Shown one piece after another: positions 1 to 54,763 of a DNA stretch of 54,763 nt. Both the position numbers and the translations under genes were made by a program. Within the stretch, counting starts at the first letter, position 1. The number at the start of each line of letters is the position of its first letter. This DNA comes from a virus (lineage: Duplodnaviria > Caudoviricetes). The notes under the pieces were generated by a model. The model had not been told where the DNA came from. It did not search any database and worked only from the letters and a program-made list of their open reading frames with translations. Location of the stretch: the IMG/VR virus record IMGVR_UViG_3300047284_000338, positions 1 through 54,763 of that record. One strand, given 5' to 3'.

Positions 1-148
1 TAGTTCAAGTCTTATGCGTCTCACGCAAAGTCGCCCCTTTCCCCGTCAACTAGGCAACCGGCCATAGTAGCCTGCGGGGACTGGGTTTTGCAGCTGGTGT
101 CAACCAGGACTGTAAACCCGTAACATTGGTTAACACCACCGGCAAACC

Positions 149-691
149 TTGCCGCTCATCTCGAAGTCAGAGGCAGCAGACGCCCTGGGGGTATCCCGGA
201 CGGCCGTCTACAAGGCGATCAAGCAGGGTCGTCTTCCTGTCGTGCGCACGTTTGATGGCCGTGAGCTGATTCAGTCCGACAGCCTCCGCGAGGACTGGTT
301 CGCCAAAACCATGGCCAAGATTGGCGTCGGGCCGAAGCCGCCGGCAGGGGAATCCGCATTTCCTGCACCACGCCCCAAAGCAGTCCGACCGTCACTGGCG
401 TCACCAGAACCCGAAGACATTGTCCCCGAGTACAACGAGAGCCGCGCACGCACCGAGTACCTCAAGGCCGAGCTGCTCGAGCTCGAGCGCAAGGAAAAGG
501 AAGGCCTGCTGGTTCGGGCAGCCGAGGTTGAGGCGAAGTGGGTGGAGGTGATCACCATCAGCCGCACCAAAGTGCTCGGCGTGGCCAGCAAAGCCAAGCA
601 GCGGATTCCTGATCTCACCCAAGACCAGATTGCAATCCTGGAGGACATCGTCCGAGAAGCCCTCGAGGAGCTGGCGCAGACAGATGGCTGA
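149..691 (+). CDS. Terminase small subunit (N-terminal HTH, Nu1-like C-terminal half)
   Basis: N-terminal HTH (SKSEAADALGVSRTAVYKAIKQGRL); Nu1-like 'RARTEYLKAELLELERKEKEGLLV' segment; directly upstream of and overlapping the large terminase. Confidence 0.85.
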   Translation: MPLISKSEAADALGVSRTAVYKAIKQGRLPVVRTFDGRELIQSDSLREDWFAKTMAKIGVGPKPPAGESAFPAPRPKAVRPSLASPEPEDIVPEYNESRARTEYLKAELLELERKEKEGLLVRAAEVEAKWVEVITISRTKVLGVASKAKQRIPDLTQDQIAILEDIVREALEELAQTDG

Positions 692-2537
692 GATCGCGGA
701 CATCGCTACAGCAGCGCTTCGGGCATGGAAGCCACCGGAGAAGCTGACCCTTTCGGAGTGGGCTGATCGGCATTTTTACCTGTCGGCCGAATCGAGCGCC
801 GAGGCTGGCCGGTGGCACACGCTGCCGTACCAGAAGGGGATCATGGACGCGATCACTGATCCGGCGATTGAACAGATCTCGGTGATGAAGAGCGCCCGGG
901 TCGGCTACACCAAGTGCCTGAACGCCTGCATCGCTTTCCACATCCACCAGGACCCGTGTCCGATGATGCTGGTGCAGCCGACGATCGAGGACGCCCAGGG
1001 CTACTCGAAGGAGGAGATCGCGCCGATGCTGCGCGACGTGCCGGTGCTGCGCGGGCTCGTGAGCGACAGCAAGGCGAAGGACGGCGCCAACACGATCCTG
1101 CAGAAGCAGTACCCGGGCGGCACCCTGGGCCTGGTGGGCGCGAACAGCCCGCGAGGATTCCGCCGGGTGAGCCGCCGGATCGTGATGTTCGACGAGACGG
1201 ATGGCTACCCACCGTCGGCCGGGCCCGAGGGTGACCAGATCAAGCTGGGCATCCGCCGGACGGAGTATTACTGGAACCGCAAGATTGTCGCCGGGTCGAC
1301 GCCGACCCTGAAAGATGCGAGCCGGATCGAGCGCCTGTTTGAGCAGGGCGACCAGCGCAGATATTTCGTGCCCTGCCCCGATTGCGGGCACATGCAGTAC
1401 CTCAAGTGGTCGCACATGCGATGGGAGGACGAGCTCTCACCGGTGCATTACGTGTGCGAGCACTGCGGCGTCCTGATCCCGCATTCGAAGAAGCGCTGGA
1501 TGGTGGAGCGTGGCGCCTGGCGGGCTACTGCACCAGGCAGCGGCAAGCACGCGAGCTTCCACATCTGGGCGGCCTACAGCTACAGCCCGAACGCCAGCTG
1601 GGACAACCTGCGAGACGAATTCCTCGAGGCCAAGACTGATCCCGAAGCGCTGAAAACGTTCGTCAACACGGTGCTCGGCGAGAGCTGGGAGGACGACTAT
1701 GCCGCCAAGGTCGGCGCCGACAGCCTGCTCGAGCGTGCCGAGTTCTACGAACGGCAGATGATCCCGGCCGAGGCATCAGCGCTGACGATCGGCTGCGACG
1801 TGCAGGACAACCGACTGAGCCTGAGTGTCTGGGCTTGGGGTCGTGAAGAGGAAGGGTGGCTGATTGACCGCCAGGTGATCCACGGCGACCCGAGCAGACC
1901 GGAGCCATGGAAGCAGCTGGACGAGCTGATCTTGCGCCCGTTTAAGCATGCGCTGGGCGCTGAACTGCGCCCTGACGTGATCTGCATCGACTCCGGTGGT
2001 CACCACACGATGGAGGTCTATCAGTACGCCCGCGAGCGTCAGAATCTGGGCGTGATTGCGGTGAAAGGTCAAAGCCAGAAGGGCAAGCCACCGATCGGGA
2101 AAGCCTCAAAAGTTGATCTGAACTACAAGGGCAAGGCGCTGAAAAAGGGCGCGGAGGTGTATCCTGTCGGCTCAGACACAGTGAAGAGCTTGCTGTTCGG
2201 CAGACTGAAACACAGCGAGCCGGGACCCGGATTCCTGCATTTCTACGCAGAGGCCGGGAAAGAGTATTTCGAAGAGCTCACAGCCGAGAAACAGATCACG
2301 CGATTTGTTCGCGGCTATCCCGAGCGTGTTTGGGTCAAGAAATCAAGTCAGCGAAACGAAGCGCTGGACGAACTGGTCTATGCGTACGCGGCGTTAAATC
2401 GCATGTACCAGCGGTATGACCGCAGAACAGTTTGGGATCAGCTGGAGAAAAGGCTCGAAAAGCCCGTAGAAGCTGACCGTAAGGCCCCGCTAAGATCGAA
2501 CAAGGCTCCAAAGCGGAGCTTTGTCCGCCAGTGGTGA
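684..2537 (+). CDS. Terminase large subunit, lambda GpA family
   Basis: KSARVGYT Walker A, MFDETD Walker B, GSTPT motif, CPDCG/CEHCG Zn sites, GCDVQ and IDSGG nuclease motifs, RNEALD; ATG at 684 chosen. Confidence 0.97.
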   Translation: MAEIADIATAALRAWKPPEKLTLSEWADRHFYLSAESSAEAGRWHTLPYQKGIMDAITDPAIEQISVMKSARVGYTKCLNACIAFHIHQDPCPMMLVQPTIEDAQGYSKEEIAPMLRDVPVLRGLVSDSKAKDGANTILQKQYPGGTLGLVGANSPRGFRRVSRRIVMFDETDGYPPSAGPEGDQIKLGIRRTEYYWNRKIVAGSTPTLKDASRIERLFEQGDQRRYFVPCPDCGHMQYLKWSHMRWEDELSPVHYVCEHCGVLIPHSKKRWMVERGAWRATAPGSGKHASFHIWAAYSYSPNASWDNLRDEFLEAKTDPEALKTFVNTVLGESWEDDYAAKVGADSLLERAEFYERQMIPAEASALTIGCDVQDNRLSLSVWAWGREEEGWLIDRQVIHGDPSRPEPWKQLDELILRPFKHALGAELRPDVICIDSGGHHTMEVYQYARERQNLGVIAVKGQSQKGKPPIGKASKVDLNYKGKALKKGAEVYPVGSDTVKSLLFGRLKHSEPGPGFLHFYAEAGKEYFEELTAEKQITRFVRGYPERVWVKKSSQRNEALDELVYAYAALNRMYQRYDRRTVWDQLEKRLEKPVEADRKAPLRSNKAPKRSFVRQW

Positions 2538-2541
2538 GGCC

Positions 2542-3123
2542 GTGCAGATCCCATCCAAAATTCGGGCTGGCGACACGGTCGTGTGGAAGGACGACCCAAG
2601 CGTTGACGTGTTCGGCGCTCCGATCGACAGCTCAACACACACCCTCACCTACTACCTGCGCACCAACGTCAACCACGAAGGTGCCACTGCCGTCGGCGTA
2701 GCTGATGGATCGGGGTGGAGGCTTACCCTCTCTGCCGCCACGTCCGCAGGCTTCGATGCTGGCACCTGGTATTTCCAGGCTGTCGCGACTGCTGTTGCCG
2801 GTGGTGCCAAGACCACTCTTGGCACTGGGCAGATCGAAGTTCTCCCGAGCCTTAGCTACGCCGGCACCCCGGGTGCATTCGACGGCCGCAGTCAGGCGCA
2901 GAAGGACCTGGAGTCTGTCCAGGCCGCTATCCGCTCGCTGATGAGCGGCGGCGCCGTGCAGGAGTACCGGATCGGCATTCGCAGCCTGAAGCGCTACGAC
3001 ATCGCCGAGCTCCTGGCGCTTGAGTCCAGGCTCAAGGCGGAGGTTGCCCGTGAACAGAAAGCGGCGCTGATTGCGAACGGCCTGGGCAATCCACATAGCC
3101 TTTACGTGAGGTTCGGCCGCTGA
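2542..3123 (+). CDS. Head completion / gpW-like protein with N-terminal Ig-like domain
   Basis: Lies between terminase and portal; C-terminal 'VQEYRIGIRSLKRYDIAELLALESRLKAEV' resembles gpW; GTG start at 2542 assumed. Confidence 0.7.
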   Translation: MQIPSKIRAGDTVVWKDDPSVDVFGAPIDSSTHTLTYYLRTNVNHEGATAVGVADGSGWRLTLSAATSAGFDAGTWYFQAVATAVAGGAKTTLGTGQIEVLPSLSYAGTPGAFDGRSQAQKDLESVQAAIRSLMSGGAVQEYRIGIRSLKRYDIAELLALESRLKAEVAREQKAALIANGLGNPHSLYVRFGR

Positions 3124-4757
3124 TGGGCATTCGCACTCGATTGATGAGCGCCCTCGGCTTCGGGCCGAAGGAAGTCGCTCCGGCAAAACGTCGCCGCCGC
3201 ACATATGCGGGCGCGGTGATCAACCGGCTGACCAGCGACTGGATCGCGCACGGCACCAGCGCCGACGCGGAGATCAAGACCAGCCTGCGCAAGCTGCGCG
3301 ATCGCTCGCGCCAGATGGTGCGGGACAACCCGTACGCCCGACAGGCCAAGCGCACCACGCAGATCAACGTGGTGGGCCAGGGCGTGAAGATGCAGTCGCA
3401 GGTGATGACCCTGCGCGGCAACAAGCGCGACGAGCGGATCAACGCACTGCTCGAAAGCAAGTGGGAGCGCTGGTGCCGCGCTGATCACTGCGACGTGGCC
3501 GGCCGCAACAGCTTCCACTCGTTCGAGTGGCTGGCCGCCGGTGCGCTGCCCGAGAGCGGCGAGGTGATCTTCAGGATCCACAAGCGTGCGTTCGGCGGCA
3601 GCAAGATCCCGCTGGCTCTGGAGATCATCGAGAGCGATCTGCTCGACGACGAGTACAACGGCGCCGTGAGCGCCAAGGGAAACGAGTGGCGCATGGGGGT
3701 CGAGATCAACCCCTACGGCCGGCCGGTGCGCTACGCCTTCCTGACCCGCCACCCGGGCGATTACTGGTTCCAGGGGCAGCCTGACCGGGAGAACGTGAAG
3801 CACGTCTTCCTGCCGGCGAGCGAGGTCATCCACCTCTTCATCCCTGAGCGCCCCAATCAGCACCGTGGCGTGCCCTGGTTTGCACCTGTGATCGGCGATG
3901 CCCACCAGCTGGCGGGCTACGAAGAGGCCGCGGTGATCCGCGCCCGGTCGACCGCGGCGCTGATGGGCTTCATCACCAGCCCCGAAGGCGAGCTCGATGC
4001 CGATGACGTCGAGGAAGGCCAGCGCATCACCGAGTTCGAGCCCGGGGTCTTCAAGTACCTCGACGGCGGCCAGAGCGTGATCGTTCCCGATCTGCGGTCG
4101 CCTGACGCGCAGTACGAGGACTTCGTGCGGGCCAAGACTCGGCGCTTCGCGTCGGGTTTCGGCTGCTCCTATGAGACGCTGTCGAGGGACTTCTCGGAGA
4201 CCAACTACTCCAGCAGCCGGCTGTCGCTGCTCGAGGATCGCGACCACTGGAAGGTAGTGCAGAACTACCTGATTGAGAACTTCCACATGCGGGTGTTCCG
4301 CGAGTGGTTGGACGTAGCGGTTCTGAGCGGCGAACTTTCGCTGCCCGACTACGAATTGCGGCCCGAGCGCTACGACAACCCGAAGTGGCTGGCACGCGGT
4401 TGGACATGGGTCGACCCGCTCAAGGAGGTCAAGGCCTACCGCGAGATGGAAGCGGCCGGCTACATGACCAAGGCGCAGATCTGCGCACAGCTCGGCGGAG
4501 ACCTGGACGAGAACCTCCAGCAGATCGCTCGCGAGCGGAAGACTGCCGCCGACCTCGGTGTCCAGCTCGACGCTGATTTGATGCAGCCAGCCCCTGGCGC
4601 ACCGGTGGAGCCCAGCACCACTGAAGAGCCTCCTGTCGACGAAGCGCAGTCGAATGTGACCGCAGAGCCTCGCCGCAAGCCGACGAGATCGCGTCGCAAA
4701 AAGACGACTACAGTTGAAACAGTTCAACCCGAGCGTCCAGAAGGGCCGCTTAACTGA
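3123..4757 (+). CDS. Portal protein, lambda family
   Basis: LRDRSRQMVRDNPYA, GVEINPYGRPVRY, RGVPWFAP, NYSSSRLSLLE, GWTWVDPLKE motifs typical of lambda gpB portals. Confidence 0.96.
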   Translation: MGIRTRLMSALGFGPKEVAPAKRRRRTYAGAVINRLTSDWIAHGTSADAEIKTSLRKLRDRSRQMVRDNPYARQAKRTTQINVVGQGVKMQSQVMTLRGNKRDERINALLESKWERWCRADHCDVAGRNSFHSFEWLAAGALPESGEVIFRIHKRAFGGSKIPLALEIIESDLLDDEYNGAVSAKGNEWRMGVEINPYGRPVRYAFLTRHPGDYWFQGQPDRENVKHVFLPASEVIHLFIPERPNQHRGVPWFAPVIGDAHQLAGYEEAAVIRARSTAALMGFITSPEGELDADDVEEGQRITEFEPGVFKYLDGGQSVIVPDLRSPDAQYEDFVRAKTRRFASGFGCSYETLSRDFSETNYSSSRLSLLEDRDHWKVVQNYLIENFHMRVFREWLDVAVLSGELSLPDYELRPERYDNPKWLARGWTWVDPLKEVKAYREMEAAGYMTKAQICAQLGGDLDENLQQIARERKTAADLGVQLDADLMQPAPGAPVEPSTTEEPPVDEAQSNVTAEPRRKPTRSRRKKTTTVETVQPERPEGPLN

Positions 4758-7033
4758 TGGACGAACTGCAGGAGAAAACTGAAACCCCGAACGACGAGCG
4801 TGCCATGCACGATCTGACTGAGGAGCAGGTGGCTGCGATCGGTGAAACTATTGCCGAGGTCGTGGCCGAGCACATGGCTGAGATTGTCGAGGACACGGTT
4901 GAGACGCTGTCGGGTGAAGACCCGGAAGCTGAGGCCGATGCTCAGGAAATGGCTGAAAAGACTGCCCCCATGCTGTCCGCGCCGGTGGACGAGTACAGGG
5001 CTCAGCCAGGCGAGCTGAAGGTCGGCGATTTCGTGAGCTGGAACAGCTCCGGCGGCCGTGCTCGCGGACAGATCGAGCACATCATGCGCGAGGGCACGCT
5101 GGGCGTCCCCGACAGCGAGTTCAGCATCGAGGCGTCTGAAGAGGATCCCGCGGCCCTGATCCGCATCTTCCGTGAGGGCGCCGAAGGATGGGCGGCAACT
5201 GAGACAATGGTGGGTCACCGCTTCAGCACTCTGGCCAAGATCGAAGCCCTCCGGTCGATGGAAGGCAAGTATCAGCGCACCGAAACTACCGCTTTTGCGG
5301 AGGTGGAGGATCGAACCTTCGAGTTCCCCTTCAGCTCCGAGTATCCTGTGGCTCGCTACTTCGGCAACGAAGTGCTCAGCCACGAGATGGACGCCGCCGA
5401 TCTAAGCCGCCTCAACGATGGAGCTCCGCTCCTTTTCAATCACAACCCCGACAGGGTTGTGGGCGTCGTTGAGCGTGCTTGGATCGACGGCAAAAAGAAG
5501 CGGGGTTACGTCAAAGTGCGTTTTTCCCGCAACAGCTTCGCCAAGGAGGTGATGGCTGATGTCAAAGATGGCGTCCTTCGGGGTGTCAGCTTTGGCTATT
5601 CCATCAACAAGATGGAGGAGCGTGGCGACAACTTTGTAGCCACCGAATGGAGTCCGTACGAAGTCTCGGTCTGTAGCATCGCTGCAGATCCCAGCATCGG
5701 AATCGGCCGGTCGCTTGCGATCGACTCTGCGGCCACCGCCGCATCACCAACCCCAGAACCCAAGGTTCCTGAAATGGAAAACACCACCCCTGACGTGGAG
5801 GTGATCCGGTCCAAGGCCGTCGAGGCCGAGCGTAGCCGCATCGCCACCATCACCGCTCTCGGTGAAAAGCATGGCCTCCGTGATCTCGCTCGCGAGCTCA
5901 TCGACGGCGGTCGCACCGTGGACGAGGCCCGTGCCGCCGTCCTGGAAAAAATGGAAACTCGCGCCTCCAAAGTGGAACACCGCATCGCCGACGAAAAGGC
6001 CTCCGAAATCGGCCTTTCTGACAAGGAAGCCCGCAGCTTCTCCTTCCTGCGTGCTCTGAACTATCTCGCCAACCCTGGCGACAAGGAAGTTGCCAAGGCC
6101 GCCGCTTTCGAGCGTGAGGTTTCCGAGGCTGCCTCCAAGGCCTACGGCAAGCCCGCCAACGGCATCATGGTGCCCACCGACGTGCTGCGTCGCGACCTGG
6201 CCACCAGCCCCGCAAGCGCCGGCGGCAACCTCGTTGCTACCGACCTGCTGGCCGCCTCGTTCATCGAGCTGCTCCGCAACAAGCTGGCTCTCGCCAACGT
6301 GGGCGCCACTGTGCTGAACGGCCTGCAGGGCAACATCGCCATCCCCAAGCAGACCGGTGCTGCCACCGCGTACTGGGTTGGTGAGGGCAACTCCCCCACC
6401 GAGAGCCAGGAAGTGCTCGGCCAGGTCACGATGTCGCCCAAGACCGTGGGTGCCTTCGTCGACTACAGCCGCCGCCTGCTGCTCCAGTCCTCGATCGACG
6501 TTGAGCAGATGGTCCGCAACGACCTGGCTCGCGTGATCGCCCTGGAGATCGACCGCGCTGGCATCTACGGCTCGGGCAACAGCAACCAGCCCCTGGGTCT
6601 GATCAACACCGTCGGCATCAACACCAAGGCCCTGACCGGCTACGGCACCTTCGCCGAGCTGATCGACATGGAAACCGAGGTGGCCAAGGACAACGCCGAC
6701 GCCGGCTCGCTGTTCTACCTGATGAACGCCGCTGCCCGTGGCGCTCTGAAGTCCACCCCCAAGTCGACCTCTGCCGTGGCCGCTGGCTTCGTGTACGAGA
6801 ACGATCAAGTGAACGGCTACGGCGCTGTGGTCTCCAACCAGCTCGCCCTGGACGACATCCTGTTCGGTGCCTTCGATCAGATGATCATGGGCATGTGGTC
6901 CGGCCTGGATCTGACCCTGGATCCCTACGCCGGCGCCACCAGCGGCACCGTGCGGATCATCGCCCTGCAGGACGTCGACTTCGCTGTGAAGCAGCCCGGC
7001 GCCTTCTGCTACGGCACCGGCGCTCTGAGCTGA
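4757..7033 (+). CDS. Prohead protease-major capsid protein fusion (HK97 fold)
   Basis: Protease domain (FSSEYPV, PLLFNHN, VSFGY, PYEVSVCSIAAD) followed by HK97-type capsid (GGNLVATDL, AYWVGEG, MSPKTVGA); single ORF. Confidence 0.93.
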   Translation: MDELQEKTETPNDERAMHDLTEEQVAAIGETIAEVVAEHMAEIVEDTVETLSGEDPEAEADAQEMAEKTAPMLSAPVDEYRAQPGELKVGDFVSWNSSGGRARGQIEHIMREGTLGVPDSEFSIEASEEDPAALIRIFREGAEGWAATETMVGHRFSTLAKIEALRSMEGKYQRTETTAFAEVEDRTFEFPFSSEYPVARYFGNEVLSHEMDAADLSRLNDGAPLLFNHNPDRVVGVVERAWIDGKKKRGYVKVRFSRNSFAKEVMADVKDGVLRGVSFGYSINKMEERGDNFVATEWSPYEVSVCSIAADPSIGIGRSLAIDSAATAASPTPEPKVPEMENTTPDVEVIRSKAVEAERSRIATITALGEKHGLRDLARELIDGGRTVDEARAAVLEKMETRASKVEHRIADEKASEIGLSDKEARSFSFLRALNYLANPGDKEVAKAAAFEREVSEAASKAYGKPANGIMVPTDVLRRDLATSPASAGGNLVATDLLAASFIELLRNKLALANVGATVLNGLQGNIAIPKQTGAATAYWVGEGNSPTESQEVLGQVTMSPKTVGAFVDYSRRLLLQSSIDVEQMVRNDLARVIALEIDRAGIYGSGNSNQPLGLINTVGINTKALTGYGTFAELIDMETEVAKDNADAGSLFYLMNAAARGALKSTPKSTSAVAAGFVYENDQVNGYGAVVSNQLALDDILFGAFDQMIMGMWSGLDLTLDPYAGATSGTVRIIALQDVDFAVKQPGAFCYGTGALS

Positions 7034-7035
7034 GC

Positions 7036-8052
7036 ATGATCGCTGGGCTGATTCAGGCCAAGCGGAATTACAACCCCTCCCTGGTTTCGACCGGGGAGGG
7101 CTTTCTGTTGGCGTACCGGTCCGAACCGGAAGACTTCAAGGTCAGTGAGATCGTACTGGCCGAGCTCGACGCAGCTCGCAATGTGCTGCGCAACCAGCGG
7201 CTGAAAGTGCCCGGGGCCCCGGCCGGCTGCTCGCTTGAGGACCCGCGACTGTTCTGGTGCGGGGGTGAGCTGCACCTGGCGTTCTCGATGGCTCGCTACG
7301 GCGAGGCCGATGGCTGGAAATGCGTGCAGGCCTACGGCCGGTTGAGCAAGAAGGGTCGCAACTGGACCCTGGGCTCCGTCTGGGTGCCGCAGTACGGCGC
7401 CAACGACTGGAGCAGCAAGGAAAAGAACTGGACGTTCTTCGAGGCCGAGGGTGCGCTGCGGTGCATCTACGACATGGGCGCCGCTGGCTGGACCGTGCTC
7501 GAGCTCGAGGGCGACGAGGCGGTTCAGGAATGGCGACACCCTGCCCTGCGGTGGCGCTGGGGCCGCCTGAGCGGCGGCACGCCGGCGGTCGACTGGCAGG
7601 GCCAGAAGCTCACGATGTTCCACTCGTGGGAGAAGCACCCGAGGCGTCACCGGCTTTATCACGCGGCCTGGGTGGCGTTCTCAGCGACGGCACCGCATGC
7701 GCCGACGCTGGTCTCGCCAGGTCCGGTGCTGACCGCGAAGGAAGAGTGGGGTACCCCTGAGGGCGCTCGCGGCTGGCAGCCGCTGTGCGTCTTCCCTGGC
7801 GGCCTCGAGCTGTTTGGGCAGAAGGCGCTGGTGTCCTACGGCCAGAACGATCTGCACTGCGCCATCGATGCGATCCGCGTCGACCGCCTGCAGCGCGTGG
7901 TGCAGAAGCCGAACATCCGCGGCGAGATCCGCATCCGTCTCACTGGTGACGTGATGATCGGCGGCCAGCCGGCATGGGCCGGGACTGAGGTTGCCGTGCA
8001 GGCAGCCGACGCGGCTAGCCTGATTGCACGAAGCAAGGCGGTGCCGTTGTGA
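7036..8052 (+). CDS. Five-bladed beta-propeller glycoside hydrolase/phosphorylase-like protein (GH130/GH43 clan-like) with short C-terminal phage head-protein-like domain
   Basis: YNPSL, EDPRLF, EKNWTFF, LSGGTP, VFPGGL, VSYGQND motifs; ATG at 7036, 2 nt after the capsid stop. Confidence 0.7.
   Translation: MIAGLIQAKRNYNPSLVSTGEGFLLAYRSEPEDFKVSEIVLAELDAARNVLRNQRLKVPGAPAGCSLEDPRLFWCGGELHLAFSMARYGEADGWKCVQAYGRLSKKGRNWTLGSVWVPQYGANDWSSKEKNWTFFEAEGALRCIYDMGAAGWTVLELEGDEAVQEWRHPALRWRWGRLSGGTPAVDWQGQKLTMFHSWEKHPRRHRLYHAAWVAFSATAPHAPTLVSPGPVLTAKEEWGTPEGARGWQPLCVFPGGLELFGQKALVSYGQNDLHCAIDAIRVDRLQRVVQKPNIRGEIRIRLTGDVMIGGQPAWAGTEVAVQAADAASLIARSKAVPL
7075..7109 (+). terminator. Rho-independent terminator-like hairpin after the capsid gene, inside the next CDS
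   Basis: CCCTCCCTGGT-TTCG-ACCGGGGAGGG, an 11-bp stem with UUCG loop, followed by CTTTCTGTT. Confidence 0.7.
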
Positions 8053-8498
8053 TCACCGAAAACCTCGACTTGTTCCTCGACGATTTCGGCGTTCAGTGCG
8101 TCAGTGGTGTCATCACTGGTGCTGGAATCCTGGACATGCCCAGCCAGGTCGTTGCCGACGGCATGGTCCTGACCACCGACTACAAGCTGACGTGCAAAGC
8201 AGCAGATTTCGGGGGTCTTGTGTACGGCGATGGCATCACTGTTGATGGCGTGAATTATCAGGTGCGCGAGACCATGCGCATCGACGATGGGCGCTTTGTT
8301 GAGCTGATGCTCACCAAACTTGCGCCCGACGTGGTGGCGCCCGGTGGCCAGCCGCGAGAGTTCGGTTTGGCCGATCTTTCCGACGTCACGATTCGATCCC
8401 CGCAGGCCGGCGATCGCCTTGTGTTCAATGGCAGCCAGTGGGTGGACGAGGAAGAAGCAGACGGCACTAACGTGTTGGATGGAGGCGGTGCGGACTGA
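8049..8498 (+). CDS. Head-closure / head-tail joining protein with C-terminal fibre-like extension
   Basis: Position; 'GDGITVDGVNYQVRETMRIDDG' FII-like pattern; extension LADLSDV...GDRLVFNGSQWV...DGGGAD. Confidence 0.7.
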   Translation: MITENLDLFLDDFGVQCVSGVITGAGILDMPSQVVADGMVLTTDYKLTCKAADFGGLVYGDGITVDGVNYQVRETMRIDDGRFVELMLTKLAPDVVAPGGQPREFGLADLSDVTIRSPQAGDRLVFNGSQWVDEEEADGTNVLDGGGAD

Positions 8499-8501
8499 CC
8501 C

Positions 8502-8810
8502 ATGACTCGGCAGCGGATCAAACTACGGCGCGATACCGCTGCAGCTTGGGCGGCTGCGAACCCAGTGCTGCTTGCTGGTGAGGCCGGGTTTGAGAGCGAT
8601 ACGCGACTGCTGAAAATTGGAAACGGCTCGTCTGCCTGGAATTCACTTTCCTACGTGGCTGGTGGAGTCAGTTCACTCGCCCAGCTGGTCGATGTCGACG
8701 CAACCAACTGCGTCGACGGCAGCGTCCTCATCTACGATGGCGCTATTGCCAAGTTCGTGGCCAGCCCACTGAACACAAAGCTCACGCTGACTGACGGAGG
8801 CAACTTCTGA
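8502..8810 (+). CDS. Small fibre/adaptor protein with Mtd-N/hyaluronidase-N-like domain
   Basis: IKLRRDTAAAWAAANPVLLAGEAGFESDTRLLKIGNG is the typical Mtd N-terminal domain pattern. Confidence 0.75.
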   Translation: MTRQRIKLRRDTAAAWAAANPVLLAGEAGFESDTRLLKIGNGSSAWNSLSYVAGGVSSLAQLVDVDATNCVDGSVLIYDGAIAKFVASPLNTKLTLTDGGNF

Positions 8811-10273
8811 TGGCCAATACGCTGCGGATCAAGCGCCGTGCCTCCGGTTCACCCGGCGCACCAGCAAGCCTTCAGAACGCCGAACTCGCTTACAACGAGG
8901 TCGACGACGTTCTCTACTACGGCAAGGGCACCGGCGGTGCCGGTGGCAGCGCCACAACCATTCCTGCAATCGCAGGTTCAGGCGCCTATCTGACACTGAG
9001 CTCGGCGCAGACCGTCAGCGGCAACAAGACTTTCACGGGCGACGTCGTCGTCCCGACTCAGGCCAGCAGCGACAACAGCACCAATGCGGCCACCACGGCC
9101 TTCGTAAAGGCCCAGGGTTACCTGACCGGCAACCAGAGCATCACCTTCAGCGGAGATGCCTCGGGCAGCGGCACCACCTCGGTCACCCTGACCTTGGCCA
9201 GCGTTGGCACTGCCGGCACCTACACCAAGGTCACCACCGACGCGAAGGGCCGCGTCACCTCTGGCACCACGCTCAGCGCTTCGGACATCCCGACGCTGAC
9301 CGCTGCCAAGATCAGCGACTTTGACACCCAGGTTCGGACCAACCGTCTGGACCAGATGGCCGCGCCGACCGCGTCGGTGTCGCTGAACAGTCAGAAGATT
9401 ACCAACCTGGCTACGCCGACCGCTGACACCGACGCGGCTACCAAGGCGTATGTGGACGCCTCGCGCAGCGGCCTTGACGTTAAGGCCAGCGTCCGCGCTG
9501 CAACGACCTCAAATCTCCAGAACATCAGCGGCATTCAAATAATTGACGGTGTCACCCTTGTCGCTGGTGACCGCGTGCTGGTCAAAAACCAGAGCACGGC
9601 CAGCACCAACGGCATCTATGTGGTGGCGGCCAGCACTTGGTCCCGCTCGACCGACGCCGACACCGATGCCGAAGTCACCTCCGGCATGTTCACCTTTGTC
9701 GAGGAAGGTACGGTCAATGCCGACAGCGGCTGGGTCCTTAGCACCAACAACCCCATCGTCGTCGGATCGACTTCACTGACCTTCGCCCAGTTCTCTGGCG
9801 CTGGCCAGATTGACGCTGGCGCTGGCTTGGTGAAGAGCGGCAACACCCTGAGCGTGGGCACCGCCTCCACCGCCCGGGTCGTCGTCAACGCCGACAACAT
9901 CGACCTGGCCACGATCGGCACCGCCGGCACCTACCGCTCGGTGACCGTCGACGCCTATGGCCGCGTCTCGGCCGGCACCAACCCCACCACGCTGGCCGGT
10001 TACGGCATCGTCGACGCCCAGCCGCTGGATGCCACGCTGACGGCCCTGGCGGGCGTCACGGTGGCCGCAAACCAGCTGATCTACGCCACCGGCGCTGACA
10101 CCTTCTCCGTCGCCTCGCTGACCGCTTTCGGCCGCAGCCTGATCGACGACGCAGATGCTGCCGCCGGCCGCACCACCCTGGGCCTCGGCACTCTCGCCAC
10201 CCAGGACGCCAGCAACGTGAACATCACGGGCGGCGCGATCGACAACATCACTTTTGACGGCGGCACCTTCTAA
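8810..10273 (+). CDS. Fibre protein (neck/whisker or tail fibre-like)
   Basis: Thr/Ala/Gly-rich; GTYTKVTTDAKGRV repeats; DRVLVKNQ..NGIY domain; C-terminal DGGTF. Confidence 0.8.
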   Translation: MANTLRIKRRASGSPGAPASLQNAELAYNEVDDVLYYGKGTGGAGGSATTIPAIAGSGAYLTLSSAQTVSGNKTFTGDVVVPTQASSDNSTNAATTAFVKAQGYLTGNQSITFSGDASGSGTTSVTLTLASVGTAGTYTKVTTDAKGRVTSGTTLSASDIPTLTAAKISDFDTQVRTNRLDQMAAPTASVSLNSQKITNLATPTADTDAATKAYVDASRSGLDVKASVRAATTSNLQNISGIQIIDGVTLVAGDRVLVKNQSTASTNGIYVVAASTWSRSTDADTDAEVTSGMFTFVEEGTVNADSGWVLSTNNPIVVGSTSLTFAQFSGAGQIDAGAGLVKSGNTLSVGTASTARVVVNADNIDLATIGTAGTYRSVTVDAYGRVSAGTNPTTLAGYGIVDAQPLDATLTALAGVTVAANQLIYATGADTFSVASLTAFGRSLIDDADAAAGRTTLGLGTLATQDASNVNITGGAIDNITFDGGTF

Positions 10274-10321
10274 GGCGCTCCGCCGTCAGTCCTGTCTACA
10301 TAGGCGCTCTCGGACAGCCAC

Positions 10322-10918
10322 ATGGCCAACACGTTCAAGCTGAAACGGTCGTCGGTCGCCAGCAAGGTGCCGACGACCGGGGATCTACAGCTCGGTGAGC
10401 TTGCGCTCAACACCTACGACGGCAAGCTCTACACGAAGAAGGACAACGGCACCGCGTCGATCGTTGAGATTGGCGCCGGAGGTGGCGGAACCAGCCTGTA
10501 CGCCGCCCAGGCGTACAACACCGGCTCGATCTCTGGCGTTACGACTGCAGCAGCGATCTCGTTCGGGGCGGAAGCGTTCGACAACGACAACATGTGGGCA
10601 TCAGGCTCGCCCACCCGCATGACCACACCCCGAGCAGGGGTTTATCGGGTCGAATTTTCAGCGCTCGTTACGTTTACCGCTGAAACCTATGTTCTAACGT
10701 TTTCTCTCCGAAAAAATGGCGTCGAAGTTCGCAGCTTCGTCTACCGTGAAAACTGGCGCTGGTTCAACGGAGACACTTTCACAGTGACTTTCAGCGACAT
10801 CGAGTCACTGGCGGCCAACGACTATCTGGAGGTATTTCACTCGGGGGATTCGACGGGCTACTCGATCGGGACGGCCGCAGCTTCCCGGGCTCAATTGTCC
10901 ATCTACCGGGTGTCCTGA
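10322..10918 (+). CDS. Fibre tip protein, N-terminal Mtd-N-like domain plus C1q/TNF-like C-terminal domain
   Basis: KLKRSSVASKVP...LQLGELALNTYDGKLY; C-terminal FDND...TPRAGVYRV...LAANDYLEV C1q-like pattern. Confidence 0.65.
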   Translation: MANTFKLKRSSVASKVPTTGDLQLGELALNTYDGKLYTKKDNGTASIVEIGAGGGGTSLYAAQAYNTGSISGVTTAAAISFGAEAFDNDNMWASGSPTRMTTPRAGVYRVEFSALVTFTAETYVLTFSLRKNGVEVRSFVYRENWRWFNGDTFTVTFSDIESLAANDYLEVFHSGDSTGYSIGTAAASRAQLSIYRVS

Positions 10919-10920
10919 CC

Positions 10921-11343
10921 ATGACCAAGCGCGAACAGATCCTCGCCGCCATCCGCACGGCGCTGAACGGCACAACCGGTGTCGCCAATCGCATCTACCG
11001 CAGCCGGGTGGAACCGCTGGCCAGGTCGGAAAGTCCTGCGATCGTCGTGGAGCCGATCAACGATGTCTGCCAGCAGAACACGAGCCTGCCCACGCTGGAC
11101 TGGTCGCTTCTGGTCCGCGTCGCAGTCGTGGTTCGGTCGAACATTCCAGATCAGGCCGCAGACGCAACCGTTGAATCGCTGCATTCCAAGCTGATGGCAG
11201 ACCTATCACTTGGTGGTCTGGCGATCGATATTCAGCCAGTTCAAGTAGAGTTTCAGGCAGTGGAGGCAGATGTCCCGGCCGGTGTCGTCATGTGCGACTA
11301 CCGTGTTCAGTACAGAACCTCTGTCACCAACCTTGGAGCCTGA
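10921..11343 (+). CDS. Tail terminator (gpU-like)
   Basis: MTKREQILAAI...RIYRSRVEPL...LMADLSLGGLA; lies before the tail tube gene. Confidence 0.75.
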   Translation: MTKREQILAAIRTALNGTTGVANRIYRSRVEPLARSESPAIVVEPINDVCQQNTSLPTLDWSLLVRVAVVVRSNIPDQAADATVESLHSKLMADLSLGGLAIDIQPVQVEFQAVEADVPAGVVMCDYRVQYRTSVTNLGA

Positions 11344-11354
11344 TGATGGCTGCC

Positions 11355-11537
11355 ATGATCGACGAATACCATGGTCAGGGAGGCACTTACCTCCTCGACC
11401 CAAAAACCGGCAAGCGGAAGCTCGTCGAGCGGACAGAGCCGGGCCAGCTCCAAACCCCATCTGAGGTAACCAGCGATGCCGCTCCTCTCGAGAAAGCGCC
11501 TGATCTTGGCGAAGACCGAGACGACCTACGGGACTGA
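11355..11537 (+). CDS. Small hypothetical protein
   Basis: ORF MIDEYHGQGGTYLLDPKTGKRKLVERT...; overlaps the tube gene start. Confidence 0.5.
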   Translation: MIDEYHGQGGTYLLDPKTGKRKLVERTEPGQLQTPSEVTSDAAPLEKAPDLGEDRDDLRD

Positions 11538-12408
11538 CAGCACCCCCGCTGGTGCCGACGCCGTTCTCGTCCGCAATCTTGAAATCACTCCGATCGAGTC
11601 TGACACCGTCAGCCGCGATCTCATTCGTCCGTACCTCGGTAACTCCGAGCAGCTGCTGGCGAACACCCGTGTCAGCATCACCTTCCAGGTGGAATTTGCT
11701 GGTTCCGGTACTGCCGGCACCGCGCCCAAGTACGGCTCGCTGTTGAAGGCCTGCGGCATGTCCGAGACCGTGGTGGCGACCACCTCGGTGACCTACGCAC
11801 CTGTCAGCGCCAGCTTCTCCAGCGCAACCATCTACTTCAACAACGATGGCGTGCTGCACAAAGCCACCGGCTGCCGCGGGACGTTCTCGATCAACTGCAA
11901 CCTGAACGAGATTCCCGTCATCGATTTCACGATGACCGGGATCTACAACGCCCCGACCGACACTGCCGCCCCCAGCGTCACCTACTCGGCCCAGGCGACA
12001 CCGCTGCTGTTCAAAGAGGGCAACACCTCGAGCTTCAGCCTGCTGGGCTACAGCGGCTGCCTGATGAACGTCAGCCTCGACATGGCCAACGACGTCATCT
12101 ATCGCGAGCTGGTTGGTTGCACCAAGCAGGTGCTGATCACCAATCGTGCTCCCGCTGGCACCTGCGTGATCGAGGCGCCGAGCATCGCGGCGAAGGATTT
12201 CTTCACGATCGCCAACAGCAACACCACGGGCAGCCTGACCTTTGCGCACGGCACCACTGCCGGCAACATCGTCACCTTCACCGCGCAAAAGGTGGACATC
12301 GGTCAGCCGACCTACTCCGACCAGGACGGCATCCAGATGCTGAACCTGCCTTACGTGGCCATCCCCACTTCAGCAGGAAATGATGAGGTGGGGCTAGTCT
12401 TCACCTGA
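11476..12408 (+). CDS. Major tail (tube) protein
   Basis: LAKTETTYGTD...RDLIRPYLG...LLKACG pattern; upstream of chaperones and tape measure. Confidence 0.85.
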   Translation: MPLLSRKRLILAKTETTYGTDSTPAGADAVLVRNLEITPIESDTVSRDLIRPYLGNSEQLLANTRVSITFQVEFAGSGTAGTAPKYGSLLKACGMSETVVATTSVTYAPVSASFSSATIYFNNDGVLHKATGCRGTFSINCNLNEIPVIDFTMTGIYNAPTDTAAPSVTYSAQATPLLFKEGNTSSFSLLGYSGCLMNVSLDMANDVIYRELVGCTKQVLITNRAPAGTCVIEAPSIAAKDFFTIANSNTTGSLTFAHGTTAGNIVTFTAQKVDIGQPTYSDQDGIQMLNLPYVAIPTSAGNDEVGLVFT

Positions 12409-12423
12409 TCACTGGAGCCCTAC

Positions 12424-12750
12424 ATGGCTTTCACGCGCAAGAAGTCGTCGACCTTCAAGTGGCCTGTCACCGTCGAATTCCCCGTCGACGGTGGCGGGTT
12501 CGAAACCGAGTCCTTTGACGCTGTCTTCAAGCGGATCGGCCGTGCTGAGTTCACCAAACTTGTGGACAAGGGCGATGTCGAACTGCTGGAGGCGGTGCTC
12601 GAGGGTTGGGAAGGCGTCAAAGACGAGGCCGGCAAGGACATTCCTTTCACCAAGGCTGCCCTGAAGGACATGATGGATGACCCTTGCTTCACCAAGGGCG
12701 TCATCACGGCTTACCTGGCCAGTTTGGAGGGCGGTAAAGCAAAAAACTGA
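12424..12750 (+). CDS. Tail assembly chaperone (gpG-like)
   Basis: Position; VLEGWEGVKDEAGKDIPF motif; ends in slippery A AAA AAC TGA. Confidence 0.85.
   Translation: MAFTRKKSSTFKWPVTVEFPVDGGGFETESFDAVFKRIGRAEFTKLVDKGDVELLEAVLEGWEGVKDEAGKDIPFTKAALKDMMDDPCFTKGVITAYLASLEGGKAKN
12741..12747 (+). other. Programmed -1 ribosomal frameshift site A-AAA-AAC
   Basis: The -1 frame from 12741 is open and continuous with ORF 12816..13073. Confidence 0.85.
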
Positions 12751-13073
12751 GGGAGGCGGCCCAGTATTGGGCTGCCGCCGGATCAGTCAAAGACGACACG
12801 GCAGACGACGCTCGCTTGATGGGCGTCGTTCTGCCTGAGTCAGAGACCGAAGAAGAAGATTTCGAGGTCTGGCCCGAGAACTGGGACATCGTGATGATGT
12901 TTCTGCGCATGCAGACGCAGTGGAACATCACGATGGGCGGCTACGCCGGGTTGAAGTACGAGACCCTGCGGTGGCTGTGCGACCTATACTCAGTGGAGGA
13001 TCCAAAGGCCATGCTGGAGGGCATCCAGGTCATGGAAGCCGCTGCCCTCAAGGTTCTGAACGACGATGGCTGA
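12741..13073 (+). CDS. gpT-like frameshift extension (gpGT C-terminal part)
   Basis: KKLREAAQYW...FEVWPENWDIVMMFLRMQTQW...GLKYE...IQVMEAAAL. Confidence 0.8.
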   Translation, partial: KKLREAAQYWAAAGSVKDDTADDARLMGVVLPESETEEEDFEVWPENWDIVMMFLRMQTQWNITMGGYAGLKYETLRWLCDLYSVEDPKAMLEGIQVMEAAALKVLNDDG

Positions 13074-16000
13074 ACAGGTCGCACGGCTAAAGATTCTCGC
13101 CCAGGTCGAAGGGCTCGAAGGCTTTGACAAGCTGAAGAGCGTCTTCAAGGGCCTGCAGTCGGCGATCGGCCCGACAGACCAGCAGCTGAGCAAGGCTCGG
13201 CGCGAGGTCATGGCCTTCGGCGAGGCTGGCGCTAAGACCGAGCAGGTGCTGCGCGGGCAGATCGAGGCGCTCAAGGGCCTACAGGGCCAGGCAACGATCG
13301 GCGGCAACGTCTACCGGCAGCTCAGTCGCGACCTGAAGGCCCTGGGCGAGGCCTACGGCGAAACGGCCACCCAGGCCAAGAAGCTCAGCGAAGCGCAGCT
13401 GCGAAACCAGGCGGCGTCGAACAAGCCGTCTGCATTCCAGCAGCAGATCGCAGCTCTCAAGAAGGAGCTGAACGAGCTCAACATCCTCAGCAATGAGTAT
13501 GCGACCGCCCTGGCTAACATCCAGCGGCGCGAGATTCGTTTTGGCATGGGCTCTGCCCGGCAGAACGTCGTTGCTCGCAATCAGGCATTCGAGAACGACA
13601 ACTTCCTGGCACCGGATCGTCTCAACGGTCAGCCAGATCTGCCCAATACGACGGCTGCCCTGAATCAGCGGCTGGCCGAGCTCAAGGACCGCTTTCAGAA
13701 CCTCACCAGAGGCGGTGAGCTCTGGATCCAGACCCAGCGGGAGATCACCAGCCTTCAGCGCGAGCTGAATCGCGAGTTTGCCAACCCGGCGCTGGATGCT
13801 GCTCGCCGCCGGCTGGAGCAGTCTCGCGCCGCCAACTCGGGCAGCGGCTTCTTGGCCTTCTCGCAGGGCCTCGAAGACCGCATGGCGGTGCAGAGGTCGA
13901 TCGAGCGCAACGCCGCCAAGCGGCGGCCCGCGGCGATCGAGATGCCGATGATGGAGACGAGCGAGCTCTATCGCTCGATCCAGGGCGTTGGCTTGAGCCG
14001 GATCAGCTCGCAGCTTGAGCTGATGGGCGGCAGCTATCAGCAGGTCGCGGGCGACATCCGCAAGGCCACCGTCGCATCTGACGGCAGCATCAACAGCCTT
14101 CGCAACCAGCGTGCTGCATGGGAATCGCTGCGCAACAGTCTGGGCGACAACAGAGCCGCGCTGAAGGAGGTCAATCAGGAGCTGGCCAAGATCGACCGCC
14201 AGCTGGAGAAGCGCACCGGCGGTGGGAACGCGCTAGGCAATAGGTTCCAGACGCTTGGCGCTGTTGCCTCCGGTGCTGTGTTCGGCGGCCCTGCTGGTTT
14301 CCTGGGGGCGGCGGGCGGCGCCGCATTCGGCATGTCAGCTGCCGGCAAGGCTGCCGGATTGACATCGTTTGGAGGAGCACTGGGAGGTGCAGCCATCGGG
14401 GCTGGCGTCGCTGGCGTGGGAGCGGTGGCGGTTGGCGCCAGCAACTATGCGGGCGAGATCGCTCGCCTGCAGATCGCGTTAAAGGGCGTCAGCACCGACC
14501 AAGGAGAGTTCAACAACAGCCTGAAGTTTATTCAGCAGTCAGCACCGCAATTCCTCACCAGCATTGGAGATGCCACCAGGAACTACACGCGACTGCAAGC
14601 ATCGGTTCGCGGTGCAGGCATGGGCGTCGAAGAGACGCAAAAAGTCTTCAAAGGCTTGAGCGCAGCAATCATCGCGACTGGAGGTAGTACAGAGCAGCTG
14701 AACGCTGCAATGCTTGCTGCGTCACAGGTGTTCTCAAAGGGCAAAGTGAGCGCCGAAGAACTGCGCGGCCAGATTGGTGAGCGCTTGGCGGGCGCGTTTG
14801 TGATTTTTGCCCAGTCGATGGAGAAAACGCCAGAATCTGTCGGCAAGGCTTTAGAAAAGTCGTCGAAAATGAGCACAAAGGAGCTGGACAAGCTTCTGCA
14901 AGAGGGCAAGGTTACCACTCAAGACTTTGTGCGCTTTAACGAAGAGCTTTCAAGGCGCTTCGAGGGAACCTCCAAGGCAATTGGAGAGTCACAATTTGCA
15001 GCCAGTATCCGCTTCCAGCTGGCGATGGACAACTTCAAACTGGCCGCCGGTCAGGCGCTGCTGCCGACCATTACGTTCTTCCAGGACCTCGGCACCGAGG
15101 GCCTGAACGCTCTCACCCGTATTGCCCAGGGCCAGACTGGCTGGCAGCGGGCCATCGGCGAGACATTTAACTGGATCGGCAAGCTGATCGGCGGCGTAGA
15201 GGGTCTGAACAAGATCCTCTCCGGCCTGATCAAGACCATGATTGTGCTGGGCGGCGTGCAAGCCGGCCTGTTTGTAGTCAGCAACCTGACGGCGTTCTCA
15301 AACGCCTTTCAGGGCATCCTGACCGCCACGCGCACGCTGCTCGAGCTGAGCAAGTCGCTGCTGAAGGTTGAGACGGCCCGGGCAGCAATCAACGCGATCC
15401 TGGCCGGCCTGACCACCGGCGCCACGAAGGGCAAGGTGGCCGGCGCGGTGCTCGGTCTGACGGCTGGTGGCGTCGCGGCCATCGGCCTGAGCAAGTTCGT
15501 GGATTCGGTGGTGGAGAACATCACCGGCTCGATTGAAAAAGCCACGAAGATGCCCGAGTTGGGCGGCGGTTTTGGTGGGCAACCATCACCATTGCCTTCT
15601 GACCAGTCAGAGGACGAAAGAGCTCGGAAGGAAGCTGAGAAGCTCGCGGCCGAACAGCAGCGGCTCGATGAGCAGGTGGCCCGGGCGAAGGCTGCGCTCG
15701 ATGATGCGACCCATCGCACAGCGATGGACCTCATCCGCAAGCGCTACGAGTACGAACAGGAGCTGATCAACAAGCAGCGCGACAACTGGGTGAAGTCGCT
15801 CACCGGCGCAGCCCGAACCGCCGGCGGCCTGATCATTAGCTTCTACGGTCAGCTGGATGAGCTTGCCAACCGCCGACGCCAGGCTGCGATGGACGTGCTC
15901 AATGCACAGCAGTCGCTCAGATCAGCTCAGGCGATCGGGGCCGTCACGGGGCAAGGTGGCATCATTGGCCGCACGGGCAACACCGGCCAGAGCACCGGCC

Positions 16001-17502
16001 CTCACCTCGATGCTCGCTGGGCTGACGGCCGCCGCATCACCGCGGAAGACGCCGACCGCTACCTGTCGGTCAACGGTCGGGACCCCTCCAGCTTCGGCGT
16101 CACCAGCGGTTACGGCCCGCGCAGCATGTTCGGCCGCAGTTTTCACCGCGGCATCGACTTCGGGACCCCGGCCGGCAGCGCCATCAGCCTGAAGGGCGGC
16201 GCCAGCCTGTTGCGTGACCTGGGCTTCACCGGCGCCGGCGGTTACGCGGTCGAGATCATGACGCCCGAAGGCCCAATGCGGCTTCTGCACCTGCAGGGCA
16301 ACGAAGGCGCAAGGGTCGCAACAGGTAGGACTGGCGTCGCCGCCCAGCAGCTGCGCGACGTCACCGCCGACGGCAGGGCGTCGGTGGAGCGAGTCGAGCT
16401 CGAGGCAGCCACCGGGGCCCAGAGGATTGTCGACCAGGGGGTCGGGAAGCTGACCGAGGAGGCACGCAAGGGCTTCGTGTTGGACTTCACCGAGCAGCTG
16501 CGTGGTCAAAATGCCGAGCTGAAAAATTCGGCCGAGCTGACCCGCCTGCGCAATCAGCTGGAGCTCGAAGGTCGGAAGCCTGAGTACATCGAAGGCGAGC
16601 TCAAGAAGGCGCAAGCCATCCAGCAGGTCGCCCAGGCGAACGCCGTCGCAAAGGCCGAGCTCGACAAGCTGGTTGCAGCCGGCCAGGGCAACTCGGTCCA
16701 GGCTCAGGCGCAGCGCGAGGCGATCGCGAGCAACAACCTGCAGCTGGCTGAGTTCAAGCGCCTCACGGATGAAGCCACAGCGTCGCAGCTGCGCTTCAAC
16801 GAGTCTCTGCGGCTGCGCCAGGACATGCGGATCGGCGAGGGCTTCACGCAGGGTGTGCAGCAGTACGTCCAGAGCATCGGGACGATGAAGGACGCCACCG
16901 CTCAGCTGGTGCAAACCGGGCTGAAGGGCGTCGAGGACGTGCTGGTCAACCTGGTGACCACCGGCAAGGCCAACTTCCAGGAGTTCGCGGCCAGCATCCT
17001 CAAGGACACCGCTCGGATGATCATCCAGCAGCTCGTGCTGCGGTCGGTCATGCAGGCGATCGGGTTTCTGGGCGGCGGCGGCGGCGGCTTTGGCGGCGGC
17101 TACTTCAACCCCATTACCGGGTTGGGAGCGGCTGGTCCTAACTTCGGCTTCGCCAAGGGCGGCGCATTCGCTCAAAACGGCATCGTGCCGTTCGCCATGG
17201 GCGGCATCATCGACAAGCCCACCCTGTTCAAGTTCGCCAACGGCGGCGCCGGCCAGCTCGGCTTGATGGGCGAGGCCGGGCCCGAGGCCATCATGCCTCT
17301 GCGCCGCGGCCGTGACGGCAAACTGGGCGTCGTGGCTGCAGGCGGTGGCGGAGACATCAACGTCAGCGTCTCAGTCGACGCCGGCAGCAGCCAGGTGCAG
17401 GGCGACAGCAGCCGCGGCGAGCAGCTGGGCAGAGCCGTGGCGGCAGCCGTCCAGCAGGAACTGATCCGCCAGAAGCGTCCTGGCGGTCTTCTCGCGGCCT
17501 AG
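13066..17502 (+). CDS. Tape measure protein with internal M23 peptidase-like domain
   Basis: 1478 aa, helical; SQVFSKGKVSAEELRGQIGER tape-measure motif; lambda-type C-terminus (FAKGG, MGEAGPEAIMPL, QKRPGGLL). Confidence 0.95.
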   Translation: MAEQVARLKILAQVEGLEGFDKLKSVFKGLQSAIGPTDQQLSKARREVMAFGEAGAKTEQVLRGQIEALKGLQGQATIGGNVYRQLSRDLKALGEAYGETATQAKKLSEAQLRNQAASNKPSAFQQQIAALKKELNELNILSNEYATALANIQRREIRFGMGSARQNVVARNQAFENDNFLAPDRLNGQPDLPNTTAALNQRLAELKDRFQNLTRGGELWIQTQREITSLQRELNREFANPALDAARRRLEQSRAANSGSGFLAFSQGLEDRMAVQRSIERNAAKRRPAAIEMPMMETSELYRSIQGVGLSRISSQLELMGGSYQQVAGDIRKATVASDGSINSLRNQRAAWESLRNSLGDNRAALKEVNQELAKIDRQLEKRTGGGNALGNRFQTLGAVASGAVFGGPAGFLGAAGGAAFGMSAAGKAAGLTSFGGALGGAAIGAGVAGVGAVAVGASNYAGEIARLQIALKGVSTDQGEFNNSLKFIQQSAPQFLTSIGDATRNYTRLQASVRGAGMGVEETQKVFKGLSAAIIATGGSTEQLNAAMLAASQVFSKGKVSAEELRGQIGERLAGAFVIFAQSMEKTPESVGKALEKSSKMSTKELDKLLQEGKVTTQDFVRFNEELSRRFEGTSKAIGESQFAASIRFQLAMDNFKLAAGQALLPTITFFQDLGTEGLNALTRIAQGQTGWQRAIGETFNWIGKLIGGVEGLNKILSGLIKTMIVLGGVQAGLFVVSNLTAFSNAFQGILTATRTLLELSKSLLKVETARAAINAILAGLTTGATKGKVAGAVLGLTAGGVAAIGLSKFVDSVVENITGSIEKATKMPELGGGFGGQPSPLPSDQSEDERARKEAEKLAAEQQRLDEQVARAKAALDDATHRTAMDLIRKRYEYEQELINKQRDNWVKSLTGAARTAGGLIISFYGQLDELANRRRQAAMDVLNAQQSLRSAQAIGAVTGQGGIIGRTGNTGQSTGPHLDARWADGRRITAEDADRYLSVNGRDPSSFGVTSGYGPRSMFGRSFHRGIDFGTPAGSAISLKGGASLLRDLGFTGAGGYAVEIMTPEGPMRLLHLQGNEGARVATGRTGVAAQQLRDVTADGRASVERVELEAATGAQRIVDQGVGKLTEEARKGFVLDFTEQLRGQNAELKNSAELTRLRNQLELEGRKPEYIEGELKKAQAIQQVAQANAVAKAELDKLVAAGQGNSVQAQAQREAIASNNLQLAEFKRLTDEATASQLRFNESLRLRQDMRIGEGFTQGVQQYVQSIGTMKDATAQLVQTGLKGVEDVLVNLVTTGKANFQEFAASILKDTARMIIQQLVLRSVMQAIGFLGGGGGGFGGGYFNPITGLGAAGPNFGFAKGGAFAQNGIVPFAMGGIIDKPTLFKFANGGAGQLGLMGEAGPEAIMPLRRGRDGKLGVVAAGGGGDINVSVSVDAGSSQVQGDSSRGEQLGRAVAAAVQQELIRQKRPGGLLAA

Positions 17503-17512
17503 GATCTGACCC

Positions 17513-17857
17513 ATGGCGACATTCACCTGGACCCCTGATTATCCGTTCACGGAAACGAGCAAGCCGCGTGTTCGAAAGGCGGAGTTCGGTGACGGCTATG
17601 AGCAGCGGATTCGCTTCGGCCTGAACACCGATCTGAAGACCTACCCGCTGACATTCAAGGCTCGCGACAACACCGAGACGGCCGCCATCCGCGCCTTTCT
17701 CGAGGCGCGTGGTGGGTCGGAATCGTTCACATGGACTCCGCCGCTTTGGGGTGCCGCGGCCGGCCAGTACGTGTGCGAGGAGTGGCAGATCACCGGCGAC
17801 TCGTGCGAACTGAGCTCCATTTCGGCGACCTTCCGCGAGGTAGCTGAACCCGCATGA
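17513..17857 (+). CDS. Minor tail protein M (distal tail)
   Basis: FGDGYEQR...GLN, FLEARGGSESFTWTPP, ATFREV. Confidence 0.92.
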   Translation: MATFTWTPDYPFTETSKPRVRKAEFGDGYEQRIRFGLNTDLKTYPLTFKARDNTETAAIRAFLEARGGSESFTWTPPLWGAAAGQYVCEEWQITGDSCELSSISATFREVAEPA

Positions 17858-19020
17858 CGGTCCCCCAGGCGATCACTGAGGAACTGCAGAAGGTCGAGCC
17901 CAGCTCGATCATCGAGCTGTTTGAGCTGCAGCTGGTCCAGGCGCTCCATGGCAGCACCGACATCTACAGGTTCCACGCTGGCGTCAACGCAAAGAACGAC
18001 GGCGGCAACATCGTCTGGGCCGGGCAAGCCTACACGGCATTCCCGGTTGAGTGCGAAGGCTTCGAATACAGCGGCAACGGCCAGCTGCCACGGCCCAAAC
18101 TGCGTGTGGCCAACGTGCTCGGCACGATCACGACCGTGCTCCTGGCGGTCAATGCCGTCACCCCTGGCAACGATCTGATTGGGGCAAAGGTCATCCGGCG
18201 CCGAACGCTGGCCCGCTACCTGGACGCCGTCAACTTCACCGGCAATGTCAACCCCTACGGCACCCCAGACCCGACTGCTGAGTTCCCTCAAGAGATTTAT
18301 TTCATCTCAAGGAAGGTGTCCGAGAACCGCGATCTCGTGGAATTTGAGCTTGCTGCGGTTTTTGATTTACAGGGCGTCAGAGCGCCGAAGCGACAGTGCA
18401 TCTCAAATATTTGTCAGTGGACTTACAAATCCGCCGAATGCGGCTACACCCCCGTGAACAGCTTCACGGGCACTTACCAGCAGAAAGTGCTCTCAGCCAC
18501 TTACTCCAGGTCTGGTACTACGATCACCATAACCAGTGCATCGCACGGCATCACAGCCGGTGACGTCGTGCATCTCGACTTCACAAGCGGCGCTGGCGTG
18601 GACGGGTTTTTCACGGTTGTCACAGTGCCAACCACCGGCGCTTTTACTGTCACTTCTGGTGCAAGCGGGGCGACCAACGGCGATGTAACCGTCCGCTGTT
18701 ACAAAGTCACGGCTGCATCTCATGGCCTCTCGGTAGGTGACAATGTGCGCCTCACACCGACCACTGGCGCGGCATCTGGCGGCTCGTTCATTGTGGGCGC
18801 CGTGAGTGCTGGAGCGTTTTCCGTGCAGCTCTCTGCTGGTGGGGGTAACACGAGCGGGGATGTCACCGCCTCCCAGTGGTACACCGACAACGATTTATCC
18901 ACCACGTCCTCCACCGCTGATGTCTGCGGGAAGCGTGTAAGCAGTTGTGAGGCTAGGTTTGGAGCCAATTCGTCACTGCCGTTCGGCTCCTTTCCAGGGG
19001 TCGGGAGCTACACGCTATGA
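17854..19020 (+). CDS. Minor tail protein L with internal insertion
   Basis: [38 protein letters not shown] ... [18 protein letters not shown]. Confidence 0.92.
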
Positions 19021-19724
19021 CCTGGCAAGCAGAAGCCCTGGCACACGCGCAAGCCGAAGACCCACGGGAATCTTGCGGCCTTTTGGTTGTCATCAAGGGC
19101 AGGCGGCGCTATTGGCCATGCAGCAATCTGGCCGACACTCAGGACTTCTTCGTGCTTGCGCCGAAGGACTGGGCTGCAGCCGAAGACGCCGGCGAGATCG
19201 TGGCCGTCGTCCACAGTCATCCTGTCACCGCCCCTGAGCCGAGCCAGGCCGACCGCATGGCTTGCGAGCGCAGCGGCCTGCCCTGGCACATCGTGAACCC
19301 GAAGACGGAGGCCTGGGGCGGATGCAAGCCCGAGGGCTACAAAGCTCCTTTGATCGGCCGCAGCTGGGCTTGGGGCGTGTCTGACTGCTGGACGCTCGTT
19401 CGCGACTGGTATGCCGAAGAGATGAAGATCGAGCTGCGTGATTGGGAGCGCCCGGCCCGGTCAGACGAGTTTCAGCGAGAGCCGGTTTTCGATCAGTGCT
19501 GGCCGGATACTGGCTTTCGAGAGCTGCGAGAGGACGAAGAGCTTCAGCGCGGCGATGCGCTCCTGATGGCGATCAACAGCAGGGGTCTGAATCACGTCGG
19601 CGTCTATCTTGGCGACCAGATGATCCTGCATCACCTGCAGGGACGCCTCAGTAGCCGGGACCTTTACGGTGGCTGGCTCCTACAATGCACCGGGAGGCGG
19701 CTTCGTCATGCTTCGCAGGATTAA
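19017..19724 (+). CDS. Tail assembly protein K (JAB + NlpC/P60)
   Basis: PRESCG, VHSHP...[30 protein letters not shown]. Confidence 0.95.
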
Positions 19725-20307
19725 GCTCTACGGCCCGCTTGCGAAGTTCATCGGCAAGCGCGTGCTTTATGCAGATGTGGCAACCGCGGCTGAAGCTGTG
19801 CGCTTCTTGCTGGCAAATTGGCCCACGGTCGAGAAGCATATGGCTGATCAGCACTACCGCGTCAGCGTCGGGGGATACGACATCGCTCTCGAAGAGCTGC
19901 ATCATCCCGCCGGCCAGCAAGAGATCAAGATCGTCCCAGTGGTCGCTGGCGCTGGAACGGTCGGGCGGATTCTGGCCGGGGTTGCCTTGGTGGCGCTCGC
20001 GATCGCAATCCCGGGGATCGGCGGCGGCGTCGCTGCCACGATCTTCGGTACGAAATTTTCGGCGCTCTCGCTGGCAATCGGCGGCGTCGGTCTAAGCCTG
20101 GCTCTCGGCGGCGTTGCGCAGCTGCTTACACCAGTGCCACAGGTTCCGCAGGTCGGCAAGGATTCCGACAAGGACCCTCGCAAGTCTTATAGCTTCAGCG
20201 GAATCCAGAACGTGTCGAGACAGGGCGTTCCGGTACCGGTGGTCTACGGCGAGACCATCGTGGGCTCAGTGACCATCAGCGCCGCCGTTGACATCAGCCA
20301 GACATGA
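19708..20307 (+). CDS. Tail assembly protein I
   Basis: [38 protein letters not shown]. Confidence 0.93.
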
Positions 20308-23300
20308 CCGACATTCAACTGATCTCTGGCGCCGGCGGTGGTGGTGGCTGCTTCCTCGGCCATACCCTGATACGCACACCCCAGGGCTTGCGTCCGATCG
20401 AGACGCTCGACCGCGGCGATCAAGTATTGAGCTTCGACGATCAGGGCCAGCTACACACGGCGACGATCCTGAAGGTCCACGTCCATGAGGGCGAGCGCGT
20501 GGTGCGCTACCGGCTGTGGGGCGGTGCGGAGCTCGATGCCACACCAAACCACTGGGTACTGAACCAGTTCAACGCCTTCGTGGAGATCGGCACGCTGGGC
20601 GATGACGACTGCCTGGTCGACGAGAACGGCCATCTGCGGCCGATCGTCGGGCGGACTGACCAGGGCACGGGCACGGTGTACAACCTGACTGTCGAGGGTC
20701 ATCACACGTTCATTGCTGGCGGCATTAGGGTCCACAATGCCGGCTTGGGCCTAGGCATTGCCGGTTCAGGCGGCTTTGGCGGCGGCGGCAAAGGCGGCGG
20801 CGGCGGCACCAGGACTCCGACTGAGGCAGCCGATGACCTGAATAGCAGCGCCACCGTCGAGGTAATCGATCTCCTTGGCGAGGGCGAAATCGAAGGCTTT
20901 GCCACGCCATCGAAGGCCGGACTGGCCCGTGACAGCGCGGACTGGAACCGCGCCATGCTCAAAGACATCTACCTCAACAACACGCCAATTCTTCGACAGG
21001 GCGCGAGCAATTCTGCGCCCGCCGATGGCGACTACAACTTCAAGAACGTCGGAATCGAGGTCAGATACGGCACCCAAGCGCAGCAGCCAATCAACTCCAA
21101 CACTGGCAGCGGCGCTTCGGCAAATGAAGTTGCGGTCGGAGTTGTTGTCGAGAAAAACGTCCCTGTCACCAGGACGATCACGGATGTCAATGTCGACGCC
21201 GCAAGGGTGACAATCTCTTTCCCGCAGTTCCAGCAGTTCACGGACCAGGGCGACATCGTCGGCACCAGCGTCCAATTGCAGATCGCGGTGCAGTACAACG
21301 GCGGCGGCTTCACGACTGTCATTACTGACACAGTCACCGGCCGGTCTGGCGATCAATATCAGCGCGACTACATGGTGAATTTATCCGGCGCTTTTCCAGT
21401 CGACATTCGTGTAACGCGTGTCACGGATGACAGCAACAGTACCAAGTTAATCAACGCATTTACGTGGACCAGTTACACGGAAATTGTCGCGAAAAAATTT
21501 CGGTACCCGAACAGCGCATTAGTCGGAATGAGGGTTAATGCTGAGCAGTTCAGCAGCATCCCTACGCGGAGCTTTCGAGTCCGCGGACTAAAGGTTCAGA
21601 TCCCGAGCAATGCGAACGTTGACTTGGCCACGGGGCGTCTGGTTTACTCCGGCGTGTGGAACGGCACGTTCGGGGCCGCGCAGTGGACCTCGGATCCTTG
21701 CTGGTGTCTTTGGAATCTGTTGACCAGCAAAAGGTTTGGATTTGGTGATCACATCACTGCGGCAAGCTTGGACAAATGGGCCTTTTATTCGGCTAGTCAA
21801 TATTGCAACGAGCTCGTTCCGACCGGCTTCGGAGGCACTGAGCCTCGCTTCTCACTGAACTGCAACATCCAGACAGCGGAAGAAGCTCACAAGCTGATCA
21901 ACGACTTGTGCAGCGTGTTCCGGGCGATGCCCTACTGGGGCACGGGTGCGCTGACAGTGGCGCAGGACAAGCCCACAGATCCGACCTACCTTTTCACTTC
22001 CGCCAATGTTACCGAGGAGGGCTTCTCCTACTCGGGCAGTGACTCCAAAACGCGGCCGACGGTGGCAGTTGTGTCTTACCTCGATCTCACCACGAGAGAG
22101 ATCGCTTACGAGGTAGTCGAAGACGCCGCTGCAATGGCAAAGTACGGAGTCGTCACCTCAGAGATTGCTGCTTTTGCATGCACCTCCCGCGGCCAGGCTG
22201 CTCGCCTGGGTGAATGGCTCCTTTACTCAAATCAGTACGAAACAGAGGTCTTGAGCTTCACCGCGTCGGTCGATGCGGGTGTCCTAGTCCGCCCAGGACA
22301 GGTGATTGAGGTGGCGGATCCTGCTCGTGGCGGCGCAAGACGGGGTGGTCGTGTCGCCTCGGCAACAACAAATACCATTACGGTCGATAATCCGGTCGAT
22401 CTTCCTGATAACGGCGGCACGATTTCAGTCATCTTGAAAGATGGCAGCCTAGAAGCTCGGCCGGTTGTTACACGTGTGGGTAGCACTTTGACTGTTAGCC
22501 CGGCTTTCTCGTCGGCGCCGGGTATCAATTCCCTTTGGGTCTACAGCGGTGGCGGCATCCAGGCGACGCTGTGGCGCGTCTTGACGGTTCAGGAGCAGGA
22601 CGGAGCTCGGTACTCGGTGACGGCTTTGAGCTACAACCCGAGCAAGTATGACTTCATTGAGCGCGATCGGCCGTTGCAGTTCAGAGATGCCACAAACCTG
22701 AACCTAATCCCTGCCGCGCCTACGCGCCTGTCTCTCGCCGAAGCTCTTTACACGTATCAGGCCGAAGTGCGGGCAAAGGTGATCATCACCTGGCGCCAGG
22801 TGCGCGGTGTGAATCAATACCGAGTGAGGTGGCGGAAAGCCAGTGGCAACTGGAATACGCACACCACCCAGAGCCCTGACCACGAAATCTTGAACATCAC
22901 CCCGGGACTGTTTGAGGTGGAGGTGTTTAGCTTGAACTCTGTTGGCCAGATCAGCACGACAGCGCTGACAGGGAGCATCAACGCTTTAGGTAAGACGGCC
23001 CCGCCGAGCAATGTATCGGGTATGACGTATGCAATCGACAGCGATCTTGGCGTTTCGTTGAGCTGGAGTCCGGTTTCGGATCTAGACATCAAAGACTATG
23101 AGATTCGGCGAGGTGGCACCGACTGGGGCAGCGCTACACTTTTGGCATATGTAAAAACGACACGCTATGTTCTTGGGCTTATTGATCCCAGTGTTACAAG
23201 GTACTGGGTCAAGGCGAGAGACACGAGCAACGTTGTAAGTCAGAGCGCCGCTTCAACAACGGTCGTCATTACAGCGCCTGGTGCGCCTACCGTGACGCAC

Positions 23301-25058
23301 GCCATCCAAGATCCGCTTGCGATCATCTCCTGGACCACACCATCTGGATCGTACCGCCCAGATTATTACGACCTGCGGTACGGAAACACTTTTGCCGGCG
23401 GTGTGGGCGTCACCCGCGTGTATGGCAACAGTTTTAGTGTTCCAGTCACGTGGAGCGGCAGCCGAACTTTTTGGGTCGCAGGTGTCGATCCGGCAGGCAA
23501 TACTGGTACCGCCGGGTCGCGAGTAATTACTATTTCCGCAGCGCCGGCTCCGACTGTTTCGGCAGCATTCGCTGGAAGCAGCTGCACTCTTTCCTGGACA
23601 CGCGTCGACGGCTCACTGCAGACGTTTTTTTACGAAATTCGCTACGGAGCTTCATGGGAAACCGGCACTAAGGTCACCAAGATCGGCGCGGATGGTACCG
23701 GTTATTCTTTGACTGTCACATGGTCAGGTTCAAGGACCTTCTGGGTAGCGGCAATCGATGCCAACGGAAACTATGGCGCCGCGGGCAGTGTCGTGGCGAC
23801 TGTGGGACTTTCTCCGGCGCCATCGCTGTCCAACACGTTCTCTGGTCCGAATGCGCAGCTTAGCTGGCAACCTGTCAAGGGCACGCTGGAGACAGCCTTC
23901 TATGAGATCCGTCGCGGCAGCGCTTTTGCCAGCGCTACGGTTCAAGGTAAGGTAAATAGCAACTTGTTCACTACCAAGGTAGACTGGACTGGCACCGCTA
24001 AATTTTGGGTTGTCCCTGTAGATACTAACGGCGGCTATGGCGAATCAGCCTCTATCGATGTCACTTTGCCGGCCCCTTCCCAGCCCTCCATCGCTGTTCA
24101 GGTTGTCGACAACAATGTCTTGTTCCGGTGGCAGGACTGCACGACAGTGCTTCCAGTCGATGCTTACGAGTTGCGCCGAGGCTCGAATTGGGCGTCTGCA
24201 ACGGTAATTGGCACTAAGTCAGGCCTGTTTACCTCGGTATTCGAAACAACAAGCGGCTCGTTCACGTACTGGATTGCCGCGATTGACAGCTCGGGCACGT
24301 ACGGGGCGCCAGGCAGTGTTTTAGCGGTAGTCAGCCAGCCGCCCGACTACGTTCTGCAGCTTGACCAAAACTCTAACTTCAGCGGTACGAAGGTAAATGC
24401 AGTTCAAGAAAGTGCAACATTGTTATTGGCGGTCAACACTACGGAGACCGTTGAGCAACATTTTACCTCGAGAGGCTGGACGTCACCACAGGATCAGATC
24501 AACGCTGGTTACAGTTTCTGGCTGCTTCCGTCCGCGACATCGGGCTCTTACGAAGAAATAATTGACTACGGCGCTGTGGTGGGTGGTACTCGCGTTAGCC
24601 AAACGCTCACGAGCACGGCCGCCACCGGCTCAATGGTCGCCACTCCTAAAATAAGTGTAAAGAAACTTGCAACCGATGCCTGGACGGACTACCCCGACGT
24701 GGACCAAGTGTACGCCTCCGATTTTCAGTACATTAAGTTTCGATACGATTTCAATAGCGCCGGTAACGACGACCTACTATTGGTCACGAGCTTAAACTAC
24801 AGAATGGACCTGAAGCTCAAGAAGGACTTCGGATCGGGCACGAGCTCTGCTAGTGACGTCGGGGGAACTACAGTGAACTTCAATCTGAGCTTCATTGACG
24901 TGCAGTCCATTACCGTGACACCGTCTGGGACGGCTGCCCGCGTGGCCATCTATGATTTTGTGGATACCCCCGGCCCCACGAGCTTCAAGGTGCTCCTGTT
25001 CGACACCAACGGCAACCGGGTTAGCGGCGGCTTCAGCTGGAGCGCTCAAGGAGTCTGA
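20304..25058 (+). CDS. Tail tip / host-specificity protein J with N-terminal Hint domain and FN3 repeats
   Basis: LLGEGEIEG, YPNSALVG, WTSDPCW, DKWAFY, ACTSRGQAARLGEW, FN3 repeats. Confidence 0.95.
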   Translation: MTDIQLISGAGGGGGCFLGHTLIRTPQGLRPIETLDRGDQVLSFDDQGQLHTATILKVHVHEGERVVRYRLWGGAELDATPNHWVLNQFNAFVEIGTLGDDDCLVDENGHLRPIVGRTDQGTGTVYNLTVEGHHTFIAGGIRVHNAGLGLGIAGSGGFGGGGKGGGGGTRTPTEAADDLNSSATVEVIDLLGEGEIEGFATPSKAGLARDSADWNRAMLKDIYLNNTPILRQGASNSAPADGDYNFKNVGIEVRYGTQAQQPINSNTGSGASANEVAVGVVVEKNVPVTRTITDVNVDAARVTISFPQFQQFTDQGDIVGTSVQLQIAVQYNGGGFTTVITDTVTGRSGDQYQRDYMVNLSGAFPVDIRVTRVTDDSNSTKLINAFTWTSYTEIVAKKFRYPNSALVGMRVNAEQFSSIPTRSFRVRGLKVQIPSNANVDLATGRLVYSGVWNGTFGAAQWTSDPCWCLWNLLTSKRFGFGDHITAASLDKWAFYSASQYCNELVPTGFGGTEPRFSLNCNIQTAEEAHKLINDLCSVFRAMPYWGTGALTVAQDKPTDPTYLFTSANVTEEGFSYSGSDSKTRPTVAVVSYLDLTTREIAYEVVEDAAAMAKYGVVTSEIAAFACTSRGQAARLGEWLLYSNQYETEVLSFTASVDAGVLVRPGQVIEVADPARGGARRGGRVASATTNTITVDNPVDLPDNGGTISVILKDGSLEARPVVTRVGSTLTVSPAFSSAPGINSLWVYSGGGIQATLWRVLTVQEQDGARYSVTALSYNPSKYDFIERDRPLQFRDATNLNLIPAAPTRLSLAEALYTYQAEVRAKVIITWRQVRGVNQYRVRWRKASGNWNTHTTQSPDHEILNITPGLFEVEVFSLNSVGQISTTALTGSINALGKTAPPSNVSGMTYAIDSDLGVSLSWSPVSDLDIKDYEIRRGGTDWGSATLLAYVKTTRYVLGLIDPSVTRYWVKARDTSNVVSQSAASTTVVITAPGAPTVTHAIQDPLAIISWTTPSGSYRPDYYDLRYGNTFAGGVGVTRVYGNSFSVPVTWSGSRTFWVAGVDPAGNTGTAGSRVITISAAPAPTVSAAFAGSSCTLSWTRVDGSLQTFFYEIRYGASWETGTKVTKIGADGTGYSLTVTWSGSRTFWVAAIDANGNYGAAGSVVATVGLSPAPSLSNTFSGPNAQLSWQPVKGTLETAFYEIRRGSAFASATVQGKVNSNLFTTKVDWTGTAKFWVVPVDTNGGYGESASIDVTLPAPSQPSIAVQVVDNNVLFRWQDCTTVLPVDAYELRRGSNWASATVIGTKSGLFTSVFETTSGSFTYWIAAIDSSGTYGAPGSVLAVVSQPPDYVLQLDQNSNFSGTKVNAVQESATLLLAVNTTETVEQHFTSRGWTSPQDQINAGYSFWLLPSATSGSYEEIIDYGAVVGGTRVSQTLTSTAATGSMVATPKISVKKLATDAWTDYPDVDQVYASDFQYIKFRYDFNSAGNDDLLLVTSLNYRMDLKLKKDFGSGTSSASDVGGTTVNFNLSFIDVQSITVTPSGTAARVAIYDFVDTPGPTSFKVLLFDTNGNRVSGGFSWSAQGV
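20349..20738 (+). other. Hint (mini-intein/BIL-like) domain, 130 aa
   Basis: Block A CFLGHTLI, block B ATPNHW, block F VYNLTVEGHHTF, terminal VHN; +1 residue is Ala. Confidence 0.9.
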
Positions 25059-26713
25059 TGGCTAACTGGTCCAACCCCACGCTTACCAGCACCTACTCCA
25101 ACTTTCTGGCGGACCTGAAGGCCAGAGACGAGGACCTGGCAAAACAGTTTGACGGCCAGACCGTCAGCAACCTGGTCACGGGCGCAGTTCGATGGAACAG
25201 CTCGATCAACCGCTGGCAGAAGTGGTCTGGCACGGCCTGGGGCGAGCTGGCGACCACTTACGCCCTGACGGGGCTGAGTACGACCGGCAACGCCAATATC
25301 GGCGGCACGTTGACCGTGACGGGCGCGACTGCGCTGGCAGCGGCAACAGCAACCACGCCGGCCACGGCCGACAACAGCACCAACATCGCGACGACAGCCT
25401 ACGTCCGGGCACAGGGCTACGCCGCTCTGGCGAGCCCTGCTTTCACTGGCACGCCAACCGCGCCAACCGCAGCAGTTGGCACGAACACGACCCAGCTTGC
25501 GACCACCGCGTTCGTGATTGGTCAAGGCGCATCGGCTGCCCCTTTGGGGACGGCCAGCACTGCAACGACTGGAACATCTGCACGTTACGCCCGCGAGGAT
25601 CACAGACATCCAATTGACTTCCTGGACTACGCCTATATCACCAACAGTCCTTGGAAGAACAACTGTCGGCTTGGGACCACCGCCAACCTCACGGCGACTT
25701 ACGCCAACGGCACGGCTGGCGTAGGTGCAACGCTCTCTAACTCAGGCACATTGGCAGCGCTGTCGCTCGACGGCGTTGCGGTTGCGGTGAACGACCGGGT
25801 CCTGGTCAAAGATCAGACCACTGGCGCCCAGAACGGTATCTATACCGTCACCAACGTTGGCTCGGCCTCAGTGGCATGGGTGCTCACGCGAGCGACAGAT
25901 GGTGACACGGCTGCGGAGATGGCCGGAGCGCTGGCTACCGTCGACGCTGGCACGGCAAACGGCGGCAGGCTTTTCACTACCACCTTTGCTGCCTCGGGTA
26001 CTATCGGAACCACTGCGGTCTCTTGGTTCGAGATTCCCACCGTCAGTAGCCCGGCGTTCACTGGCACCCCGACGGCACCTACTGCGGCTGCTGGCACCAA
26101 CACAACGCAGATTGCGACGACGGCGTTTGTAACCAGTTCGCCGTCATTCACTGGCACACCGACGGCTCCAACTGCCGCAGCCGGCACGAACACAACGCAG
26201 ATTGCAACTACCGCGTACGTCACGGCAGCCGCAAACCTGAAAGCAAACCTGGCTTCGCCTGCTTTTACGGGCACCCCGACCGCCCCGACAGCAGCGGCCG
26301 GCACCAATACCACTCAAGTAGCGACGACAGCGTTCGTAAGCGCTGCGTTTACAGCCCGGAGCGTCACGGCAGGTGCTGGCTTAACCGGTGGCGGCACCCT
26401 TGCGGCAGACCGCTCAATTTCGCACGCGGACACGTCCAGTCAGGCTAACGTTTCACTGACCACCGGCAACGTGGTCAGCTCAATCACCCTAGACACTTAC
26501 GGGCACGTAACCGGAATCGGCAGTGCAAATCTCAACACACACTTCTTCAACACAGTCAGCAACTGCCATGGCGCCGTGCAAAACTGCGCGGAGTTTCAGT
26601 GCGGCATTTCAAACTGCGCTACTCTTACCGATCAAGGAGGCAACGTCGCCCTGGGCGGCATTGGCTACGCTCAGTACAACTGCAACTGCGACTGCAACTG
26701 CGCACCAGGCTAA
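25058..26713 (+). CDS. Tail fibre protein with Asn-Cys-rich C-terminus
   Basis: Repeats of SPAFTGTPTAPTAAAGTNTTQIATTAFV; DRVLVKDQ..NGIY domain; ends ...YNCNCDCNCAPG. Confidence 0.88.
   Translation: MANWSNPTLTSTYSNFLADLKARDEDLAKQFDGQTVSNLVTGAVRWNSSINRWQKWSGTAWGELATTYALTGLSTTGNANIGGTLTVTGATALAAATATTPATADNSTNIATTAYVRAQGYAALASPAFTGTPTAPTAAVGTNTTQLATTAFVIGQGASAAPLGTASTATTGTSARYAREDHRHPIDFLDYAYITNSPWKNNCRLGTTANLTATYANGTAGVGATLSNSGTLAALSLDGVAVAVNDRVLVKDQTTGAQNGIYTVTNVGSASVAWVLTRATDGDTAAEMAGALATVDAGTANGGRLFTTTFAASGTIGTTAVSWFEIPTVSSPAFTGTPTAPTAAAGTNTTQIATTAFVTSSPSFTGTPTAPTAAAGTNTTQIATTAYVTAAANLKANLASPAFTGTPTAPTAAAGTNTTQVATTAFVSAAFTARSVTAGAGLTGGGTLAADRSISHADTSSQANVSLTTGNVVSSITLDTYGHVTGIGSANLNTHFFNTVSNCHGAVQNCAEFQCGISNCATLTDQGGNVALGGIGYAQYNCNCDCNCAPG
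25430..26340 (+). repeat. Coding repeats of tail-fibre motif SPAFTGTPTAPTAAxGTNTTQxATTA(F/Y)V
   Basis: Four near-identical copies in the translation, plus a partial upstream copy. Confidence 0.85.
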
Positions 26714-26716
26714 CCA

Positions 26717-27409
26717 ATGAAATCACACTCTTCTTACGCGTCGATTCTGCCGGCCGCTCCGGGGCCGGAAGGAGTACCACTGACTGGCTCAGTGCAGCTG
26801 CAGTCAGATGGTATTTCTTTTGACCTGGCAATGGGGCCCAATAGGCAGGTCGCGACCCTTTCGTTTCAACAGGTTGGCTCCCTGTCCGAAGATCGAGGAT
26901 TGGTGTCTGCTTGCTCTGATTTATTGCTAGCTCGAATTGAAATTGAGAACACAATTATTAGGACGCTTCCTACTCGTCAGAGCATTCGCAATTGGCGTGA
27001 TCGCTTGCCTTTTGTAATGATAGCGACACCTTGGAAAGGATGTCCTATTCAGGAGTGCTCGCTTTTGGCGGTAACTTATCCTGGCGTAACATATACCGGC
27101 TTTGATTTTGGGTCAGCTGTTAGCGACATGCAAGCGTGGCTAGACGCAAAGCTTTACAGTCCTATTCTGTTTGACGGACCAAATACCGTAGCGGCCGGCA
27201 GTAGCGCAATTGTTCGTGTTACCGCTCCGCCAAACATGACGGCTTACCTTGATTGCGATGCAGGAAACCTCAGTTATTGGCGCGTAAAAGGCGAAAAGAA
27301 TGTCAAGGTTTCTGCCGTAGACCTCCTGCCGGGAGACTCTATTAAAATCAAAGCCGGCTACCGCAACTGGCCTGGCGAATCTGATTTCTTGATTCAAGTC
27401 ACCGAGTAA
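26717..27409 (+). CDS. Hypothetical protein (accessory gene of the fibre/radical SAM module)
   Basis: 230-aa ORF tightly spaced between the fibre and radical SAM genes; visibly lower GC. Confidence 0.7.
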   Translation: MKSHSSYASILPAAPGPEGVPLTGSVQLQSDGISFDLAMGPNRQVATLSFQQVGSLSEDRGLVSACSDLLLARIEIENTIIRTLPTRQSIRNWRDRLPFVMIATPWKGCPIQECSLLAVTYPGVTYTGFDFGSAVSDMQAWLDAKLYSPILFDGPNTVAAGSSAIVRVTAPPNMTAYLDCDAGNLSYWRVKGEKNVKVSAVDLLPGDSIKIKAGYRNWPGESDFLIQVTE

Positions 27410-27416
27410 CACCTAA

Positions 27417-29399
27417 ATGGCCGTTTTCGCTCTTCGATGCTTTGATCCCAGTGACAAGACTAACAAGGTTGTCTATTATGACAACTCAAACAATCTCATC
27501 ACAGACGGGCACGACACTGCTCCTCATACTGACCAGCCAGTCCTGACTCCGCATCGCGTATCACGTGAAACTCCAGCCGGGAAGGCTGCGCTGCCTCGCG
27601 TGCTCAAAATCCAAATGGGCTTGAGCTGCAACTACTCTTGCGAGTATTGCGTGCAGCGTTTTGTGCCCCATGCCGATGAAACCAGCGCCGTGATGGTGCC
27701 GGCGTTCGTCGAAGCTCTGCGCAGCTGGTTCAACCCGCCTAATGGCGGGGAAGGACGCCGCATCGAGTTCTGGGGCGGTGAGCCGCTGGTCTACCTGAAG
27801 ACCATGCGCCCTCTGGCTGAAAAACTTCGAGCAGCCTACCCCAACATCAGATTTTCAACTATTACCAACGGCTCACTGCTCACTCGCGAGATTGTCGATT
27901 GGTTCTACGACATGGGTTTTTCCCTGGCCATATCTCACGATGGCCCAGGCCAGGCGGTGCGCGGGATCGATCCGCTGACACGTCCCGCAACACGAGACGC
28001 ATGGCTTTACGCTTACCAGCGACTCAGCCCTTACCGGATCTCCTTCAACACCATGATGAACCGCGAAAACCGATCGCGGTGGGCAGCAGCTCAGTTTTTT
28101 CGCGAGCTGACTGGCAATCCAGGTGTGGTGGTCGGAGAAGGCAGCATTGTCGATGCTTACGACGAAGGTGGCGTCTCAATGTCGCTCAGGCCTGAAGATT
28201 TCAAGGTCTATGCAAATCAAGCATGGGCAGAAATAAGACAAACTGACGTCGCAGCCAACTTTGGAATTATTCCTTCCCGAGTGAACGAGTGGCTCAACGC
28301 TTTCAATACCATGCAGCGAGCCGAGACTCTCGGCCAAAAGTGCGGCATGGATCGAATGGACTCAGTGGCAGTCGACCTGCGCGGCAACGTGGTCACCTGT
28401 CAGAACGTGTCGGCATCGGCTACCGCTCCAAACGGGGAGTCGCACAAGATCGGCCACATGTCCAGCATGGAGGACGTGAAGCTCAACACGGCTACCCACT
28501 GGAGCTTCCGCGACAAGTGCTCCAAGTGCCCCGTGCTCCAGGTCTGCAAAGGCTCTTGCATGTTCCTGGAGGGTGAGTTGTTCGAGGTGAGCTGCAACAA
28601 CGCCTACTTTGATCACGTGCCAATGTTCGCAGAAGCGCTATTGCAGCGGACCGGGCTTGTACTGCGTGAAATCGTGGGCGACTTGCCAGCAGAGCGCCGC
28701 GATCCATTCGGATTGGCTTATCCGGCGCCGCTTCTGACATCTTCGACCAGTCCTGAGCTGCAGAAGTGGCGTTTGCACAGTGACTTTATTGAGGCATACT
28801 ATGTGCCTGACGTTCTAAACAAAGAAGAGTGCAAGAGAATCATTGGCGCCGCTGACACTTGCATGGCTCAGGACTTTACTGTTGGCAAGGGCGGGTTTCG
28901 GGTTTGGAGCGAACACCGGACTAGCGCAAGCTCGAAGATGCCATTAGTCGATTCCGATTTTTGCATGGAGCGAGAGATCGACGCCCGTCTGGCTGCGATT
29001 ATTGGATGGGACCCCGCCGCAAGCGAGCCCATGAGATTGTTGCGCTACGAACCAGGTCAGCAATTCAAGCTGCACGCGGACTATTTTCCAGATGTCAAAA
29101 ATGAGTGGACTGAGCCCGGCGGTCAAAGAGTTTGGACTGCATTGCTTTACCTGAACGACATGGAGCAAGACCAGCAAGGGGAGACCAATTTTCCTGACGC
29201 CGGTATTCAGGTTTCGCCTCGAGCAGGATCTGTATTGTTGTTCCGAAATCTGCTTGATGATGGTCAATGCAATTACTTTGCCCGCCACGAAGGACGGCCT
29301 CCGGCATTTGGTGTTAAGTTTTGTTTGACCAAGTTCTTTCGACAAGAGCCTGGTCGCAATCCCCTGTACGCTTCAGTCAATCAAGAGGTCTTCGCTTGA
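27417..29399 (+). CDS. Radical SAM/SPASM protein fused to a C-terminal prolyl-4-hydroxylase-like 2OG-Fe(II) oxygenase
   Basis: CNYSCEYC (CxxxCxxC), FWGGEPL, TNGSLL, ISHDGP; SPASM KCG...TCQ...CSKCPVLQVCKGSC...C; oxygenase LRYEPGQQFKLHADYF, TALLYLND, GETNFP, H...K. Confidence 0.92.
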   Translation: MAVFALRCFDPSDKTNKVVYYDNSNNLITDGHDTAPHTDQPVLTPHRVSRETPAGKAALPRVLKIQMGLSCNYSCEYCVQRFVPHADETSAVMVPAFVEALRSWFNPPNGGEGRRIEFWGGEPLVYLKTMRPLAEKLRAAYPNIRFSTITNGSLLTREIVDWFYDMGFSLAISHDGPGQAVRGIDPLTRPATRDAWLYAYQRLSPYRISFNTMMNRENRSRWAAAQFFRELTGNPGVVVGEGSIVDAYDEGGVSMSLRPEDFKVYANQAWAEIRQTDVAANFGIIPSRVNEWLNAFNTMQRAETLGQKCGMDRMDSVAVDLRGNVVTCQNVSASATAPNGESHKIGHMSSMEDVKLNTATHWSFRDKCSKCPVLQVCKGSCMFLEGELFEVSCNNAYFDHVPMFAEALLQRTGLVLREIVGDLPAERRDPFGLAYPAPLLTSSTSPELQKWRLHSDFIEAYYVPDVLNKEECKRIIGAADTCMAQDFTVGKGGFRVWSEHRTSASSKMPLVDSDFCMEREIDARLAAIIGWDPAASEPMRLLRYEPGQQFKLHADYFPDVKNEWTEPGGQRVWTALLYLNDMEQDQQGETNFPDAGIQVSPRAGSVLLFRNLLDDGQCNYFARHEGRPPAFGVKFCLTKFFRQEPGRNPLYASVNQEVFA

Positions 29400-29581
29400 A
29401 CCAGCTCAAACAACAGCTCACCGAGCTGATCGACGCTTACGGCACCGCCAGGGTAACCGGTAATCAGCTGCTGACACAGGCAGCTGCCTCCAGCTTGGTG
29501 GAGTTCCTTGAAAGCGTCGTCATCAGCAGCGACGTAGCCGTCGAGCCCTCCGAAGCCGAGCCTGCCCCCTCTGAGGACTGA
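29396..29581 (+). CDS. Hypothetical protein
   Basis: TTG start overlapping the previous stop; translationally coupled to the next ORF. Confidence 0.5.
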   Translation: MNQLKQQLTELIDAYGTARVTGNQLLTQAAASSLVEFLESVVISSDVAVEPSEAEPAPSED

Positions 29582-29718
29582 TGGCCGTCAAAGCCAAGAC
29601 AGGCGTTGCCAGGGTCGACCACCAGCCTGGTCGACCCAAGACCACCTCCATCGGGCAGGGCATGAATTCCAGGCCGCGGCGACGGGGCAAAAAGCCACTG
29701 CGCGGGCAGGGTCGATAG
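29581..29718 (+). CDS. Small basic protein (45 aa, ends KKPLRGQGR)
   Basis: Read manually: MAVKAKTGVARVDHQPGRPKTTSIGQGMNSRPRRRGKKPLRGQGR; too short for the ORF track. Confidence 0.65.
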   Translation: MAVKAKTGVARVDHQPGRPKTTSIGQGMNSRPRRRGKKPLRGQGR

Positions 29719-29892
29719 ATGGACCCCGCCACTCGGGAAAATTGGCGCAAAGTCAAGGAAGTCCTTGAGGCGGCGGGAAAAACCGACAACCACTACTACC
29801 GCCGAGCGCTTGCCATCGTGGCCGGAATGCCGGACCCATTCGATCGCTACGATGGGACCGACGCAGGCCGCAGCGATGTCAGACGACCCTAA
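29719..29892 (+). CDS. Small hypothetical protein (57 aa)
   Basis: Read manually: MDPATRENWRKVKEVLEAAGKTDNHYYRRALAIVAG...; starts immediately after the previous stop. Confidence 0.6.
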   Translation: MDPATRENWRKVKEVLEAAGKTDNHYYRRALAIVAGMPDPFDRYDGTDAGRSDVRRP

Positions 29893-30109
29893 AAGCGTAG
29901 GCGGCGTCCTGACCGCTTCGCTCCCGGCGGCCATTGCCGCCGGCATGTTTGCGATTGGTGCGCTCCTGGTCTCCATGCAGGTCCAGGCCGCCAGGATTGA
30001 AGCCACAGTGCAGGCGACAGCCAGCGCTATTCAAGACTTGAAAAACGACGCACGCACCCAGCTTGCCGATCTCGATAAGCGAGTGCGCATGCTTGAAATT
30101 CGCGAGTAA
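29876..30109 (+). CDS. Membrane protein with coiled coil (lysis accessory/holin-like)
   Basis: One TM segment plus coiled coil; lies in the lysis cassette. Confidence 0.55.
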   Translation: MSDDPKSVGGVLTASLPAAIAAGMFAIGALLVSMQVQAARIEATVQATASAIQDLKNDARTQLADLDKRVRMLEIRE

Positions 30110-30123
30110 CGTGGAGACATACC

Positions 30124-30321
30124 GTGCTCAACATCATGCGCTACCTGCCTGAAATCGTGACCGTTGCCGTCGCCGCGCATGGCCTCGCGGTGGCGATTGT
30201 CAACCTGACCCCTACGCCGAAAGACAACGAAGCGCTCGACACCTACAGCCGCATGGTGGTCAAGGTGTACCGCGCAATCGAGATCCTGGCCGGTGTCATC
30301 ACCCCACTGGTGAAGCGCTGA
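30124..30321 (+). CDS. Holin-like membrane protein
   Basis: Hydrophobic segments, LTPTPKD motif; directly before the endolysin. Confidence 0.6.
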   Translation: MLNIMRYLPEIVTVAVAAHGLAVAIVNLTPTPKDNEALDTYSRMVVKVYRAIEILAGVITPLVKR

Positions 30322-30324
30322 GCC

Positions 30325-31413
30325 ATGGCCAACCCGGCACCGATCACCTTGGAGCAGATCGTCCGGTTCAACCGGGGGCTGCCACACCAGCTGGCCGCCA
30401 TCTCCGAGCTGGAGGCCGACCTCAAGGCCAACGGCTACGAGGTGGCGATGCGCCGAGATCGGCCGTGGTTCAACACCTGGAGCCAGGACGGTAAGCAGGT
30501 GGACCTCAGTGACGCGCTGGAGCTGATCCAGCAGTTCGAGGGCTGCCACTTGGACGCTTACCCTGACCCGGCCAGCGGCGGCGAGCCGTGGACGATCGGC
30601 TGGGGCACGACCCGCTACAGCGACGGCCGCAAGGTCGAAAAGGGCGACAAGCTGAACCGCGTTGAGGCCGACATGCTGCTGCGGCAGGAGGTCGACCGGA
30701 TCGCTGACAAACTGCGCACGACCGTGCCGTTCTGGGTGGCGATGGCCGACTACCAGAAATGCGCCTTGATCAGCTTCGCCTACAACCTCGGCTCGGGGTT
30801 CTACGGCACCCAGGGCTTCGAGACGATCAGTCGCGAGCTGCGCGAGAAGAATTGGGCCGCGGTCCCGGCTGCCATGCTGCTCTACCGCAACCCTGGCAGC
30901 AACGTCGAGGCCGGCCTGAAGCGCCGCAGGGAGGCCGAGGGTAAGCTCTGGCAGGGCAGCAAGCCGGCAGCACCAAAGCAGCCTGCAACGGCCAAGCTGA
31001 CGCCTGACAGCCCGTTCACGCTGCGGGTCACGCCGCACATCACCCTGGGCGAGTTTGCGCTCGACCAGGAGGCCAGGCGCTTCGGTCACCAGCACCAGCT
31101 GGACACCGCAGCCGAGCTGGCCGCCTTCCTCGAGCGGGTGCGGATCGCGTTCGGTGGCAAGCCGATCATCATCACCAGCGGCTACAGGCCGCCGGCGATC
31201 AACCGCTCAGTGGGTGGTGCCTCGGGGTCCGAGCACCTGTACTCCCAGCCCCGCGAGGGTGCAGTGGACTTCCTGATTCACGGCGCCGACATCAAGCTGG
31301 TCCAGGACTGGTGCGACAAGAACTGGCCTTTCAGCGTCGGTTACGGCGCTCCGAAGGGGTTCGTGCATCTGGGTCGTCGCGCTGACGGCCAGCGGAGGCG
31401 CTGGGACTACTGA
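30325..31413 (+). CDS. Endolysin: GH24 lysozyme plus C-terminal peptidase M15 domain
   Basis: FEGCHLDAYPD...WTIGWGTT, ALISFAYNLG, GLKRRREAE; ITSGYR..N..VGGASGSEHL...AVD...FVHLG. Confidence 0.92.
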   Translation: MANPAPITLEQIVRFNRGLPHQLAAISELEADLKANGYEVAMRRDRPWFNTWSQDGKQVDLSDALELIQQFEGCHLDAYPDPASGGEPWTIGWGTTRYSDGRKVEKGDKLNRVEADMLLRQEVDRIADKLRTTVPFWVAMADYQKCALISFAYNLGSGFYGTQGFETISRELREKNWAAVPAAMLLYRNPGSNVEAGLKRRREAEGKLWQGSKPAAPKQPATAKLTPDSPFTLRVTPHITLGEFALDQEARRFGHQHQLDTAAELAAFLERVRIAFGGKPIIITSGYRPPAINRSVGGASGSEHLYSQPREGAVDFLIHGADIKLVQDWCDKNWPFSVGYGAPKGFVHLGRRADGQRRRWDY

Positions 31414-31444
31414 CGCGCTACTCTGACGTCGGGTGAATGTGTGG

Positions 31445-31481
31445 AAGCCCCGGCGTGTGAAGGCGCTGGGGCTTTTTCTTT
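31445..31481 (+). terminator. Rho-independent terminator ending the late/lysis transcript
   Basis: AAGCCCCGGCG-loop-CGCTGGGGCTT followed by TTTCTTT. Confidence 0.85.
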
Positions 31482-31551
31482 GCGAGTTGCTACGACACCC
31501 CGCCCTGCCGTCGCTGCCCGGATACGCTGGCCGGGTCACCTGACTCCTGCT

Positions 31552-32079
31552 GTGATCCTTCACGACATTGAGATCCGTCGACTCTGCGAGCACGACCGGA
31601 TGATCGTTCCCTTTGAGCCCGAGCAGCTCAACCCAGCCAGCTACGACGTGCTGCTGGGCAACCACCTGATGATCGAGGCGGCCGTGAGCAGCGGCCCGGA
31701 TCAGGTGCGGCTCGACATCAGCGACAACACCAAGGAGCACCCCTACTGGCTCAAGCCAGGCCAGTTCGTGCTGGCAGAGACGTTCGAGACCTTCAACATC
31801 CCCGAGGACGTCGCGGCGCAGTTCGTGCTGAAGTCCAGCCGGGCCCGGGAGGGCTACCAGCACATGCTGGCCGGGTTCTGCGACCCGGGCTGGCATGGCA
31901 GCAAGCTGACGATGGAGATCAAGAACGTCCGGCAGCTGAAGGCGCTTCCCGTGTGGCCCGGCATGAAGATCGGTCAGATGGTCTTCTTCCTGACAACGGG
32001 CAAGCCCGAGGTCTCCTATGCCCAGGTTGGGCACTACAACGACAACGCCACGGTGATGCCGTCATGGGAATCGAACTGA
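31552..32079 (+). CDS. dcd: dCTP deaminase
   Basis: QLNPASYDV, LKSSRAREG, AGFCDPGWHG, PGMKIGQMVF; GTG start at 31552. Confidence 0.92.
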   Translation: MILHDIEIRRLCEHDRMIVPFEPEQLNPASYDVLLGNHLMIEAAVSSGPDQVRLDISDNTKEHPYWLKPGQFVLAETFETFNIPEDVAAQFVLKSSRAREGYQHMLAGFCDPGWHGSKLTMEIKNVRQLKALPVWPGMKIGQMVFFLTTGKPEVSYAQVGHYNDNATVMPSWESN

Positions 32080-32696
32080 TCCACCGCACGCCCGACGCCG
32101 AGCGGCTCATCGTGAAGATGGCCCGGGTGTCCGCGCCTCAGAACGCCGACAACATGGAGACCGGGCCGCGCCTGCTGCGCTACCTGATCAGGCACAAGCA
32201 CTGGAGCCCATTCGAGATGGCTTCCATGTGCGTGAAGATCGACACCGAGCGCGACATCGCGGCCCAGATCCTGCGCCACCGCTCCTTCAGCTTCCAGGAG
32301 TGGAGCACTCGCTATGCCACAGCGCAGGAGCCGGCAATGCCGGCCCTGCGTCGTCAGGATAACAAGAACCGGCAGAACAGCTTCGACGACTTGCCGGCCG
32401 AGCTGACTGCTGAGCTGCTCGAACGGATCCAGTCGGTGTTCGGCGCCACCTCGAAGCTCTACAACGACATGCTCGAAGCCGGCGTGGCCAAGGAGACGGC
32501 TCGCCGGATCTTGCCGCTCAGCACCCGAACCACGCTCTTCATGCACGGCTCGCTGCGCTCATGGATTCACTATCTTGAGGTTCGGTGCGATCCGGCGACT
32601 CAGCTGGAGCATCGTCAGATAGCCGACGGCATCAGGGCCATCTTCTCGGCTGAGTTCCCCACCATCAGCGAAGCGCTCTACGGCGCAGACTCCTGA
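32064..32696 (+). CDS. thyX: FAD-dependent thymidylate synthase
   Basis: ARVS, HWSPFE, QILRHRSFSFQEWSTRY ThyX motif, KETARRILP, TQLEHR. Confidence 0.95.
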   Translation: MGIELIHRTPDAERLIVKMARVSAPQNADNMETGPRLLRYLIRHKHWSPFEMASMCVKIDTERDIAAQILRHRSFSFQEWSTRYATAQEPAMPALRRQDNKNRQNSFDDLPAELTAELLERIQSVFGATSKLYNDMLEAGVAKETARRILPLSTRTTLFMHGSLRSWIHYLEVRCDPATQLEHRQIADGIRAIFSAEFPTISEALYGADS

Positions 32697-32747
32697 ATCA
32701 CGCAAACCGCCCGGCGCCCAGATCGTCGGGCTCTCTTTTCGTCACCG

Positions 32748-35012
32748 ATGTTCCCGACCACCGCACCCGCTGCCAATCCCGTTTTCTACCGCACCTATTC
32801 CCGCAAGCGCCCCGAAGGCCGTGAAAGCTGGCGTGAGGTCACAGACCGCACCGTCAATGGCCTGGTCGTTCTGGGCAAGCTCACCGAGGCCGAGACCCGC
32901 CTGATCCGGCAGCAGCAGGAGCACCTGCGTTGCCTGCCCTCCGGCCGCTGGTTGTGGGTGGGTGGCACGCCCTGGATCGAGAAGCCCGAGAACTTCTCCG
33001 GCGCCTACAACTGCACCTCCACCGATCTGATCGACTGGGAGGCGTTCGCGCTGATGATGGACCTGGCCATGATGGGCTCGGGCACCGGCGCCATCATCGA
33101 GCCGCATCTGATCGAGCAGCTGCCGATCGTCCGCAATCGCCTTGAGGTCGAGGTGGTTCAAGGCATCGGCGTGATGCCCGATGGGCGCCGCCAGCAGACC
33201 ACCACGCTGAGCTGGGCCGGCCCTGACGCCACCATCACCGTGGGGGACAGCCGGGCCGGCTGGGTCCGCGCCTACCGGCTGATGCTGGAGCTCAGCAGTG
33301 CGACCGACTTGGACCCCTTCAAGATCAGGGTGATCCTCGGCAACGTGCGTCCCGCCGGTGAGTGTCTCCAGGGTTTTGGCGGCACGGCCAACCCCGCCAA
33401 GCTGCCCGAGCTGTTCGGCCGCATGGCAGCCATCCTCAACCGGGCCAACGGCCGCCGCCTCACATCGGTGGAGTGCTGCCTGTTGATCGACGAGGCCGCC
33501 TCGGTGGTTGTCGCCGGCAACATCCGCCGCAGCGCTGGCATGCGCCAGTTCGCTGCCGATGACGACCAGGCAGCCGCCGCAAAGGACAACCTGTGGTCTC
33601 AGGGCGAGGACGGCGCCTGGCGCATCGACCCAGAGCGCGACGCCCTGCGGATGGCCAACCACACGCGGGTGTTCCACGAGCGCCCGAGCCGCGAGGTGGT
33701 CCTGGAGGCTGTCACCAAGCAGTTCTACTCCGGTGAGGGTGCCATCCAGTTTGCTCCCGAGGCCATCGCCCGCTCCAACCGCGACCTGCTCACCAGTGAG
33801 GAGCTGCGCCGCCAGTTCGTCAACGTCTATTGCGACGAGGGCCAGGAGGTCGCTGCCAGCCTGCTGCTGCACTTGCGCCCTGAGATGGAGCTGGAGGAGC
33901 TCGATCACCGCCTAGGCCGCTACGGCCTCAACCCCTGCGGCGAGATCCTGGGCACCGACTTCCACTGCAACCTGTCTGAGATTCACCTGAACCAGCTCGA
34001 CCCCTCAGACGAGAAGGGTCAGGACGATGCGTTCCGCGCCGGCGCCCTGGCCGTGGCCGCCCTGCTCAACCACGAGTTTGTGGTCGAGCGGTACCGCAAG
34101 AGCCGCGAGCTCGATCCGATCGTTGGCGTCAGCTTCACCGGCCTGTTCGATTTCTTCGTCCATGCCTTCGGTGCTGACTGGCTGGAGTGGTTCGCCGCCG
34201 GCCGCCCTGACACCGAGACTGGCCGCGTCTACAAGGTCGCCGAAGCCGCTTACCTAAAGCGCTGGCGCAACGTGGTCGAGGGCACCGTCTGGGAGTATTG
34301 CGACCGCCACGGCCTGCGTCGCCCCAACCGCTGCACCACCGTGCAGCCCGCCGGCACCAAGAGCCTGCTGACCGGCGCCTCGCCCGGCTGGCACCCGCCC
34401 AAGGCCCAACGCTTCATCCGCCGCATCACCTTCCGCAAGAACGATCCGGTGGCGATGGCCTGCATCGACTTCGGCTACAACGTGATCCCCAGCCAGTCCG
34501 ACAAGGACGAGCAGGGCCGGCTGCTCGACAACCCGTTCGACGAGCGCTGCACCGAGTGGCTGGTGGAGATCCCCACCGCTGTGAGCTGGGCCGACCTGCC
34601 CGGCGCTGACGCCGTCGACATCAGCCAGATCTCGGCGCTCGCGCAGTTCGACTTCTACATGCAGGTGCAGAAGCACTACACCGCGCACAACACCTCGGCG
34701 ACCATCGAGTACCGGGAGAACGAAATCGAACCGCTTGCTGACGCCATCTATCAGGCCATTCAGGACAACGAGGGTTACATCAGCGCTGCTCTCCTGGCAC
34801 GTTTTGATGCAAATGAGACGTTCCCGCGCCTGCCATTCGAGCCGATCGACAAGGCCACCTTCGAGAAGCTCTCGGCCGAAGTGGAAGCTCGCCGCGGCGA
34901 GGATGATTTTTTTGCGGCCCTGAAGCGCTATGACGTAGGTGAGCTTGTCGAAGCGGGTCCAGCCGGGTGCGATGGAGACAAGTGCCTTTTCGCCGCCGCC
35001 TCGCCCAAATGA
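32748..35012 (+). CDS. nrdJ: Class II (adenosylcobalamin-dependent) ribonucleotide reductase
   Basis: YRTYSR, PSGRWLW, YNC, VVAGNIRRSA, NPCGEI, TTVQPAGTKSLL, C-terminal CDGDKC; no beta subunit nearby. Confidence 0.93.
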   Translation: MFPTTAPAANPVFYRTYSRKRPEGRESWREVTDRTVNGLVVLGKLTEAETRLIRQQQEHLRCLPSGRWLWVGGTPWIEKPENFSGAYNCTSTDLIDWEAFALMMDLAMMGSGTGAIIEPHLIEQLPIVRNRLEVEVVQGIGVMPDGRRQQTTTLSWAGPDATITVGDSRAGWVRAYRLMLELSSATDLDPFKIRVILGNVRPAGECLQGFGGTANPAKLPELFGRMAAILNRANGRRLTSVECCLLIDEAASVVVAGNIRRSAGMRQFAADDDQAAAAKDNLWSQGEDGAWRIDPERDALRMANHTRVFHERPSREVVLEAVTKQFYSGEGAIQFAPEAIARSNRDLLTSEELRRQFVNVYCDEGQEVAASLLLHLRPEMELEELDHRLGRYGLNPCGEILGTDFHCNLSEIHLNQLDPSDEKGQDDAFRAGALAVAALLNHEFVVERYRKSRELDPIVGVSFTGLFDFFVHAFGADWLEWFAAGRPDTETGRVYKVAEAAYLKRWRNVVEGTVWEYCDRHGLRRPNRCTTVQPAGTKSLLTGASPGWHPPKAQRFIRRITFRKNDPVAMACIDFGYNVIPSQSDKDEQGRLLDNPFDERCTEWLVEIPTAVSWADLPGADAVDISQISALAQFDFYMQVQKHYTAHNTSATIEYRENEIEPLADAIYQAIQDNEGYISAALLARFDANETFPRLPFEPIDKATFEKLSAEVEARRGEDDFFAALKRYDVGELVEAGPAGCDGDKCLFAAASPK

Positions 35013-35320
35013 GATTTGCCTCCCGCAACGGCAGCATCAGCCCCAGGGAAGGACTGGAAACCGCCTATCAGCTGTTCGCTGATGGGCGGCCCCAGGACGC
35101 CGCAATGATGTTCCTGGCCTATGCCGACCAGGACAACGACATCGGAGTGGTGGGGCAAAGCGAGTTCGACGCTCTGTCTGCACACCTGAAGGAGGTGCTG
35201 GCCCACGTGGCGCTCTACAAACTGATCATGGATCGCCAGATCCAGCCGGTGCTTACCGATGACCTGGAGCCGGCCTACAAGCCGTCGCCCTGGTACGACG
35301 ACGACTGCAGGCCCAGCTGA
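35009..35320 (+). CDS. Hypothetical protein
   Basis: ATG overlaps the nrdJ stop; 3' end overlaps the integrase 3' end. Confidence 0.6.
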   Translation: MRFASRNGSISPREGLETAYQLFADGRPQDAAMMFLAYADQDNDIGVVGQSEFDALSAHLKEVLAHVALYKLIMDRQIQPVLTDDLEPAYKPSPWYDDDCRPS

Positions 35321-36438
35321 TCCGCCACGTTCCTCGCCATGGCCCGGGCGCCCTCGTCGACCAGATGGGCGTACCGAGCTGTGGTCGTTGGGCTGGCATG
35401 GCCGAGCAGACTGCCTACCTGAGGCAGCGTCAGATTCGCCTTGGTGATCGCCACCGAGGCGAAATTGTGCCGCAGATCATGCACCTTCATGCCTTTGATT
35501 TTCGCGGCGGCCATCAGCTCGAGCCAGAGCTTCTGATACCCCACCAGATGGCCATCGCCGTCCCCTGCGATAATCCACTGAGTGTTTGATTTGAGACGCA
35601 GCTCTCTCATGATGAGAATTGCAGCCGGAGGCATATGCACGACGCGATCTTTGCCGGTCTGCTGGCCGGTTTTGTGACCCTCGGCGGGAATCACCAGCAG
35701 ACCTGCTTTTTCGTCGAACCAGTCCCATCGGCCGCGGCAGATCTCGCCCACGCGGCAGCCGGTCAGCATCAGCAGCTTGATCAGCTGCGTGAAGCGCCAC
35801 CGCAGTGGCGTGGTCGCCATCGCGTCCAGTGCAGCTATCAGCCGCTGCCGCTCTTCGTCTGACAGGTAGCGCTCGCGGATCCGCTCGGCGGTCTTCTCGA
35901 TCTTGCGACAGGGGTTGGTCCCCTCCGGTCGGATGCCCCACACCTCGGCCATCGTGAATGCGGCCTTGAGGCACTGCAGAACGCGATTCCGCTGGATCGG
36001 TGCCACCTTCGACAGGAGGTCGACCACCTGGGCCCGGGTGACCTCCCAGACACGCCTGGTGCCGATCTGGGGGATGATGTGCAGCCGCCAGATCTGCTCG
36101 TAGTTGGACGCCGTCTTGGGTCGCAGGGTGGCGTAGTGCTCCTTCTCCATCCGTGCCTGCAGCTGGGCCACGGTGGGCGCCAGGAGCCGCTGCTTGCGGG
36201 CCGTGGCCGGTGCGTTGCCCTTGGCCACCTCGCCCAGGAGCTTGTGGGCCTCCTGCCGGGCGATCGTCTTGTTGACGATCCCGTCGCGGCCGATCTTGTG
36301 GGTCTGCTGTTTGCCGCCCGGCTCCCGGAAGCGCAGGTACCACGTCCTGACGCCACTCGGCAGCACCATTACGCCCAATCCCGGCACCGCAGAGTCGGCT
36401 TCCCAGCGCTTCATCGACGTCTCCCATTCGCGCACCAT
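35275..36438 (-). CDS. int: Tyrosine integrase with N-terminal arm-binding domain
   Basis: TGCRVGEI, HDLRH, LLGH, TARY catalytic residues; VPGLGVMV..SGVRTWYLRFR arm domain; start may be 36414. Confidence 0.95.
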   Translation of the reverse strand: MVREWETSMKRWEADSAVPGLGVMVLPSGVRTWYLRFREPGGKQQTHKIGRDGIVNKTIARQEAHKLLGEVAKGNAPATARKQRLLAPTVAQLQARMEKEHYATLRPKTASNYEQIWRLHIIPQIGTRRVWEVTRAQVVDLLSKVAPIQRNRVLQCLKAAFTMAEVWGIRPEGTNPCRKIEKTAERIRERYLSDEERQRLIAALDAMATTPLRWRFTQLIKLLMLTGCRVGEICRGRWDWFDEKAGLLVIPAEGHKTGQQTGKDRVVHMPPAAILIMRELRLKSNTQWIIAGDGDGHLVGYQKLWLELMAAAKIKGMKVHDLRHNFASVAITKANLTLPQVGSLLGHASPTTTARYAHLVDEGARAMARNVADQLGLQSSSYQGDGL

Positions 36439-36673
36439 TCGCGCAGATTTGCGCGAACGGCCGGGATTCTGCGCGAACGAGCGGTAACTGTCCAGCCCGG
36501 AGCTACTGGCCTAACCCGTTGAAATCGGTAACTTTCGTGAAGTTCTGGGTGGTGCCGGTTGCGTGACTCGAACACGCGACCTACCGCTTACAAGGCAGTA
36601 GTGCCGGGCGTTTTTCGATGATTTTCGAACAACTTACGAACACGTCCGAATCGATTCGCGCACTATTCGCGCA
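36426..36673. repeat. Integrase arm-type sites ATTCGCGCA flanking the att core
   Basis: ATTCGCGCA at 36426, 36437, 36654 and 36665; inverted TGCGCGAA at 36450 and 36470. Confidence 0.8.
36550..36599 (-). other. attP core: 3' half of a tRNA-Thr(UGU) gene
   Basis: Reverse complement reads ACTGC-CTTGTAA-GCGGT AGGTC GCGTG TTCGAGT CACGC AACCGGC ACCA (anticodon arm, T arm, acceptor 3' strand, CCA); adjacent to int. Confidence 0.88.
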
Positions 36674-36742
36674 GCCGATCCCAAAGCGAATCTTTTGGTC
36701 CCGGTGGCGGTAGCTACCGTTCCCGAAGCCGCCCGGCCCTCG

Positions 36743-36976
36743 ATGCCTGCCTACCTCGTCGAGGTCGCAGCCAAGGTCATCGTCTGGACCGACGCAGACC
36801 AGGAGGATCTGGCGGCGAATGTCTACGCCCTCGTCAACGAGTTCATCCACGACGATGATCACATCGTCGACCTGGAGGTAGACACGTTCGCCCTACCCTT
36901 GGAACCCGGTGGTGGACCATCAGATCGACGGGACGGAGCTGATCCCGAGGAAGGAAGCGAAGCTCCGGTTCCGTGA
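36743..36976 (+). CDS. Hypothetical acidic protein
   Basis: ORF with plausible codon usage, upstream of the HNH gene. Confidence 0.55.
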   Translation: MPAYLVEVAAKVIVWTDADQEDLAANVYALVNEFIHDDDHIVDLEVDTFALPLEPGGGPSDRRDGADPEEGSEAPVP

Positions 36977-37223
36977 CCAGATCTTTCTAGCGTGGAACTA
37001 CAAGTGCGCCTACTGCGACGAGCCACTCGGCAGGTCGGGGACACTTGACCACGTAGTGCCGAAGGTGAAGGGCGGGCTCACGGTGCGCCAAAATTTGATT
37101 CCAGCCTGCCTCGCTTGCAACTCGCACAAATCAGGTGCAGACTGGCTTGAGTGGTACCAGACTCAAGGTTTCCACAATGAGATCCGAGAGATGGCAATTG
37201 CCGCCTGGCTTCAGCAGTTGTGA
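36909..37223 (+). CDS. HNH endonuclease
   Basis: CAYC...TLDHVVPKVKGG...NLIPACLACNSHK. Confidence 0.9.
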   Translation: MVDHQIDGTELIPRKEAKLRFRDQIFLAWNYKCAYCDEPLGRSGTLDHVVPKVKGGLTVRQNLIPACLACNSHKSGADWLEWYQTQGFHNEIREMAIAAWLQQL

Positions 37224-37226
37224 GGC

Positions 37227-37307
37227 CTAGGGCAGGATCTTTTTGCACAAGCAGATCGCGGCTGCGCACAGCAGCCAGTAGGCCACGGCCAGATACACCA
37301 GGGTCAT
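37227..37307 (-). CDS. Putative 26-aa membrane peptide
   Basis: MTLVYLAVAYWLLCAAAICLCKKILP; ATGA overlap with the upstream ORF. Confidence 0.4.
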   Translation of the reverse strand: MTLVYLAVAYWLLCAAAICLCKKILP

Positions 37308-37477
37308 CGTGCCAGCAGGTGGTTCAGATACAGCTCAGCCTGCCACAGGTCGGAGCTGTAGCGGCAGTAGCCCTTGGCGCAGCTGCGGTAGTAAAGCTCG
37401 CCACCGCCGGCCGGCTCCAGTGTCTCGATCCAGCCGCCGTCGCGATCGTTGCGACTCAGCAGGATTGGCTCAGCCAT
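37304..37477 (-). CDS. Small hypothetical protein (57 aa)
   Basis: Read manually: MAEPILLSRNDRDGGWIETLEP...YRSCAKGYCRYSSDLWQAELYL; coupled to its neighbours. Confidence 0.55.
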   Translation of the reverse strand: MAEPILLSRNDRDGGWIETLEPAGGGELYYRSCAKGYCRYSSDLWQAELYLNHLLAR

Positions 37478-37670
37478 GGTTCTGCTCCTGTTTGTGAATC
37501 CAGGTCTTCAGGTTGCTCACATATTCGCGCAACAGCTGAGCCTGGCGAGCATGCACCGGGTCGCCATCAGCAAACCAGTGCGCGTTGTGGCGATCCACGG
37601 CCTCGAGCGCCTGCTTGATCAGCGGATTCCACGGCTCTCGCACAGGTGTGTTCCACTCGCGCTTTGACAC
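37470..37670 (-). CDS. Hypothetical protein
   Basis: ORF in the leftward early operon. Confidence 0.6.
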   Translation of the reverse strand: MSKREWNTPVREPWNPLIKQALEAVDRHNAHWFADGDPVHARQAQLLREYVSNLKTWIHKQEQNHG

Positions 37671-37689
37671 GACACCGTGGCGGCCGTGC

Positions 37690-38046
37690 TCATTCTGGCG
37701 AGCGATCTGTACTGCAATGGCCCGACGCTTTGAACACCGAACATTGAGCGGCGAAGCGGCCGCCGGTCTGGCGTGCCTCAGGCCACCCGAAGCTGCAGTC
37801 AGCCTTTACTGGTAGCCAGTGAATGCACTGCCAGCACAGCACCCGATCTTCGGCCTTACTGGAGTGGCGTCGCTTGAAGTCGGCATAGATCCGCTCGGCG
37901 CGGAAGATCGCTTCTTCCTGGGCGCCGGTCTCCAGGCACGTCCGCAGCTGCAGGTCGGCCGAAGCGCCAAGGCGCACTCGCAGGTGCCAGATCCCATCGA
38001 CCTGGGACAGGATCATGCGCCCTGCGTGATAGCGCTTCTGAGTCAA
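37690..38046 (-). CDS. Hypothetical protein with C-terminal Cys cluster
   Basis: CWQCIHW...C...C; coupled to the dNMP kinase gene. Confidence 0.6.
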   Translation of the reverse strand: MTQKRYHAGRMILSQVDGIWHLRVRLGASADLQLRTCLETGAQEEAIFRAERIYADFKRRHSSKAEDRVLCWQCIHWLPVKADCSFGWPEARQTGGRFAAQCSVFKASGHCSTDRSPE

Positions 38047-38579
38047 AGGAGAGCGAGCACCTTCTCTCGAAGGTCAGCCAGACTGCCGTCATTATGAATC
38101 ACGGCGTCGAATTCGTAGCCATCGAGACCACCTTCCGACCGATGTTCAACACCGCGGTCAGCACCAGGGCGGACCACCATCCATAGCTGACCACCTTTGG
38201 ATTTGATGGCCGTGGCCTCGTTTGGGAAGCGCACATCGTCCGCCACGCAGCGCTCGTAGCGCGATGCCTGGGCCCGCCAGCACTGCACCCACACGTCGGG
38301 GTGGAGGCAGTCGCGCCCCCATTCGGTGCCCAGGGTCTGCAGGATGTGGCGCACGGTCACGCTGACCTCGCCGATCAGCTGCTCCTTGTCGGTAAACACC
38401 AGGCGGGCGGCTTCGCCCTCGGTGTAGCCCAGGTTCTCGAGGAACTCACAGGCGATCCGCTTCAGCGGCGCGGCGAATGGCACCCGGCCATAGCCGTGCT
38501 CGGAAAGAATGTTGCCGACTGTGGTTTTGCCTGACTGCGGCGCCGGGCTGTAAAGGCCGATGAGCTTAAATTCGGACAT
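38043..38579 (-). CDS. Deoxynucleoside monophosphate kinase
   Basis: PQSGKTT P-loop, FAAPLK, RHILQTLGTEWGR, DDVRFPNE, HRSE. Confidence 0.9.
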   Translation of the reverse strand: MSEFKLIGLYSPAPQSGKTTVGNILSEHGYGRVPFAAPLKRIACEFLENLGYTEGEAARLVFTDKEQLIGEVSVTVRHILQTLGTEWGRDCLHPDVWVQCWRAQASRYERCVADDVRFPNEATAIKSKGGQLWMVVRPGADRGVEHRSEGGLDGYEFDAVIHNDGSLADLREKVLALL

Positions 38580-38767
38580 CAGTGTTCAGTGAGTTGACGA
38601 GCGTGAGCCATCGCCTCCGCATGAGTCGCAAAGGCGGGGCCCCAGAAGACGCGGGCGCCGTCAAAGCACCACGCTTGGAAAGCTAGCCCCAGGCCGCGAT
38701 CGACCGGGTGGACGCCGTAGCAGGGCCAAGTCTGGCCCCGGTACGCGCCCTGCTCAGACATCGTCAC
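38579..38767 (-). CDS. Hypothetical protein
   Basis: Coupled ORF in operon. Confidence 0.5.
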   Translation of the reverse strand: MTMSEQGAYRGQTWPCYGVHPVDRGLGLAFQAWCFDGARVFWGPAFATHAEAMAHARQLTEH

Positions 38768-38927
38768 CGGTCCACTCCGGGAGCAGGCCGATCGCGTTCA
38801 CCTGGTAGCCGGGGTTTAGCTCCGCGGCGACGTAGTGAGCATGGGTCAAGCCGTTGGCGTAGTACACGACGATCTCGCGGACACCGTCAGGGCGGGTGAG
38901 CTGGACCTGGTAGGGCTCGACGGTCAT
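38754..38927 (-). CDS. Hypothetical protein
   Basis: MTVEPYQVQLTRPDG...; ATGA overlap. Confidence 0.55.
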   Translation of the reverse strand: MTVEPYQVQLTRPDGVREIVVYYANGLTHAHYVAAELNPGYQVNAIGLLPEWTGDDV

Positions 38928-39145
38928 GGCTGGCGATAAGGGTCGTGGAGCAAGCCTCCGCGCAGCTGCTCGCGCTGAATTCGGTCTTGCACGGCTGTCC
39001 CGATGCGGCGGCCCAGGCGGCGCTTTTCCATCCTGTCCTTGAAGTCGATCCAAGTGTCGGCCACCGTGAGAGTCAGGCCAGCGACAACAAGCGCCAAAAC
39101 CAAGATGGCGCCGACCAGCGCGATGACGAAAAGAAGGGTGATCAT
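38924..39145 (-). CDS. Small membrane protein
   Basis: N-terminal TM segment MITLLFVIALVGAILVLALVVAGL; ATGA overlaps. Confidence 0.55.
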   Translation of the reverse strand: MITLLFVIALVGAILVLALVVAGLTLTVADTWIDFKDRMEKRRLGRRIGTAVQDRIQREQLRGGLLHDPYRQP

Positions 39146-39531
39146 GCCTCGATCTCCGCGGGCATGAGCATCTGGCGGATCCGGCTGGCCGTGAACGGCC
39201 CGCGAGCGATCACCCGCCACACAGCTTTCATCACGTGCGGCGCCTGGGTCTCAGCGACCACACTGCCGACGTCGCGCAGGGCCTGCACCACCACCTCGTA
39301 CATCTCGCGATACAGCTCGGGGTCTGGCTCCATCAGCGCCTCTCGCCATCGGGCCACCTCGAGCAGCGCTTGCGGCCCGAAGTTGCGCAGCTTCATGAGA
39401 TCTTCGGTGCTGGCCATCATGATCTGCTCGGCGGTGTAGTAGCCACCACGAAGCAGGGCGTTGATGGTCCTCAGCCCGAGGAAGCGATTGGTCTCGGGGA
39501 CCAATCGGAAGTCGTCATCGGTTAGGTTCAT
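39142..39531 (-). CDS. RNA polymerase alpha C-terminal-domain-like protein
   Basis: LGLRTINALLRGGYYTAEQIMMASTEDLMKLRNFGPQALLEV matches the alpha-CTD HhH pattern (LSVRSxNCL...DLLKxxNFGxKSLxEI). Confidence 0.75.
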   Translation of the reverse strand: MNLTDDDFRLVPETNRFLGLRTINALLRGGYYTAEQIMMASTEDLMKLRNFGPQALLEVARWREALMEPDPELYREMYEVVVQALRDVGSVVAETQAPHVMKAVWRVIARGPFTASRIRQMLMPAEIEA

Positions 39532-39784
39532 CGATCTTGGAAAGGTGGGTGATCAGCGCGTCACGGCTCGGCCACCGCGGGTTGCCGTCGGCGTCTTTGG
39601 CCTTCATCTCGTTGATGGCCCGGGCAATGCCGATCTTGAACCACATCTGGTTCTCTTTGGCGCGGAAGTCTGCTTGCGTCAGCAGGCGCTGCCACTGCTC
39701 GTCAGAGAAGCAGTCAAGGTCGACATCGGGTCCGAGCATTGCCCAGGGGCCCAGTCGGGCCTGGAGCTCAGTCTTGCGGTTCAT
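39515..39784 (-). CDS. Hypothetical protein
   Basis: ORF in operon. Confidence 0.55.
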   Translation of the reverse strand: MNRKTELQARLGPWAMLGPDVDLDCFSDEQWQRLLTQADFRAKENQMWFKIGIARAINEMKAKDADGNPRWPSRDALITHLSKIDEPNR

Positions 39785-39926
39785 CCTTGTCGAGCCATTC
39801 GATGAAATCGAACCAGGGTCCGTACTCGTCAAATGCCTTGGCCTTTGCTTCAGTGAAGCTGGCAGCAGTGACGTAGTCGAACACGTTCGACTGGGGGATG
39901 GTGAAGTGGTAGTGGCGCTCAGTCAT
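39768..39926 (-). CDS. Small hypothetical protein (52 aa)
   Basis: Read manually: MTERHYHFTIPQSNVFDYVTAASFTEAKAKAFDEYGPW... Confidence 0.55.
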   Translation of the reverse strand: MTERHYHFTIPQSNVFDYVTAASFTEAKAKAFDEYGPWFDFIEWLDKDEPQD

Positions 39927-40143
39927 TGTTCAACTCATTGAAGATAATTTGAACGTTCTGGCGATCAGCATCTGAGAGCTTGCTCAGTTCGCGAGCAACG
40001 ACTTTTGCGCAGACGACGATCATCACACCAGGACAGAAGAACCCGAGGAGACCAATAGCAAAGAAGCCGAGTCGATTTTTGATTTTGCAGTCTTTCCCGA
40101 GGTCGTGCATCAGCTCGCGCTCGAGGTTTTTCTTGGTAGTCAT
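39919..40143 (-). CDS. Small membrane protein
   Basis: Central TM segment; first gene after the putative promoter at ~40280. Confidence 0.55.
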   Translation of the reverse strand: MTTKKNLERELMHDLGKDCKIKNRLGFFAIGLLGFFCPGVMIVVCAKVVARELSKLSDADRQNVQIIFNELNND

Positions 40144-40276
40144 TCGCAAACAGGCAGGGGGGAATAGTTGGTGGCAGCACAGTGCTTGCCGTGATCAGAA
40201 ACGACGGCCGCGATCACTGCGACCGGAATCAAGAGCAGAAGGAGGCCTTTCATGCAGGTGTCGTGTGGACCCCGAA

Positions 40277-40330
40277 ATCATGCCGGGTCGGCGCCGGTTT
40301 GTGCAGGGCATCGTCACAACTCGTTACACA
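40277..40330 (-). promoter_or_regulatory. Leftward promoter with HLR1-like direct repeat
   Basis: GTCACAAC-TC-GTTACACA (40313-40330); -10-like CATGAT 35 nt from the proximal half-site. Confidence 0.55.
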
Positions 40331-40385
40331 GAGAGCTTTGCTGCTCAGGCGCTCGTAGGGTGTGGTATCTCGACATGAGCAGCAC

Positions 40386-40577
40386 ATGGACTTCGGCAAG
40401 TGGCTGATCAATGAAATGCCGGTTGAAGAGCGGCTCCAGACCGAGCTCGAGGCTCGCAAGGAAGACCCACGCACGGCGATGCTGTACCGGCTCTGCGTGC
40501 AGCAGCAGCACCAGCTAAAGCAAGCCGTGAACGAGATCGCTCGGCTTGAAATGATGCTGATGCAGTACGACCGCTAA
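40386..40577 (+). CDS. Hypothetical coiled-coil protein
   Basis: Lone rightward ORF within the leftward block. Confidence 0.55.
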   Translation: MDFGKWLINEMPVEERLQTELEARKEDPRTAMLYRLCVQQQHQLKQAVNEIARLEMMLMQYDR

Positions 40578-40882
40578 TCGGCCAACTGCAAGGCCAACTG
40601 ATAGGTCGGTGCCTTGATGTGCCGGCTTAGCTCGGTGCCGTCGGGTAGCGGTGTCTCCACCACCCACGCCTGCCAGGGCTCGCGCAGCTGCACCAGCAGC
40701 TCGCGCACCTCGTCGGCCAGCGAGCCGGCCTGCTCGTAGCTCCAGCCGCGGTGTGCTACCTGGAACTGGGCCATGGCCTCGATCCGTTCAGCCCATCGCA
40801 CCAAGGTGACGATGTCGGGCTTAGCCGAGGGCCGCATGTGCTCAACGTAAAGGTCGATCAGGCGAGATTCGGGGTAGCTCAT
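40574..40882 (-). CDS. Hypothetical protein
   Basis: MSYPESRLIDLY...; ATGA overlap. Confidence 0.55.
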   Translation of the reverse strand: MSYPESRLIDLYVEHMRPSAKPDIVTLVRWAERIEAMAQFQVAHRGWSYEQAGSLADEVRELLVQLREPWQAWVVETPLPDGTELSRHIKAPTYQLALQLAD

Positions 40883-41076
40883 CGCTTGTGCCAGTCGGAG
40901 ATCAGGTGTCCGTAGTCCCGGGGCTCGGTGACCGGGCGGCTGTTGCCGCACACGTCGCACTTGCCGTTGTGCATCGTCGACACACGGAACCAGGGCGGGC
41001 CGATGTAGCGGCCATCGAGATAGAGCCGGCCGAGGCGCCGGCCACAGGGGTCACAGATCCAGTTGGGGTAGTTCAT
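40879..41076 (-). CDS. Small zinc-finger protein
   Basis: WICDPCG...HNGKCDVCG...VTEPRDYG. Confidence 0.65.
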   Translation of the reverse strand: MNYPNWICDPCGRRLGRLYLDGRYIGPPWFRVSTMHNGKCDVCGNSRPVTEPRDYGHLISDWHKR

Positions 41077-41081
41077 CGGGG

Positions 41082-41294
41082 TCAGGAATTGGACTGCTCC
41101 AGCTCGGCGGCGATGGCGTACAAGTCGTTCGCATCAATAACTAACTCGTACCAGCTTTCGCAATAAACCTCGTAGGCAAGTAGTTGAGCAACCTCTTGCA
41201 GGGCAGCGGCGATCTGAGCTGTTGCTACGGGACGGACAGAAGTGCTTTGGTGCGCATCCAGCACCGCCTGTGCTTGTGGTGATAGTTGAGTCAT
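41082..41294 (-). CDS. Hypothetical protein (LSPxAQAVL family, paralog 1)
   Basis: Similar to ORF 41314..41517. Confidence 0.6.
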   Translation of the reverse strand: MTQLSPQAQAVLDAHQSTSVRPVATAQIAAALQEVAQLLAYEVYCESWYELVIDANDLYAIAAELEQSNS

Positions 41295-41313
41295 GAGTGT
41301 TTAGTGGGAATGA

Positions 41314-41517
41314 CTACTGGGCGTCCAGCTCGTCAGCGATAGCGAGAAGACTCTCCGGGCCTGGGAACGTGATAACTCCAGCAGCAGCACGCAGGGCGGC
41401 GGCGGCGATAAAAGCCATGCGCCCAGCTTCGCGAGGAATGTCGACAGGGTCCAGGCCGTACTCGTTCTGCGTCAATGCGGCAAGCACCGCCTGCGCGGCG
41501 GGAGAGAGGTTAGCCAC
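41314..41517 (-). CDS. Hypothetical protein (LSPxAQAVL family, paralog 2)
   Basis: Similar to ORF 41082..41294. Confidence 0.6.
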   Translation of the reverse strand: MANLSPAAQAVLAALTQNEYGLDPVDIPREAGRMAFIAAAALRAAAGVITFPGPESLLAIADELDAQ

Positions 41518-41725
41518 GGTCGGCCTCCTGCGGCTCGGGCTGGGTGTTCTGCCTGAGAAACTCCACCATCAAGCGGTGGGCTTCACCGGCATCGGCAATG
41601 AACTGGCCTCGGTAGTGGAAGCCTTCTTTGTCGAGGCGGATGACTTCTTCCGTTGGCGGAGAACATAACTTAATGCAGTGGGCGGGCTCTAGTTTCACGA
41701 AATTGGTGTAAAAATCGTCAGTCAT
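41510..41725 (-). CDS. Hypothetical protein
   Basis: EVIRLDKEGFHYRGQFIADAGEAHRL. Confidence 0.6.
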   Translation of the reverse strand: MTDDFYTNFVKLEPAHCIKLCSPPTEEVIRLDKEGFHYRGQFIADAGEAHRLMVEFLRQNTQPEPQEADRG

Positions 41726-41892
41726 CGAGTTGCTCCAAGGCAGAAGATTTGAGCCGGACGATTGTCGTAAAGCTTCTGGCAAGCCTGCCACTTTTGTGGC
41801 AACCACCACCAGGCAACCGCAAACACGATCAGCAGAGTAGCTGCCATAAATGCTGCGTAAAGCCTGTCTTCGTTAGTCATCGAGTTGCTCCA
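41720..41892. repeat. 18-bp direct repeat AGTCATCGAGTTGCTCCA
   Basis: Copies at 41720-41737 and 41875-41892. Confidence 0.85.
41722..41880 (-). CDS. Small membrane protein flanked by 18-bp direct repeats
   Basis: MTNEDRLYAAFMAATLLIVFAVAWWWLPQKWQAC... Confidence 0.55.
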   Translation of the reverse strand: MTNEDRLYAAFMAATLLIVFAVAWWWLPQKWQACQKLYDNRPAQIFCLGATR

Positions 41893-42217
41893 GTGCGCGG
41901 CGGATGGTATCGGCGTCAGCACTTGATTCGTCGGTCAAATAGCCTCGATCAACGTGCTTTCTAAGGATTTCCAGCGCCTGCTCCTTCAAACTCGGCGGCT
42001 TGGGGCGGCGGGCGGCGCGGAGGTCGGAGGGACCAGCCATGAAATCGCGGTCCATAAGCTCACAGCACGCCTCCAGCTCCTGGTCGGCACCCCATTGGGC
42101 GGCGCGAGCGGCAAAAGCCGCAGTCCACGAAGACGCAGCTCCTCGGTTGAACGTGGTGTCTACTTCCCACTGCTGCACCAGCTCCGGCGGTGGGGTGATG
42201 GGGCTTGGGGTGGTCAT
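41873..42217 (-). CDS. Hypothetical protein
   Basis: ITPPPELVQQW...WGADQELEACC...LRAARRPKPPSLKEQAL. Confidence 0.65.
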   Translation of the reverse strand: MTTPSPITPPPELVQQWEVDTTFNRGAASSWTAAFAARAAQWGADQELEACCELMDRDFMAGPSDLRAARRPKPPSLKEQALEILRKHVDRGYLTDESSADADTIRRALEQLDD

Positions 42218-42450
42218 AGTTTGTCGATGGGATTAAAGGTCAGCTCAAACCACTGCTGTTCGGCGTTGCACCAAAGCAGGCGAGCGGGTTGATCGTCGGG
42301 GTAGTACCAGATCAGCTGCTCGCCGAAGTCGTGTTCGGAGTAGTTGCCTGGTGGTTGCTTGCCGCGTTTCAAGTGGATCCTGTAGTTCTCGCCGTGGTGG
42401 GGCATCTTGAATCCCTTGGCGCCGTCAAAGCCGGCTTCGGTGGGGGTCAC
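42214..42450 (-). CDS. Hypothetical protein
   Basis: Coupled ORF. Confidence 0.5.
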   Translation of the reverse strand: MTPTEAGFDGAKGFKMPHHGENYRIHLKRGKQPPGNYSEHDFGEQLIWYYPDDQPARLLWCNAEQQWFELTFNPIDKL

Positions 42451-42620
42451 AGCCGCACCTCCACATCGACCCAGTAGCGGCAGTTGCCGTCCATGGTCAT
42501 GTTCTGGTTGACGTACAACGACTCCACCAGCAGCCCAGTGTCGTCGGTGAACTCACGCAAGGTCTGATTGATGCGTTCGCGCAGAGCCATCTTGGCGGCC
42601 TTGGCTTCTTCAATGGTCAT
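42447..42620 (-). CDS. Hypothetical protein
   Basis: MTIEEAKAAKMALRERI... Confidence 0.55.
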   Translation of the reverse strand: MTIEEAKAAKMALRERINQTLREFTDDTGLLVESLYVNQNMTMDGNCRYWVDVEVRL

Positions 42621-42738
42621 GGTTTCAGGTTGGAATGGAACACAGGGTGCTGCTGGCACTGGTCACGGCCGCCGGCGAACCCAGCGGCATAGATGAACGC
42701 CAGCACCACCAGCAGGGTAATGCGGCCGGTCCAGCGGA

Positions 42739-42975
42739 TCACGCCGCCTCCACCGCAGCCCCTGGCCAGCGGTTCTTGGCGTACTTGATCGCTGTCCGCT
42801 TGTTGGACGCATGCAGCGTCACCTTCATCGGGAGTGCATTGCCTTGCATTACCCGCAGGGTGAACGGCTTCGTGTGCTCGCCGTCGCGAGGGCGGCTGAC
42901 GCCAGGGCCGAACGATCCCCGGGGGCCGTCCTCGCGCCAGGTCAACACGACCGAAAAGTCAGATTTTGATTTCAT
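42739..42975 (-). CDS. Hypothetical protein
   Basis: MKSKSDF...AIKYAKNRWPGA. Confidence 0.55.
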   Translation of the reverse strand: MKSKSDFSVVLTWREDGPRGSFGPGVSRPRDGEHTKPFTLRVMQGNALPMKVTLHASNKRTAIKYAKNRWPGAAVEAA

Positions 42976-43282
42976 GATGATCACAGGTAGTTGCAATGAT
43001 TTCAGCGCTCTGCCGGACCATGCCAGCAAGCCCTTCTTCGCCCTCCATCGTGACGAAATCAGCTGCTGCCAGCATGCCGTGCTTGAACGCAGCGCGAAGT
43101 TCTTCGCGGATGACAGCCCTGTATTGAGGGCTGTTCAAAAAGTTGACGTAGAAGATGCGTGAGACGATGACGCCGACGGTGAACCCAGCGGTTCCGGCGA
43201 TGAACAAATCCAAGAGAAGCTCCTGCGTTTGAACCCGCTTATCAAAGCAAGCCATCCGGCACGTGGATGGCTGCTGTAACAA
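42959..43282 (-). CDS. Hypothetical membrane-anchored protein
   Basis: TM segment; start uncertain. Confidence 0.45.
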   Translation of the reverse strand: MLQQPSTCRMACFDKRVQTQELLLDLFIAGTAGFTVGVIVSRIFYVNFLNSPQYRAVIREELRAAFKHGMLAAADFVTMEGEEGLAGMVRQSAEIIATTCDHHEIKI

Positions 43283-43286
43283 TTCT

Positions 43287-43772
43287 TCACGTCACGTAGA
43301 GCTGCTCGTACCGGTTTTCCTCGAGCCACGCCTTGAACTCCTCCTCGGCGCCCTCGTGGGCCTCGTTCTCGATCTCTTCGTAGACCCCGGGCCCAAGCTC
43401 CTCCACCAGAGCAGCCCGGATCCGGGCCTGCTTCAGCCGCAGGAATTTCTCTCGCTGCGCATCGGCCAAACTGCGCCGGCGCTGCATCTCCATCCCGTCG
43501 ACGCCCTCGAGCTTGAACAGGCGGCGCTTGGTTTCAGACGCGAACCCGATCGAGATCCGTCGCTTCTTCCTGGTGCGGTGCAGCCAGTCGCGGTCGCACG
43601 GAATCCCGCAGTCGGTCTCCATGCGCAGAGCCTCTTTGATCGCGTCGTCCATCCCCTGGATGGCCATGCTCAGCTCGGTGTGCAACCGGCGGCAGGTCTC
43701 AAGGTCAAGGTCGTGGATCTGGCTGATCTCAACGACGCGGGCAAGCTCTCGGCTTTGATAGGTCAGTGTCAT
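43287..43772 (-). CDS. Hypothetical protein
   Basis: 161-aa ORF downstream of ssb. Confidence 0.6.
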   Translation of the reverse strand: MTLTYQSRELARVVEISQIHDLDLETCRRLHTELSMAIQGMDDAIKEALRMETDCGIPCDRDWLHRTRKKRRISIGFASETKRRLFKLEGVDGMEMQRRRSLADAQREKFLRLKQARIRAALVEELGPGVYEEIENEAHEGAEEEFKAWLEENRYEQLYVT

Positions 43773-43826
43773 GGCAAGGGCAAAGTGATAGGCCCAGGGG
43801 CGTCCCCGGGCCAGGTTGTATGCGGC

Positions 43827-44282
43827 TCAGAACGGCACGTCGTCGTCGTTGTAGTCGACCACCTGGCCGCCAAACGCATTGGCGACCTGCTGAGCGGCGA
43901 CGGGCACTGCCTGCTGGACCGGAGCCGGTGCCGGGGCAGTAGCCATGGGGGCCGCTCCGCCATCGGTGCGCTGCTGCCAGCTCTCCACCGACGCATTGCG
44001 GATCACCACGGCCTTCTTCAGCTCGCCGGTGTTCTTATCGGTCCAGCTCTCCTCCGCCACCTGGCCGGTGACGCAGACGCTGTTGCCCTTCTTGAGGTAG
44101 TTGGCCACGTACTCGGCCTGCTTGCCCCAGACCTCCACCTTCACCCAGAAGGCCGGTTGGTCCTGTCCTTGTTTCTTCGGCTGGCGCACAGCCAGGGAGA
44201 ACTTGGAGACCATCTGGCCAGACTGGGTGGTCTGGAAGTCAGGATCGCGGCCGATGTTGCCGGTGAGTGTTCCGTTGAACAT
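43827..44282 (-). CDS. ssb: Single-stranded DNA-binding protein
   Basis: LTGNIGRDP, FSLAV, VWGKQAE..ANYLKKG..VCVTG, acidic tail DDDVPF. Confidence 0.95.
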   Translation of the reverse strand: MFNGTLTGNIGRDPDFQTTQSGQMVSKFSLAVRQPKKQGQDQPAFWVKVEVWGKQAEYVANYLKKGNSVCVTGQVAEESWTDKNTGELKKAVVIRNASVESWQQRTDGGAAPMATAPAPAPVQQAVPVAAQQVANAFGGQVVDYNDDDVPF

Positions 44283-44284
44283 GA

Positions 44285-44536
44285 TCAGGCTTCGCGGGCG
44301 GAACAGATGACAAAGCAGCCGTCACCATCCCGGCGCTTGCGCACCGAGAACCTGCGAGTGGCGTCGCGGCGGCTGAGGTTTCCAACCACCTGGGTGATAG
44401 TCCCAGGCTTGAACTCCTCAAACGACACTTGCACGGCCTCGCCGGGCTCGAGATCGAGGATCTCGTTGCGCAGCGGTGCGGTCTTGGATTGGCGGCCGGC
44501 TTGTGCCAGGGCCTCTTCAGCGGTGATGCGGTTCAT
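44285..44536 (-). CDS. Hypothetical protein
   Basis: Coupled ORF. Confidence 0.55.
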   Translation of the reverse strand: MNRITAEEALAQAGRQSKTAPLRNEILDLEPGEAVQVSFEEFKPGTITQVVGNLSRRDATRRFSVRKRRDGDGCFVICSAREA

Positions 44537-44751
44537 TTCTCCGGTCTTGGGGTATCAGGGAAGCCGCGCATGTTGCGCTGCTCGAACTGGACGATTTCGT
44601 TGATGGGATAGAGCACTCGACCGCCGGCTTTGAACCAGCGCGGACCGCGTTGTTGTGAACGCCAGTTGTCCAGCGTGCTGAGGCTGACGACATTGCGCCA
44701 GCGCTCCGCCAACTCACGCGGGGTCAGGTAAGTCTCACCAGACGGCATCAT
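44533..44751 (-). CDS. HTH DNA-binding protein, excisionase/AlpA-like
   Basis: YLTPRELAERW...STLDNWRSQQRGPRW.K.GGRVLYP. Confidence 0.8.
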   Translation of the reverse strand: MMPSGETYLTPRELAERWRNVVSLSTLDNWRSQQRGPRWFKAGGRVLYPINEIVQFEQRNMRGFPDTPRPEK

Positions 44752-45418
44752 CCGACTGTTCCTCCGAGATTTTCTGGTTCAGTTCACTCACAATCGACGC
44801 CGGCTGCTCGATCACCTGAACTGGCTCGATGTCGATCACCTCTTCTTGTGTTTTCATGCCAACCAGAAACTCGGGGACATAGAGACGCCCCCAGAAAGCA
44901 GCACTACGGTACCTGATCATCAGATCCGGCATCGTCGCCCATTTCGACCCCGTCTTGGACGCCCATCCCTCACGCTTGGCCATGGCCATGGTGACGACGG
45001 GACCCTTGAGGACCTTCTCCGTGGCAAGTTCAGTCGCGTACGCATAACAAGCAAGCGACTCATTCTCGCCAGTTATGTCATAGTCAAGCGGGGAAAATCG
45101 TCCGCAACCGTTGATCATCGCAATAATAAACTGCGACGACCAACTCGGGCGACCGTGGATGATGTGCAGGTTCTGCATAACCTGCAAGGGCGAAAGACTC
45201 ATCCGCCCAGCGATCTCCATCGCCACCAGCACGTTCGCGAGTCCGTTCTGACCTTGGTATTCCTTTGGTACGAGAGCGGACGATGCAAGAGCCTTGGCAA
45301 TCCTTTGTGCGTTTTCGAACTGCTGAATTCCGGTAAACACACCGGTCGTCGCGATGCTGCTGGAGCCCTGATTCTGGGCGCCAGTTGTTATAACAAGTTC
45401 GTTGGATTGGCTGGTCAT
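44735..45418 (-). CDS. RecT-like single-strand annealing protein
   Basis: LASSALVPKEYQ, SPLQVMQNLHIIHGRPSWSS, SKWATMPDLMIRYRSA; paired with the exonuclease. Confidence 0.75.
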   Translation of the reverse strand: MTSQSNELVITTGAQNQGSSSIATTGVFTGIQQFENAQRIAKALASSALVPKEYQGQNGLANVLVAMEIAGRMSLSPLQVMQNLHIIHGRPSWSSQFIIAMINGCGRFSPLDYDITGENESLACYAYATELATEKVLKGPVVTMAMAKREGWASKTGSKWATMPDLMIRYRSAAFWGRLYVPEFLVGMKTQEEVIDIEPVQVIEQPASIVSELNQKISEEQSDDAVW

Positions 45419-46239
45419 TAGAAACCTTCAATTTCATGGATTGGTGCGTCGGATTCATTGTTGAACCACGACGGCATAGTCAGAGCTTGGATCTCGTCGC
45501 CGTAGGCCGGCCACAGATTCTCAGCCCTGCATGTGGCGATTCGCCGCAGATCAGCTATGGCCTCGTCAAGACCGCGAGCCATGACATTTTCGGGCGTGGC
45601 GTATACCGCGCACGCATACGGAGCCTTCTTCTCGACGGCGATGAACACAAACTGCTCTGCGCTCAACCCCCTTCGATAAAATGCGGCCTGCACGTGGTAG
45701 CGATACTTGATCACCGAGCGGGCGAACCCTCGAGGACTCGCATCCTCGGTGGTCTTAACATCCGCGATCAGCCGGCGGTCGGCGCTGTGCCAGTCAGGCC
45801 GGCACTTGCAGTTCTCGCCGGTTTCCTCGTCAGTCCAGAAGTAGGACTGCTCGGCCATGCCCTGGGTGCGCAGGATCGCCCTGGCAGCCGGGTGTCGATG
45901 CACCGCGGCGGCCATCGCCTCGATCTGCGCAGCGTCCTCGGCCTTGAGGACCACCCTGCCCTCTGACTCTGCCTCGAAGTCTGCCCAGCGCAGCTTCCCT
46001 TCCTTGGTCCGGCGGTCGATGCCCTCCGGCGCGACGATGTATTCGTCGTCGAACAGGTGCGGCTCGAGCACCCGCGCATGCAGTGCTGAACCGATCACCA
46101 TGGCCGGTGTCGGCGGCTCGATCACCCGGTCGGGATTCAGGTAGCGGTTCCAGAAGTGCAGCGGTGAACGCCGGACCTGATCCAGACCGCTTTTCGATAC
46201 GGCAGGATGTGCGTGGTACTCGGCATTGGATAGCGTCAT
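45418..46239 (-). CDS. RecE/exonuclease VIII-like PD-(D/E)XK nuclease
   Basis: YHAHPAVSKSGL, GSALHARVLEP, CKCRPD, DVKTT, YHVQAAFY, FIAVEK. Confidence 0.9.
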   Translation of the reverse strand: MTLSNAEYHAHPAVSKSGLDQVRRSPLHFWNRYLNPDRVIEPPTPAMVIGSALHARVLEPHLFDDEYIVAPEGIDRRTKEGKLRWADFEAESEGRVVLKAEDAAQIEAMAAAVHRHPAARAILRTQGMAEQSYFWTDEETGENCKCRPDWHSADRRLIADVKTTEDASPRGFARSVIKYRYHVQAAFYRRGLSAEQFVFIAVEKKAPYACAVYATPENVMARGLDEAIADLRRIATCRAENLWPAYGDEIQALTMPSWFNNESDAPIHEIEGF

Positions 46240-46397
46240 AGGCTGAACAGGCGCCTGTGGACGAAAGCTTACCGCTAGTTCACGCACGTTCAGCCCCCTT
46301 TGTGACAATTCTTCAAGTTTCGCGGTTTTTACCGCTTAAGTGCTTATGCTTGCTTGGTTTTTCGTTTTATCCATTGCTGGCCACAGCGGTCAAGACC

Positions 46398-47762
46398 ATG
46401 CTTAGACCCCGTCAACAGAAAGCCATTGCCGATGTCAGAGCCGCCTACCGGGCCGGCTACCGTGCGCCGCTCCTGTGCGCAGCCACTGGTTTCGGCAAGA
46501 CTCACACAGCAGCTGAGATCATCAAATCAGCTGTCGAACGCGGCAATGACGTTTGGTTTCTTGCGCATTTGCGCGAGATTCTGGATGACACCGCCCGTCG
46601 TCTTGATGCAGCCGGCATCCCGCACGGCTTCATCATGGCCGGCATGCCGCGCAACCCGTTTCAGCCCGTGCAAATTGTGTCGGTGCAGACCGCCGTCCGT
46701 CGGCCAGTGGTCCGCAAACCCGGTCTGATCATCGTCGACGAGTGCCACCTGGCCGTCGCCGACACCTACAAGAAGGTATTGGCCGCCGCCGGCAATCCGC
46801 CAATACTGGGCCTCACCGGCACGCCCTGCCGTCTCGATGGCCGTGGCCTGGGTGAGCTGTTCGACACGATCATCCCCACCTGCTCCACCGGCGAGCTGAT
46901 CGACGAGGGCCTGCTCGCCCCGATCCGCTACTACGCCCCCACCAAGCCAGACTTGACCGGCATCCGCTCACAGGCGGGTGACTACGCCCTCGATCAGCTG
47001 GCCGAGGCCGTCGACAAGCCCTCCATCATCGGTGACGCCGTTGCTCACTACCGCAAATACGCCCACGGTCGCCGTGCAGTCGCCTTCTGCGTCAACATCC
47101 GGCACGCCGAACACACCGCTGCTGCCTTTACCCAGGCCGGCTACCGCGCTGTCGCCATCTCCGGGAAGTCGACCCGCGAAGAGCGCCAGGCCGCGCTGAC
47201 GGGCCTGCGCAACGGCACCCTCGACGTCGTCGCCAACTGCGCCCTCTGGGTCGCCGGCGTCGACTGCCCTGAGATCGGCTGCGTCATCCTCCTGCGACCC
47301 ACCAAGTCGCTGACCATGTACCTGCAGTCGGTCGGTCGTGGTTTGCGAACAGCACCTGGCAAGCGCGATCTGGTCGTCCTAGACCACGCAAGCTGCGTGT
47401 TTACCCATGGCCTGCCCCAGGATCCCAGAGAATGGACGCTCGACGCCAAGCCCAAGCGAGCTGGCAAACTGCCTCCTGTTCGTGAATGTCCGTCCTGTTT
47501 TGCCTGTCATCCTCCAGCTCCTGTTTGCCCCGCTTGTGGCCATGAATACCAACGCGACCCGGTGGCATCTGGACCTGAAGAACGCGACGGCGAGCTGGTG
47601 GAGGTGGATCCTGCAGCTTTACGCCGTCAGCGGAATCGGGAGCAGGCTTCAGCGCAATCGCTTGAGCAGCTGATCGAGATCGGCCGCCGCCGAGGCATGA
47701 AGTACCCCGAGGGCTGGGCCCGGCACATCCTCGCTGCGCGACAGCGCAAGCGAGCAGCATGA
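46398..47762 (+). CDS. SF2 DEAD/DEAH helicase with C-terminal zinc ribbon
   Basis: LRPRQ, ATGFGKT, IVDECH, GLTGTP, LRPTKSLTMYLQSVGRGLR, CPSC..CPACG. Confidence 0.93.
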   Translation: MLRPRQQKAIADVRAAYRAGYRAPLLCAATGFGKTHTAAEIIKSAVERGNDVWFLAHLREILDDTARRLDAAGIPHGFIMAGMPRNPFQPVQIVSVQTAVRRPVVRKPGLIIVDECHLAVADTYKKVLAAAGNPPILGLTGTPCRLDGRGLGELFDTIIPTCSTGELIDEGLLAPIRYYAPTKPDLTGIRSQAGDYALDQLAEAVDKPSIIGDAVAHYRKYAHGRRAVAFCVNIRHAEHTAAAFTQAGYRAVAISGKSTREERQAALTGLRNGTLDVVANCALWVAGVDCPEIGCVILLRPTKSLTMYLQSVGRGLRTAPGKRDLVVLDHASCVFTHGLPQDPREWTLDAKPKRAGKLPPVRECPSCFACHPPAPVCPACGHEYQRDPVASGPEERDGELVEVDPAALRRQRNREQASAQSLEQLIEIGRRRGMKYPEGWARHILAARQRKRAA

Positions 47763-47787
47763 TGGAACCCGAGCCCTGCCCAGACTT

Positions 47788-48159
47788 GTGGCGAACCAGG
47801 AAACCGAAATCCAGCAGCGGATCCGCCTCGCAGTTGGCGCTCTTCCCGGCGTTCGGTTCTGGCGCAACAACTCAGGCAAGCTCCCAGATCCCCGCACCGG
47901 GCGCTGGGTCCAGTTCGGCGTCGCCTCGCCCGGCGGATCCGACCTCATCGGCTACCGCACGGTCACCATCACCCCCGACATGGTCGGCCGCAAAGTCGCA
48001 GTCATTTGCGCCCTCGAGATCAAGACCGCTACCGGCCGGGCCACACCCGAGCAGCGGTGCTTCCTCGACCACATCCGCGCCGCCGGTGGCATCTCCGCCA
48101 TCGTCCGATCACCAGCCGAAGCGTTGCGAATTGCAACAGAAGCCTTCCGAGGTGTCTGA
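47788..48159 (+). CDS. VRR-NUC domain nuclease
   Basis: ETEIQQRI, WRNNSG, GGSDLIG, LEIKTATGRATPEQ..F. Confidence 0.88.
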   Translation: MANQETEIQQRIRLAVGALPGVRFWRNNSGKLPDPRTGRWVQFGVASPGGSDLIGYRTVTITPDMVGRKVAVICALEIKTATGRATPEQRCFLDHIRAAGGISAIVRSPAEALRIATEAFRGV

Positions 48160-48278
48160 CGACCTGCGACGCTTCTTTCGCAAGCTCGCCGATCTGTTCC
48201 CAGAACCGACCGAAGACGAGATGAAATGTGTGGGTCCGCGTGGGGGAGCGCAGACCCAGCCCCTTTCCCTGCAGAGAC

Positions 48279-50954
48279 ATGCAAATCGTACCGCCCAACT
48301 TTGACGCCGCTCGTCAGTTTCTTGCTGCGCTCGGTAAGCCCAAAGGCTCTATCCGCCTGCGTGGCTTCTATGCTAAGACCGACCCGCGCAAGGCTGAAGA
48401 CAAGGGTGCCAAGGGTGAGCCCACCAAGGCGCTCGTCGACGCATGGGTGGCCGACGGCCGAGGCGTCTACGTCGTCGTCAACAACGGCGGCGACAAGGAC
48501 GCCGACATCACCGACTGCATCGCCCTGTTCTGCGAATGGGACGATCGCCCCAAGGACTGGCAGGTCACGGCCTGGCAGGGCCTCGGGCTCCCGGAGCCCA
48601 GTATCCAGGTCGACACCGGTGGCAAGTCCATCCACTCCTACTGGGTGCTCTCAGAGCCGGTGACGCCCGACGTCTGGAAGACCCTCCAGACCCGGCTGCT
48701 CGAGCACGCAGATGCCGACCGCCAGCTCAAGAATCCCTCCCGGGTCATGCGGCTGCCCGGCACCCCGCACCCGGAGACCGGTGAGCTCGCCGCGATCATC
48801 CATCTCAGCGACAGCCGCTACTCGATCGACGAGCTCGCCGCCTGCATCCCCGAGCTGGTCGTCGACAAGCGCATCGAGCAGGCCCGCACCTTCACCGACT
48901 ACGAGGTCCAGGGCTTCGACGAGATACACAAGGCTCTCGCCTGCATCCCGCCCAGGGTGCCCGGCGGCGGCACCTACCCGATGTACCGCAACATCCTCTG
49001 GGGCCTGATCAGGGCCTGCCACGAGGCCGGCGCATCGGCCGACACCGCCGTCTCGATGATGGCCAACCACAGCCCGCAGTGGCACGGCGTCGACCAGGTG
49101 GCCCGCTCCGGCGGCGCTGACGTCTCGGCTGGCACCTTCTGGTACTGGGCCCGGGAGCACGGCTACCGCCAACCGCGCAAGGTCCGGCCCGGGCCGCCCG
49201 AGCTGCGCAACTTGCCCCCCAACTTGCCTCCCAAGCCTGCTCCGGGGCCTGCTGAAACTCGAGCGCCAGAGCCCGATCTCAGCGATCCTGCTCCCGATTC
49301 AGGGCCGGCATCTTCCCTCCCATTTCGCCCCCTTGGTTTCGATCACGGGGTCTACTTCTACCTGCCCAAGCACGGCGGCCAGGTCGTCGAGCTCACCGCC
49401 GCCCAGCACAACAAGTCCCACTTCCTGCAGCTCGCGCCCCTCGAGTGGTGGGCCGGTGGATTCGCCGACGAGCGCGGCCGGATCGACTGGGACTCGGCGC
49501 AGAACGCAATCATGGGGTCCTGCATCGGCCAGGGCGTCTACAACCCCGACCGGATCCGTGGCCGCGGCGCCTGGACCGATGCCGACCGGGTGATCTTCCA
49601 CCTCGGCAACCGCATGATGATCGATGGCCGGTCGCACCCCATCACCAAGCTGCCCGGCAGCTTCAAGAGCTACTACTTCTACGAGAACTCGAAGGAGCTC
49701 CTGGGGCCCGCCAGCAATCCGCTTGATGACGCCGCCGCCTTCCAGGCCCGCTGCATCGCTGAGCGCTTCCGCTGGGAGACGCCCGCCTCGGCCAACATGC
49801 TGCTCGGCTGGATCGTCCTGGCGCCTGTCTGCGGTGCCCTCGACTGGCGGCCACACATCTGGGTCACCGGGGGTGCTGGCACCGGCAAGACCACGGTTCT
49901 GAAGCTGTTCATGAAGCCGCTGCTCGGTGGCATCTACCAAGCCGCCACCGGTGGCACCACCGAGGCCGGATTGCGCGGCACCCTCAAGTCCGACGCCATC
50001 CCCGTCGTGTTCGACGAGTTCGAGCAAAATGAGGCCCGCGACAAGGCCATCGTTCAGAACGTTTTGTCGCTCGCACGCATTGCCTCGTCCGAAGGCGGAC
50101 GCATCATCAAGGGCACCACATCGGGTGGCGCGAACTCGTTCGAGGTGCGCTCCATGTTCTGCGTTTCGTCCATCAATGTGGCCCTCTTTCAGAAGGCCGA
50201 CCTCGATCGTTTCTGCGTCCTGCCGCTGCGCAAGGACCACATGCCGAAGGACGACTGGACCAAGTTCGAGGCCGAGATCATCGAGCTCGCAACGGTCGAA
50301 AACGGCCGCAGATTGATCGCCCGCACGCTGCAGCAGATCCCCACCATCAAGGCCAATGCGAAGGTGCTCGCCCGGGCCCTGTCGCACCGGTTCGGGCAGC
50401 GCTTCGGTGATCAGCACGGCACCCTGCTCGCCGGCGCCTGGAGCCTCGAGGCCGGCGGCGGTGGCCTGCTGTCGCTCGAGATGGCCAAGGAGTGGATCGA
50501 CCAGATGGACTGGGAGACCCGGGACGGCGACGAGAGCGACGCAGACGAGCTCAAGTGCCGGGACTCAATCCTCCAGCACCTGGTCGACTACAGCACCGGC
50601 CAGAAGGCCCAGCTGGGCGAGCTGGTGACCTGTGTCGCACGGTGCGTCTCACTGAGAGGCGTGCCCTACGACGACCTCGGCCAGATCCTGGGCCGGTGGG
50701 GGCTGAAGGTCTACCGGCGCGGCATCGACCGGCTCCCGGGAACCGAGCAGGCCTGCCCCAGTCACATGCTCGCTGTGGCCCACAACAACCGCCAGCTGGC
50801 CACGATCTTCAAGGACACCCAGTGGTCCAACAACGCTCACCGGGCGTCGCTGAAGCGGCTGCCTGGTGCGGAGGTGACGAAGTCCCCGATCTGGTTCGCC
50901 GGCGTCGGGATGCAACGCGCAACCTTGGTCCCATTTGAGACAGCTGAGACGTAG
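48279..50954 (+). CDS. Primase-helicase (RepB-like primase, PriCT-2, P-loop ATPase)
   Basis: LFCEWD, DTGGKSIHSYW, KNPSRVMRLPG; GTFWYWA PriCT; GGAGTGKT and VFDEFE. Confidence 0.85.
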   Translation: MQIVPPNFDAARQFLAALGKPKGSIRLRGFYAKTDPRKAEDKGAKGEPTKALVDAWVADGRGVYVVVNNGGDKDADITDCIALFCEWDDRPKDWQVTAWQGLGLPEPSIQVDTGGKSIHSYWVLSEPVTPDVWKTLQTRLLEHADADRQLKNPSRVMRLPGTPHPETGELAAIIHLSDSRYSIDELAACIPELVVDKRIEQARTFTDYEVQGFDEIHKALACIPPRVPGGGTYPMYRNILWGLIRACHEAGASADTAVSMMANHSPQWHGVDQVARSGGADVSAGTFWYWAREHGYRQPRKVRPGPPELRNLPPNLPPKPAPGPAETRAPEPDLSDPAPDSGPASSLPFRPLGFDHGVYFYLPKHGGQVVELTAAQHNKSHFLQLAPLEWWAGGFADERGRIDWDSAQNAIMGSCIGQGVYNPDRIRGRGAWTDADRVIFHLGNRMMIDGRSHPITKLPGSFKSYYFYENSKELLGPASNPLDDAAAFQARCIAERFRWETPASANMLLGWIVLAPVCGALDWRPHIWVTGGAGTGKTTVLKLFMKPLLGGIYQAATGGTTEAGLRGTLKSDAIPVVFDEFEQNEARDKAIVQNVLSLARIASSEGGRIIKGTTSGGANSFEVRSMFCVSSINVALFQKADLDRFCVLPLRKDHMPKDDWTKFEAEIIELATVENGRRLIARTLQQIPTIKANAKVLARALSHRFGQRFGDQHGTLLAGAWSLEAGGGGLLSLEMAKEWIDQMDWETRDGDESDADELKCRDSILQHLVDYSTGQKAQLGELVTCVARCVSLRGVPYDDLGQILGRWGLKVYRRGIDRLPGTEQACPSHMLAVAHNNRQLATIFKDTQWSNNAHRASLKRLPGAEVTKSPIWFAGVGMQRATLVPFETAET

Positions 50955-51230
50955 CGCCATACGGCCCTACGGTGCAAAACGCACCCCCTGTATGCCCGAG
51001 ATTCCTTCCAGCGCAAGGGGTCTCGGGCTTCCTTACGGACCATACGGTTTTTCCCGGAGAAACACCCATAGACATATAGGGCCCCATAGGGGGTACCCCT
51101 CTGAAAAACCAAATCTCTATTATTATTATTTCTTGTATGGAGTGTATGGTGGTGTAAGGGGCCAGTCGTAGCAACGGTTTTCGGCCATACGCCTCCCATA
51201 CGATTTTCGAGAACCCGTAGGGCGTAGGCT
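50955..51230. other. Putative replication origin
   Basis: Iteron-like CC(A/C/T)TACG repeats around an AT-rich tract (51104-51136), directly after the primase-helicase gene. Confidence 0.55.
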
Positions 51231-51236
51231 TTTGGC

Positions 51237-51449
51237 ATGCCCAAGCCCGCCCCCGACCAGCAGCGCCTGGCTGCAGACCCCACCAGATGGCCCGTGCTGG
51301 CCCGTGGAGCGGCCGTGAAGGTCTACATGGGCCACGGATGGGCCTCAGGCACCTGGGACGGCCTCCAGGGCCCCTGTGGGCGCGTCTGGCTGGCCCGGGA
51401 GCAGCGCACGGTCATCGTCCGGGATGCGCGGAACGTCAGGGCTGGCTAA
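51237..51449 (+). CDS. Hypothetical protein (SH3-like)
   Basis: VKVYMGHGWASGT...VIVRDARNV. Confidence 0.55.
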   Translation: MPKPAPDQQRLAADPTRWPVLARGAAVKVYMGHGWASGTWDGLQGPCGRVWLAREQRTVIVRDARNVRAG

Positions 51450-51513
51450 GCTGGCCCTGGAATCCCTTACGGAGCCCTGGTCTTCTCTGGGGCTCTTTTC
51501 GTAGGAGGCGGCA

Positions 51514-52293
51514 ATGGCGATCGAGTGGTCCGGCAGTGGCATGTTCCGCCAGGGGTCGATCACGTTCGACGCCGACGCGGTGGTCAGCAACCTGGACATC
51601 ATCCGCCGGGTCCAAATGCCGTTCGTGATGAGCTACGCGCTCAACAAGCTCGGCCCGGTCCTGCAGGCTGCCCACCGAGGCGAGATGCAGCGGGTGTTTC
51701 GCAACCCGGTGCCCTTCACGCTCAACTCGATCTTTTACACAAAGTCCGACAAACAGAAGCTCTACAGTTACATTGGGGTCAAAGAATTTGGCGCCAAAGG
51801 TAACCCAGCTTCGAAGTATCTGTTTCCGCAAGTCAAGGAGGCAGGGGCTGGCAGCAAGCAGGTTTATGACACGCGATTTTCGAAAGCTCTCGCGCACCGG
51901 GGATTTACACCCACCGGGTCGTACATGTTCGGCATTCGCAAAAGCGATGCCGCTCGGCTCATCAACGGCCGGATCTTACCTGGTCAATACACTCAGGTGC
52001 TTTTTGCTATCGGAGCCTATAGCAATGACACCTACACCGGTCGACGCTATGCCGATGCAAAGCGCCCACCGAAGAAGGAATACTTCATGGCCAAGCCAGG
52101 CAACCGCTCGGGCCTGAAGCCTGGCATCTACCGGCGCTCGGGGCGCGACATCAAAATGCTGTTCAAGTACATGCCGACGCCGCCCAGCGTGAAGACCCGC
52201 TACGACTTCTACGGGCTCACCGACCGGGTGGCCAGGGTCGAATTCCCCAAGCTGGTGTTTGGCAAGCTCAAGGACGTCATGGGCGGCCGTTGA
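51514..52293 (+). CDS. Putative tail-completion/neck (gpZ-like) protein
   Basis: QMPFVMSYALN...MQRVFRNPVPFTLNS...YLFPQV pattern; no other gpZ candidate in the structural block. Confidence 0.55.
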   Translation: MAIEWSGSGMFRQGSITFDADAVVSNLDIIRRVQMPFVMSYALNKLGPVLQAAHRGEMQRVFRNPVPFTLNSIFYTKSDKQKLYSYIGVKEFGAKGNPASKYLFPQVKEAGAGSKQVYDTRFSKALAHRGFTPTGSYMFGIRKSDAARLINGRILPGQYTQVLFAIGAYSNDTYTGRRYADAKRPPKKEYFMAKPGNRSGLKPGIYRRSGRDIKMLFKYMPTPPSVKTRYDFYGLTDRVARVEFPKLVFGKLKDVMGGR

Positions 52294-52324
52294 CGGTCGC
52301 GTTGCCATCGGTTACAGATGGCGC

Positions 52325-52525
52325 ATGACACAGCAAGAGCTCGTTGCCTTCCGGGAGCGCCTGGGTCTGACCCAGCAGGAGCTAGCCGATCGGCTCGGTG
52401 TTGACCGCGTCACCATCGCCCGTTGGGAGACGGGGGCCCGGGCCATTCCCGCTTTCCTGGGCCTGGCGCTCGAGACCGTCGAGCGGCGCGTCACCGGCCG
52501 GGGCCGGCGGGGTTCGGGCTCCTAG
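52325..52525 (+). CDS. XRE-family HTH regulator
   Basis: RERLGLTQQELADRLGVDRVTIARWETG. Confidence 0.9.
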   Translation: MTQQELVAFRERLGLTQQELADRLGVDRVTIARWETGARAIPAFLGLALETVERRVTGRGRRGSGS

Positions 52526-52576
52526 GTAACGATTTGTAACGGCGCCAGCCTGTGGCGGCCGGCCGAGGTTTACGGT
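52526..52576 (+). promoter_or_regulatory. Promoter with HLR1-like direct repeat
   Basis: GTAAC at 52526 and 52536 (10-bp period); TACGGT at 52571. Confidence 0.6.
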
Positions 52577-52600
52577 TCTGGGGTCTTCGACGCTTACCCC

Positions 52601-52924
52601 ATGACCATCCGTTCCTACGCCCCCACCGGCAGCATCGGCAAGCGCCTGGCCCGGGCCAAGCGGCTGCAGTCCCAGATCCAGCAGCTCGAGGCCGAGCTGT
52701 CTGCTGATCGTGAGTTCCTGCTGGCCCACATGGAGCGCAACCGGCTCGACCGGATCGAGACCCAGGGCCTGATGGTGGTGCGCAAGGTGCGCCACAACTG
52801 GAGCTATTCGGCGGTCTGCGACAACCTGAGCCTGCAGCTCCGGCAGCTGCAGCTGGACGAGCAGAGCCTGGGCGTCGCTCAGGATCGGCCGCGGTCCTAC
52901 GTCAGTCTCACCGCAGTCTCGTGA
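52601..52924 (+). CDS. Hypothetical coiled-coil protein
   Basis: ORF after the putative promoter. Confidence 0.6.
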   Translation: MTIRSYAPTGSIGKRLARAKRLQSQIQQLEAELSADREFLLAHMERNRLDRIETQGLMVVRKVRHNWSYSAVCDNLSLQLRQLQLDEQSLGVAQDRPRSYVSLTAVS

Positions 52925-53118
52925 TTGGACTCGTGCTACTGGCCCAGCTCGGCCAGCCGGTGCCGCAGGTCGGCGCCTGCCCTCTCGGCTACTACACCCA
53001 GGGTCGCTACTGCGTGCCGGCGCCTCGGGCCCGGCAGGAAGCGGTGCAGCGACTGTCCGTGCAATGCCCGTACGGCTGGCTCAGCCAGGGCAGCTACTGC
53101 GTTCGTGACAGTTTGTAA
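52921..53118 (+). CDS. Small Cys-repeat protein with hydrophobic N-terminus
   Basis: CPLGYYTQGRYCV / CPYGWLSQGSYCV repeats. Confidence 0.65.
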   Translation: MIGLVLLAQLGQPVPQVGACPLGYYTQGRYCVPAPRARQEAVQRLSVQCPYGWLSQGSYCVRDSL

Positions 53119-53155
53119 CGAAGGGGCGGCCCTGGTTCCGGGAGCCGCCTACCAT
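53105..53155 (+). promoter_or_regulatory. Promoter with HLR1-like direct repeat
   Basis: GTGAC-agttt-GTAAC; TACCAT at 53150. Confidence 0.6.
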
Positions 53156-53197
53156 TTGCACATCGGCCACCGGGCCGCCTTTTATCCCTTGCCCGTC

Positions 53198-53449
53198 ATG
53201 CTCCGCTTTGAAGTCGGCCAGACCTACTACGGCAGCCTGGCCTGCGCCCACAGCTCCTTTCCGGTGATCTGCGTCAAGCGCACCGAGAAGACCGTCTGGT
53301 TCGAACACGCCACCCTTCCTCACGCCTACGGTCCTGCCCGCAGCCGGGTTCGCACCTGGACCGATGGCAGCGAGAGCGCCAGCTTCCACCGCTGGTACAT
53401 CGCGGCTGATGCGGTGCGCGACAACGGCTGGGACATGCAGTTCGCCTGA
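53198..53449 (+). CDS. Hypothetical protein
   Basis: MLRFEVGQTY...VKRTEKTV. Confidence 0.6.
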   Translation: MLRFEVGQTYYGSLACAHSSFPVICVKRTEKTVWFEHATLPHAYGPARSRVRTWTDGSESASFHRWYIAADAVRDNGWDMQFA

Positions 53450-53451
53450 GT

Positions 53452-53501
53452 GTTTCAGTCCGTAACGAAACCGGCCCTACCAGCCGGCGCTCATCTATTC
53501 T
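53452..53501 (+). promoter_or_regulatory. Promoter with degenerate HLR1-like repeat
   Basis: GTTTC-agtcc-GTAAC; TATTCT at 53496. Confidence 0.5.
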
Positions 53502-53528
53502 CAGATCAAGCCAAACGGCCTTTATCCC

Positions 53529-53744
53529 ATGACCACCCTGAATCAAGTTCGCGACTACGCCCAGCGCGTGATCAAGGCCCTGCACATCGCGGGCTGGCAC
53601 GTCGAAGCCTTTGGGCTCAGCAATGACCTGCACAGCATCGGCTACCAGCCTTTGCGCAAGGACTACCTGATGGTGCTCGACGACGCCGAGCGCCTGGCTG
53701 ATGCACTGCTGGCCAACGATCACCCCGCGCCGGTGTTGGCATGA
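53529..53744 (+). CDS. Hypothetical protein
   Basis: ATG after TTTATCCC leader. Confidence 0.55.
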   Translation: MTTLNQVRDYAQRVIKALHIAGWHVEAFGLSNDLHSIGYQPLRKDYLMVLDDAERLADALLANDHPAPVLA

Positions 53745-54016
53745 AGACCCGCGCCTTTCTTGTCTACGCCGACCCTGGCCACGCTTGGGTCAAGGTCGAG
53801 AAAGCCTTCCTGGAGCGCCTCCTTGGCACTCACTGGCGCAAGCAGTTCACCTGCTTCTCGTACGAGCGTGGTGACCACGTCTACCTGGAAGAAGACGAGG
53901 ACGCCGCAAGCCTGGTCAAGGCTTGCAGTGCTGCCGGCATTGAGCCGGCGTGGCGCTTGCACCACTCCAACCGCATCAGCAGGATTCGTTCCTACGCCCC
54001 TTTATCCCCTATCTGA
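53741..54016 (+). CDS. Hypothetical phage protein
   Basis: DPGHAWVKV...SY...VYLEED motif; ATGA overlap. Confidence 0.65.
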   Translation: MKTRAFLVYADPGHAWVKVEKAFLERLLGTHWRKQFTCFSYERGDHVYLEEDEDAASLVKACSAAGIEPAWRLHHSNRISRIRSYAPLSPI

Positions 54017-54018
54017 TC

Positions 54019-54348
54019 ATGATCACCAAAGCCGACCAATTCCCCGCCACCGTCACCATTCAACGCAAGGGCGACGACGTGCTCGTGCCCAGCCGCCTGG
54101 TGCGAACCGTGACCCTGCCTGATGGCACCACACAGAAGCTGCTGCGCAATGGCGCCGTCGGCCGCTTCACCCGCAACGGTGACGGCAGTACCGTCTTGAA
54201 GCTGCGCTGGCGCAGCAAGTGGTGGCCCGTGCCCGCCATGGCAGAGATCGAGCGCTGGACCTTTGACAGCGTGTGCGAGACGCCCAATGGTGACACCGTT
54301 GAGCACGACGCAGACGACTCCTGGCTGCGCCTGCTGGGGCTGGTTTGA
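54019..54348 (+). CDS. Hypothetical protein
   Basis: DSVCETPNGDTVEHDADDSWLRLLGLV. Confidence 0.6.
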   Translation: MITKADQFPATVTIQRKGDDVLVPSRLVRTVTLPDGTTQKLLRNGAVGRFTRNGDGSTVLKLRWRSKWWPVPAMAEIERWTFDSVCETPNGDTVEHDADDSWLRLLGLV

Positions 54349-54353
54349 TTGCC

Positions 54354-54533
54354 ATGAACGACACCCACCTCACCGAAGACCAGCGCATGCAGATCGTGGC
54401 CGCTCTCGTGGCGGCCATGGTCAAGCGTGGGGAGATCTTCGAAGACCAGATGATCGAGGCTCGCAACGATCTGATGGCCGCCAGCGATGACGAGCTGCGC
54501 GAAGCATGCGAAGAGATGGGCCTCGAGGCCTGA
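54354..54533 (+). CDS. Small acidic hypothetical protein
   Basis: Last ORF of the small-gene block. Confidence 0.5.
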   Translation: MNDTHLTEDQRMQIVAALVAAMVKRGEIFEDQMIEARNDLMAASDDELREACEEMGLEA

Positions 54534-54548
54534 GGTCTTGCGGCCGAC

Positions 54549-54695
54549 CGGTTTTTCTCACGCTCAAGGGACCGGCGCCATGCCGGTTTTCTTGTGCCTA
54601 GGGACCTGGGGCAGGTCGGTTTTTGGGACCCCAAGGGACTTGGGGGCTGCGGGTTTTATAGGGGCTTTTGCATACATGCCGACGCCGGTTTTATA
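54549..54695 (+). repeat. Degenerate ~34-bp tandem repeat
   Basis: GGTTTT at 54550, 54585, 54618, 54652, 54687; AGGGAC at 54567, 54600, 54634. Confidence 0.65.
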
Positions 54696-54726
54696 GCGCT
54701 GCATGTAACACGCAGATTTTGCTATT

Positions 54727-54763
54727 AGTACATTTGTACTATAATACATTTGTACTATAGTAC
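54727..54763. promoter_or_regulatory. Tandem cyanobacterial-type LexA boxes overlapping a TATAAT
   Basis: AGTAC-ATTT-GTACT (54727-54740), AATAC-ATTT-GTACT (54743-54756), third AGTAC half-site at 54759; TATAAT at 54740-54745. Confidence 0.7.

Follow-up and report, generated by a model that had tools for sequence, protein, structure and literature searches.

Matched C-terminal tails and N-terminal heads suggest a linear fibre rooted on the stopper protein of a tailed phage

The Mtd protein of bacteriophage BPP-1 is the founder of the Pfam family Mtd_N (PF18454). In that phage, Mtd trimers are carried at the far ends of the tail fibres (PMC3240598). In T4, trimeric gp36 is described as binding the N-terminal region of gp37 (PMC3004832; PMC5537660). 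A bead-chain neck fibre, gp82-gp81(x14)-gp80, is reported for the Anabaena myophage A-1(L) (PMC10966104), and the lambda stopper is given as a hexamer (PMC10721106). In a non-exhaustive literature search, no description of a stopper-borne fibre or of a DGG tail-fibre motif was found, and the relevant work on Mtd_N goes no further than to annotate that domain in a protein of the tail tip.

The locus described here lies in a window of 54,763 nucleotides (the whole stretch of DNA analysed), which derives from an uncultured freshwater phage. Its features, in gene order, are as follows.

4757-7033: capsid gene, at the upstream end of the neck gene order.
7036-8052: GH130-like gene, directly upstream of the stopper gene.
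8049..8498, + strand: gpFII-type head-tail joining (stopper) protein, 149 aa (Phage_attach, PHROG, AF2/Foldseek).
8361..8489, + strand: stopper extension module, aa 105-147 (hhalign to the C-terminal half of the adaptor).
8472..8495, + strand: tail 1, VLDGGGAD, class GG-small, with Mtd_N heads as putative partner (ORF translation, class pairing).
8502..8810, + strand: adaptor, 102 aa, with an Mtd_N head (aa 1-54), a module (aa 57-94) and tail 2 (Pfam, PDB).
8784-8807, + strand: tail 2, TLTDGGNF, the adaptor C-terminus.
8810..10273, + strand: shaft, 487 aa, with a class-B head (aa 1-42), a fibre domain (aa ~161-369) and tail 3 (PHROG, PDB).
10247-10270, + strand: tail 3, ITFDGGTF, the shaft C-terminus.
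10322..10918, + strand: tip, 198 aa, with a class-C, T4 gp37-N-like head (aa 1-53) and a predicted TNF/C1q-like jelly-roll (aa ~65-198), without a tail (PHROG, hhalign, Foldseek).
10921..11343, + strand: tail terminator (gpU-like), the downstream border of the cassette (phrog_4204, E 4e-36).

Other relatives have a small protein ahead of the stopper; the idea that the GH130-like protein is a fusion with it was rejected, as neither a BLASTP alignment nor a PHROG match was obtained.

The ORFs are exactly as originally noted: three consecutive proteins carry DGG ends, each next protein has an N-terminal head domain, and the chain closes on the 198-aa protein, the C-terminus of which carries no DGG. 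With the partners themselves left out, only 18 ORFs end in DGG.{0,3} among the 4971 distinct ones in the window and the 124 related loci, so that three in succession are far beyond chance. The very short gaps between the four ORFs of the window (3 nt, a 1-nt overlap and 48 nt) would suit read-through or frameshifting that fuses consecutive ORFs into one polypeptide, but we regard this as extremely improbable, given that frames and spacings vary among relatives (-1 to 53 nt after the GG-NF tail), that intergenic stops are present and that head matches are N-terminal in 185 of 186 cases and never follow an internal DGG.

The chain begins, as had been claimed, on a head-closure protein. This gpFII-type stopper scores 46.2 bits against Pfam Phage_attach (PF05354; cut-off 26, E 7e-12, aa 8-81) and matches phrog_24448 and phrog_82 'head closure Hc1' (E 1e-5), and its gene comes after the capsid genes and ahead of the tail terminator, from which the cassette separates it. 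In the AF2 model the core (~aa 1-95) reaches a pLDDT of about 87-91, and the best Foldseek matches are 8k37_M (lambda neck, E 3.9e-5, target TM 0.58), 8xow_f and 8gtf_M (R4C stopper), confirming the stopper fold of the modelled 149-aa protein.

The core is followed by an extension of ~55 residues consisting of a Pro/Gly linker, a small module (FGLADLSDV...GDRLVFNGSQWV...) and the tail peptide. Residues 107-139 match the tail fibre family phrog_9729 (E 3e-4), and the module has a pLDDT of 47-71, as would be the case for a flexible arm. The segment L.DL.DV...G..L...G...V, previously noted as common to the first two proteins, is only weakly recovered in pairwise comparison of the stopper and adaptor modules (BLASTP E 0.043) and is well supported by profile-profile alignment of stopper aa 105-147 with adaptor aa 57-101 (hhalign 91.7%, E 7.8e-7).

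The adaptor, which starts with MTRQRIKLRRDT, contains a bona fide N-terminal Mtd_N domain (PF18454; 52.9 bits, cut-off 26.3, aa 6-44) and matches the hyaluronidase N-termini 6x3m and 2c3f in the PDB. Similar proteins occur in 459 phage records, the largest group by organism name being Synechococcus/Prochlorococcus cyanophages. The heads of the shaft (MANTLRIKRRAS...AELAYNE, that is MANTLRIKRR...AELAYNE) and of the tip (MANTFKLKRSS...GELALN) are homologous to each other (hhalign 93.7%, E 1.8e-7) and also to T4 gp37-N-type families; aa 6-48 of T4 gp37 itself match our head HMM at E 1e-12. Neither protein matches Mtd_N in Pfam at E <= 0.1, and against the family of the 102-aa adaptor hhalign gives E 0.017 and 0.061, so what they have in common with the true Mtd_N head is a sequence pattern, and homology of head A to heads B and C is not demonstrable from it. 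The proposed relatedness of the N-domains thus stands for the shaft and tip, and is reduced to a pattern for the link to the adaptor. The two heads may nonetheless work like Mtd_N heads. Across 16 homologues the shaft head is nearly invariant and the remainder of the protein variable; the shaft matches phrog_2647 and tail-fibre PHROGs.

Residues 1-60 of the tip match PHROG families named 'long tail fiber distal subunit'. The quality of its AF2 model is moderate: the mean pLDDT is 65, with most domain blocks at 76-86 and some at 46-67. Foldseek relates the model to 4-1BBL, C1QL1/3, C1QTNF5, BclA and F-BclA, with E between 1e-5 and 1e-4 and target TM values of 0.55-0.72. On this model the domain is a TNF/C1q-like jelly-roll, which upholds the C1q-like character assigned to the final protein at the level of fold (E about 1e-5), although the Pfam BclA_C match (PF18573; 20.1 bits, E 6e-4) falls under the cut-off of 38. 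The idea of a lectin-like tip is likewise retained as a fold and found no support as a binding activity. The modelled jelly-roll is likely the ligand-binding end of the fibre, and may bind a glycan or protein of the host surface.

Taken together, the four proteins probably form one linear appendage, rooted in the neck, in which each tail plugs into the next head. By analogy with lambda, the stopper would sit as a hexameric ring with the head adaptor on one side and the tail terminator on the other. Its tail (...LDGGGAD) would plug into the adaptor's Mtd_N head, the adaptor tail (...TLTDGGNF) into the shaft's RIKRR head, and the shaft tail (...TFDGGTF) into the tip's KLKRS head. Three tail classes match three head classes, suggesting that the sequences themselves encode the assembly order. 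The branching that had been envisaged finds no sign in the window, where exactly three tails and three heads, one per class, imply a single linear order.

Evidence for such joints comes from the relatives. Among 46 distinct stopper homologues, the presence or absence of the stopper tail tracks that of the fibre cassette. A Gly-Gly tail is carried by 32 of them, and in 30 of these the gene directly next bears a head; the other two are L030, which reaches the contig end, and L031, with a degenerate tail (NGGGA) and no cassette. Six short homologues lack the extension module, and in all six the terminator follows after 3-62 nt; in the eight with other C-termini a head gene is never next. The stopper matches among cultured phages, restricted to the core region, are the cyanosiphophages S-LBS1, S-CBS1 and S-CBS3 (5 records); no tailed stopper was found among these records, and a GG tail is missing from the one stopper that was translated, that of S-LBS1. 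In genome contigs, 129 stretches fit the pattern of prophage relatives and none was confirmed. In locus L037, an 87-aa protein with a GG-NF tail and no recognisable head follows a stopper without GG tail, and therefore not every chain is rooted on a stopper tail.

Pairing extends beyond the stopper. Tails were classed as GG plus a small residue, GG-NF or GG-[TS]F (GG-[TSEV]F in the pair count), and heads as A (RR(D/G)T Mtd_N), B (RIKRR) or C (KLKRS, gp37-type). In 84 distinct tail/head pairs, drawn from many related loci (55 head-protein clusters) so that the counts are not independent events, and with classes set after the data had been viewed, GG-small precedes head A in 49 (7 more being unclassified by the regular expression), GG-NF precedes head B in 14 of 14 and GG-[TSEV]F precedes head C in 10 (4 more unclassified). 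None of the 84 pairs crosses classes, and the observed diagonal was reached in none of 20000 permutations. A head gene is next for 66 of the 83 distinct ORFs ending in DGG.{0,3}, at least 5 of the 17 misses being contig ends, and GG tails occur on 25 unrelated carrier families, collagen-repeat proteins included.

These patterns bear on whether the products are simply independent fibres or decoration proteins, with the DGG tail and N-domain acting as generic folding or trimerisation caps and the adjacency reflecting fibre gene clustering. The middle domain of the shaft resembles a capsid decoration protein (9nx3) and the tail fibre of the podophage LME-1 (9efk), 'head decoration' is found among the PHROG names, and fibre N-terminal domains commonly anchor to virion proteins. 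Yet generic caps do not agree with a tail class that predicts the class of the next head, with the missing tail on the final gene of each chain in the related loci, with tails on head-less proteins (stopper, collagen-like) or with a non-fibre neck protein that is tailed only where a head gene is next. Also, L017 carries a fibre distal domain on the stopper itself: stopper and module are fused directly to a domain 62% identical (87/140, E 7e-54) to the C-terminus of a separate 372-aa Mtd_N protein that follows the tailed stopper in L006. Independent fibres are therefore considered an unlikely account of the locus.

Another possibility is that the conserved gene borders are DNA-level linkers that promote homologous recombination between modules. 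Cassettes are indeed highly mosaic, with the same heads and tails around very different middles, and the fusion in L017 resembles a recombination event inside the module. At 14 junctions, however, the amino acids TLTDGGNF are invariant (the adaptor homologues, all 14 with this tail, share 44-69% identity overall), whereas majority identity at third codon positions is no more than 54%; Gly is written with all four of its codons and Leu with six, and the spacing varies as given above. Selection acts on the tail peptide and not on the DNA; recombination may exploit the modules but leaves this conservation unexplained, and we hold the linker explanation to be highly unlikely.

The matching of each DGG tail to the next N-domain, beginning at the neck protein, is in this way substantiated by comparative genomics (co-occurrence, fusion, class pairing and peptide selection), from which physical binding of tail and head, and a position of the fibre on the virion neck, are proposed as the probable consequence. 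A complex predicted from three adaptor chains and three shaft heads (aa 1-110) scored 0.70 and the control with chain 1 replaced 0.52, a result that gives no verdict on binding in either direction.

One difficulty for this model is symmetry: fibres with such heads are expected to be trimers, and on a hexameric stopper six tails could feed two trimeric heads or six. The chain could also be real without the stopper tail being its permanent anchor, the tail serving in transient recruitment or chaperoning of the adaptor, or the fibre being placed elsewhere on the virion. A permanent symmetric joint is awkward given the hexamer-to-trimer mismatch, and since lambda gpFII touches gpU with its C-terminal loop (PMC10721106), the extension might be partly buried. 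An extension combining a Pro/Gly linker with the module and tail also found in the adaptor speaks for an anchor, as do the stoppers of L017, L019, L021, L024 and L025, which are fused to whole distal-type domains; such fusions would be senseless unless the stopper C-terminus were displayed. Only a small probability is assigned to a transient role or a placement elsewhere, and the neck-rooted chain is preferred.

More broadly, tails and heads may constitute a docking code common to many unrelated phages (GG-small with RR(D/G)T Mtd_N, GG-NF with RIKRR, GG-[TS]F with KLKRS), in which a tail of ~8 residues makes any protein a fibre root, and which would serve here to attach an exchangeable receptor-binding fibre to the neck; the chances of this generalization are about even. 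If it is true, gene sequence could reveal the order, length and attachment site of a fibre, and exchanging tails could re-program them. If the joints are real, the fibre architecture of uncultured phages, including proximal protein, tip and root site, would be predictable from gene order plus a handful of terminal residues, a siphophage stopper could also serve to anchor an exchangeable neck fibre, and the set would offer a compact natural plug-and-socket system for swapping receptor-binding tips. The lineage provides a natural series, from extension-less stoppers through tailed stoppers with cassettes of one to four or more genes to stoppers fused to distal domains.

Compared with known systems, the arrangement resembles the distal half of the T4 long tail fibre, which is likewise assembled from separate gene products that are linked at their ends in the order of their genes. 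The T4 fibre differs in being rooted on the baseplate (gp34 on gp9) and not on the neck, in having the monomeric knee protein gp35 and in that gp36 ends in ...VQDFGYY and not in a DGG tail. BPP-1 shares with the locus the Mtd_N head and a related Gly-Gly tail, since its putative tail fibre protein bbp9 ends in ...LADLGGIA, 15 nt upstream of mtd; its single joint lies at the end of a podophage tail fibre, whereas three serial joints of three classes are predicted here, the first plug being on a neck protein. A-1(L) also has a cyanophage multi-protein neck fibre assembled head to tail, with a distal bead of carbohydrate-binding type, but the anchor, gp82N, is a protein in its own right on a pentadecameric neck ring and no extension of the stopper; its three putative neck-fibre proteins, assigned by length and order, contain no heads (HMM E > 0.08) and no GG tails. 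Finally, the core region of the 149-aa stopper belongs by Pfam score, predicted fold and gene position with lambda gpFII and the siphophage stoppers (PDB 8k37, 8gtf). In gpFII (117 aa) a short end loop contacts gpU (PMC10721106), whereas here a linker, module and tail of ~55 residues are added, and relatives add whole distal domains instead.

The window record is complete (54,763 bases; CheckV 100%) and has a siphophage gene order: terminase, portal, protease-capsid fusion, GH130-like gene, four genes encoding a stopper, an adaptor, a shaft and a tip protein, terminator, tube, chaperone and tape measure. The features surrounding the four genes are the following.

4757-7033, + strand: protease-capsid fusion, 758 aa, single ORF
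7036-8052, + strand: GH130-like protein, 338 aa, after the capsid gene and before the stopper
8049-10918, + strand: stopper (149 aa), adaptor (102 aa), shaft (487 aa) and tip (198 aa)
10921-11343, + strand: tail terminator
11292-11537, + strand: small conserved ORF in the terminator-tube interval

The 758-aa ORF comprises a Hva1_TUDOR-like domain (aa 90-136), a Peptidase_S78 prohead protease (aa 201-311) and the major capsid protein (aa 489-754). The 338-aa product matches Pfam Glyco_hydro_130 (beta-1,4-mannooligosaccharide phosphorylase; 28.2 bits, cut-off 26, aa 181-289) and had no PHROG match; a sugar-active enzyme fold within a head-neck module is unusual. It is kept at the same position in many of the related viral loci compared (e.g. 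L001, L007, L009, L015, L038, L040), being replaced there by a 59-64-aa protein in others. For the ORF at 11292-11537, which contains ...IDEYHGQGGTYLLDPKTGKRKLVERTEP..., most relatives have a counterpart of 50-81 aa in that interval.

An ORF check of the window recovered the four genes and their termini exactly as originally described. The first product belongs to the gpFII-type head-tail joining (stopper) proteins, matching Pfam Phage_attach (46.2 bits, cut-off 26), with a confident core in its AlphaFold2 model (blocks of pLDDT 87-91) and top Foldseek matches to the lambda neck (8k37_M, 8xow_f) and the R4C stopper (8gtf_M). Residues ~96-149 form an extension of lower model confidence (pLDDT 47-71) that, in an alignment of 23 homologues, consists of a Pro/Gly linker, a small module (GL.DL.DV....Q.GD.L.Y.G..WV) and a C-terminal Gly-Gly peptide or "tail", DGGGA(S/D). 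The adaptor begins with an Mtd_N domain or "head" (Pfam, 52.9 bits versus 26.3), for which the PDB also yields hyaluronidase N-termini as matches, and continues with that same module and a tail; stopper residues 105-147 align with adaptor residues 57-101 (hhalign 91.7%, E 7.8e-7). The shaft combines a strongly conserved head of ~75 residues with a variable fibre body, whose middle domain is similar to 9nx3, a capsid decoration protein, and to 9efk, the tail fibre of Legionella phage LME-1 (PMC12407071). The head of the tip protein matches T4-type PHROG families annotated "long tail fiber distal subunit", and the C-terminal part of the protein is a TNF/C1q/BclA-like jelly-roll (Foldseek E ~1e-5; model mean pLDDT 65). 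The proposal that the three N-terminal domains are related holds for the shaft and tip heads, which are homologous (hhalign 93.7%), but against Mtd_N only a shared pattern remains.

In order to compare tail-head adjacency with chance, 6745 ORFs of at least 45 aa were called on both strands of 124 viral loci, 44 chosen for a stopper homologue and 80 for an adaptor relative, and searched with a head HMM seeded with the three window N-termini and iterated three times. The head was N-terminal in 185 of 186 matching ORFs. A head gene is the immediate downstream neighbour of 66 of the 83 distinct ORFs that have a DGG.{0,3} C-terminus; the 17 misses include at least 5 contig ends (L030, L048, L057, L062, L063), one locus (L015) in which a diverged head follows, and several short spurious ORFs. 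Conversely, the ORF upstream of 122 distinct head proteins ends in the strict DGG motif in 65 cases and in the relaxed motif [DNSG][GACS]G.{1,4} in 90, against backgrounds of 18/4971 and 108/4971 among other ORFs, all counts being of distinct sequences and not of independent evolutionary events. By clusters of head proteins (55), the motif is in the majority for 22 (strict) and 37 (relaxed).

When 84 distinct tail/head pairs were sorted, no cross-class pair occurred, and none of 20000 permutations reached the observed diagonal.

Table. Tail and head classes among 84 distinct pairs (tail; head; pairs)
GG + small residue (GGGA, GGSA, GGTP, AGGV and others); RR(D/G)T...W Mtd_N head (A); 49, plus 7 unclassified by the regular expression
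GG-NF; MANT(L/I)RIKRR head (B); 14/14
GG-[TSEV]F; KLKRS...VP...GELA head (C); 10, plus 4 unclassified, visibly of the same type

The tails are carried by 25 unrelated families, collagen-repeat proteins included. The window holds exactly one tail (VLDGGGAD, TLTDGGNF, ITFDGGTF) and one head per class, and therefore a single linear order is specified; with no further head found anywhere in the window, the branching once envisaged for the appendage finds no sign. Class order differs in other loci. In L123 (3589-9366) a five-protein chain reads DAGTVT, head, TLTDGGNF (ending a 137-aa protein), head B, DGGEF (ending a 525-aa protein), head C, DGGAA, head A, the last members being a small head-C protein ending in DGGAA and a 1124-aa Mtd_N protein. 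Class A shows a finer pairing of GG[GST]A tails with RRDT heads (31/33) and of GGTP or [ACS]G-type tails with RRGT heads (16/18); these sub-classes, drawn up after the fact, are suggestive only.

Proteins with collagen triple-helix repeats precede Mtd_N genes in L080 (3964-6010), L116 (1798-2901), L113 (5556-5846) and L095 (2299-2670), ending in IDGGSV, IDCGGV, IDCGGPND or IDGGTA, an arrangement that fits a trimer-to-trimer joint. Two further gene-border pairings recur in L071-L119 (e.g. L073 5771-6603, L096 1095-3300, L109 1320-3260) and may be additional joint types. One joins C-termini ...(Y/F)(R/K/Q)V(V/I)(V/I)(V/I)G to N-termini M(S/A)(K/R)(K/R)F(L)TP...GD(V/L)(Y/F)(F/Y)NT; the other joins ...W(L/Y)(V/I).GD(I/V)(S/A) to ...SRLALTP.N...GDLYYNT, on adaptors of 67-73 aa that themselves end in NGGTP.

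Conserved gene borders could also arise from a DNA-level recombination linker rather than a protein element, or from translational fusion of consecutive ORFs. In the 14 distinct GG-NF junctions compared, a single Thr/Ser change is the only departure from an otherwise constant eight-residue tail. However, third codon positions of the tail are only 54% majority-identical, with all four Gly and six Leu codons in use, and the next gene starts as close as a 1-nt overlap or as far as 53 nt away. Together these features argue against a recombination linker as what conserves the borders, and also against translational fusion.

The occurrence of fibre genes follows the form of the stopper in 46 distinct homologues. 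In six, of 91-94 aa, there is no extension; the terminator starts 3-62 nt downstream and fibre genes are absent. A Gly-Gly tail ends 32, of which 30 directly precede a head-bearing gene, the exceptions being L030 (contig end) and L031 (tail NGGGA, terminator 59 nt downstream). The remaining 8 have other C-termini and in none is a head next. In L017 a direct fusion joins stopper and module to a distal domain that is 62% identical (87/140, E 7e-54) to the C-terminus of a 372-aa Mtd_N protein that L006 encodes as a separate gene after a tailed stopper; another small domain of distal type is joined to the stopper in the fusions of L019, L021, L024 and L025. Since both fusions and tailed forms occur, the stopper C-terminus appears to be a display site for fibre parts, attached covalently or via a tail. 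The lambda stopper is described as a hexamer (PMC10721106), and thus six tails would have to serve heads that are expected to be trimeric, which could make two fibres, six or another number.

The phage of the window is uncultured, and among the cultured phages of the collection no tailed stopper was found. In one cultured relative, Synechococcus phage S-LBS1 (L125, 5992-10794), the 111-aa stopper lacks a GG tail and is separated from the terminator by genes for proteins of 180 aa, 61 aa, a 568-aa "tail fiber protein" and an integrase; therefore this position can hold fibre-like genes that do not use the tail/head code. Also, a 106-aa ORF lies directly after the tip protein of the chain and before the terminator in L004/L005 (9517-9837), and may encode a fibre assembly chaperone.

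These sequence patterns are best read as probable joints between tails and heads, arranged in series, specific to class and starting from the stopper. The originally predicted appendage is supported in part: a docking chain from a neck protein is probable, on the strength of the serial class-matched pairs, the stopper presence/absence series and the fusion, but its branching is unsupported.

Multi-protein phage fibres and neck fibres are of an already known kind. In cyanomyophage A-1(L) a proven bead-chain neck fibre is described, with three proteins arranged head to tail (PMC10966104); the putative A-1(L) neck-fibre proteins lack both the heads and the tails seen in the window. In T4, the gp36 trimer is reported to bind the gp37 N-terminal region (PMC3004832), and gp37 residues 6-48 match the head HMM (E 1e-12), although gp36 ends in DFGYY and not DGG. 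In BPP-1, whose tail fibres carry Mtd at their distal tips (PMC3240598), the gene 15 nt upstream of mtd, bbp9, ends in ...LADLGGIA. New in this window are a probable root on the neck stopper, for which relatives supply a presence/absence series and a fusion, and three classes that would fix the order of the chain.

Follow-up and report, generated by a model that had tools for sequence, protein, structure and literature searches.

The J gene and its N-terminal Hint domain

The window, by which we mean the whole stretch of 54,763 nucleotides that was analysed, contains the J gene of an uncultured freshwater phage; all features described here lie on the plus strand. The open reading frame of the gpJ homologue (20304..25058) encodes 1584 amino acids. 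Upstream of it we find a gpK-like protein with Prok-JAB and NlpC/P60 domains as defined in Pfam (19017..19724) and a gpI-like tail assembly protein (19669..20307), the stop codon of which overlaps the start codon of J (ATGA). The match of the latter to the Pfam model Lambda_tail_I is weak (E = 0.0018, 19.1 bits, under the cut-off of 23.8). J itself can be assigned to the lambda gpJ-like proteins by its matches to the profiles lambda_TipJ, FNIII-A_GpJ (residues 273-395) and Phage-tail_3 (residues 525-684), and by its place in a run of tail genes ordered M, L, K, I, J. Since its score for the NCBIfam model lambda_TipJ is 434.5 bits, below the strict cut-off of 1950, we consider it a relative of lambda_TipJ and not an equivalog. 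The J body, that is, the canonical tail-tip protein, is encoded at 20787..25058; the lambda_TipJ alignment starts only at residue 162, and the Hint domain therefore precedes the canonical start of J.

J begins with a leader of 15 residues, the N-extein (20304..20348), which consists of a hydrophobic I/L-x-G-A motif and then five glycines; the -1 residue is a glycine. It is followed by a BIL-like mini-Hint domain of 130 amino acids (residues 16-145; 20349..20738), which is recognised by profiles, in an AlphaFold2 model and by Foldseek. Residue 1 of this domain, Cys16 (20349..20351), is invariant in alignment A1 and is the putative nucleophile of an N-S acyl shift, a role assigned because of intein chemistry as given in the accessible part of PMC4031507. 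Block B is the TxxH motif T80-P-N-H83 (20541..20552), with T80 and H83 invariant in A1, and block F (V125 to F136, VYNLTVEGHHTF; 20676..20711) lines up with the VYN...HT block in 2LWY, a BIL domain. The domain ends in block G with His144-Asn145 (20733..20738), likewise invariant in A1, where Asn cyclisation would take place. The +1 residue, Ala146 (20739..20741), offers no side-chain nucleophile. It opens a Gly-rich C-flank (A146-G168; 20739..20807) that repeats the leader motif in the form I-x-G-[AS]-G-G, includes Lys163 and is disordered in the model. An earlier note on this DNA had described, behind residue 15, an inserted Hint domain of 130 residues that lacks an endonuclease, and this is borne out by Cys16, TPNH at residues 80-83 and His144-Asn145. 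The translation of J also confirms the similar Gly-rich motifs that it saw on both sides of the domain and the Ala at +1, and its range, 20304-20830, takes in the Hint domain together with leader and linker.

Among the Pfam Hint models, PT-HINT is the only one to exceed its cut-off on J (30.2 bits for the Hint domain against 27.7; when the genome was scanned, the score was 35.8 bits). Two NCBIfam models also match the domain, intein_Cterm with 25.0 (cut-off 15.6) and intein_Nterm with 24.8 (cut-off 24.5). The best sequence match among solved structures is 2LWY, a BIL domain of C. thermocellum (E = 3.5e-7). The AlphaFold2 model has an all-beta fold, with block-mean pLDDT values of about 85-97 across most of the domain, and pLDDT falls below 50 for residues 147-186 of J. 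In a Foldseek search the model matches BIL2 (6Y75) best (E = 8e-12), and it matches 2LWY with a target TM of 0.86 and an rmsd of 1.7; mini-inteins are found as well, and 6Y75, 2LWY and the mini-inteins all lie at about E = 1e-10 to 1e-11. There is no endonuclease domain. Four features of a type A BIL are present, namely an endonuclease-free Hint fold of the usual size (about 130-150 residues), an N-terminal Cys and TxxH, a C-terminal His-Asn and a non-nucleophilic +1 residue.

An optional cassette under purifying selection

The earlier note had proposed a survey of gpJ homologues. Of the 120 J proteins that are closest to the window J, 25 carry the Hint domain and 95 are without it. The ten nearest J proteins (ranks 2-11, 75-91% identity) all lack the domain, and so does P0272, the sister of the window J, with 88.5% identity. 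The J proteins P0275 and P0380 share 97.2% identity outside one clean insert of 145 amino acids. Compared with the relative L008, the insert in the window J is also 145 amino acids long and comprises the Hint domain and about 15 residues of the Gly-rich C-flank; in the DNA alignment it falls within the coding sequence of the Gly-run. On a tree of the J core (120 rows), at least 11 gains or losses of the Hint domain are needed, 9 of which are forced by well-supported branches. Because near-identical relatives do without it, the Hint domain is an optional add-on to J, a cassette of 145 amino acids, and not a required assembly step. Two sequencing runs contain the stretch, in both cases as contigs only, and either may be the source of this DNA; neither showed a joint across the cassette, which speaks neither for nor against a Hint-less variant in the population, and no RNA run with the stretch is listed.

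Several comparisons hint at a transfer of the cassette between phages. The window Hint shares 86-89% identity with the Hints of a group of J proteins whose core is no more than 64-69% identical to that of the window J, and 78-80% with the Hints of its own J subclade. In the Hint tree it groups with the Hints of these 64-69%-identical J proteins (SH-aLRT 95), and dS between the window and other loci is lower for the Hint than for J. An AU test (30 rows) is suggestive only, as it does not reject a Hint tree with the topology of the J tree (p = 0.052); the domain may also have descended vertically, with many precise losses. The cassette has no homing endonuclease and hence no evident way of spreading actively.

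We also looked at the flanks of the domain. The best direct repeat in the window has 28 nt at 71% identity, no more than the content of Gly codons gives, and of the 65 non-identical loci, 33 have a flank repeat (18-37 nt, identity of 85% or above) and 32 have none. With no clear signature in the window or across the 65 loci, we rejected a target-site duplication. A co-variation between the leader motif and the motif behind the Hint was dropped as evidence because it is too weak: there are 12 full matches in 102 flank combinations where 7.9 are expected, and 3% of the shuffles, which ignore relatedness, reach 12.

The domain is well conserved where it occurs. Among 120 close Hint-bearing homologues the unit is always exactly 130 amino acids long, the -1 residue is always Gly and His-Asn is always followed directly by AGLG, as it is in all 63 non-identical loci tallied; block B reads DATPNH in 114 of the 120 homologues, DATANH in 5 and NATPNH in 1. 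Long invariant runs extend beyond the catalytic residues (residues 79-93 and D101-D102-C103 in the Hint, and also the AGLG after the cut site). For a tally of the wider family, 148 of the 150 best representatives supplied 207 complete units. All 207 begin with Cys1, 205 end in His-Asn and 183 have a -1 Gly. The +1 residue is K in 115 units, G in 78 and A in 6, and C, S or T in only 2; many of the units without a +1 Lys have a Lys within a few residues of the cut.

The same conservation is seen in substitution rates. In the comparison of the window with 62 loci, the median dN of the Hint is 0.129 and the median dS 1.12; for the 34 usable pairs, omega is 0.11 for the Hint and 0.15 for the next 300 codons of J. 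For random pairs (248 usable of 600 tried) the values are 0.135 for the Hint and 0.238 for J. The Hint domain, where present, is under strong purifying selection (dN/dS of about 0.11-0.14 at a dS of about 0.7-1.1). The pattern of an intact unit is matched by 78 of 80 IMG/VR loci, and a 79th (L031) is intact by eye. One locus, L018, has lost most of block F by an in-frame deletion of 15 codons, with the J frame still open; a Hint that does not cleave may therefore be tolerated, or the L018 phage is defective.

The family is large. At E values up to 0.001, 5612 representative proteins match it, and an alignment-based search shows at least 558 IMG/VR stretches that encode the domain, far more than the 3 loci in genome contigs and 12 in viral contigs found with single-sequence searches. 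Related Hint units also occur in secreted-looking bacterial proteins; the bacterial proteins that contain type A BILs are often secreted ones. In a tblastn search of 50,697 GenBank phage records with residues 1-250 of J, 9 records matched and none had a Hint joined to J; the Hint part matched 3 Ruminococcus phage records only, at 30-34% identity, in an unannotated protein.

Proposed processing of the Hint domain and alternative readings

We propose, with a probability of roughly 0.68, that residues 16-145 are an optional, self-excising Hint cassette resembling a type A BIL, located in a Gly run of the disordered N-terminal tail of J. Judging by its sequence motifs, self-processing is the most likely activity of the domain. 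Cys16 would attack the carbonyl of Gly15, with the help of Thr80 and His83, and form a thioester by an N-S acyl shift. Cyclisation of Asn145, helped by His144, would then cut the bond between Asn145 and Ala146. After this, either the freed alpha-amine of Ala146 would attack the thioester and link the leader of 15 residues to J again (aminolytic splicing), or the thioester would be hydrolysed and J would begin at Ala146. Since there is no side-chain nucleophile at +1, no branched intermediate is expected.

For type A BILs, the accessible part of PMC4031507 describes a thioester, cleavage by Asn cyclisation and ligation via a free amino group, with cleavage products dominating. The same source and the accessible part of PMC7664689 report that BIL domains without a +1 nucleophile mainly cleave, as the earlier note had stated, and that type A can splice by aminolysis. 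Reviews are at odds on this point: PMC7765530 states, against PMC4031507, that type A BILs cannot ligate. For J, we lean slightly towards a rejoined rather than a discarded leader. Cys1 and TxxH are kept, though C-terminal cleavage alone would free J; moreover, at least 7 residues of leader are kept in every full-length N-terminal unit, and the leader motif of the window J is the N-terminal motif of its Hint-less relatives.

Whether rejoined or cleaved, mature J would have a Gly-rich N-terminal tail resembling that of the Hint-less relatives, which would account for the phage's tolerance of the cassette. The Hint and its approximately 15 flank residues are gained or lost as a unit between close phages, probably by recombination in or around the repeated coding sequence of the Gly-run. 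In its behaviour the cassette is closer to a passenger, intein-like but endonuclease-free, than to a dedicated assembly factor. On the other hand, conservation beyond the catalytic residues is not explained by simple self-removal and could mean that the domain has a further function.

This excess of conservation would also suit a Hint domain that does not process itself and stays on the virion J as an N-terminal module, for example as a structural plug or a binding domain. L018, in which the J frame is open without most of block F, points the same way. A purely structural module, however, would not need Cys1, TxxH and His-Asn, which are near-invariant, and given that the domain is joined through disordered Gly linkers and that the nearest relatives do not have it, we think that a retained module is unlikely. 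That the cassette is an inactive, decaying leftover of a former intein is extremely unlikely; the missing +1 nucleophile and the one deletion variant would agree with decay, but the dN/dS at the dS values given above, the 78-79 intact loci out of 80 and the invariant junction residues do not. The earlier note had gone further and suggested a domesticated maturation step of tail-tip assembly, coupled to the JAB-domain gpK and the ubiquitin-like gpI. Its premises, a real Hint with intact residues at the N- and C-terminal junctions and a non-nucleophilic +1, hold; the genes K, I and J do follow one another in this order, and a leader that ends in Gly-Gly beside a thioester-forming domain recalls ubiquitin-like chemistry. 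The assembly role itself is not supported by the comparison with relatives. Homologues of gpK and gpI lie just upstream of J in Hint-less relatives (L007, L008, L011 and L012) and in Hint-bearing ones (L010, L022 and L040) alike, and because the Hint-less relatives keep both genes, the domain does not appear to be a dedicated step tied to gpK and gpI. Together with the 95 Hint-less proteins among the 120 nearest and the P0275/P0380 pair, this makes a domesticated assembly step very unlikely.

There is another possible fate of the Gly15 thioester, which could be taken by a different amine, for example the epsilon-amine of Lys163 in the same tail or that of a lysine on an adjacent protein of the tail tip, to give a branched or cross-linked product. 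BIL2 (6Y75), the top structural match, forms an isopeptide bond to lysine and conjugates its own N-flank to proteins, according to the accessible part of PMC8616854. The N-flank in the window ends in Gly-Gly, Cys1 and TxxH are strictly conserved, and the 115 units with Lys at +1 and the many others with Lys nearby agree with such a product. Yet the transfer of a mere 15-residue leader would be of little obvious use, the N-flank is not ubiquitin-like, the nearest Lys in the clade lies 18 residues past the cut and is shared with the Hint-less N-termini, and the cassette is optional, so that we consider ligation by the window Hint decidedly improbable. By analogy with BIL2, one could still regard the whole module of Gly-run, Hint and Ala, Gly or Lys as a ligation device and not as a passenger, which would pass the thioester at the last Gly of its N-flank to a lysine or another amine and covalently branch or cross-link tail-tip proteins without ATP; we think that this is quite unlikely. 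If it were true, phages and secreted bacterial proteins would share a single cross-linking chemistry in several variants: the form at the N-terminus of J, the caps at the C-termini of other tail proteins and the tandem arrays linked by K-G. Self-excision of an optional cassette is the reading that we prefer.

Novelty and comparison with known systems

In a search of the literature outside subscription-only papers, we found no J-like protein described as carrying a Hint domain. In particular, the accessible parts of seven works (PMC3556154, PMC8790156, PMC5259590, PMC10721106, PMC11101478, PMC13243795 and 10.1101/2024.10.28.620165) contain neither a Hint on a J-like protein nor a statement of where in the tip the first residues of lambda gpJ lie. 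New here are the optional cassette, the 97%-identical pair with and without it, the at least 9-11 gains or losses, the purifying selection and the junction tally of 207 units. The Hint domains on J are a large natural series, matched control included, that bears on the purpose of BIL-type Hint domains; near-identical J alleles with and without the domain are built-in controls at one site of a well-studied structural protein. It can now be tested whether a Hint with Ala or Gly at +1 splices or only cleaves, and whether the cassette costs or benefits the phage. If the domain, lacking a +1 nucleophile, is cleanly excised from between Gly-Gly flanks, it might become a small tool for processing proteins where a scar can be tolerated. 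Annotators should not read 130-145 additional residues at the N-terminus of a J protein as the mark of a different kind of J.

Among the closest known systems is the type A BIL of Clostridium thermocellum (2LWY), which shares with the J Hint the small size without an endonuclease, Cys1, TxxH, the VYN block F, the terminal His-Asn and a +1 residue other than Cys, Ser or Thr, although the sequence identity is only about 27%. BILs are described in the accessible part of PMC7765530 as residing in variable regions of non-conserved bacterial proteins, whereas the J Hint sits on a tail-tip protein of phages, where its position is always the same, in an N-terminal, disordered Gly-run, and is optional between near-identical alleles. 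BIL2 of the polyubiquitin-like locus BUBL1 of Tetrahymena thermophila (6Y75, 6TMM) also has an N-flank that ends in Gly and a non-canonical +1 residue, and by the account of PMC8616854 it is a precedent for the resolution of a thioester through an amine. Its flanks are ubiquitin-like and one of them is conjugated to lysines, while the J Hint, with 21% identity, has an N-flank of 15 residues and a C-flank that is a Gly linker followed by J.

The class 1 mini-inteins (gp41-1, DnaB, RecA) have the same fold, matching A, B, F and G blocks and a sporadic occurrence among alleles. The J Hint differs from them in having Ala146 at +1 instead of Cys, Ser or Thr, and in its site, which is a disordered poly-Gly run and not a conserved active-site motif; its removal would not be traceless, with about 15 extra flank residues and a duplicated flank motif left behind. 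No relatives with an endonuclease were seen among the proteins examined. PT-HINT (PF07591) is the pretoxin Hint of polymorphic toxins and precedes a C-terminal toxin. In J, on the contrary, there is no toxin domain, and only gpJ domains of the tail-tip protein follow the Hint. A different kind of parallel is given by the S74-type chaperone domains, which phage tail fibres and spikes carry at their C-terminal ends. Like the self-cleaving peptidase S74-type chaperones (accessible part of 10.1101/2024.10.28.620165), the J Hint would be part of a phage tail protein and remove itself once its work is done; the two have neither fold nor chemistry in common, and while the S74 module is C-terminal and needed for the folding of the trimer, the Hint of J is N-terminal and dispensable.

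The Hint domain on the tail-tip protein J

The record is complete (CheckV completeness 100, 54,763 bp) and its tail module is lambda-like, with a tape measure protein (13066-17502, + strand), gpM (17513-17857), a gpL homologue of 388 aa (17854-19020, + strand), gpK with JAB plus NlpC/P60 domains (19017-19724), a gpI-like protein (19669-20307) and the gpJ homologue of 1584 aa (20304-25058). By eye, residues 940-1010 or so of the tape measure protein resemble what we take to be an M23/LytM-type peptidase motif. The gpL homologue has about 170 additional C-terminal residues, with a sub-threshold match to an endosialidase beta-barrel domain (23.1 bits, cut-off 35). In the ORF downstream of J (25058-26713, + strand, 551 aa) a unit of some 30 residues, SPAFTGTPTAPTAA.GTNTTQ.ATTAF, is repeated several times and the C-terminus is rich in Cys; Pfam gave no match at E up to 0.01, and the product is probably a tail fibre.

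The J profiles (NCBIfam lambda_TipJ, PHROGs 31, 1727 and 2589) align no earlier than residues 159-162. Upstream of this region we find a leader of 15 residues, the last five of which are Gly; a Hint domain of 130 residues (20349-20738), lacking an endonuclease, with Cys16, T80-P-N-H83, block F at V125 and His144-Asn145; Ala146, directly after the His-Asn pair; and a Gly-rich linker in which the leader's motif, I-x-G-[AS]-G-G, recurs. A scan of the genome found no other Hint domain in this phage.

The earlier note had claimed this domain from the sequence alone, and several independent lines of evidence show that it is real. The Pfam profile PT-HINT scores 30.2 bits on J against a cut-off of 27.7 (35.8 bits in the genome scan), and both NCBIfam intein-end models exceed their cut-offs. 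The best sequence match among solved structures is the bacterial intein-like (BIL) domain of C. thermocellum (2LWY, E 3.5e-7), followed by the Mtu RecA mini-inteins. In an AlphaFold2 model built with 25 sequences, the block-mean pLDDT is about 85-97 across most of the Hint domain and falls below 50 at residues 1-13 and 147-196, so that the domain is predicted to be suspended between disordered linkers. A Foldseek search with this model returned BIL2 of the Tetrahymena BUBL1 locus (E 8e-12) and 2LWY (target TM 0.86, rmsd 1.7), as well as the DnaB, gp41-1 and RecA mini-inteins. Among predicted viral structures the best match is the BFVD entry A0A218MKA3 ("Putative gp62", uncultured virus; 39% identity, 152 columns); therefore at least one viral entry in UniProt, itself without a functional note, holds a close Hint unit.

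Conservation and spread of the family

Using J residues 1-260 we obtained 889 protein matches at E up to 0.001 (8000 scored). Among the matches listed, all 120 homologues have a unit of exactly 130 aa, Gly at -1 and AGLG after His-Asn, while block B reads DATPNH in 114, DATANH in 5 and NATPNH in one. D101-D102-C103 and residues 79-93 are invariant in the alignment of homologues. When 1.84 billion cluster representatives were searched exhaustively, 5612 matched at E up to 0.001, of which 536 reached 1e-10 and 92 reached 1e-30. With a purpose-built profile, at least one Hint unit was found in 148 of the best 150 representatives. Together these 148 contain 207 complete units, every one starting with Cys; Gly precedes 183 of them, and in 205 the last two residues are His-Asn. 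The +1 position is occupied by Lys in 115 units, Gly in 78, Ala in 6 and Arg in 3, and by Gln, Leu, Val, Thr or Ser in one each.

Hint units also occur as arrays. The homologues P0128, P0137, P0165, P0174 and P0215, and about 40 like representatives, are proteins of 450-1130 aa with a short N-terminal segment followed by 2-5 units, linked by K-G(1-5) only; in a Pfam scan each of the five named has two Tim44-like stretches (PF04280). Arrays are combined with an S8 subtilase plus PKD domains in P0210, and with Ig/cadherin domains in P0240.

In IMG/VR, 558 confirmed stretches carry the Hint domain. The intact-unit pattern matched 78 of the 80 loci kept, and the locus L031 is also intact by eye. 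In L018, on the same contig as L010, an in-frame deletion of 15 codons (45 nt, aligned to window 20637-20681) removes most of block F and the J frame is still open; this could reflect decay of the cassette or an error of assembly. Some short contigs from the runs that contain the window resemble parts of the Hint domain (window 20691-20744 and 20472-20550) at <90% identity before diverging into another Gly-rich flank. The sample probably contains further phages with the domain.

Codon analysis shows that the Hint domain is under protein-level constraint and is not merely recent. Comparing the window with 62 loci, the Hint codons have a median dN of 0.129 and dS of 1.12; omega is 0.11 for Hint and 0.15 for the 300 J codons that follow it (34 usable pairs), and for random pairs 0.135 and 0.238, respectively (248 usable of 600 tried).

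Optional presence on J

When only the J core (residues 169-760) was used as the query, 25 of the 120 best matches had the Hint domain, and ranks 2-11 (75-91% identity) were all without it. The N-termini of these Hint-less J proteins are like the window leader continuing directly into a G-K-G run, that is, what remains once the Hint domain and about 15 flank residues (the cassette) are subtracted. In a DNA alignment of the window with loci L008 and L011 the gap falls within the Gly-run. Homologues of gpK and gpI are found upstream of J genes both with and without Hint. The sister of the window J, P0272, lacks the domain at 88.5% identity across 1439 residues. An even closer case is provided by P0275 (1448 aa, no Hint) and P0380 (1592 aa, Hint), which fall in a single 90% cluster. 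Over 1447 residues their identity is 97.2%, and the sole other difference is a clean insert of 145 residues, which makes them a natural matched pair suited to experiments.

On the J-core tree of all 120 matches, the Hint label must change 11 times or more, and well-supported branches force 9 of these changes (shuffled mean 22.8). The window Hint shares 86-89% identity with the Hint domains of J proteins whose core identity to the window J is only 64-69%, and only 78-80% with those of its own J subclade (P0004, P0005). It clusters with the former in a 30-row Hint tree (SH-aLRT 95), and at synonymous sites it is closer to other loci than J is. Since the J-congruent grouping was not rejected by the AU test (p 0.052), transfer of the cassette is suggested, not demonstrated. 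Three J-like proteins (P0003, P0124, P0129) have two tandem N-terminal Hint units, each with its own Gly-run before it, which is consistent with unequal exchange within the repeated Gly-run.

Proposed self-processing and known systems

The residues for both intein half-reactions are present in the J domain and the transesterification acceptor is absent. According to PMC4031507 and PMC7664689, BILs have no +1 nucleophile and yield products mainly from cleavage; type A BILs, whose terminal His-Asn the window Hint domain shares, are there described as able to splice, in the order of thioester formation, Asn cyclisation that releases the C-flank, and attack of the new alpha-amine on the thioester. 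On the other hand, another review (PMC7765530) holds that ligation by type A BILs is not possible. With the motifs present, the acceptor absent and the reviews in disagreement, we read the cassette as one that would excise itself from J, with the leader then either rejoined or lost. We tilt slightly towards the leader being rejoined to J, because Cys1 and TxxH are retained though C-cleavage alone would release J, because every full-length unit has a leader, and because the leader motif is that of the N-termini of Hint-less relatives. Against rejoining, the motif recurs past the cut site, so that a J beginning at Ala146 would look like the native N-terminus as well.

A pretoxin Hint domain was rejected on context. 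The domain is not a canonical intein, since neither its +1 residue nor its insertion site qualifies; in sequence and fold it is type-A-BIL-like on every criterion tested. We found neither a published description of a Hint domain on a J-like tail-tip protein in the literature nor a J carrying one in GenBank phage records. Compared with the known systems, the novelty lies in where the domain sits: it occupies a single fixed position on a phage tail-tip protein, can be present or absent in near-identical alleles, and is very widespread.

What the first reader, a model, noticed from the sequence alone, without database searches (positions are those of the whole stretch)
26561..29399. Candidate RiPP-like maturation system for a virion protein: Asn-Cys-rich tail fibre tip, accessory gene and radical SAM/SPASM enzyme
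Seen: the 551-aa fibre has one Cys in its first ~500 aa but 8 Cys in its last ~50 aa, 6 of them as Asn-Cys (SNCHGAVQNCAEFQCGISNC...YNCNCDCNCAPG). It is followed, with 3-nt and 7-nt gaps, by a 230-aa unknown ORF and a radical SAM enzyme with CxxxCxxC and a full SPASM Cys cluster. Known: SPASM radical SAM enzymes modify Cys-rich peptides and proteins (sactipeptide/ranthipeptide thioether crosslinks, anSME, QhpD). Inference: the phage crosslinks or otherwise modifies the receptor-binding tip of its own fibre, using the fibre C-terminus as a RiPP-like core. The middle ORF could be a chaperone or recognition factor.
Basis: partly seen in the sequence, partly recalled or inferred. Interest (0 to 1): 0.93.

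Follow-up and report, generated by a model that had tools for sequence, protein, structure and literature searches.

The report
Phage tail-fibre cysteine-repeat maturation cassette
This phage's tail fibre ends in an Asn-Cys repeat and is followed by a helper gene and a radical SAM enzyme, a gene set that recurs in many phages and probably modifies the fibre tip chemically.

Summary
The 551-aa tail fibre (25058-26713) has 8 of its 9 Cys in its last 49 residues and ends NCNCDCNCAPG. A 230-aa ORF and a 660-aa radical SAM/SPASM enzyme follow after 3-nt and 7-nt gaps.

The link between enzyme and repeat holds in both directions. Of 80 viral contigs fetched through the enzyme, 70 encode a protein with a C-terminal (N/D/A-Cys)n repeat on the same strand, and most of the other 10 are truncated or variant. 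Of 46 contigs found through the repeat's DNA pattern that have at least 3.5 kb downstream, 45 carry the enzyme.

The cassette is repeat protein, then an Ig-like accessory, usually a 2OG oxygenase, then the rSAM/SPASM enzyme. The repeat sits on unrelated fibre bodies, on 68-139-aa stand-alone proteins, or in front of a Hint-type domain.

My best reading is enzymatic modification of the fibre's C-terminal tail, most likely Cys-to-Asn/Asp thioether crosslinks plus hydroxylation. The chemistry is untested. I found no published description (8 searches). This is a new variant of RiPP-like maturation, applied to a virion protein.

The parts
20304..25058 (+). J-like central tail tip protein (1584 aa). 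It gives the context that places the next gene in the tail-fibre position. It starts with a Hint-like domain.
   Evidence: Pfam FNIII-A_GpJ 130.1 bits, Phage-tail_3 68.9 bits, PT-HINT 30.2 bits at residues 22-147.
25058..26713 (+). Tail fibre protein, 551 aa. This is the proposed substrate.
   Evidence: ORF. It matches 20 PHROG families, 10 of them named tail fiber protein and 1 tail fiber assembly (best phrog_2631, E 6.5e-33). tblastn hits annotated tail fibres in 55 phage records.
26561..26710 (+). Cys-rich C-terminal module of the fibre (residues 502-551, 8 Cys). It also occurs as stand-alone 68-aa and 74-aa proteins in loci L059 and L070.
   Evidence: Cys positions. Alignment A3 shows L059 and L070 cover only this module.
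26678..26701 (+). Terminal repeat NCNCDCNC (residues 541-548), followed by APG and the stop codon.
   Evidence: Sequence read. The motif family is seen.
26717..27409 (+). Accessory protein, family A (230 aa): two beta-rich domains, the C-terminal one Ig-like. Its role is inferred (chaperone or substrate presenter).
   Evidence: No Pfam, NCBIfam or PHROG hit. The family is in 55 of 83 loci, almost always directly after the repeat gene. AF2 model pLDDT 91.2. Whole-fold matches are only to uncharacterised phage proteins and generic Ig folds in the PDB.
27417..29399 (+). Bifunctional enzyme, 660 aa: radical SAM/SPASM fused to a 2OG-Fe(II) oxygenase.
   Evidence: One other protein with the same fusion was found (P0007, 641 aa, 66% identity).
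27618..28073 (+). Radical SAM core (residues 68-219) with CxxxCxxC at C71/C75/C78.
   Evidence: PF04055 39.9 bits. The three Cys are invariant in alignment A1.
28341..28595 (+). SPASM region (residues 309-393) with the seven-Cys motif: C309-x13-G-x4-C328, C368-x2-C371-x5-C377-x3-C381, and C393.
   Evidence: TIGR04085 32.3 bits, residues 309-383. Invariant columns.
29034..29342 (+). 2OG-Fe(II) oxygenase domain (residues 540-642) with HxD...H and a downstream Lys.
   Evidence: PF13640 52.1 bits. The motif residues are conserved between P0006 and P0007 in A1. The same domain is a separate ORF after the rSAM gene in L070 (59.9 bits).

Best explanation
Genes 25058-29399 form a dedicated, phage-encoded maturation cassette for a virion protein.

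The radical SAM/SPASM half of the 660-aa enzyme acts on the C-terminal Cys module of the tail fibre, whose hallmark is the terminal (Asn/Asp/Ala-Cys)n repeat. I put the odds that this tail is the enzyme's substrate at about 0.85.

The most likely chemistry is a ladder of thioether crosslinks, with odds of about 0.5 given that the tail is the substrate. In this scheme the 5'-deoxyadenosyl radical abstracts a hydrogen from the beta (or alpha) carbon of an Asn, Asp or Ala at an x position. A neighbouring Cys sulfur, held on an auxiliary [4Fe-4S] cluster, then closes the ring. Each link costs 2 Da. In an (NC)n run every Asn lies three residues before a Cys, which is the NxxC spacing crosslinked in NxxcA.

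The fused 2OG-Fe(II) oxygenase is a tailoring enzyme on the same module, probably a hydroxylase of Asn/Asp. In other phages it is replaced by a separate 2OG-FeII_Oxy_5 gene or by the R046 family.

The 230-aa Ig-like accessory is a fibre-specific helper, acting as a chaperone or presenting the tail to the enzyme.

The product would be a redox-insensitive, rigid, protease-resistant fibre end.

Shown: the anatomy, the motifs, the conservation and the two-way co-occurrence. Inferred: the substrate, the chemistry, the role of each helper, and that the tail is the receptor-binding end.
For: 1. Two-way association.
- Forward: 422 viral contigs encode a relative of the enzyme and 80 were fetched. Of those 80, 70 have a strict C-terminal repeat protein on the enzyme's strand. 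The same holds for 21 of 27 bacterial-genome loci.
- Reverse: of 120 loci found by the repeat's DNA pattern alone, 90 are in frame and 78 have the repeat within 15 aa of the C-terminus. Of the 46 with at least 3.5 kb downstream, 45 carry the enzyme. Of the 38 that do not overlap the forward set, 37 do.

2. Controls. The motif occurs in 74 of 2087 same-strand ORFs against 2 of 1993 opposite-strand ORFs.

3. The association survives divergence and shuffling.
- 26 of 29 enzyme clusters at 70% identity, and 11 of 13 at 60%, include a repeat locus.
- The repeat sits on unrelated fibre bodies of 300-616 aa, on stand-alone proteins of 68-139 aa, and in three cultured phages of different morphotypes or hosts (RSP15, JWF, 2-1).

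4. Position. 68 of 74 repeats end within 6 aa of the C-terminus. The other 6 are followed directly by a Hint-type domain that begins at the next Cys (JWF: Hom_end_hint 47.5 bits). Hint domains are self-cleaving (recalled), so cleavage would leave the repeat C-terminal.

5. Enzyme type.
- Full CxxxCxxC plus a seven-Cys SPASM motif.
- The nearest solved folds are peptide- or protein-modifying SPASM enzymes: CteB, TigE, anSME and ChlB (TM by target 0.47-0.62).
- The best NCBIfam hit is PapB ranthipeptide maturase, far below its cut-off.
- In the alignment to anSME the family lacks the second Cys of anSME's SCGMNGTC stretch. That would leave one auxiliary cluster with three Cys ligands, as described for CteB (PMC8326336, passages).

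6. Residues at x are N 66%, D 15%, A 11% (the set is partly selected for N/D). Asn and Asp are the acceptors in NxxcA (Cys23-Asn20) and freyrasin (six Cys-Asp links) (PMC8326336, section 7).

7. Precedent for protein substrates: QhpD acting on QhpC, and CrpC acting on CrpA (PMC13692751, abstract and passages).

8. Oxygenase.
- 66 of 83 loci (window included) carry an oxygenase-like gene or domain.
- L070's 74-aa repeat protein has no Pro, yet its cassette has both a 2OG-FeII_Oxy_5 gene and a P4H-type gene.
- The R046 family has an ESM Atlas lead to Asp/Asn beta-hydroxylase (TM 0.59/0.68).
- Asn is commoner at x positions in cassettes with an oxygenase (0.62 against 0.40, p 0.009, not corrected for relatedness).
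Against: - No chemistry has been observed. Everything rests on gene neighbourhood and family resemblance.
- The enzyme reaches no curated family cut-off: PapB 61.4 against 340, anSME 59.1 against 349, QhpD 56.5 against 453. Its reaction therefore cannot be read from homology.
- No RiPP recognition element was detected, and the accessory is not one.
- Ala and Val at x positions lack the activating side chain seen in known ranthionine acceptors.
- Two loci with ample upstream DNA (L013, L076) show no repeat protein. RSP15's fibre ends only in ...NTNCQCGN, which fails the strict motif.
- 17 of 83 loci show no oxygenase, so the oxygenase is not obligatory.
- The R046 link to Asp/Asn hydroxylase has no sequence support: Pfam hits in 0 of 7 members, hhalign to the Oxy5 family probability 0.2, and 224 homologues with no Pfam domain among the 120 listed.
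- Many loci are close relatives, so raw counts overstate independence. Only 80 of the 422 enzyme-bearing viral contigs were examined.
- A distant paralogue (RP12 ORF079, 26.5% identity) sits in a cluster with no Cys-rich neighbour.
Confidence: 0.6

Rival explanations
1. Same substrate, different radical chemistry. The enzyme modifies the Cys repeat but does not make thioethers. Possibilities are anSME-like oxidation of Cys to formylglycine (reactive aldehydes at the fibre end), epimerisation, or C-C/C-O crosslinks, with the oxygenase acting before or after.
For: anSME is one of five curated models (with DynA, AmcB, Clo7bot and the domain-level SPASM model) whose alignment reaches the SPASM region. 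It spans nearly the whole catalytic part (residues 66-381 against model 6-324; PDB 4k36 residues 73-381). anSME acts on whole proteins and has no recognition element, like this family. By fold, anSME and CteB are equally near. A review notes that anSME and the ranthisynthases all attack a beta-carbon hydrogen (PMC8326336, section 7).
Against: The sulfatase motif C/S-x-P/A-x-R (recalled) is absent from the tail. The window's tail has no Arg after any Cys. The score is 59.1 against a cut-off of 349. The family lacks one Cys that anSME has before the G-x4-C element. The strong preference for Asn/Asp next to every Cys has a ready reading as acceptor residues and none for formylglycine.
Confidence: 0.2
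2. The Cys repeat is a metal, iron-sulfur or disulfide site of the trimeric fibre, analogous to the metal-binding repeats of other fibre tips. The radical SAM enzyme either acts on something else or only helps load the site.
For: An x-C-x-C strand puts all thiols on one face, which suits metal binding along a three-fold axis (inference). Metal-binding fibre tips are known: the T4 short tail fibre is cited in PMC2938197's reference list, and iron-binding HxH repeats in T4 gp37 are recalled. The CrpA authors also consider metal binding for their modified Cys-rich protein (PMC13692751, Discussion passage).
Against: This does not explain why a radical SAM/SPASM enzyme of one family accompanies the repeat in 45 of 46 evaluable loci and in 26 of 29 enzyme clusters at 70% identity. 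It also does not explain why the pair travels with its own accessory and oxygenase, or why stand-alone 68-139-aa repeat proteins sit directly before the enzyme gene (gaps of 9-29 nt in L062, L063, L066, L069, L075 and L081).
Confidence: 0.08
3. The Cys module is a released peptide product (a true RiPP such as a bacteriocin or signal). The fibre-borne copies are precursors or decoys rather than functional virion parts.
For: 34 of 114 non-redundant repeat proteins are 150 aa or shorter. The 68-aa and 74-aa forms have the size of RiPP precursors.
Against: No protease or exporter gene was recognised among the families that recur in the cassette. The cassette lies in the tail module after the J-like gene in the window and in JWF, and between tail genes in RSP15. 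56 of 114 repeat proteins are 300 aa or longer and have fibre-like bodies.
Confidence: 0.04
4. There is no functional link. The genes are neighbours only because they ride together in one lineage's late operon.
For: Many of the fetched loci are close relatives (57 enzyme clusters at 90% identity among 84 ORFs). Promoter and terminator scans give nothing above chance, so operon structure is not shown directly.
Against: The pairing persists at 44-61% enzyme identity, with different fibre bodies, two accessory families, three oxygenase types, different gene orders and different phage types. It also holds when loci are found through the repeat alone.
Confidence: 0.03

Closest known systems
Ranthipeptide maturases: PapB with freyrasin, NxxcB with NxxcA, CteB with thermocellin
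   Same: Radical SAM plus a seven-Cys SPASM domain. The substrate is rich in Cys with Asn/Asp close by. PapB is the best NCBIfam hit and CteB the best Foldseek hit. NxxcA links Cys to an Asn three residues upstream, and freyrasin has six Cys-Asp links (PMC8326336, section 7).
   Different: Scores lie far below the family cut-offs (61.4 against 340). No N-terminal recognition element and no leader peptide or protease were found. The substrate is a 551-aa virion fibre or a phage structural-module protein. The repeat has period two and lies at the extreme C-terminus. The cassette also has an Ig-like accessory and an oxygenase.
QhpD acting on QhpC, and CrpC acting on CrpA (thioether crosslinks in proteins)
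   Same: A SPASM radical SAM enzyme crosslinks Cys to Asp/Glu or other residues within a protein encoded next door (PMC13692751, abstract and passages).
   Different: Those are cellular proteins (an amine dehydrogenase subunit and a methanogen Cys-rich protein). QhpD uses a recognition element and leader. TIGR03906 scores 56.5 against a cut-off of 453. Neither paper passage mentions phages ('phage' occurs 0 times in PMC13692751).
Anaerobic sulfatase-maturating enzyme (anSME)
   Same: The alignment covers nearly the whole catalytic part. anSME acts on folded or unfolded proteins without a recognition element. JWF's homologue was deposited under this name.
   Different: Score 59.1 against a cut-off of 349. 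No sulfatase gene or sulfatase motif was seen in the cassette. One Cys fewer before the G-x4-C element.
Tail fibre assembly chaperones encoded directly downstream of fibre genes (lambda Tfa, T4 gp38; recalled)
   Same: The accessory gene directly follows the fibre or repeat gene in most of the 75 loci that have an accessory (in some an oxygenase gene lies between them), also where the enzyme lies 4-5 kb away (L051, L052, L060).
   Different: No sequence or fold likeness to any named chaperone. Whole-fold matches are only to uncharacterised phage proteins. In L069, L075 and L079 it follows the enzyme gene instead.
Hint / bacterial intein-like self-cleaving domains
   Same: In JWF and at least five metagenomic loci a Hint-type domain starts at the Cys right after the repeat.
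   Different: Here the domain seems to serve only to expose the repeat as the new C-terminus (inference). Only JWF reaches Pfam's cut-off.

Membership tests
Radical SAM superfamily | CxxxCxxC motif that binds the SAM-cleaving [4Fe-4S] cluster, and a match to the core domain model. | tested here: met
   C71-x3-C75-x2-C78 is invariant in 15 of 15 sequences. PF04055 scores 39.9 bits, cut-off 29.5.
SPASM subgroup of radical SAM enzymes | Seven-Cys motif C-x9-15-G-x4-C, gap, C-x2-C-x5-C-x3-C, gap, C (motif recalled), and a match to TIGR04085. | tested here: met
   C309-x13-G323-x4-C328, C368-x2-C371-x5-C377-x3-C381 and C393 are all invariant. TIGR04085 scores 32.3 bits, cut-off 27.
Ranthipeptide/sactipeptide maturases (PapB, CteB, NxxcB) | Score above the curated equivalog cut-off. 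| tested here: not met
   PapB 61.4 against 340. SCIFF maturase 27.6 against 425. RumMC 23.9 against 720.
Ranthipeptide/sactipeptide maturases (PapB, CteB, NxxcB) | N-terminal RiPP recognition element that binds a leader peptide. | tested here: inconclusive
   Only about 65 residues precede the core. They are modelled as three short strands (pLDDT 84-87). Matches to models of enzymes that carry such an element start at model positions 71-107. No dedicated search for the element was possible.
Ranthipeptide/sactipeptide maturases (PapB, CteB, NxxcB) | Formation of a Cys sulfur-to-carbon thioether in the substrate. | not testable with these tools
   Needs mass spectrometry or NMR of the product.
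Anaerobic sulfatase-maturating enzymes | Score above the TIGR03942 cut-off, and a sulfatase substrate with the C/S-x-P/A-x-R motif. | tested here: not met
   59.1 against 349.45. The window's tail has no such motif. No sulfatase was found among the recurring cassette families.
2OG-Fe(II) oxygenase superfamily (P4H-type, PF13640) | Domain match above the cut-off, and the HxD...H iron triad with a basic 2OG-binding residue. | tested here: met
   52.1 bits against 27 at residues 540-642. H-A-D, a later His and a Lys are conserved in both fused proteins.
RiPPs in the strict sense | A short precursor with leader and core, and release of the modified core by proteolysis. | tested here: not met
   The substrate in the window is a 551-aa fibre. 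No protease or exporter family recurs in the cassette. The stand-alone forms of 68-139 aa leave the question open for those loci.
Phage tail fibre proteins | Likeness to annotated fibres and a position in the tail module after the tip protein. | tested here: met
   The fibre matches 20 PHROG families, 10 of them named tail fiber protein and 1 tail fiber assembly. tblastn hits annotated fibres. The gene overlaps the end of the J-like gene by one base.

The most novel reading that the evidence does not exclude
Phages of many lineages build an enzymatically cross-linked structure at the far end of a virion fibre. A phage-encoded radical SAM/SPASM enzyme would stitch the period-two (Asn/Asp/Ala-Cys)n tail into a stack of small thioether rings, possibly also between the three chains of the fibre. 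A 2OG oxygenase would hydroxylate the Asn/Asp residues. This would be the first radical-SAM post-translational modification of a virus particle, and a new repeat-type thioether architecture. It would be a covalent, redox-proof receptor-binding tip whose repeat number (3-12 units) varies between close relatives.
Probability: 0.35. Interest if true: 0.95.

Novelty: new variant of a known kind. Interest (0 to 1): 0.85.

Why it matters
Virion proteins are generally thought to be matured by proteolysis and self-catalysed crosslinks. A dedicated radical SAM and oxygenase pathway for a tail fibre would add enzymatic, RiPP-style chemistry to phage particle assembly.

The family is large and unnamed. 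The best 120 database relatives are all at least 50% identical and carry no specific name, and 422 viral contigs encode a relative.

It is also directly testable, because three cultured phages carry the cassette and the substrate module can be as small as 68-74 aa.

It matters for three reasons:
- Host-range biology. The modified part is probably the end of the fibre.
- Expression of recombinant fibres and receptor-binding proteins. These would be unmodified without the helper genes.
- Enzymology. It is a period-two Cys repeat substrate at an obligatory C-terminal position, with no recognisable recognition element.

Tried and rejected
Complex prediction. I submitted fibre residues 465-551 (alignment A3) with the accessory (A2). 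The result was no answer, score 0.00 in two runs, and the controls were not run. It says nothing either way.

Accessory fold. PDB Foldseek gave only generic Ig-like hits (TM by query at most 0.28). BFVD gave whole-fold matches only to uncharacterised phage proteins. The ESM Atlas gave no hit of 0.8 or more. I therefore rejected naming it a recognition element or a known chaperone.

R046 family as an oxygenase. Pfam matched 0 of 7 members. hhalign to the Oxy5 family gave probability 0.2. The PDB profile search gave nothing below E 0.48. The 224 homologues have no Pfam domain among the 120 listed. Only an ESM Atlas lead to PF05118 remains, and I keep it as a lead.

Prolyl hydroxylation of the terminal A-P-G by the P4H-type domain. 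I considered this and set it aside as a general explanation. L070's 74-aa repeat protein has no Pro although its cassette has the same domain.

Promoter and terminator scan of 19500-31500. There were 5 promoter-like sites against 3.6 expected and 10 terminator-like sites against 11.4 expected, so it is not informative.

Literature. Eight searches found no paper that describes a radical SAM enzyme acting on a phage fibre or an (NC)n repeat. Passages checked and found irrelevant were in PMC7159879, PMC2938197, PMC9959647, PMC12114271 and PMC12801897. Subscription journals are not covered. Supplements are closed, so the supplementary gene-cluster lists of PMC13692751 might contain prophage examples that I could not see.

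Distant paralogue. RP12 ORF079 (26.5% identity) lies among three rSAM genes with no Cys-rich neighbour. I treat it as outside the family, not as a counter-example.

Limits. Of the 422 enzyme-bearing viral contigs only the 80 returned were examined. The context of the second fused enzyme, P0007, could therefore not be seen.

Full report
**What is in the window.** The window is a whole virus record of 54,763 bases, estimated 100% complete. After a 1584-aa J-like tail tip protein (20304-25058; Pfam FNIII-A_GpJ and Phage-tail_3) come three tightly packed genes on the + strand: a 551-aa protein (25058-26713), a 230-aa protein (26717-27409) and a 660-aa protein (27417-29399). The 551-aa protein is a tail fibre by likeness. 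It matches 20 PHROG families, 10 of them named tail fiber protein and 1 tail fiber assembly, and tblastn hits annotated fibres in 55 phage records, all over its middle part only. Its Cys residues are at 203, 503, 510, 515, 520, 542, 544, 546 and 548, and it ends ...YNCNCDCNCAPG. The chance of such clustering is 2.2e-8. The gaps are 3 and 7 nt.

**The enzyme.** Residues 68-219 match Radical_SAM (39.9 bits, cut-off 29.5) and residues 309-383 match the SPASM model TIGR04085 (32.3 bits, cut-off 27). In an alignment with 14 relatives, C71/C75/C78 and seven later Cys are invariant (C309, C328, C368, C371, C377, C381, C393), with the spacing of the SPASM motif. The gene therefore encodes a radical SAM/SPASM enzyme fused to an oxygen-dependent dioxygenase. 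No curated family cut-off is reached: PapB 61.4 against 340, anSME 59.1 against 349, QhpD 56.5 against 453. By profile the nearest solved sequences are TigE (8vpo), anSME and CteB (E 5e-13 to 9e-9). By fold they are CteB, TigE, anSME and ChlB (TM by target 0.47-0.62, on a model whose rSAM/SPASM part has pLDDT mostly 80-95 and whose oxygenase part is unreliable). It is a separate, uncurated family among the peptide- and protein-modifying SPASM enzymes.

**First comparative signal.** tblastn against phage records found the rSAM part in Ralstonia phage RSP15 (48.7% identity) and Achromobacter phages JWF and 2-1 (45%), always without the oxygenase part. In JWF the gene order is J, a small ORF, a 483-aa fibre, a 240-aa ORF, then the rSAM gene. 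The fibre contains ...NCNCDCNCNCS followed directly by a Hint domain (Hom_end_hint 47.5 bits, cut-off 32.1, starting at the Cys that ends the repeat). In RSP15 a side tail fibre ending ...NTNCQCGN is followed by a homologue of the window's 230-aa ORF, a 276-aa ORF and the rSAM gene.

**Forward survey.** The protein database holds many relatives. The best 120 listed are nearly all stand-alone proteins of 442-460 aa at 50-66% identity with no informative name. In IMG/VR, 422 contigs encode a relative, and the 80 best were fetched. I searched same-strand ORFs of 60 aa or more for (xC)3+ with at least two of N, D or A. Of the 80 loci, 70 have such a protein. The 10 others are:
- L006 and L007, where the tail is Cys-rich with NC pairs but interrupted;
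- L071, with a Cys-rich stretch followed by a Hint-like domain;
- L033, L045, L074 and L077, which lack the upstream DNA (in L033 and L077 the accessory gene is at the locus edge);
- L061, with a different order and a downstream protein ending ...CSNCSCGSK;
- L013 and L076, where none was found.

As controls, the motif occurs in 74 of 2087 same-strand ORFs against 2 of 1993 opposite-strand ORFs, and in 1 of 309 ORFs of the window. After clustering of the enzymes, 50 of 57 clusters at 90% identity, 26 of 29 at 70% and 11 of 13 at 60% include a locus with the repeat. In bacterial genome contigs, 27 loci were found and 24 have betaproteobacterial or Burkholderiales names. Of the 27, 21 carry the full cassette. 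The other six are short, partial or decayed, apart from L206, which has upstream DNA but no repeat protein and stays unexplained.

- In 90 of the 120 the pattern is in frame in an ORF, and in 78 the repeat ends within 15 aa of the C-terminus.
- Of the 46 among these with at least 3.5 kb of downstream DNA, 45 contain an rSAM gene of this family. The exception is a giant-virus contig.
- 38 of the 46 do not overlap the forward loci, and 37 of those have the enzyme.
- Of the 32 with less downstream DNA, 18 show the enzyme, 7 only the accessory and 7 nothing. All 7 have at most 1021 nt downstream.

The pairing therefore holds from both sides.

**The cassette.** Local profile iteration over 83 loci (80 viral contigs, 2 phage records and the window) shows four recurring partners.
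- The window's 230-aa ORF belongs to accessory family A (55 loci). A second, unrelated family B, typified by JWF gp029, is in 20 others. So 75 of 83 loci have an accessory.
- In most loci the accessory directly follows the repeat gene (in some an oxygenase gene lies between them), also where the enzyme lies 4-5 kb away (L051, L052, L060). In L069, L075 and L079 it follows the enzyme gene.
- A 2OG-FeII_Oxy_5 protein (PF13759; 43.9 and 51.2 bits for the two in L003) is in 56 loci. A family typified by RSP15 ORF046 (R046) is in 9.
- A P4H-type domain is in 2 loci, fused in the window and a separate ORF after the rSAM gene in L070 (59.9 bits).
- In all, 66 of 83 loci have an oxygenase-like gene or domain and 17 have none.

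The repeat itself sits on different bodies: fibre-like proteins of 300-616 aa with at least three unrelated N-terminal parts, proteins of 151-299 aa, and small proteins of 68-139 aa. L059 (68 aa) and L070 (74 aa) align with only the last 70 or so residues of the window's fibre, so the Cys module is an autonomous unit.

**Position of the repeat.** Of the 74 strict repeat proteins in the forward set, 68 end within 6 residues after the repeat. The other 6 continue for 161-205 residues that begin CF(P/V)... and give Hint-type Pfam hits. JWF is above the cut-off, four are below it, and L073 has none at E 0.01. From general knowledge of Hint domains (recalled), an N-terminal acyl shift at that Cys would cut the chain there. 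The mature protein would then again end at the repeat. I read this as independent evidence that the repeat must be C-terminal.

**What the chemistry may be.** Nothing here measures it.
- At the x positions the residues are N 66%, D 15% and A 11% of 567. That set is biased, because part of it was found through an N/D pattern.
- Asn and Asp are the acceptor residues of the known beta-carbon thioethers: NxxcA links Cys23 to Asn20, and freyrasin has six Cys-Asp links (PMC8326336, section 7). In an (NC)n run every Asn is three residues before a Cys.
- QhpD and CrpC show that SPASM enzymes crosslink proteins, not only peptides (PMC13692751, abstract and passages).
- The family has seven SPASM Cys. 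In the HMMER alignment it lacks the second Cys of anSME's SCGMNGTC stretch. That anSME's clusters are fully Cys-ligated is recalled. That CteB has an open iron which can bind a substrate Cys is stated in PMC8326336 (passage).

These points favour thioether formation, but formylglycine-type oxidation or other radical chemistry on the same tail is not excluded.

**The oxygenase.**
- Its presence in three non-homologous forms suggests a tailoring step on the same module.
- L070's 74-aa protein has no Pro, so proline hydroxylation cannot be the general role.
- The R046 family has an ESM Atlas lead to viral Asp/Asn beta-hydroxylase clusters (feature score 0.95; TM 0.59/0.68) but no sequence support.
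- Asn is commoner at x positions in cassettes with an oxygenase (0.62 against 0.40 over 21 and 14 distinct motifs; Mann-Whitney p 0.009; not corrected for relatedness, and some loci without one may be truncated).

**The accessory.** With 25 family members the AF2 model is confident (pLDDT 91.2, pTM 0.83) and shows two beta-rich domains. PDB matches are generic Ig folds covering half the protein. In BFVD only uncharacterised phage proteins of 252-315 aa match the whole fold (TM by query 0.63-0.76, 7 hits). It is a phage-specific protein of unknown function. Its role as chaperone or presenter rests on gene position alone.

**Comparison with what is known.** It works like a ranthipeptide or QhpD-type system, with a SPASM enzyme and a Cys-rich substrate encoded next door. 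It is not a member of any curated family, lacks a detectable recognition element, leader or protease, and targets a virion protein. Eight literature searches found no description of it. PHROGs lists the enzyme only as a radical SAM domain-containing protein (phrog_1802). I rate it a new variant of a known kind. If the product is a stacked thioether tip on a virus particle, it would be a new class of virion modification.

**Verdict.** The finding is real, far beyond chance and conserved across phage lineages. Its interpretation as a fibre-maturation system is well supported by comparative genomics. The chemistry, the accessory's role and the biological pay-off remain inferences that a simple co-expression and mass-spectrometry experiment can settle.

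Noticed in passing
window 20304-20750 (start of the J-like gene): The J-like tip protein begins with a Hint/intein-like domain after a 15-residue Gly-rich N-terminus (PT-HINT 30.2 bits at residues 22-147; Hint_2, Intein_splicing and Hint below cut-off). The domain ends ...VHN followed by Ala. This suggests self-processing of the tail tip protein.
   Followed up: no
L231 (Ralstonia phage RP12) 511-8081: A cluster of three radical SAM genes (ORF076, 077, 079) lies with a Cys-free 125-aa protein rich in Tyr, His and Trp (ORF074). ORF079 is the 26.5%-identical relative of the window's enzyme and shares its N-terminal motif. This may be a sister system with a different substrate.
   Followed up: partly
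L227 (Polynucleobacter necessarius chromosome) 4623-7356: The rSAM gene is split into three ORFs, the oxygenase into two, and no repeat protein is present. This looks like a decaying cassette in a reduced genome.
   Followed up: no
L040, L066, L087, L094, L101, L135, L140, L158: These loci hold two to four rSAM paralogues of this family. L101 has four, next to a 79-aa repeat protein. L062, L066 and L163 have two or three repeat proteins.
   Followed up: no
L094, L121, L135, L158: Small proteins carry long runs of C-Q-x triplets (such as QTCQGCQSCQTCQGCQKCQ) before the NC repeat and end in an acidic ...SDDS(GGG) tail. This is a second kind of Cys periodicity in the same cassettes.
   Followed up: no
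L099, L109, L175, L203: The NC repeat is followed by an extension of about 170 aa starting SKI(V/I)C.KL, which is not Hint-like. L099 has no Pfam hit at E 0.01. In L099 and L109 the rSAM gene lies upstream of the repeat gene.
   Followed up: no
L124, L202 (giant-virus contigs), L138, L153: NC-type repeats also occur without the enzyme. They are in giant-virus contigs within other Cys-rich proteins, and at the N-terminus of two short ORFs. These are probably unrelated uses of the motif.
   Followed up: no
window 30325-35012: Downstream of the cassette lie an endolysin that joins a phage lysozyme domain and an M15 peptidase domain (Pfam), and ORFs of 212, 247 and 754 aa that look by eye like dCTP deaminase, ThyX and class II ribonucleotide reductase (not searched).
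   Followed up: no

Follow-up and report, generated by a model that had tools for sequence, protein, structure and literature searches.

What does a single phage protein that joins a radical SAM enzyme to an O2-dependent oxygenase act on, and is such a protein real? The question is raised by an uncultured freshwater phage whose DNA was analysed over its full length of 54,763 nucleotides (the window). A first-pass annotation, made from the letters alone, had read one open reading frame as continuing past a SPASM domain into a 2OG-Fe(II) oxygenase. It had called the pairing odd for a phage of a probably oxygenic host and had proposed that the two parts modify one substrate, for example the tail fibre. 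The enzyme is laid out as follows:

27417..29399, + strand: fused enzyme of 660 aa, consisting of a radical SAM/SPASM half, a linker and a P4H (prolyl 4-hydroxylase)-type 2OG-Fe(II) oxygenase half
27417..28721, + strand: radical SAM/SPASM half, residues 1-435 (from motif positions and the AF2 model)
28722..28802, + strand: linker, beyond the end of the stand-alone relatives (...RRDPFGLAYPAP / LLTSSTSPELQKWRLHSDFIEAYY); PDB P4H alignments start at residue 463
28803..29351, + strand: P4H-type 2OG-Fe(II) oxygenase domain (Pfam PF13640)

The frame runs without interruption, and Radical_SAM, SPASM and 2OG-FeII_Oxy_3 all score above their cut-offs within it, so that the fused reading of the annotation was confirmed by the domain search. 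The motifs it had named for the oxygenase were all found: HADYF at residues 553-557 (nt 29073-29087), YLND at 578-581, GETNFP at 588-593, the distal His as H624 in RHEGRP and the terminal Lys as K634 in GVKFCLTKF. Its starting point, position 28790 (residue 459), agrees with the start of the oxygenase domain, as PHROG 61 spans residues 448-645 and the PDB alignments begin slightly later. The ESM Atlas holds its own model of the whole fused protein (pTM 0.77). Judged by sequence, both halves carry every residue required for catalysis.

The gene is the last in a block of four, after a tail-tip J protein, the fibre and a 230-aa beta-sandwich protein. It lies within the tail module, and the lysis cassette comes next. 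Scans of positions 24900-30400 gave no excess of promoters (2 sites compared to 1.5 in shuffled sequence) or of terminators (6 compared to 5.9), and the stretch has no RNA holder on record. The GC3 of the block is lower than that of the core genes; as proof of recent transfer this was rejected, and it is a hint at most.

It is hardly credible that the fusion was created by an error of assembly or sequencing, or that the gene is decaying with one half dead. Fused proteins were found only twice across all searches, the P4H half has a long branch (1.57 compared to a median of 0.79) in a quick IQ-TREE tree of P4H domains, in which both fused domains fall on an unresolved fork, and its GC3 is below that of the radical SAM half (0.54 compared to 0.65). 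However, a Logan contig of 13,336 nt with a word depth of 41, probably from the same sample but built by a different assembler, covers positions 26600-29700 with no differences and no indels. The second fused protein (P0010, 641 aa) comes from another data set and likewise unites both halves in a single chain although it has diverged to 57 % identity (68 % for the radical SAM half, 38 % for the P4H half), and all its catalytic residues, including the H, D, H and K of the oxygenase, are kept. Because a second assembler gave the identical sequence and a diverged relative has the same architecture, the possibility of an artefact, which the annotation itself had raised, can be set aside. A tree built from the radical SAM half pairs the two fused proteins as sisters (SH-aLRT 94), and the pair nests in a clade (support 99) in which the remaining members, where their context is known, are flanked by oxygenase genes.

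The radical SAM half matches Pfam Radical_SAM (PF04055) over residues 68-219 with 39.9 bits (cut-off 29.5) and NCBIfam SPASM (TIGR04085) over residues 309-383 with 32.3 bits (cut-off 27). The CX3CX2C cluster motif is formed by C71, C75 and C78 (27627-27650), and the SAM-binding motif GGEP by G120-G121-E122-P123 (27774-27785), the latter invariant among relatives. Seven SPASM cysteines, C309, C328, C368, C371, C377, C381 and C393 (28341-28601), are spaced C309-x13-G-x4-C328, C368-x2-C371-x5-C377-x3-C381 and C393, in agreement with the pattern CX9-15GX4C...CX2CX5CX3C...C, and the radical SAM and SPASM cysteines are invariant in 72 family members. These motifs place the half in the radical SAM superfamily and its SPASM subgroup. 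An AF2 model (pLDDT 91.7, pTM 0.90) compared with the PDB using Foldseek gave CteB (5why) as the best match (E 2.7e-11, TM 0.55), then anSME (4k37, TM 0.56/0.66), followed by ChlB, TigE and SkfB. CteB and anSME, the nearest folds, both act on Cys in peptides or proteins.

The score against every named maturase family was far below the NCBIfam equivalog cut-off: 61.4 bits compared to 340 for PapB (NF047865, the best NCBIfam match at 8e-17), 59.1 compared to 349 for anSME (TIGR03942), 56.5 compared to 453 for QhpD (TIGR03906) and 27.6 compared to 425 for SCIFF (TIGR03974). The half would thus work like the named maturases by analogy, and is not a member of any of these families; it is because of these scores that a thioether-forming reaction is an analogy. 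No RRE-type leader-binding domain was found in it, the AF2 model having only a three-strand N-terminal sheet. A protein search returned 1849 relatives. The stand-alone ones are 442-460 aa long and cover query residues 1 to about 435.

The oxygenase half matches Pfam 2OG-FeII_Oxy_3 (PF13640) over residues 540-642 with 52.1 bits (cut-off 27). Its iron triad consists of H553 (29073-29075), D555 (29079-29081) and H624 (29286-29288), and the basic residue for the C5 carboxylate of 2-oxoglutarate is K634 (29316-29318), aligned to the Lys of GEKWIATQW in the B. anthracis enzyme. In domain numbering these are H118, D120, H189 and K199, and they are invariant in 68 sequences of the P4H family. All eight PDB sequence matches at E <= 1 are prolyl 4-hydroxylases, with identities of about 30 %, so that the label prolyl-4-hydroxylase-like in the earlier annotation was right and the half can be classed as a P4H-type 2OG-Fe(II) oxygenase. 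The matches include human C-P4H alpha-2 (7zsc) and the monomeric enzymes of Bacillus anthracis (5iax, 3itq and 5hv0, E about 1e-18), Chlamydomonas (P4H-1; 2jig, 1e-16, and 3gze) and PBCV-1 (5c5t, 1.6e-05). The monomeric P4Hs align end to end over residues 463-644, share the H-x-D...H triad and the 2-oxoglutarate Lys, and like the phage domain have no collagen-type N-terminal peptide-binding domain; the phage domain differs in being fused behind a radical SAM/SPASM enzyme. Neither the collagen-type P4Ha_N nor the TPR peptide-substrate-binding domain was found by Pfam in the 660-aa protein, while both are present in one (P0219) of 22 database relatives scanned. The hydroxylated residue may be other than Pro, as the P4H family includes enzymes with other substrates.

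The setting of the gene was compared in 74 IMG/VR loci that have a relative of the radical SAM half. A same-strand open reading frame with three or more repeats of [NDAQSTV]C, referred to here as a Cys ladder, was present in 58 of them (on the opposite strand in 8/74), mostly at the extreme C-terminus or just ahead of a Hint domain. The ladder proteins are fibre-type with an alternating (Asn/Asp/Ala)-Cys tract, and many of those in the relatives are small, 70-170 aa. At least one separate gene for a 2OG-type oxygenase (Pfam Oxy_5, Oxy_3, Asp_Arg_Hydrox or JmjC, E <= 0.01, from -3 kb to +2.5 kb) was found near the radical SAM gene in 42/74 loci. Such genes directly flank the radical SAM gene, before or after it, often overlapping its stop codon, for example in the order Oxy_5, radical SAM, Oxy_3 (L039, L021) or Oxy_5, radical SAM, Oxy_5 (L004, L005, L006). 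There was no ladder in 16 loci and no recognisable oxygenase in 32, some of these loci ending at contig edges; the JWF group is among those with no recognisable oxygenase. The fibre with a Cys ladder, the accessory protein and the radical SAM gene have the same order in the unrelated isolates Achromobacter JWF and Ralstonia RSP15.

With a family relative (45-61 % identical to the cassette enzymes in its radical SAM half) and a same-strand x-Cys tract at a C-terminus, the window qualifies on sequence as a radical SAM/Cys-ladder cassette. It differs from the split cassettes in that their oxygenases are separate genes, whereas here one P4H-type domain is fused and is the only 2OG oxygenase of the genome (PF13759 0 matches, PF13640 1). 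None of the 74 loci has the fusion. The pairing that it had considered odd is a common arrangement, since 42 of the related loci carry separate 2OG oxygenase genes, and what is rare in this comparison is the fusion alone. Radical SAM enzymes function in the reducing cytoplasm of aerobic cells, and for this reason the fusion presents no O2 paradox. As to an oxygenic host, the phage lysozyme is 74 % identical in DNA to that of Synechococcus phage S-CBS3 and the best match of TerL is Synechococcus phage S-LBS1 (45 %), but Roseobacter phages score almost equally and the radical SAM half has genomic relatives in freshwater Betaproteobacteria, so these matches cannot tell.

The P4H half is at most about 40 % identical to any relative; it has 23 % identity to the Oxy_3 enzyme of L039 and no similarity to the Oxy_5 enzyme of L004. 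On these comparisons it is of a different lineage and not an orthologue of the cassette oxygenases. A word-based search limited to residues 436-660 returned the query itself alone. Among 31 loci with the nearest stand-alone P4H relatives (25-39 % identity), none had a radical SAM gene, a ladder or an accessory protein, and therefore the cassette context says little about the hydroxylation target of this domain.

The candidate substrate and the gene between it and the enzyme are:

25058..26713, + strand: tail fibre of 551 aa, putative substrate (PHROG matches; Cys-rich C-terminal tip)
26561..26710, + strand: Asn-Cys ladder tip domain of the fibre, residues 502-551, with six N-C pairs and the end YNCNCDCNC-APG
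26678..26701, + strand: NCNCDCNC tract, followed by A-P-G and the stop codon (26702-26713)
26717..27409, + strand: accessory protein of 230 aa with two beta-sandwich (Ig-like) domains (AF2 model, phmmer relatives)

The fibre matches 22 PHROG families at E <= 0.01 (best phrog_2631, 6.5e-33), and for 11 of these the annotation is tail fibre or fibre assembly. Eight of its nine cysteines lie within residues 503-548, and the N-C pairs are at residues 502, 509, 519, 541, 543 and 547. NCNCDCNC is the only tract of three or more [NDAQSTV]C repeats in the six frames of the 54.8-kb genome, and the fibre that bears it lies two genes upstream of the fused enzyme. The tip domain can be aligned to that of fibres or small proteins encoded beside related radical SAM genes; in an alignment of nine sequences N51-C52, C64, N90-C91 and C93 (alignment numbering) are invariant.

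The accessory protein had no Pfam or PHROG match. Its AF2 model (pLDDT 90.4, pTM 0.80) gave only generic Ig-like matches in the PDB (TM about 0.3) and uncharacterised phage proteins in the BFVD (TM 0.6-0.75). With the window protein as phmmer query, relatives were found between the ladder and radical SAM genes in 22 loci, and with RSP15 gp047 as query in 28. We propose that it is an adaptor or chaperone between the fibre tip and the enzyme.

We lean, by a modest degree, towards the fused gene encoding a bifunctional maturase of the phage's own tail fibre, one that would place thioether-type cross-links and a hydroxyl at the tip. The suggestion of two modifications on one substrate, the fibre, is supported by the comparative context, namely by the frequency of ladders and of oxygenases in the related loci and by the ladder that ends the fibre of the window. 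From this context the substrate would be the Asn-Cys ladder at the fibre C-terminus. The radical SAM/SPASM half would abstract a hydrogen from a residue beside a Cys and join the Cys sulfur to that carbon, and the resulting thioethers would staple the tip. This chemistry is taken from the nearest characterised enzymes, namely NxxcB acting on Asn, PapB, CteB, and CrpC acting on a whole protein. The P4H-type half would use Fe(II), 2-oxoglutarate and O2 to place a hydroxyl on a residue of the same tip. A first guess for that residue is Pro550 of the terminal A-P-G, followed by a ladder Asn or Asp. The choice of Pro550 is drawn from one sequence, the sole tail seen with a Pro after the ladder: Pro is absent at that place from the ladder tails listed for the 58 related loci, and the 78 residues listed for the ladder protein of L039, a cassette with a PF13640 oxygenase, contain no Pro. 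The fusion would have arisen when a P4H of different lineage was joined to the radical SAM gene, becoming the only oxygenase of the cassette, and it would hold both activities on one substrate.

The fibre also has 19 Pro and, as the annotation had noted, TPTAPT repeats, in four copies (residues 132, 337, 367 and 406). Viral and algal P4Hs hydroxylate Pro-rich repeats, and the PBCV-1 enzyme acts on repeats of the Pro-Ala-Pro-Lys type. It is therefore conceivable, though in our view unlikely, that the two halves act on unrelated sites of the same fibre, the radical SAM half on the Cys ladder and the P4H on the shaft TPTAPT prolines, with the fusion serving solely to bring the P4H to the fibre. 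The oxygenase is a P4H by sequence, and its nearest stand-alone relatives sit outside the cassettes, as this would lead one to expect. However, several PHROG families of tail fibres match the SPAFTGTPTAPTA-type repeat, and the collection has only 26 phage records with a match to some part of the fused enzyme, none of these matches being fused, so that a P4H is not generally needed for such a repeat. In addition, the conserved companion of the radical SAM partner is the ladder and not the shaft.

A different chemistry has little probability: the radical SAM half could, like anSME, oxidise ladder Cys to formylglycine or another oxidised form, which the oxygenase half would process further. The anSME family is the sole characterised one for which both the family model and a structure align over the whole half (TIGR03942, residues 66-381; 4k37, residues 68-383), the Foldseek TM values are in keeping with it, and anSME acts on Cys of a folded protein with no leader, just as the phage half has no RRE-type domain. 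Against it, the score is far from the family cut-off and CteB is slightly ahead by fold. The ladder presumably does not fit the C-x-P/A-x-R sulfatase motif either. The alternating Asn/Asp/Ala-Cys does fit the acceptor range of NxxcB, which, in the available part of its description, links Cys to the Asn beta-carbon and tolerates Ala, Gln and Asp (PMC9389541).

With CteB (5why/5wgg), PapB and NxxcB the phage half shares the three-cluster radical SAM/SPASM architecture, and the acceptors given for NxxcB recur in the phage ladders, alternating there with Cys. It differs in scoring below the family cut-offs and in having no RRE domain. The arrangement is N-x-x-C in the NxxcB substrate as described there, while the phage enzyme would act on the terminus of a structural protein of 551 aa in which Asn and Cys are direct neighbours. 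A parallel in substrate is CrpC/CrpA of Methanococcus voltae, in which, according to the accessible text, a radical SAM/SPASM enzyme installs thioethers on a whole Cys-rich protein and not on a short peptide (Dieter et al. 2026, PMC13692751). That system, likened here by its description, belongs to an archaeal cell and includes a predicted RRE and, in the same text, no oxygenase partner.

The last reading, that the enzyme is a non-virion auxiliary gene for modifying host proteins or making a small peptide metabolite, seems to us improbable. It follows Iyer et al. (2010), who, in the portion of the article available, proposed secondary-metabolite synthesis for the tandem dioxygenase/halogenase array of cyanophage Syn9 (PMC2938197). 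The small size of many ladder proteins in the relatives and the low GC3 of the block would agree with it. However, the ladder ends a full-length tail fibre here, in JWF, and in groups L004-L008 and L021/L023, the gene is inside the tail module ahead of the lysis genes, and the window has no small precursor-like open reading frame with a ladder. The Syn9-type arrays resemble the cassettes in being phage-encoded with multiple 2OG dioxygenases of several families. They differ in that secondary metabolites are favoured and no radical SAM partner or Cys ladder is named in the text seen, which also proposes that, in bacterial operons, dioxygenases act on tail-collar and collagen-like proteins (PMC2938197).

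In the literature searched, which took in few subscription journals, we found no paper on the cassette, on a protein that fuses radical SAM to P4H or on phage fibres modified by radical SAM enzymes, and no description of a phage tail fibre being cross-linked or hydroxylated by an enzyme. The new element is the P4H-type variant in its fused form. It is a possibility, put forward tentatively, that one polypeptide couples radical chemistry of the "anaerobic type" with O2-dependent hydroxylation, giving an Asn-Cys ladder that is covalently stapled and hydroxylated at the end with which the fibre binds its receptor.

The cassette is widespread, judging from the number of relatives of the radical SAM half, and its oxygenases belong to the families of the cyanophage tandem arrays, which have been unexplained since at least 2010 (PMC2938197, as far as its available text goes). 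The fused form provides physical evidence that the radical SAM enzyme operates as a single unit with an O2-dependent hydroxylase, and a natural case of an O2-labile three-cluster enzyme and an O2-consuming enzyme coexisting in one chain. If the proposal is true, the fusion would be a Rosetta stone tying part of the (cyano)phage 2OG dioxygenase arrays to the maturation of fibre tips and not to metabolites, and a one-gene enzyme with a 50-residue substrate would be the simplest version to test. If real, such modification would be a further level in the building and stabilising of the tips with which phages bind their hosts.

The window is a complete virus record of 54,763 bp from a freshwater metagenome. 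Its ORF at 27417..29399 (+) encodes, in an unbroken frame, a protein of 660 aa with a radical SAM/SPASM half and a 2OG-Fe(II) oxygenase half, and the PHROGs split between the two was the same as the Pfam split.

Domains of the fused enzyme (residues)
46-398, phrog_1802 (radical SAM), PHROGs
68-219, Radical_SAM, Pfam, above cut-off
309-383, SPASM, NCBIfam
448-645, phrog_61 (2OG oxygenase), PHROGs
540-642, 2OG-FeII_Oxy_3, Pfam, above cut-off

The radical SAM half has the full cluster-ligand set (C71-x3-C75-x2-C78, GGEP and seven SPASM cysteines), all of it invariant in an alignment of 72 relatives. The oxygenase motifs reported in the first-pass annotation, HADYF (553-557), YLND, GETNFP and a terminal lysine (K634), were found in place in the same ORF, together with H624. 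A PDB sequence search with residues 436-660 gave eight chains at E <= 1, all of them prolyl 4-hydroxylases (P4Hs), with the enzymes of Bacillus anthracis (E ~1e-18) and Chlamydomonas (1e-16) as the best matches. The iron triad and the 2OG-binding lysine aligned with those of the PDB enzymes, and H118, D120, H189 and K199 of the domain (H553, D555, H624 and K634 of the protein) are invariant in a 68-member family alignment. Pfam, NCBIfam, PHROGs and the PDB search thus confirmed the P4H-like domain fused to a radical SAM enzyme.

The possibility that the fusion is a sequencing or assembly artefact, also raised in that annotation, was contradicted by two observations. A Logan assembly of two runs contains a 13,336-nt contig (word depth 41) that spans 26600-29700 with no differences and no indels. 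The runs, which are equal in size, probably represent the sample of the record itself and hence not an independent one, so the contig excludes an assembler chimera but not a sample-specific oddity. Independent support came from P0010, a second fused protein of 641 aa from another Logan assembly. It keeps the domain order and catalytic residues, and its identity to the fused enzyme is 57 % overall, 68 % for the radical SAM half and 38 % for the oxygenase half. The fusion is therefore real.

Across all searches of relatives only these two proteins had the fused form, which is therefore rare. There were 1849 radical SAM relatives at E <= 0.001; among the 120 matches listed, PF13640 occurred only in the query and P0010, and the remaining 118 were 382-460 aa long. 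The fused form was found in none of eight loci in species-representative genomes and in none of the 74 IMG/VR viral loci carrying radical SAM relatives. In the latter, no match went beyond query residue 453, and the stop-to-stop frames measured 445-525 aa, save one cut by the contig end. The oxygenase half alone gave 7237 matches among 1.84 billion representatives, and no radical SAM domain was present in the 22 long and top ones that were Pfam-scanned from the best 150 of these. No radical SAM gene lay within the fetched flanks of the nearest stand-alone P4H relatives (25-39 % identity; 29 metagenome and 2 viral loci), and the ESM Atlas had no cluster of at least 50 members joining the two families. 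Among viruses, the P4H half has its closest relative in L078 (1-684, 36 % identity). This gene begins at the first base of its contig and may either stand alone or be the truncated remainder of a third fusion.

Separate oxygenase genes were common beside the radical SAM gene. From -3 kb to +2.5 kb of it, 514 non-overlapping ORFs were reduced to 367 representatives, of which 261 (130-420 aa) were Pfam-scanned, and labels were transferred to neighbour ORFs at >=70 % identity. At least one 2OG-type oxygenase (E <= 0.01), and up to six, occurred in 42 of the 74 loci, a count that includes some matches under the Pfam gathering score and is lowered by contig-end cuts. The types were mainly 2OG-FeII_Oxy_5, with Oxy_3, Asp_Arg_Hydrox and JmjC_2; among the neighbour ORFs of the JWF-like group none was found at this threshold. 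In the closest relatives (loci L004-L006, 60-61 % identity) Oxy_5 genes lie on either side of the radical SAM gene, and in loci L039 and L021 an Oxy_5 gene lies upstream and an Oxy_3 gene downstream, overlapping its end. These arrangements are split counterparts of the fused enzyme. A tree built on the radical SAM half placed the two fused proteins as sisters (SH-aLRT 94) inside a 14-row clade (support 99) with L004, L005 and L007. The window itself had no PF13759 match, and PF13640 matched only the fused domain.

Based on the 42 loci and the split counterparts, the cassette as a rule combines a radical SAM enzyme with an O2-dependent oxygenase, and the window holds its most compact form. The frequency comparison proposed earlier thus gave no fused locus against 42 with separate oxygenase genes; the pairing, which had been called odd, is not so in itself, but the fusion is unusual.

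Directly before the radical SAM gene of Ralstonia phage RSP15 lies a member of a 276-aa family with H-x-D...H motifs, which may be a further unrecognised cassette oxygenase; its only Pfam match was a weak one to Asp_Arg_Hydrox (L029 member, 2.3e-4). In some loci other tailoring-type genes also adjoin the radical SAM gene: a RimK-like ATP-grasp, two fatty-acid-desaturase-like genes, a GNAT acetyltransferase and a methyltransferase.

Further genes beside the radical SAM gene
H-x-D...H family: L001 5114-5944 (RSP15 gp046); L041 2779-3651; L075 2308-3174; L029 7494-8387 (-)
Other tailoring-type genes: L034 7356-8315; L044 2811-3755; L075 4489-5926; L028 2307-2759; L073 2798-3358

Judged by sequence, the fused oxygenase half is not orthologous to the cassette oxygenases. 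Its identity to the L039 Oxy_3 is 23 %, and no similarity to the downstream Oxy_5 of L004 was detectable. At profile level it clearly forms one family with the cassette Oxy_3 group (hhalign 99.5 %, E 5e-23), the consensus of which aligns an arginine with the 2OG-binding lysine of P4Hs. The genes most closely related to the oxygenase half are stand-alone ones of the ordinary P4H type, on contigs that lack the cassette (190-440 aa as stop-to-stop frames, one running off its contig). GC3 was 0.54 in the P4H half versus 0.65 in the radical SAM half, 0.47 in the accessory protein and 0.69 in the fibre; the core genes (630-2537, 30325-31413, 32748-35012) gave 0.79 for TerL, 0.86 for RNR and 0.89 for the lysozyme. 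The block 25058-29399 looks compositionally foreign to the core genes. We read the P4H gene as probably captured from outside the cassette, into the slot of the relatives' oxygenase genes; the P4H tree was poorly resolved and did not separate single from repeated capture.

Stand-alone enzymes of RSP15 and Achromobacter phage JWF, two unrelated phages that have been isolated, share 45-49 % identity with the radical SAM half. In both phages, as in the window, tail-fibre genes precede the radical SAM gene.

Genes preceding the fused enzyme
25058..26713 (+), tail fibre
26717-27409, accessory protein, 230 aa, between fibre and enzyme

The window fibre ends in ...YAQYNCNCDCNCAPG and the RSP15 side-fibre fragment in ...NTNCQCGN, and JWF gp28 carries ...QNCNCDCNCNCSC immediately ahead of a Hint domain. 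With a ladder defined as >=3 consecutive [NDAQSTV]-Cys units in one ORF, 58 of the 74 loci had a same-strand ladder ORF and only eight an opposite-strand tract; of the 16 tract-less loci, several have their contig end shortly before the enzyme gene. The tract precedes the radical SAM gene in nearly all of the 58 and is found at the extreme C-terminus or just before a Hint-type cysteine. No tract other than that at 26678-26701 occurs in the six frames of the window. Eight of the nine fibre cysteines fall within the last 49 residues, six of them after asparagine. In an alignment of the tip with related fibre tips and small ladder proteins, the invariant positions were two N-C pairs and two more cysteines. 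Relatives of the accessory protein lie at the equivalent place in 22 loci, or in 28 when the search starts from the RSP15 homologue; it is confidently predicted to fold into two beta-sandwich domains, and its close structural likenesses were uncharacterised phage proteins only.

In at least 14 of the 74 loci the ladder directly precedes a Hint domain (e.g. ...NCNCNCACTC|FPAGT), and in L042 and L044 Hint domains lie a few residues past it. Were the Hint domain to cleave itself away, the ladder would once more form the end of the mature fibre. The 1584-aa tail-tip J protein also has a Hint/intein-like domain at its start (GGGGGCFLGHT...VHNAG, window 20304-20830). Some loci have three or four tandem small ladder-protein paralogues (118-177 aa) with the same terminal tract.

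Loci with other ladder arrangements
Ladder before Hint: L002 3844-5295 (JWF gp28); L017, L019, L020, L024-L027, L030-L032, L034, L036, L037, L050
Tandem paralogues (e.g. NCNCACDC-L, ...ACACNC): L052 4011-5090; L059/L072 2621-3979; L057 1-1887

Downstream of the enzyme gene come two small ORFs (29765-30109 and 30124-30321) with translations hydrophobic by eye, then a two-domain endolysin (phage lysozyme and peptidase M15, up to 31413), so the cassette is the last item of the tail module.

The model of the radical SAM half (pLDDT 91.7) was closest in fold to the thioether synthase CteB (E 2.7e-11, TM 0.55) and anSME, followed by ChlB, TigE and SkfB. As its sequence scores far under the cut-off of every named family, it is classed only as radical SAM/SPASM. 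A thioether reading fits published chemistry by analogy: a review describes NxxcB as bonding Cys sulfur to the Asn beta-carbon, with Ala, Gln and Asp also accepted (PMC9389541), the same residues that alternate with Cys in the phage ladders, and CrpC is described as putting thioethers on a whole Cys-rich protein (PMC13692751).

The P4H half would hydroxylate a residue of the same protein as the radical SAM half. One candidate is Pro550 of the terminal A-P-G; collagen P4Hs classically act on X-Pro-Gly, and no proline follows the ladder in any of the tails viewed for the 58 ladder-bearing loci. Other candidates are the prolines of the four TPTAPT repeats, or ladder Asn or Asp, as the Asp_Arg_Hydrox-type neighbours in a few cassettes suggest. 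The L039 ladder protein has no proline in the 78 residues viewed, though an Oxy_3 gene adjoins it, so PF13640 cassette enzymes need not be prolyl hydroxylases. P0259, a 1098-aa relative of the P4H domain among the representatives searched, also contains a PqqD-type RiPP recognition element (residues 423-479) and is thus a separate instance of a P4H-type oxygenase linked within one chain to peptide modification.

The host may be of either kind, cyanobacterial or betaproteobacterial, both in oxygenated water. At DNA level the lysozyme gene shares 74 % identity with its counterpart in Synechococcus phage S-CBS3; the best TerL match is from Synechococcus phage S-LBS1 (45 %; Roseobacter phages 44 %), and cyanophage PSS2 has a protein with 60 % identity to a decoration-type protein of the window. 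Limnohabitans and other freshwater Betaproteobacteria carry genomic relatives of the radical SAM half. In L021 (7850-8383) and L023 (7320-7889 and 7744-8511), both related loci with 48 % identity in the radical SAM half, a haem oxygenase gene follows the cassette, joined in L023 by a ferredoxin-dependent bilin reductase gene; both are typical cyanophage auxiliary genes. Since either host lives in aerobic water and radical SAM enzymes operate in aerobic cells, the pairing is unusual as a fusion, not contradictory. PQQ synthesis likewise pairs a radical SAM/SPASM enzyme with O2-dependent steps.

A literature search found no paper on the cassette or the radical SAM-P4H fusion. The nearest published idea is that of Iyer et al. 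2010 (PMC2938197), who noted ten tandem dioxygenases in cyanophage Syn9, for which metabolite synthesis was proposed, and suggested tail-collar or collagen-like proteins as dioxygenase substrates in bacterial operons. By analogy, the putative function of the cassette resembles RiPP or protein thioether maturation with oxygenase tailoring. Its fused architecture would be surprising to specialists in radical SAM enzymes or phage structure and provides a compact test system; on sequence evidence the radical SAM-P4H fusion is a new form within a widespread phage cassette.
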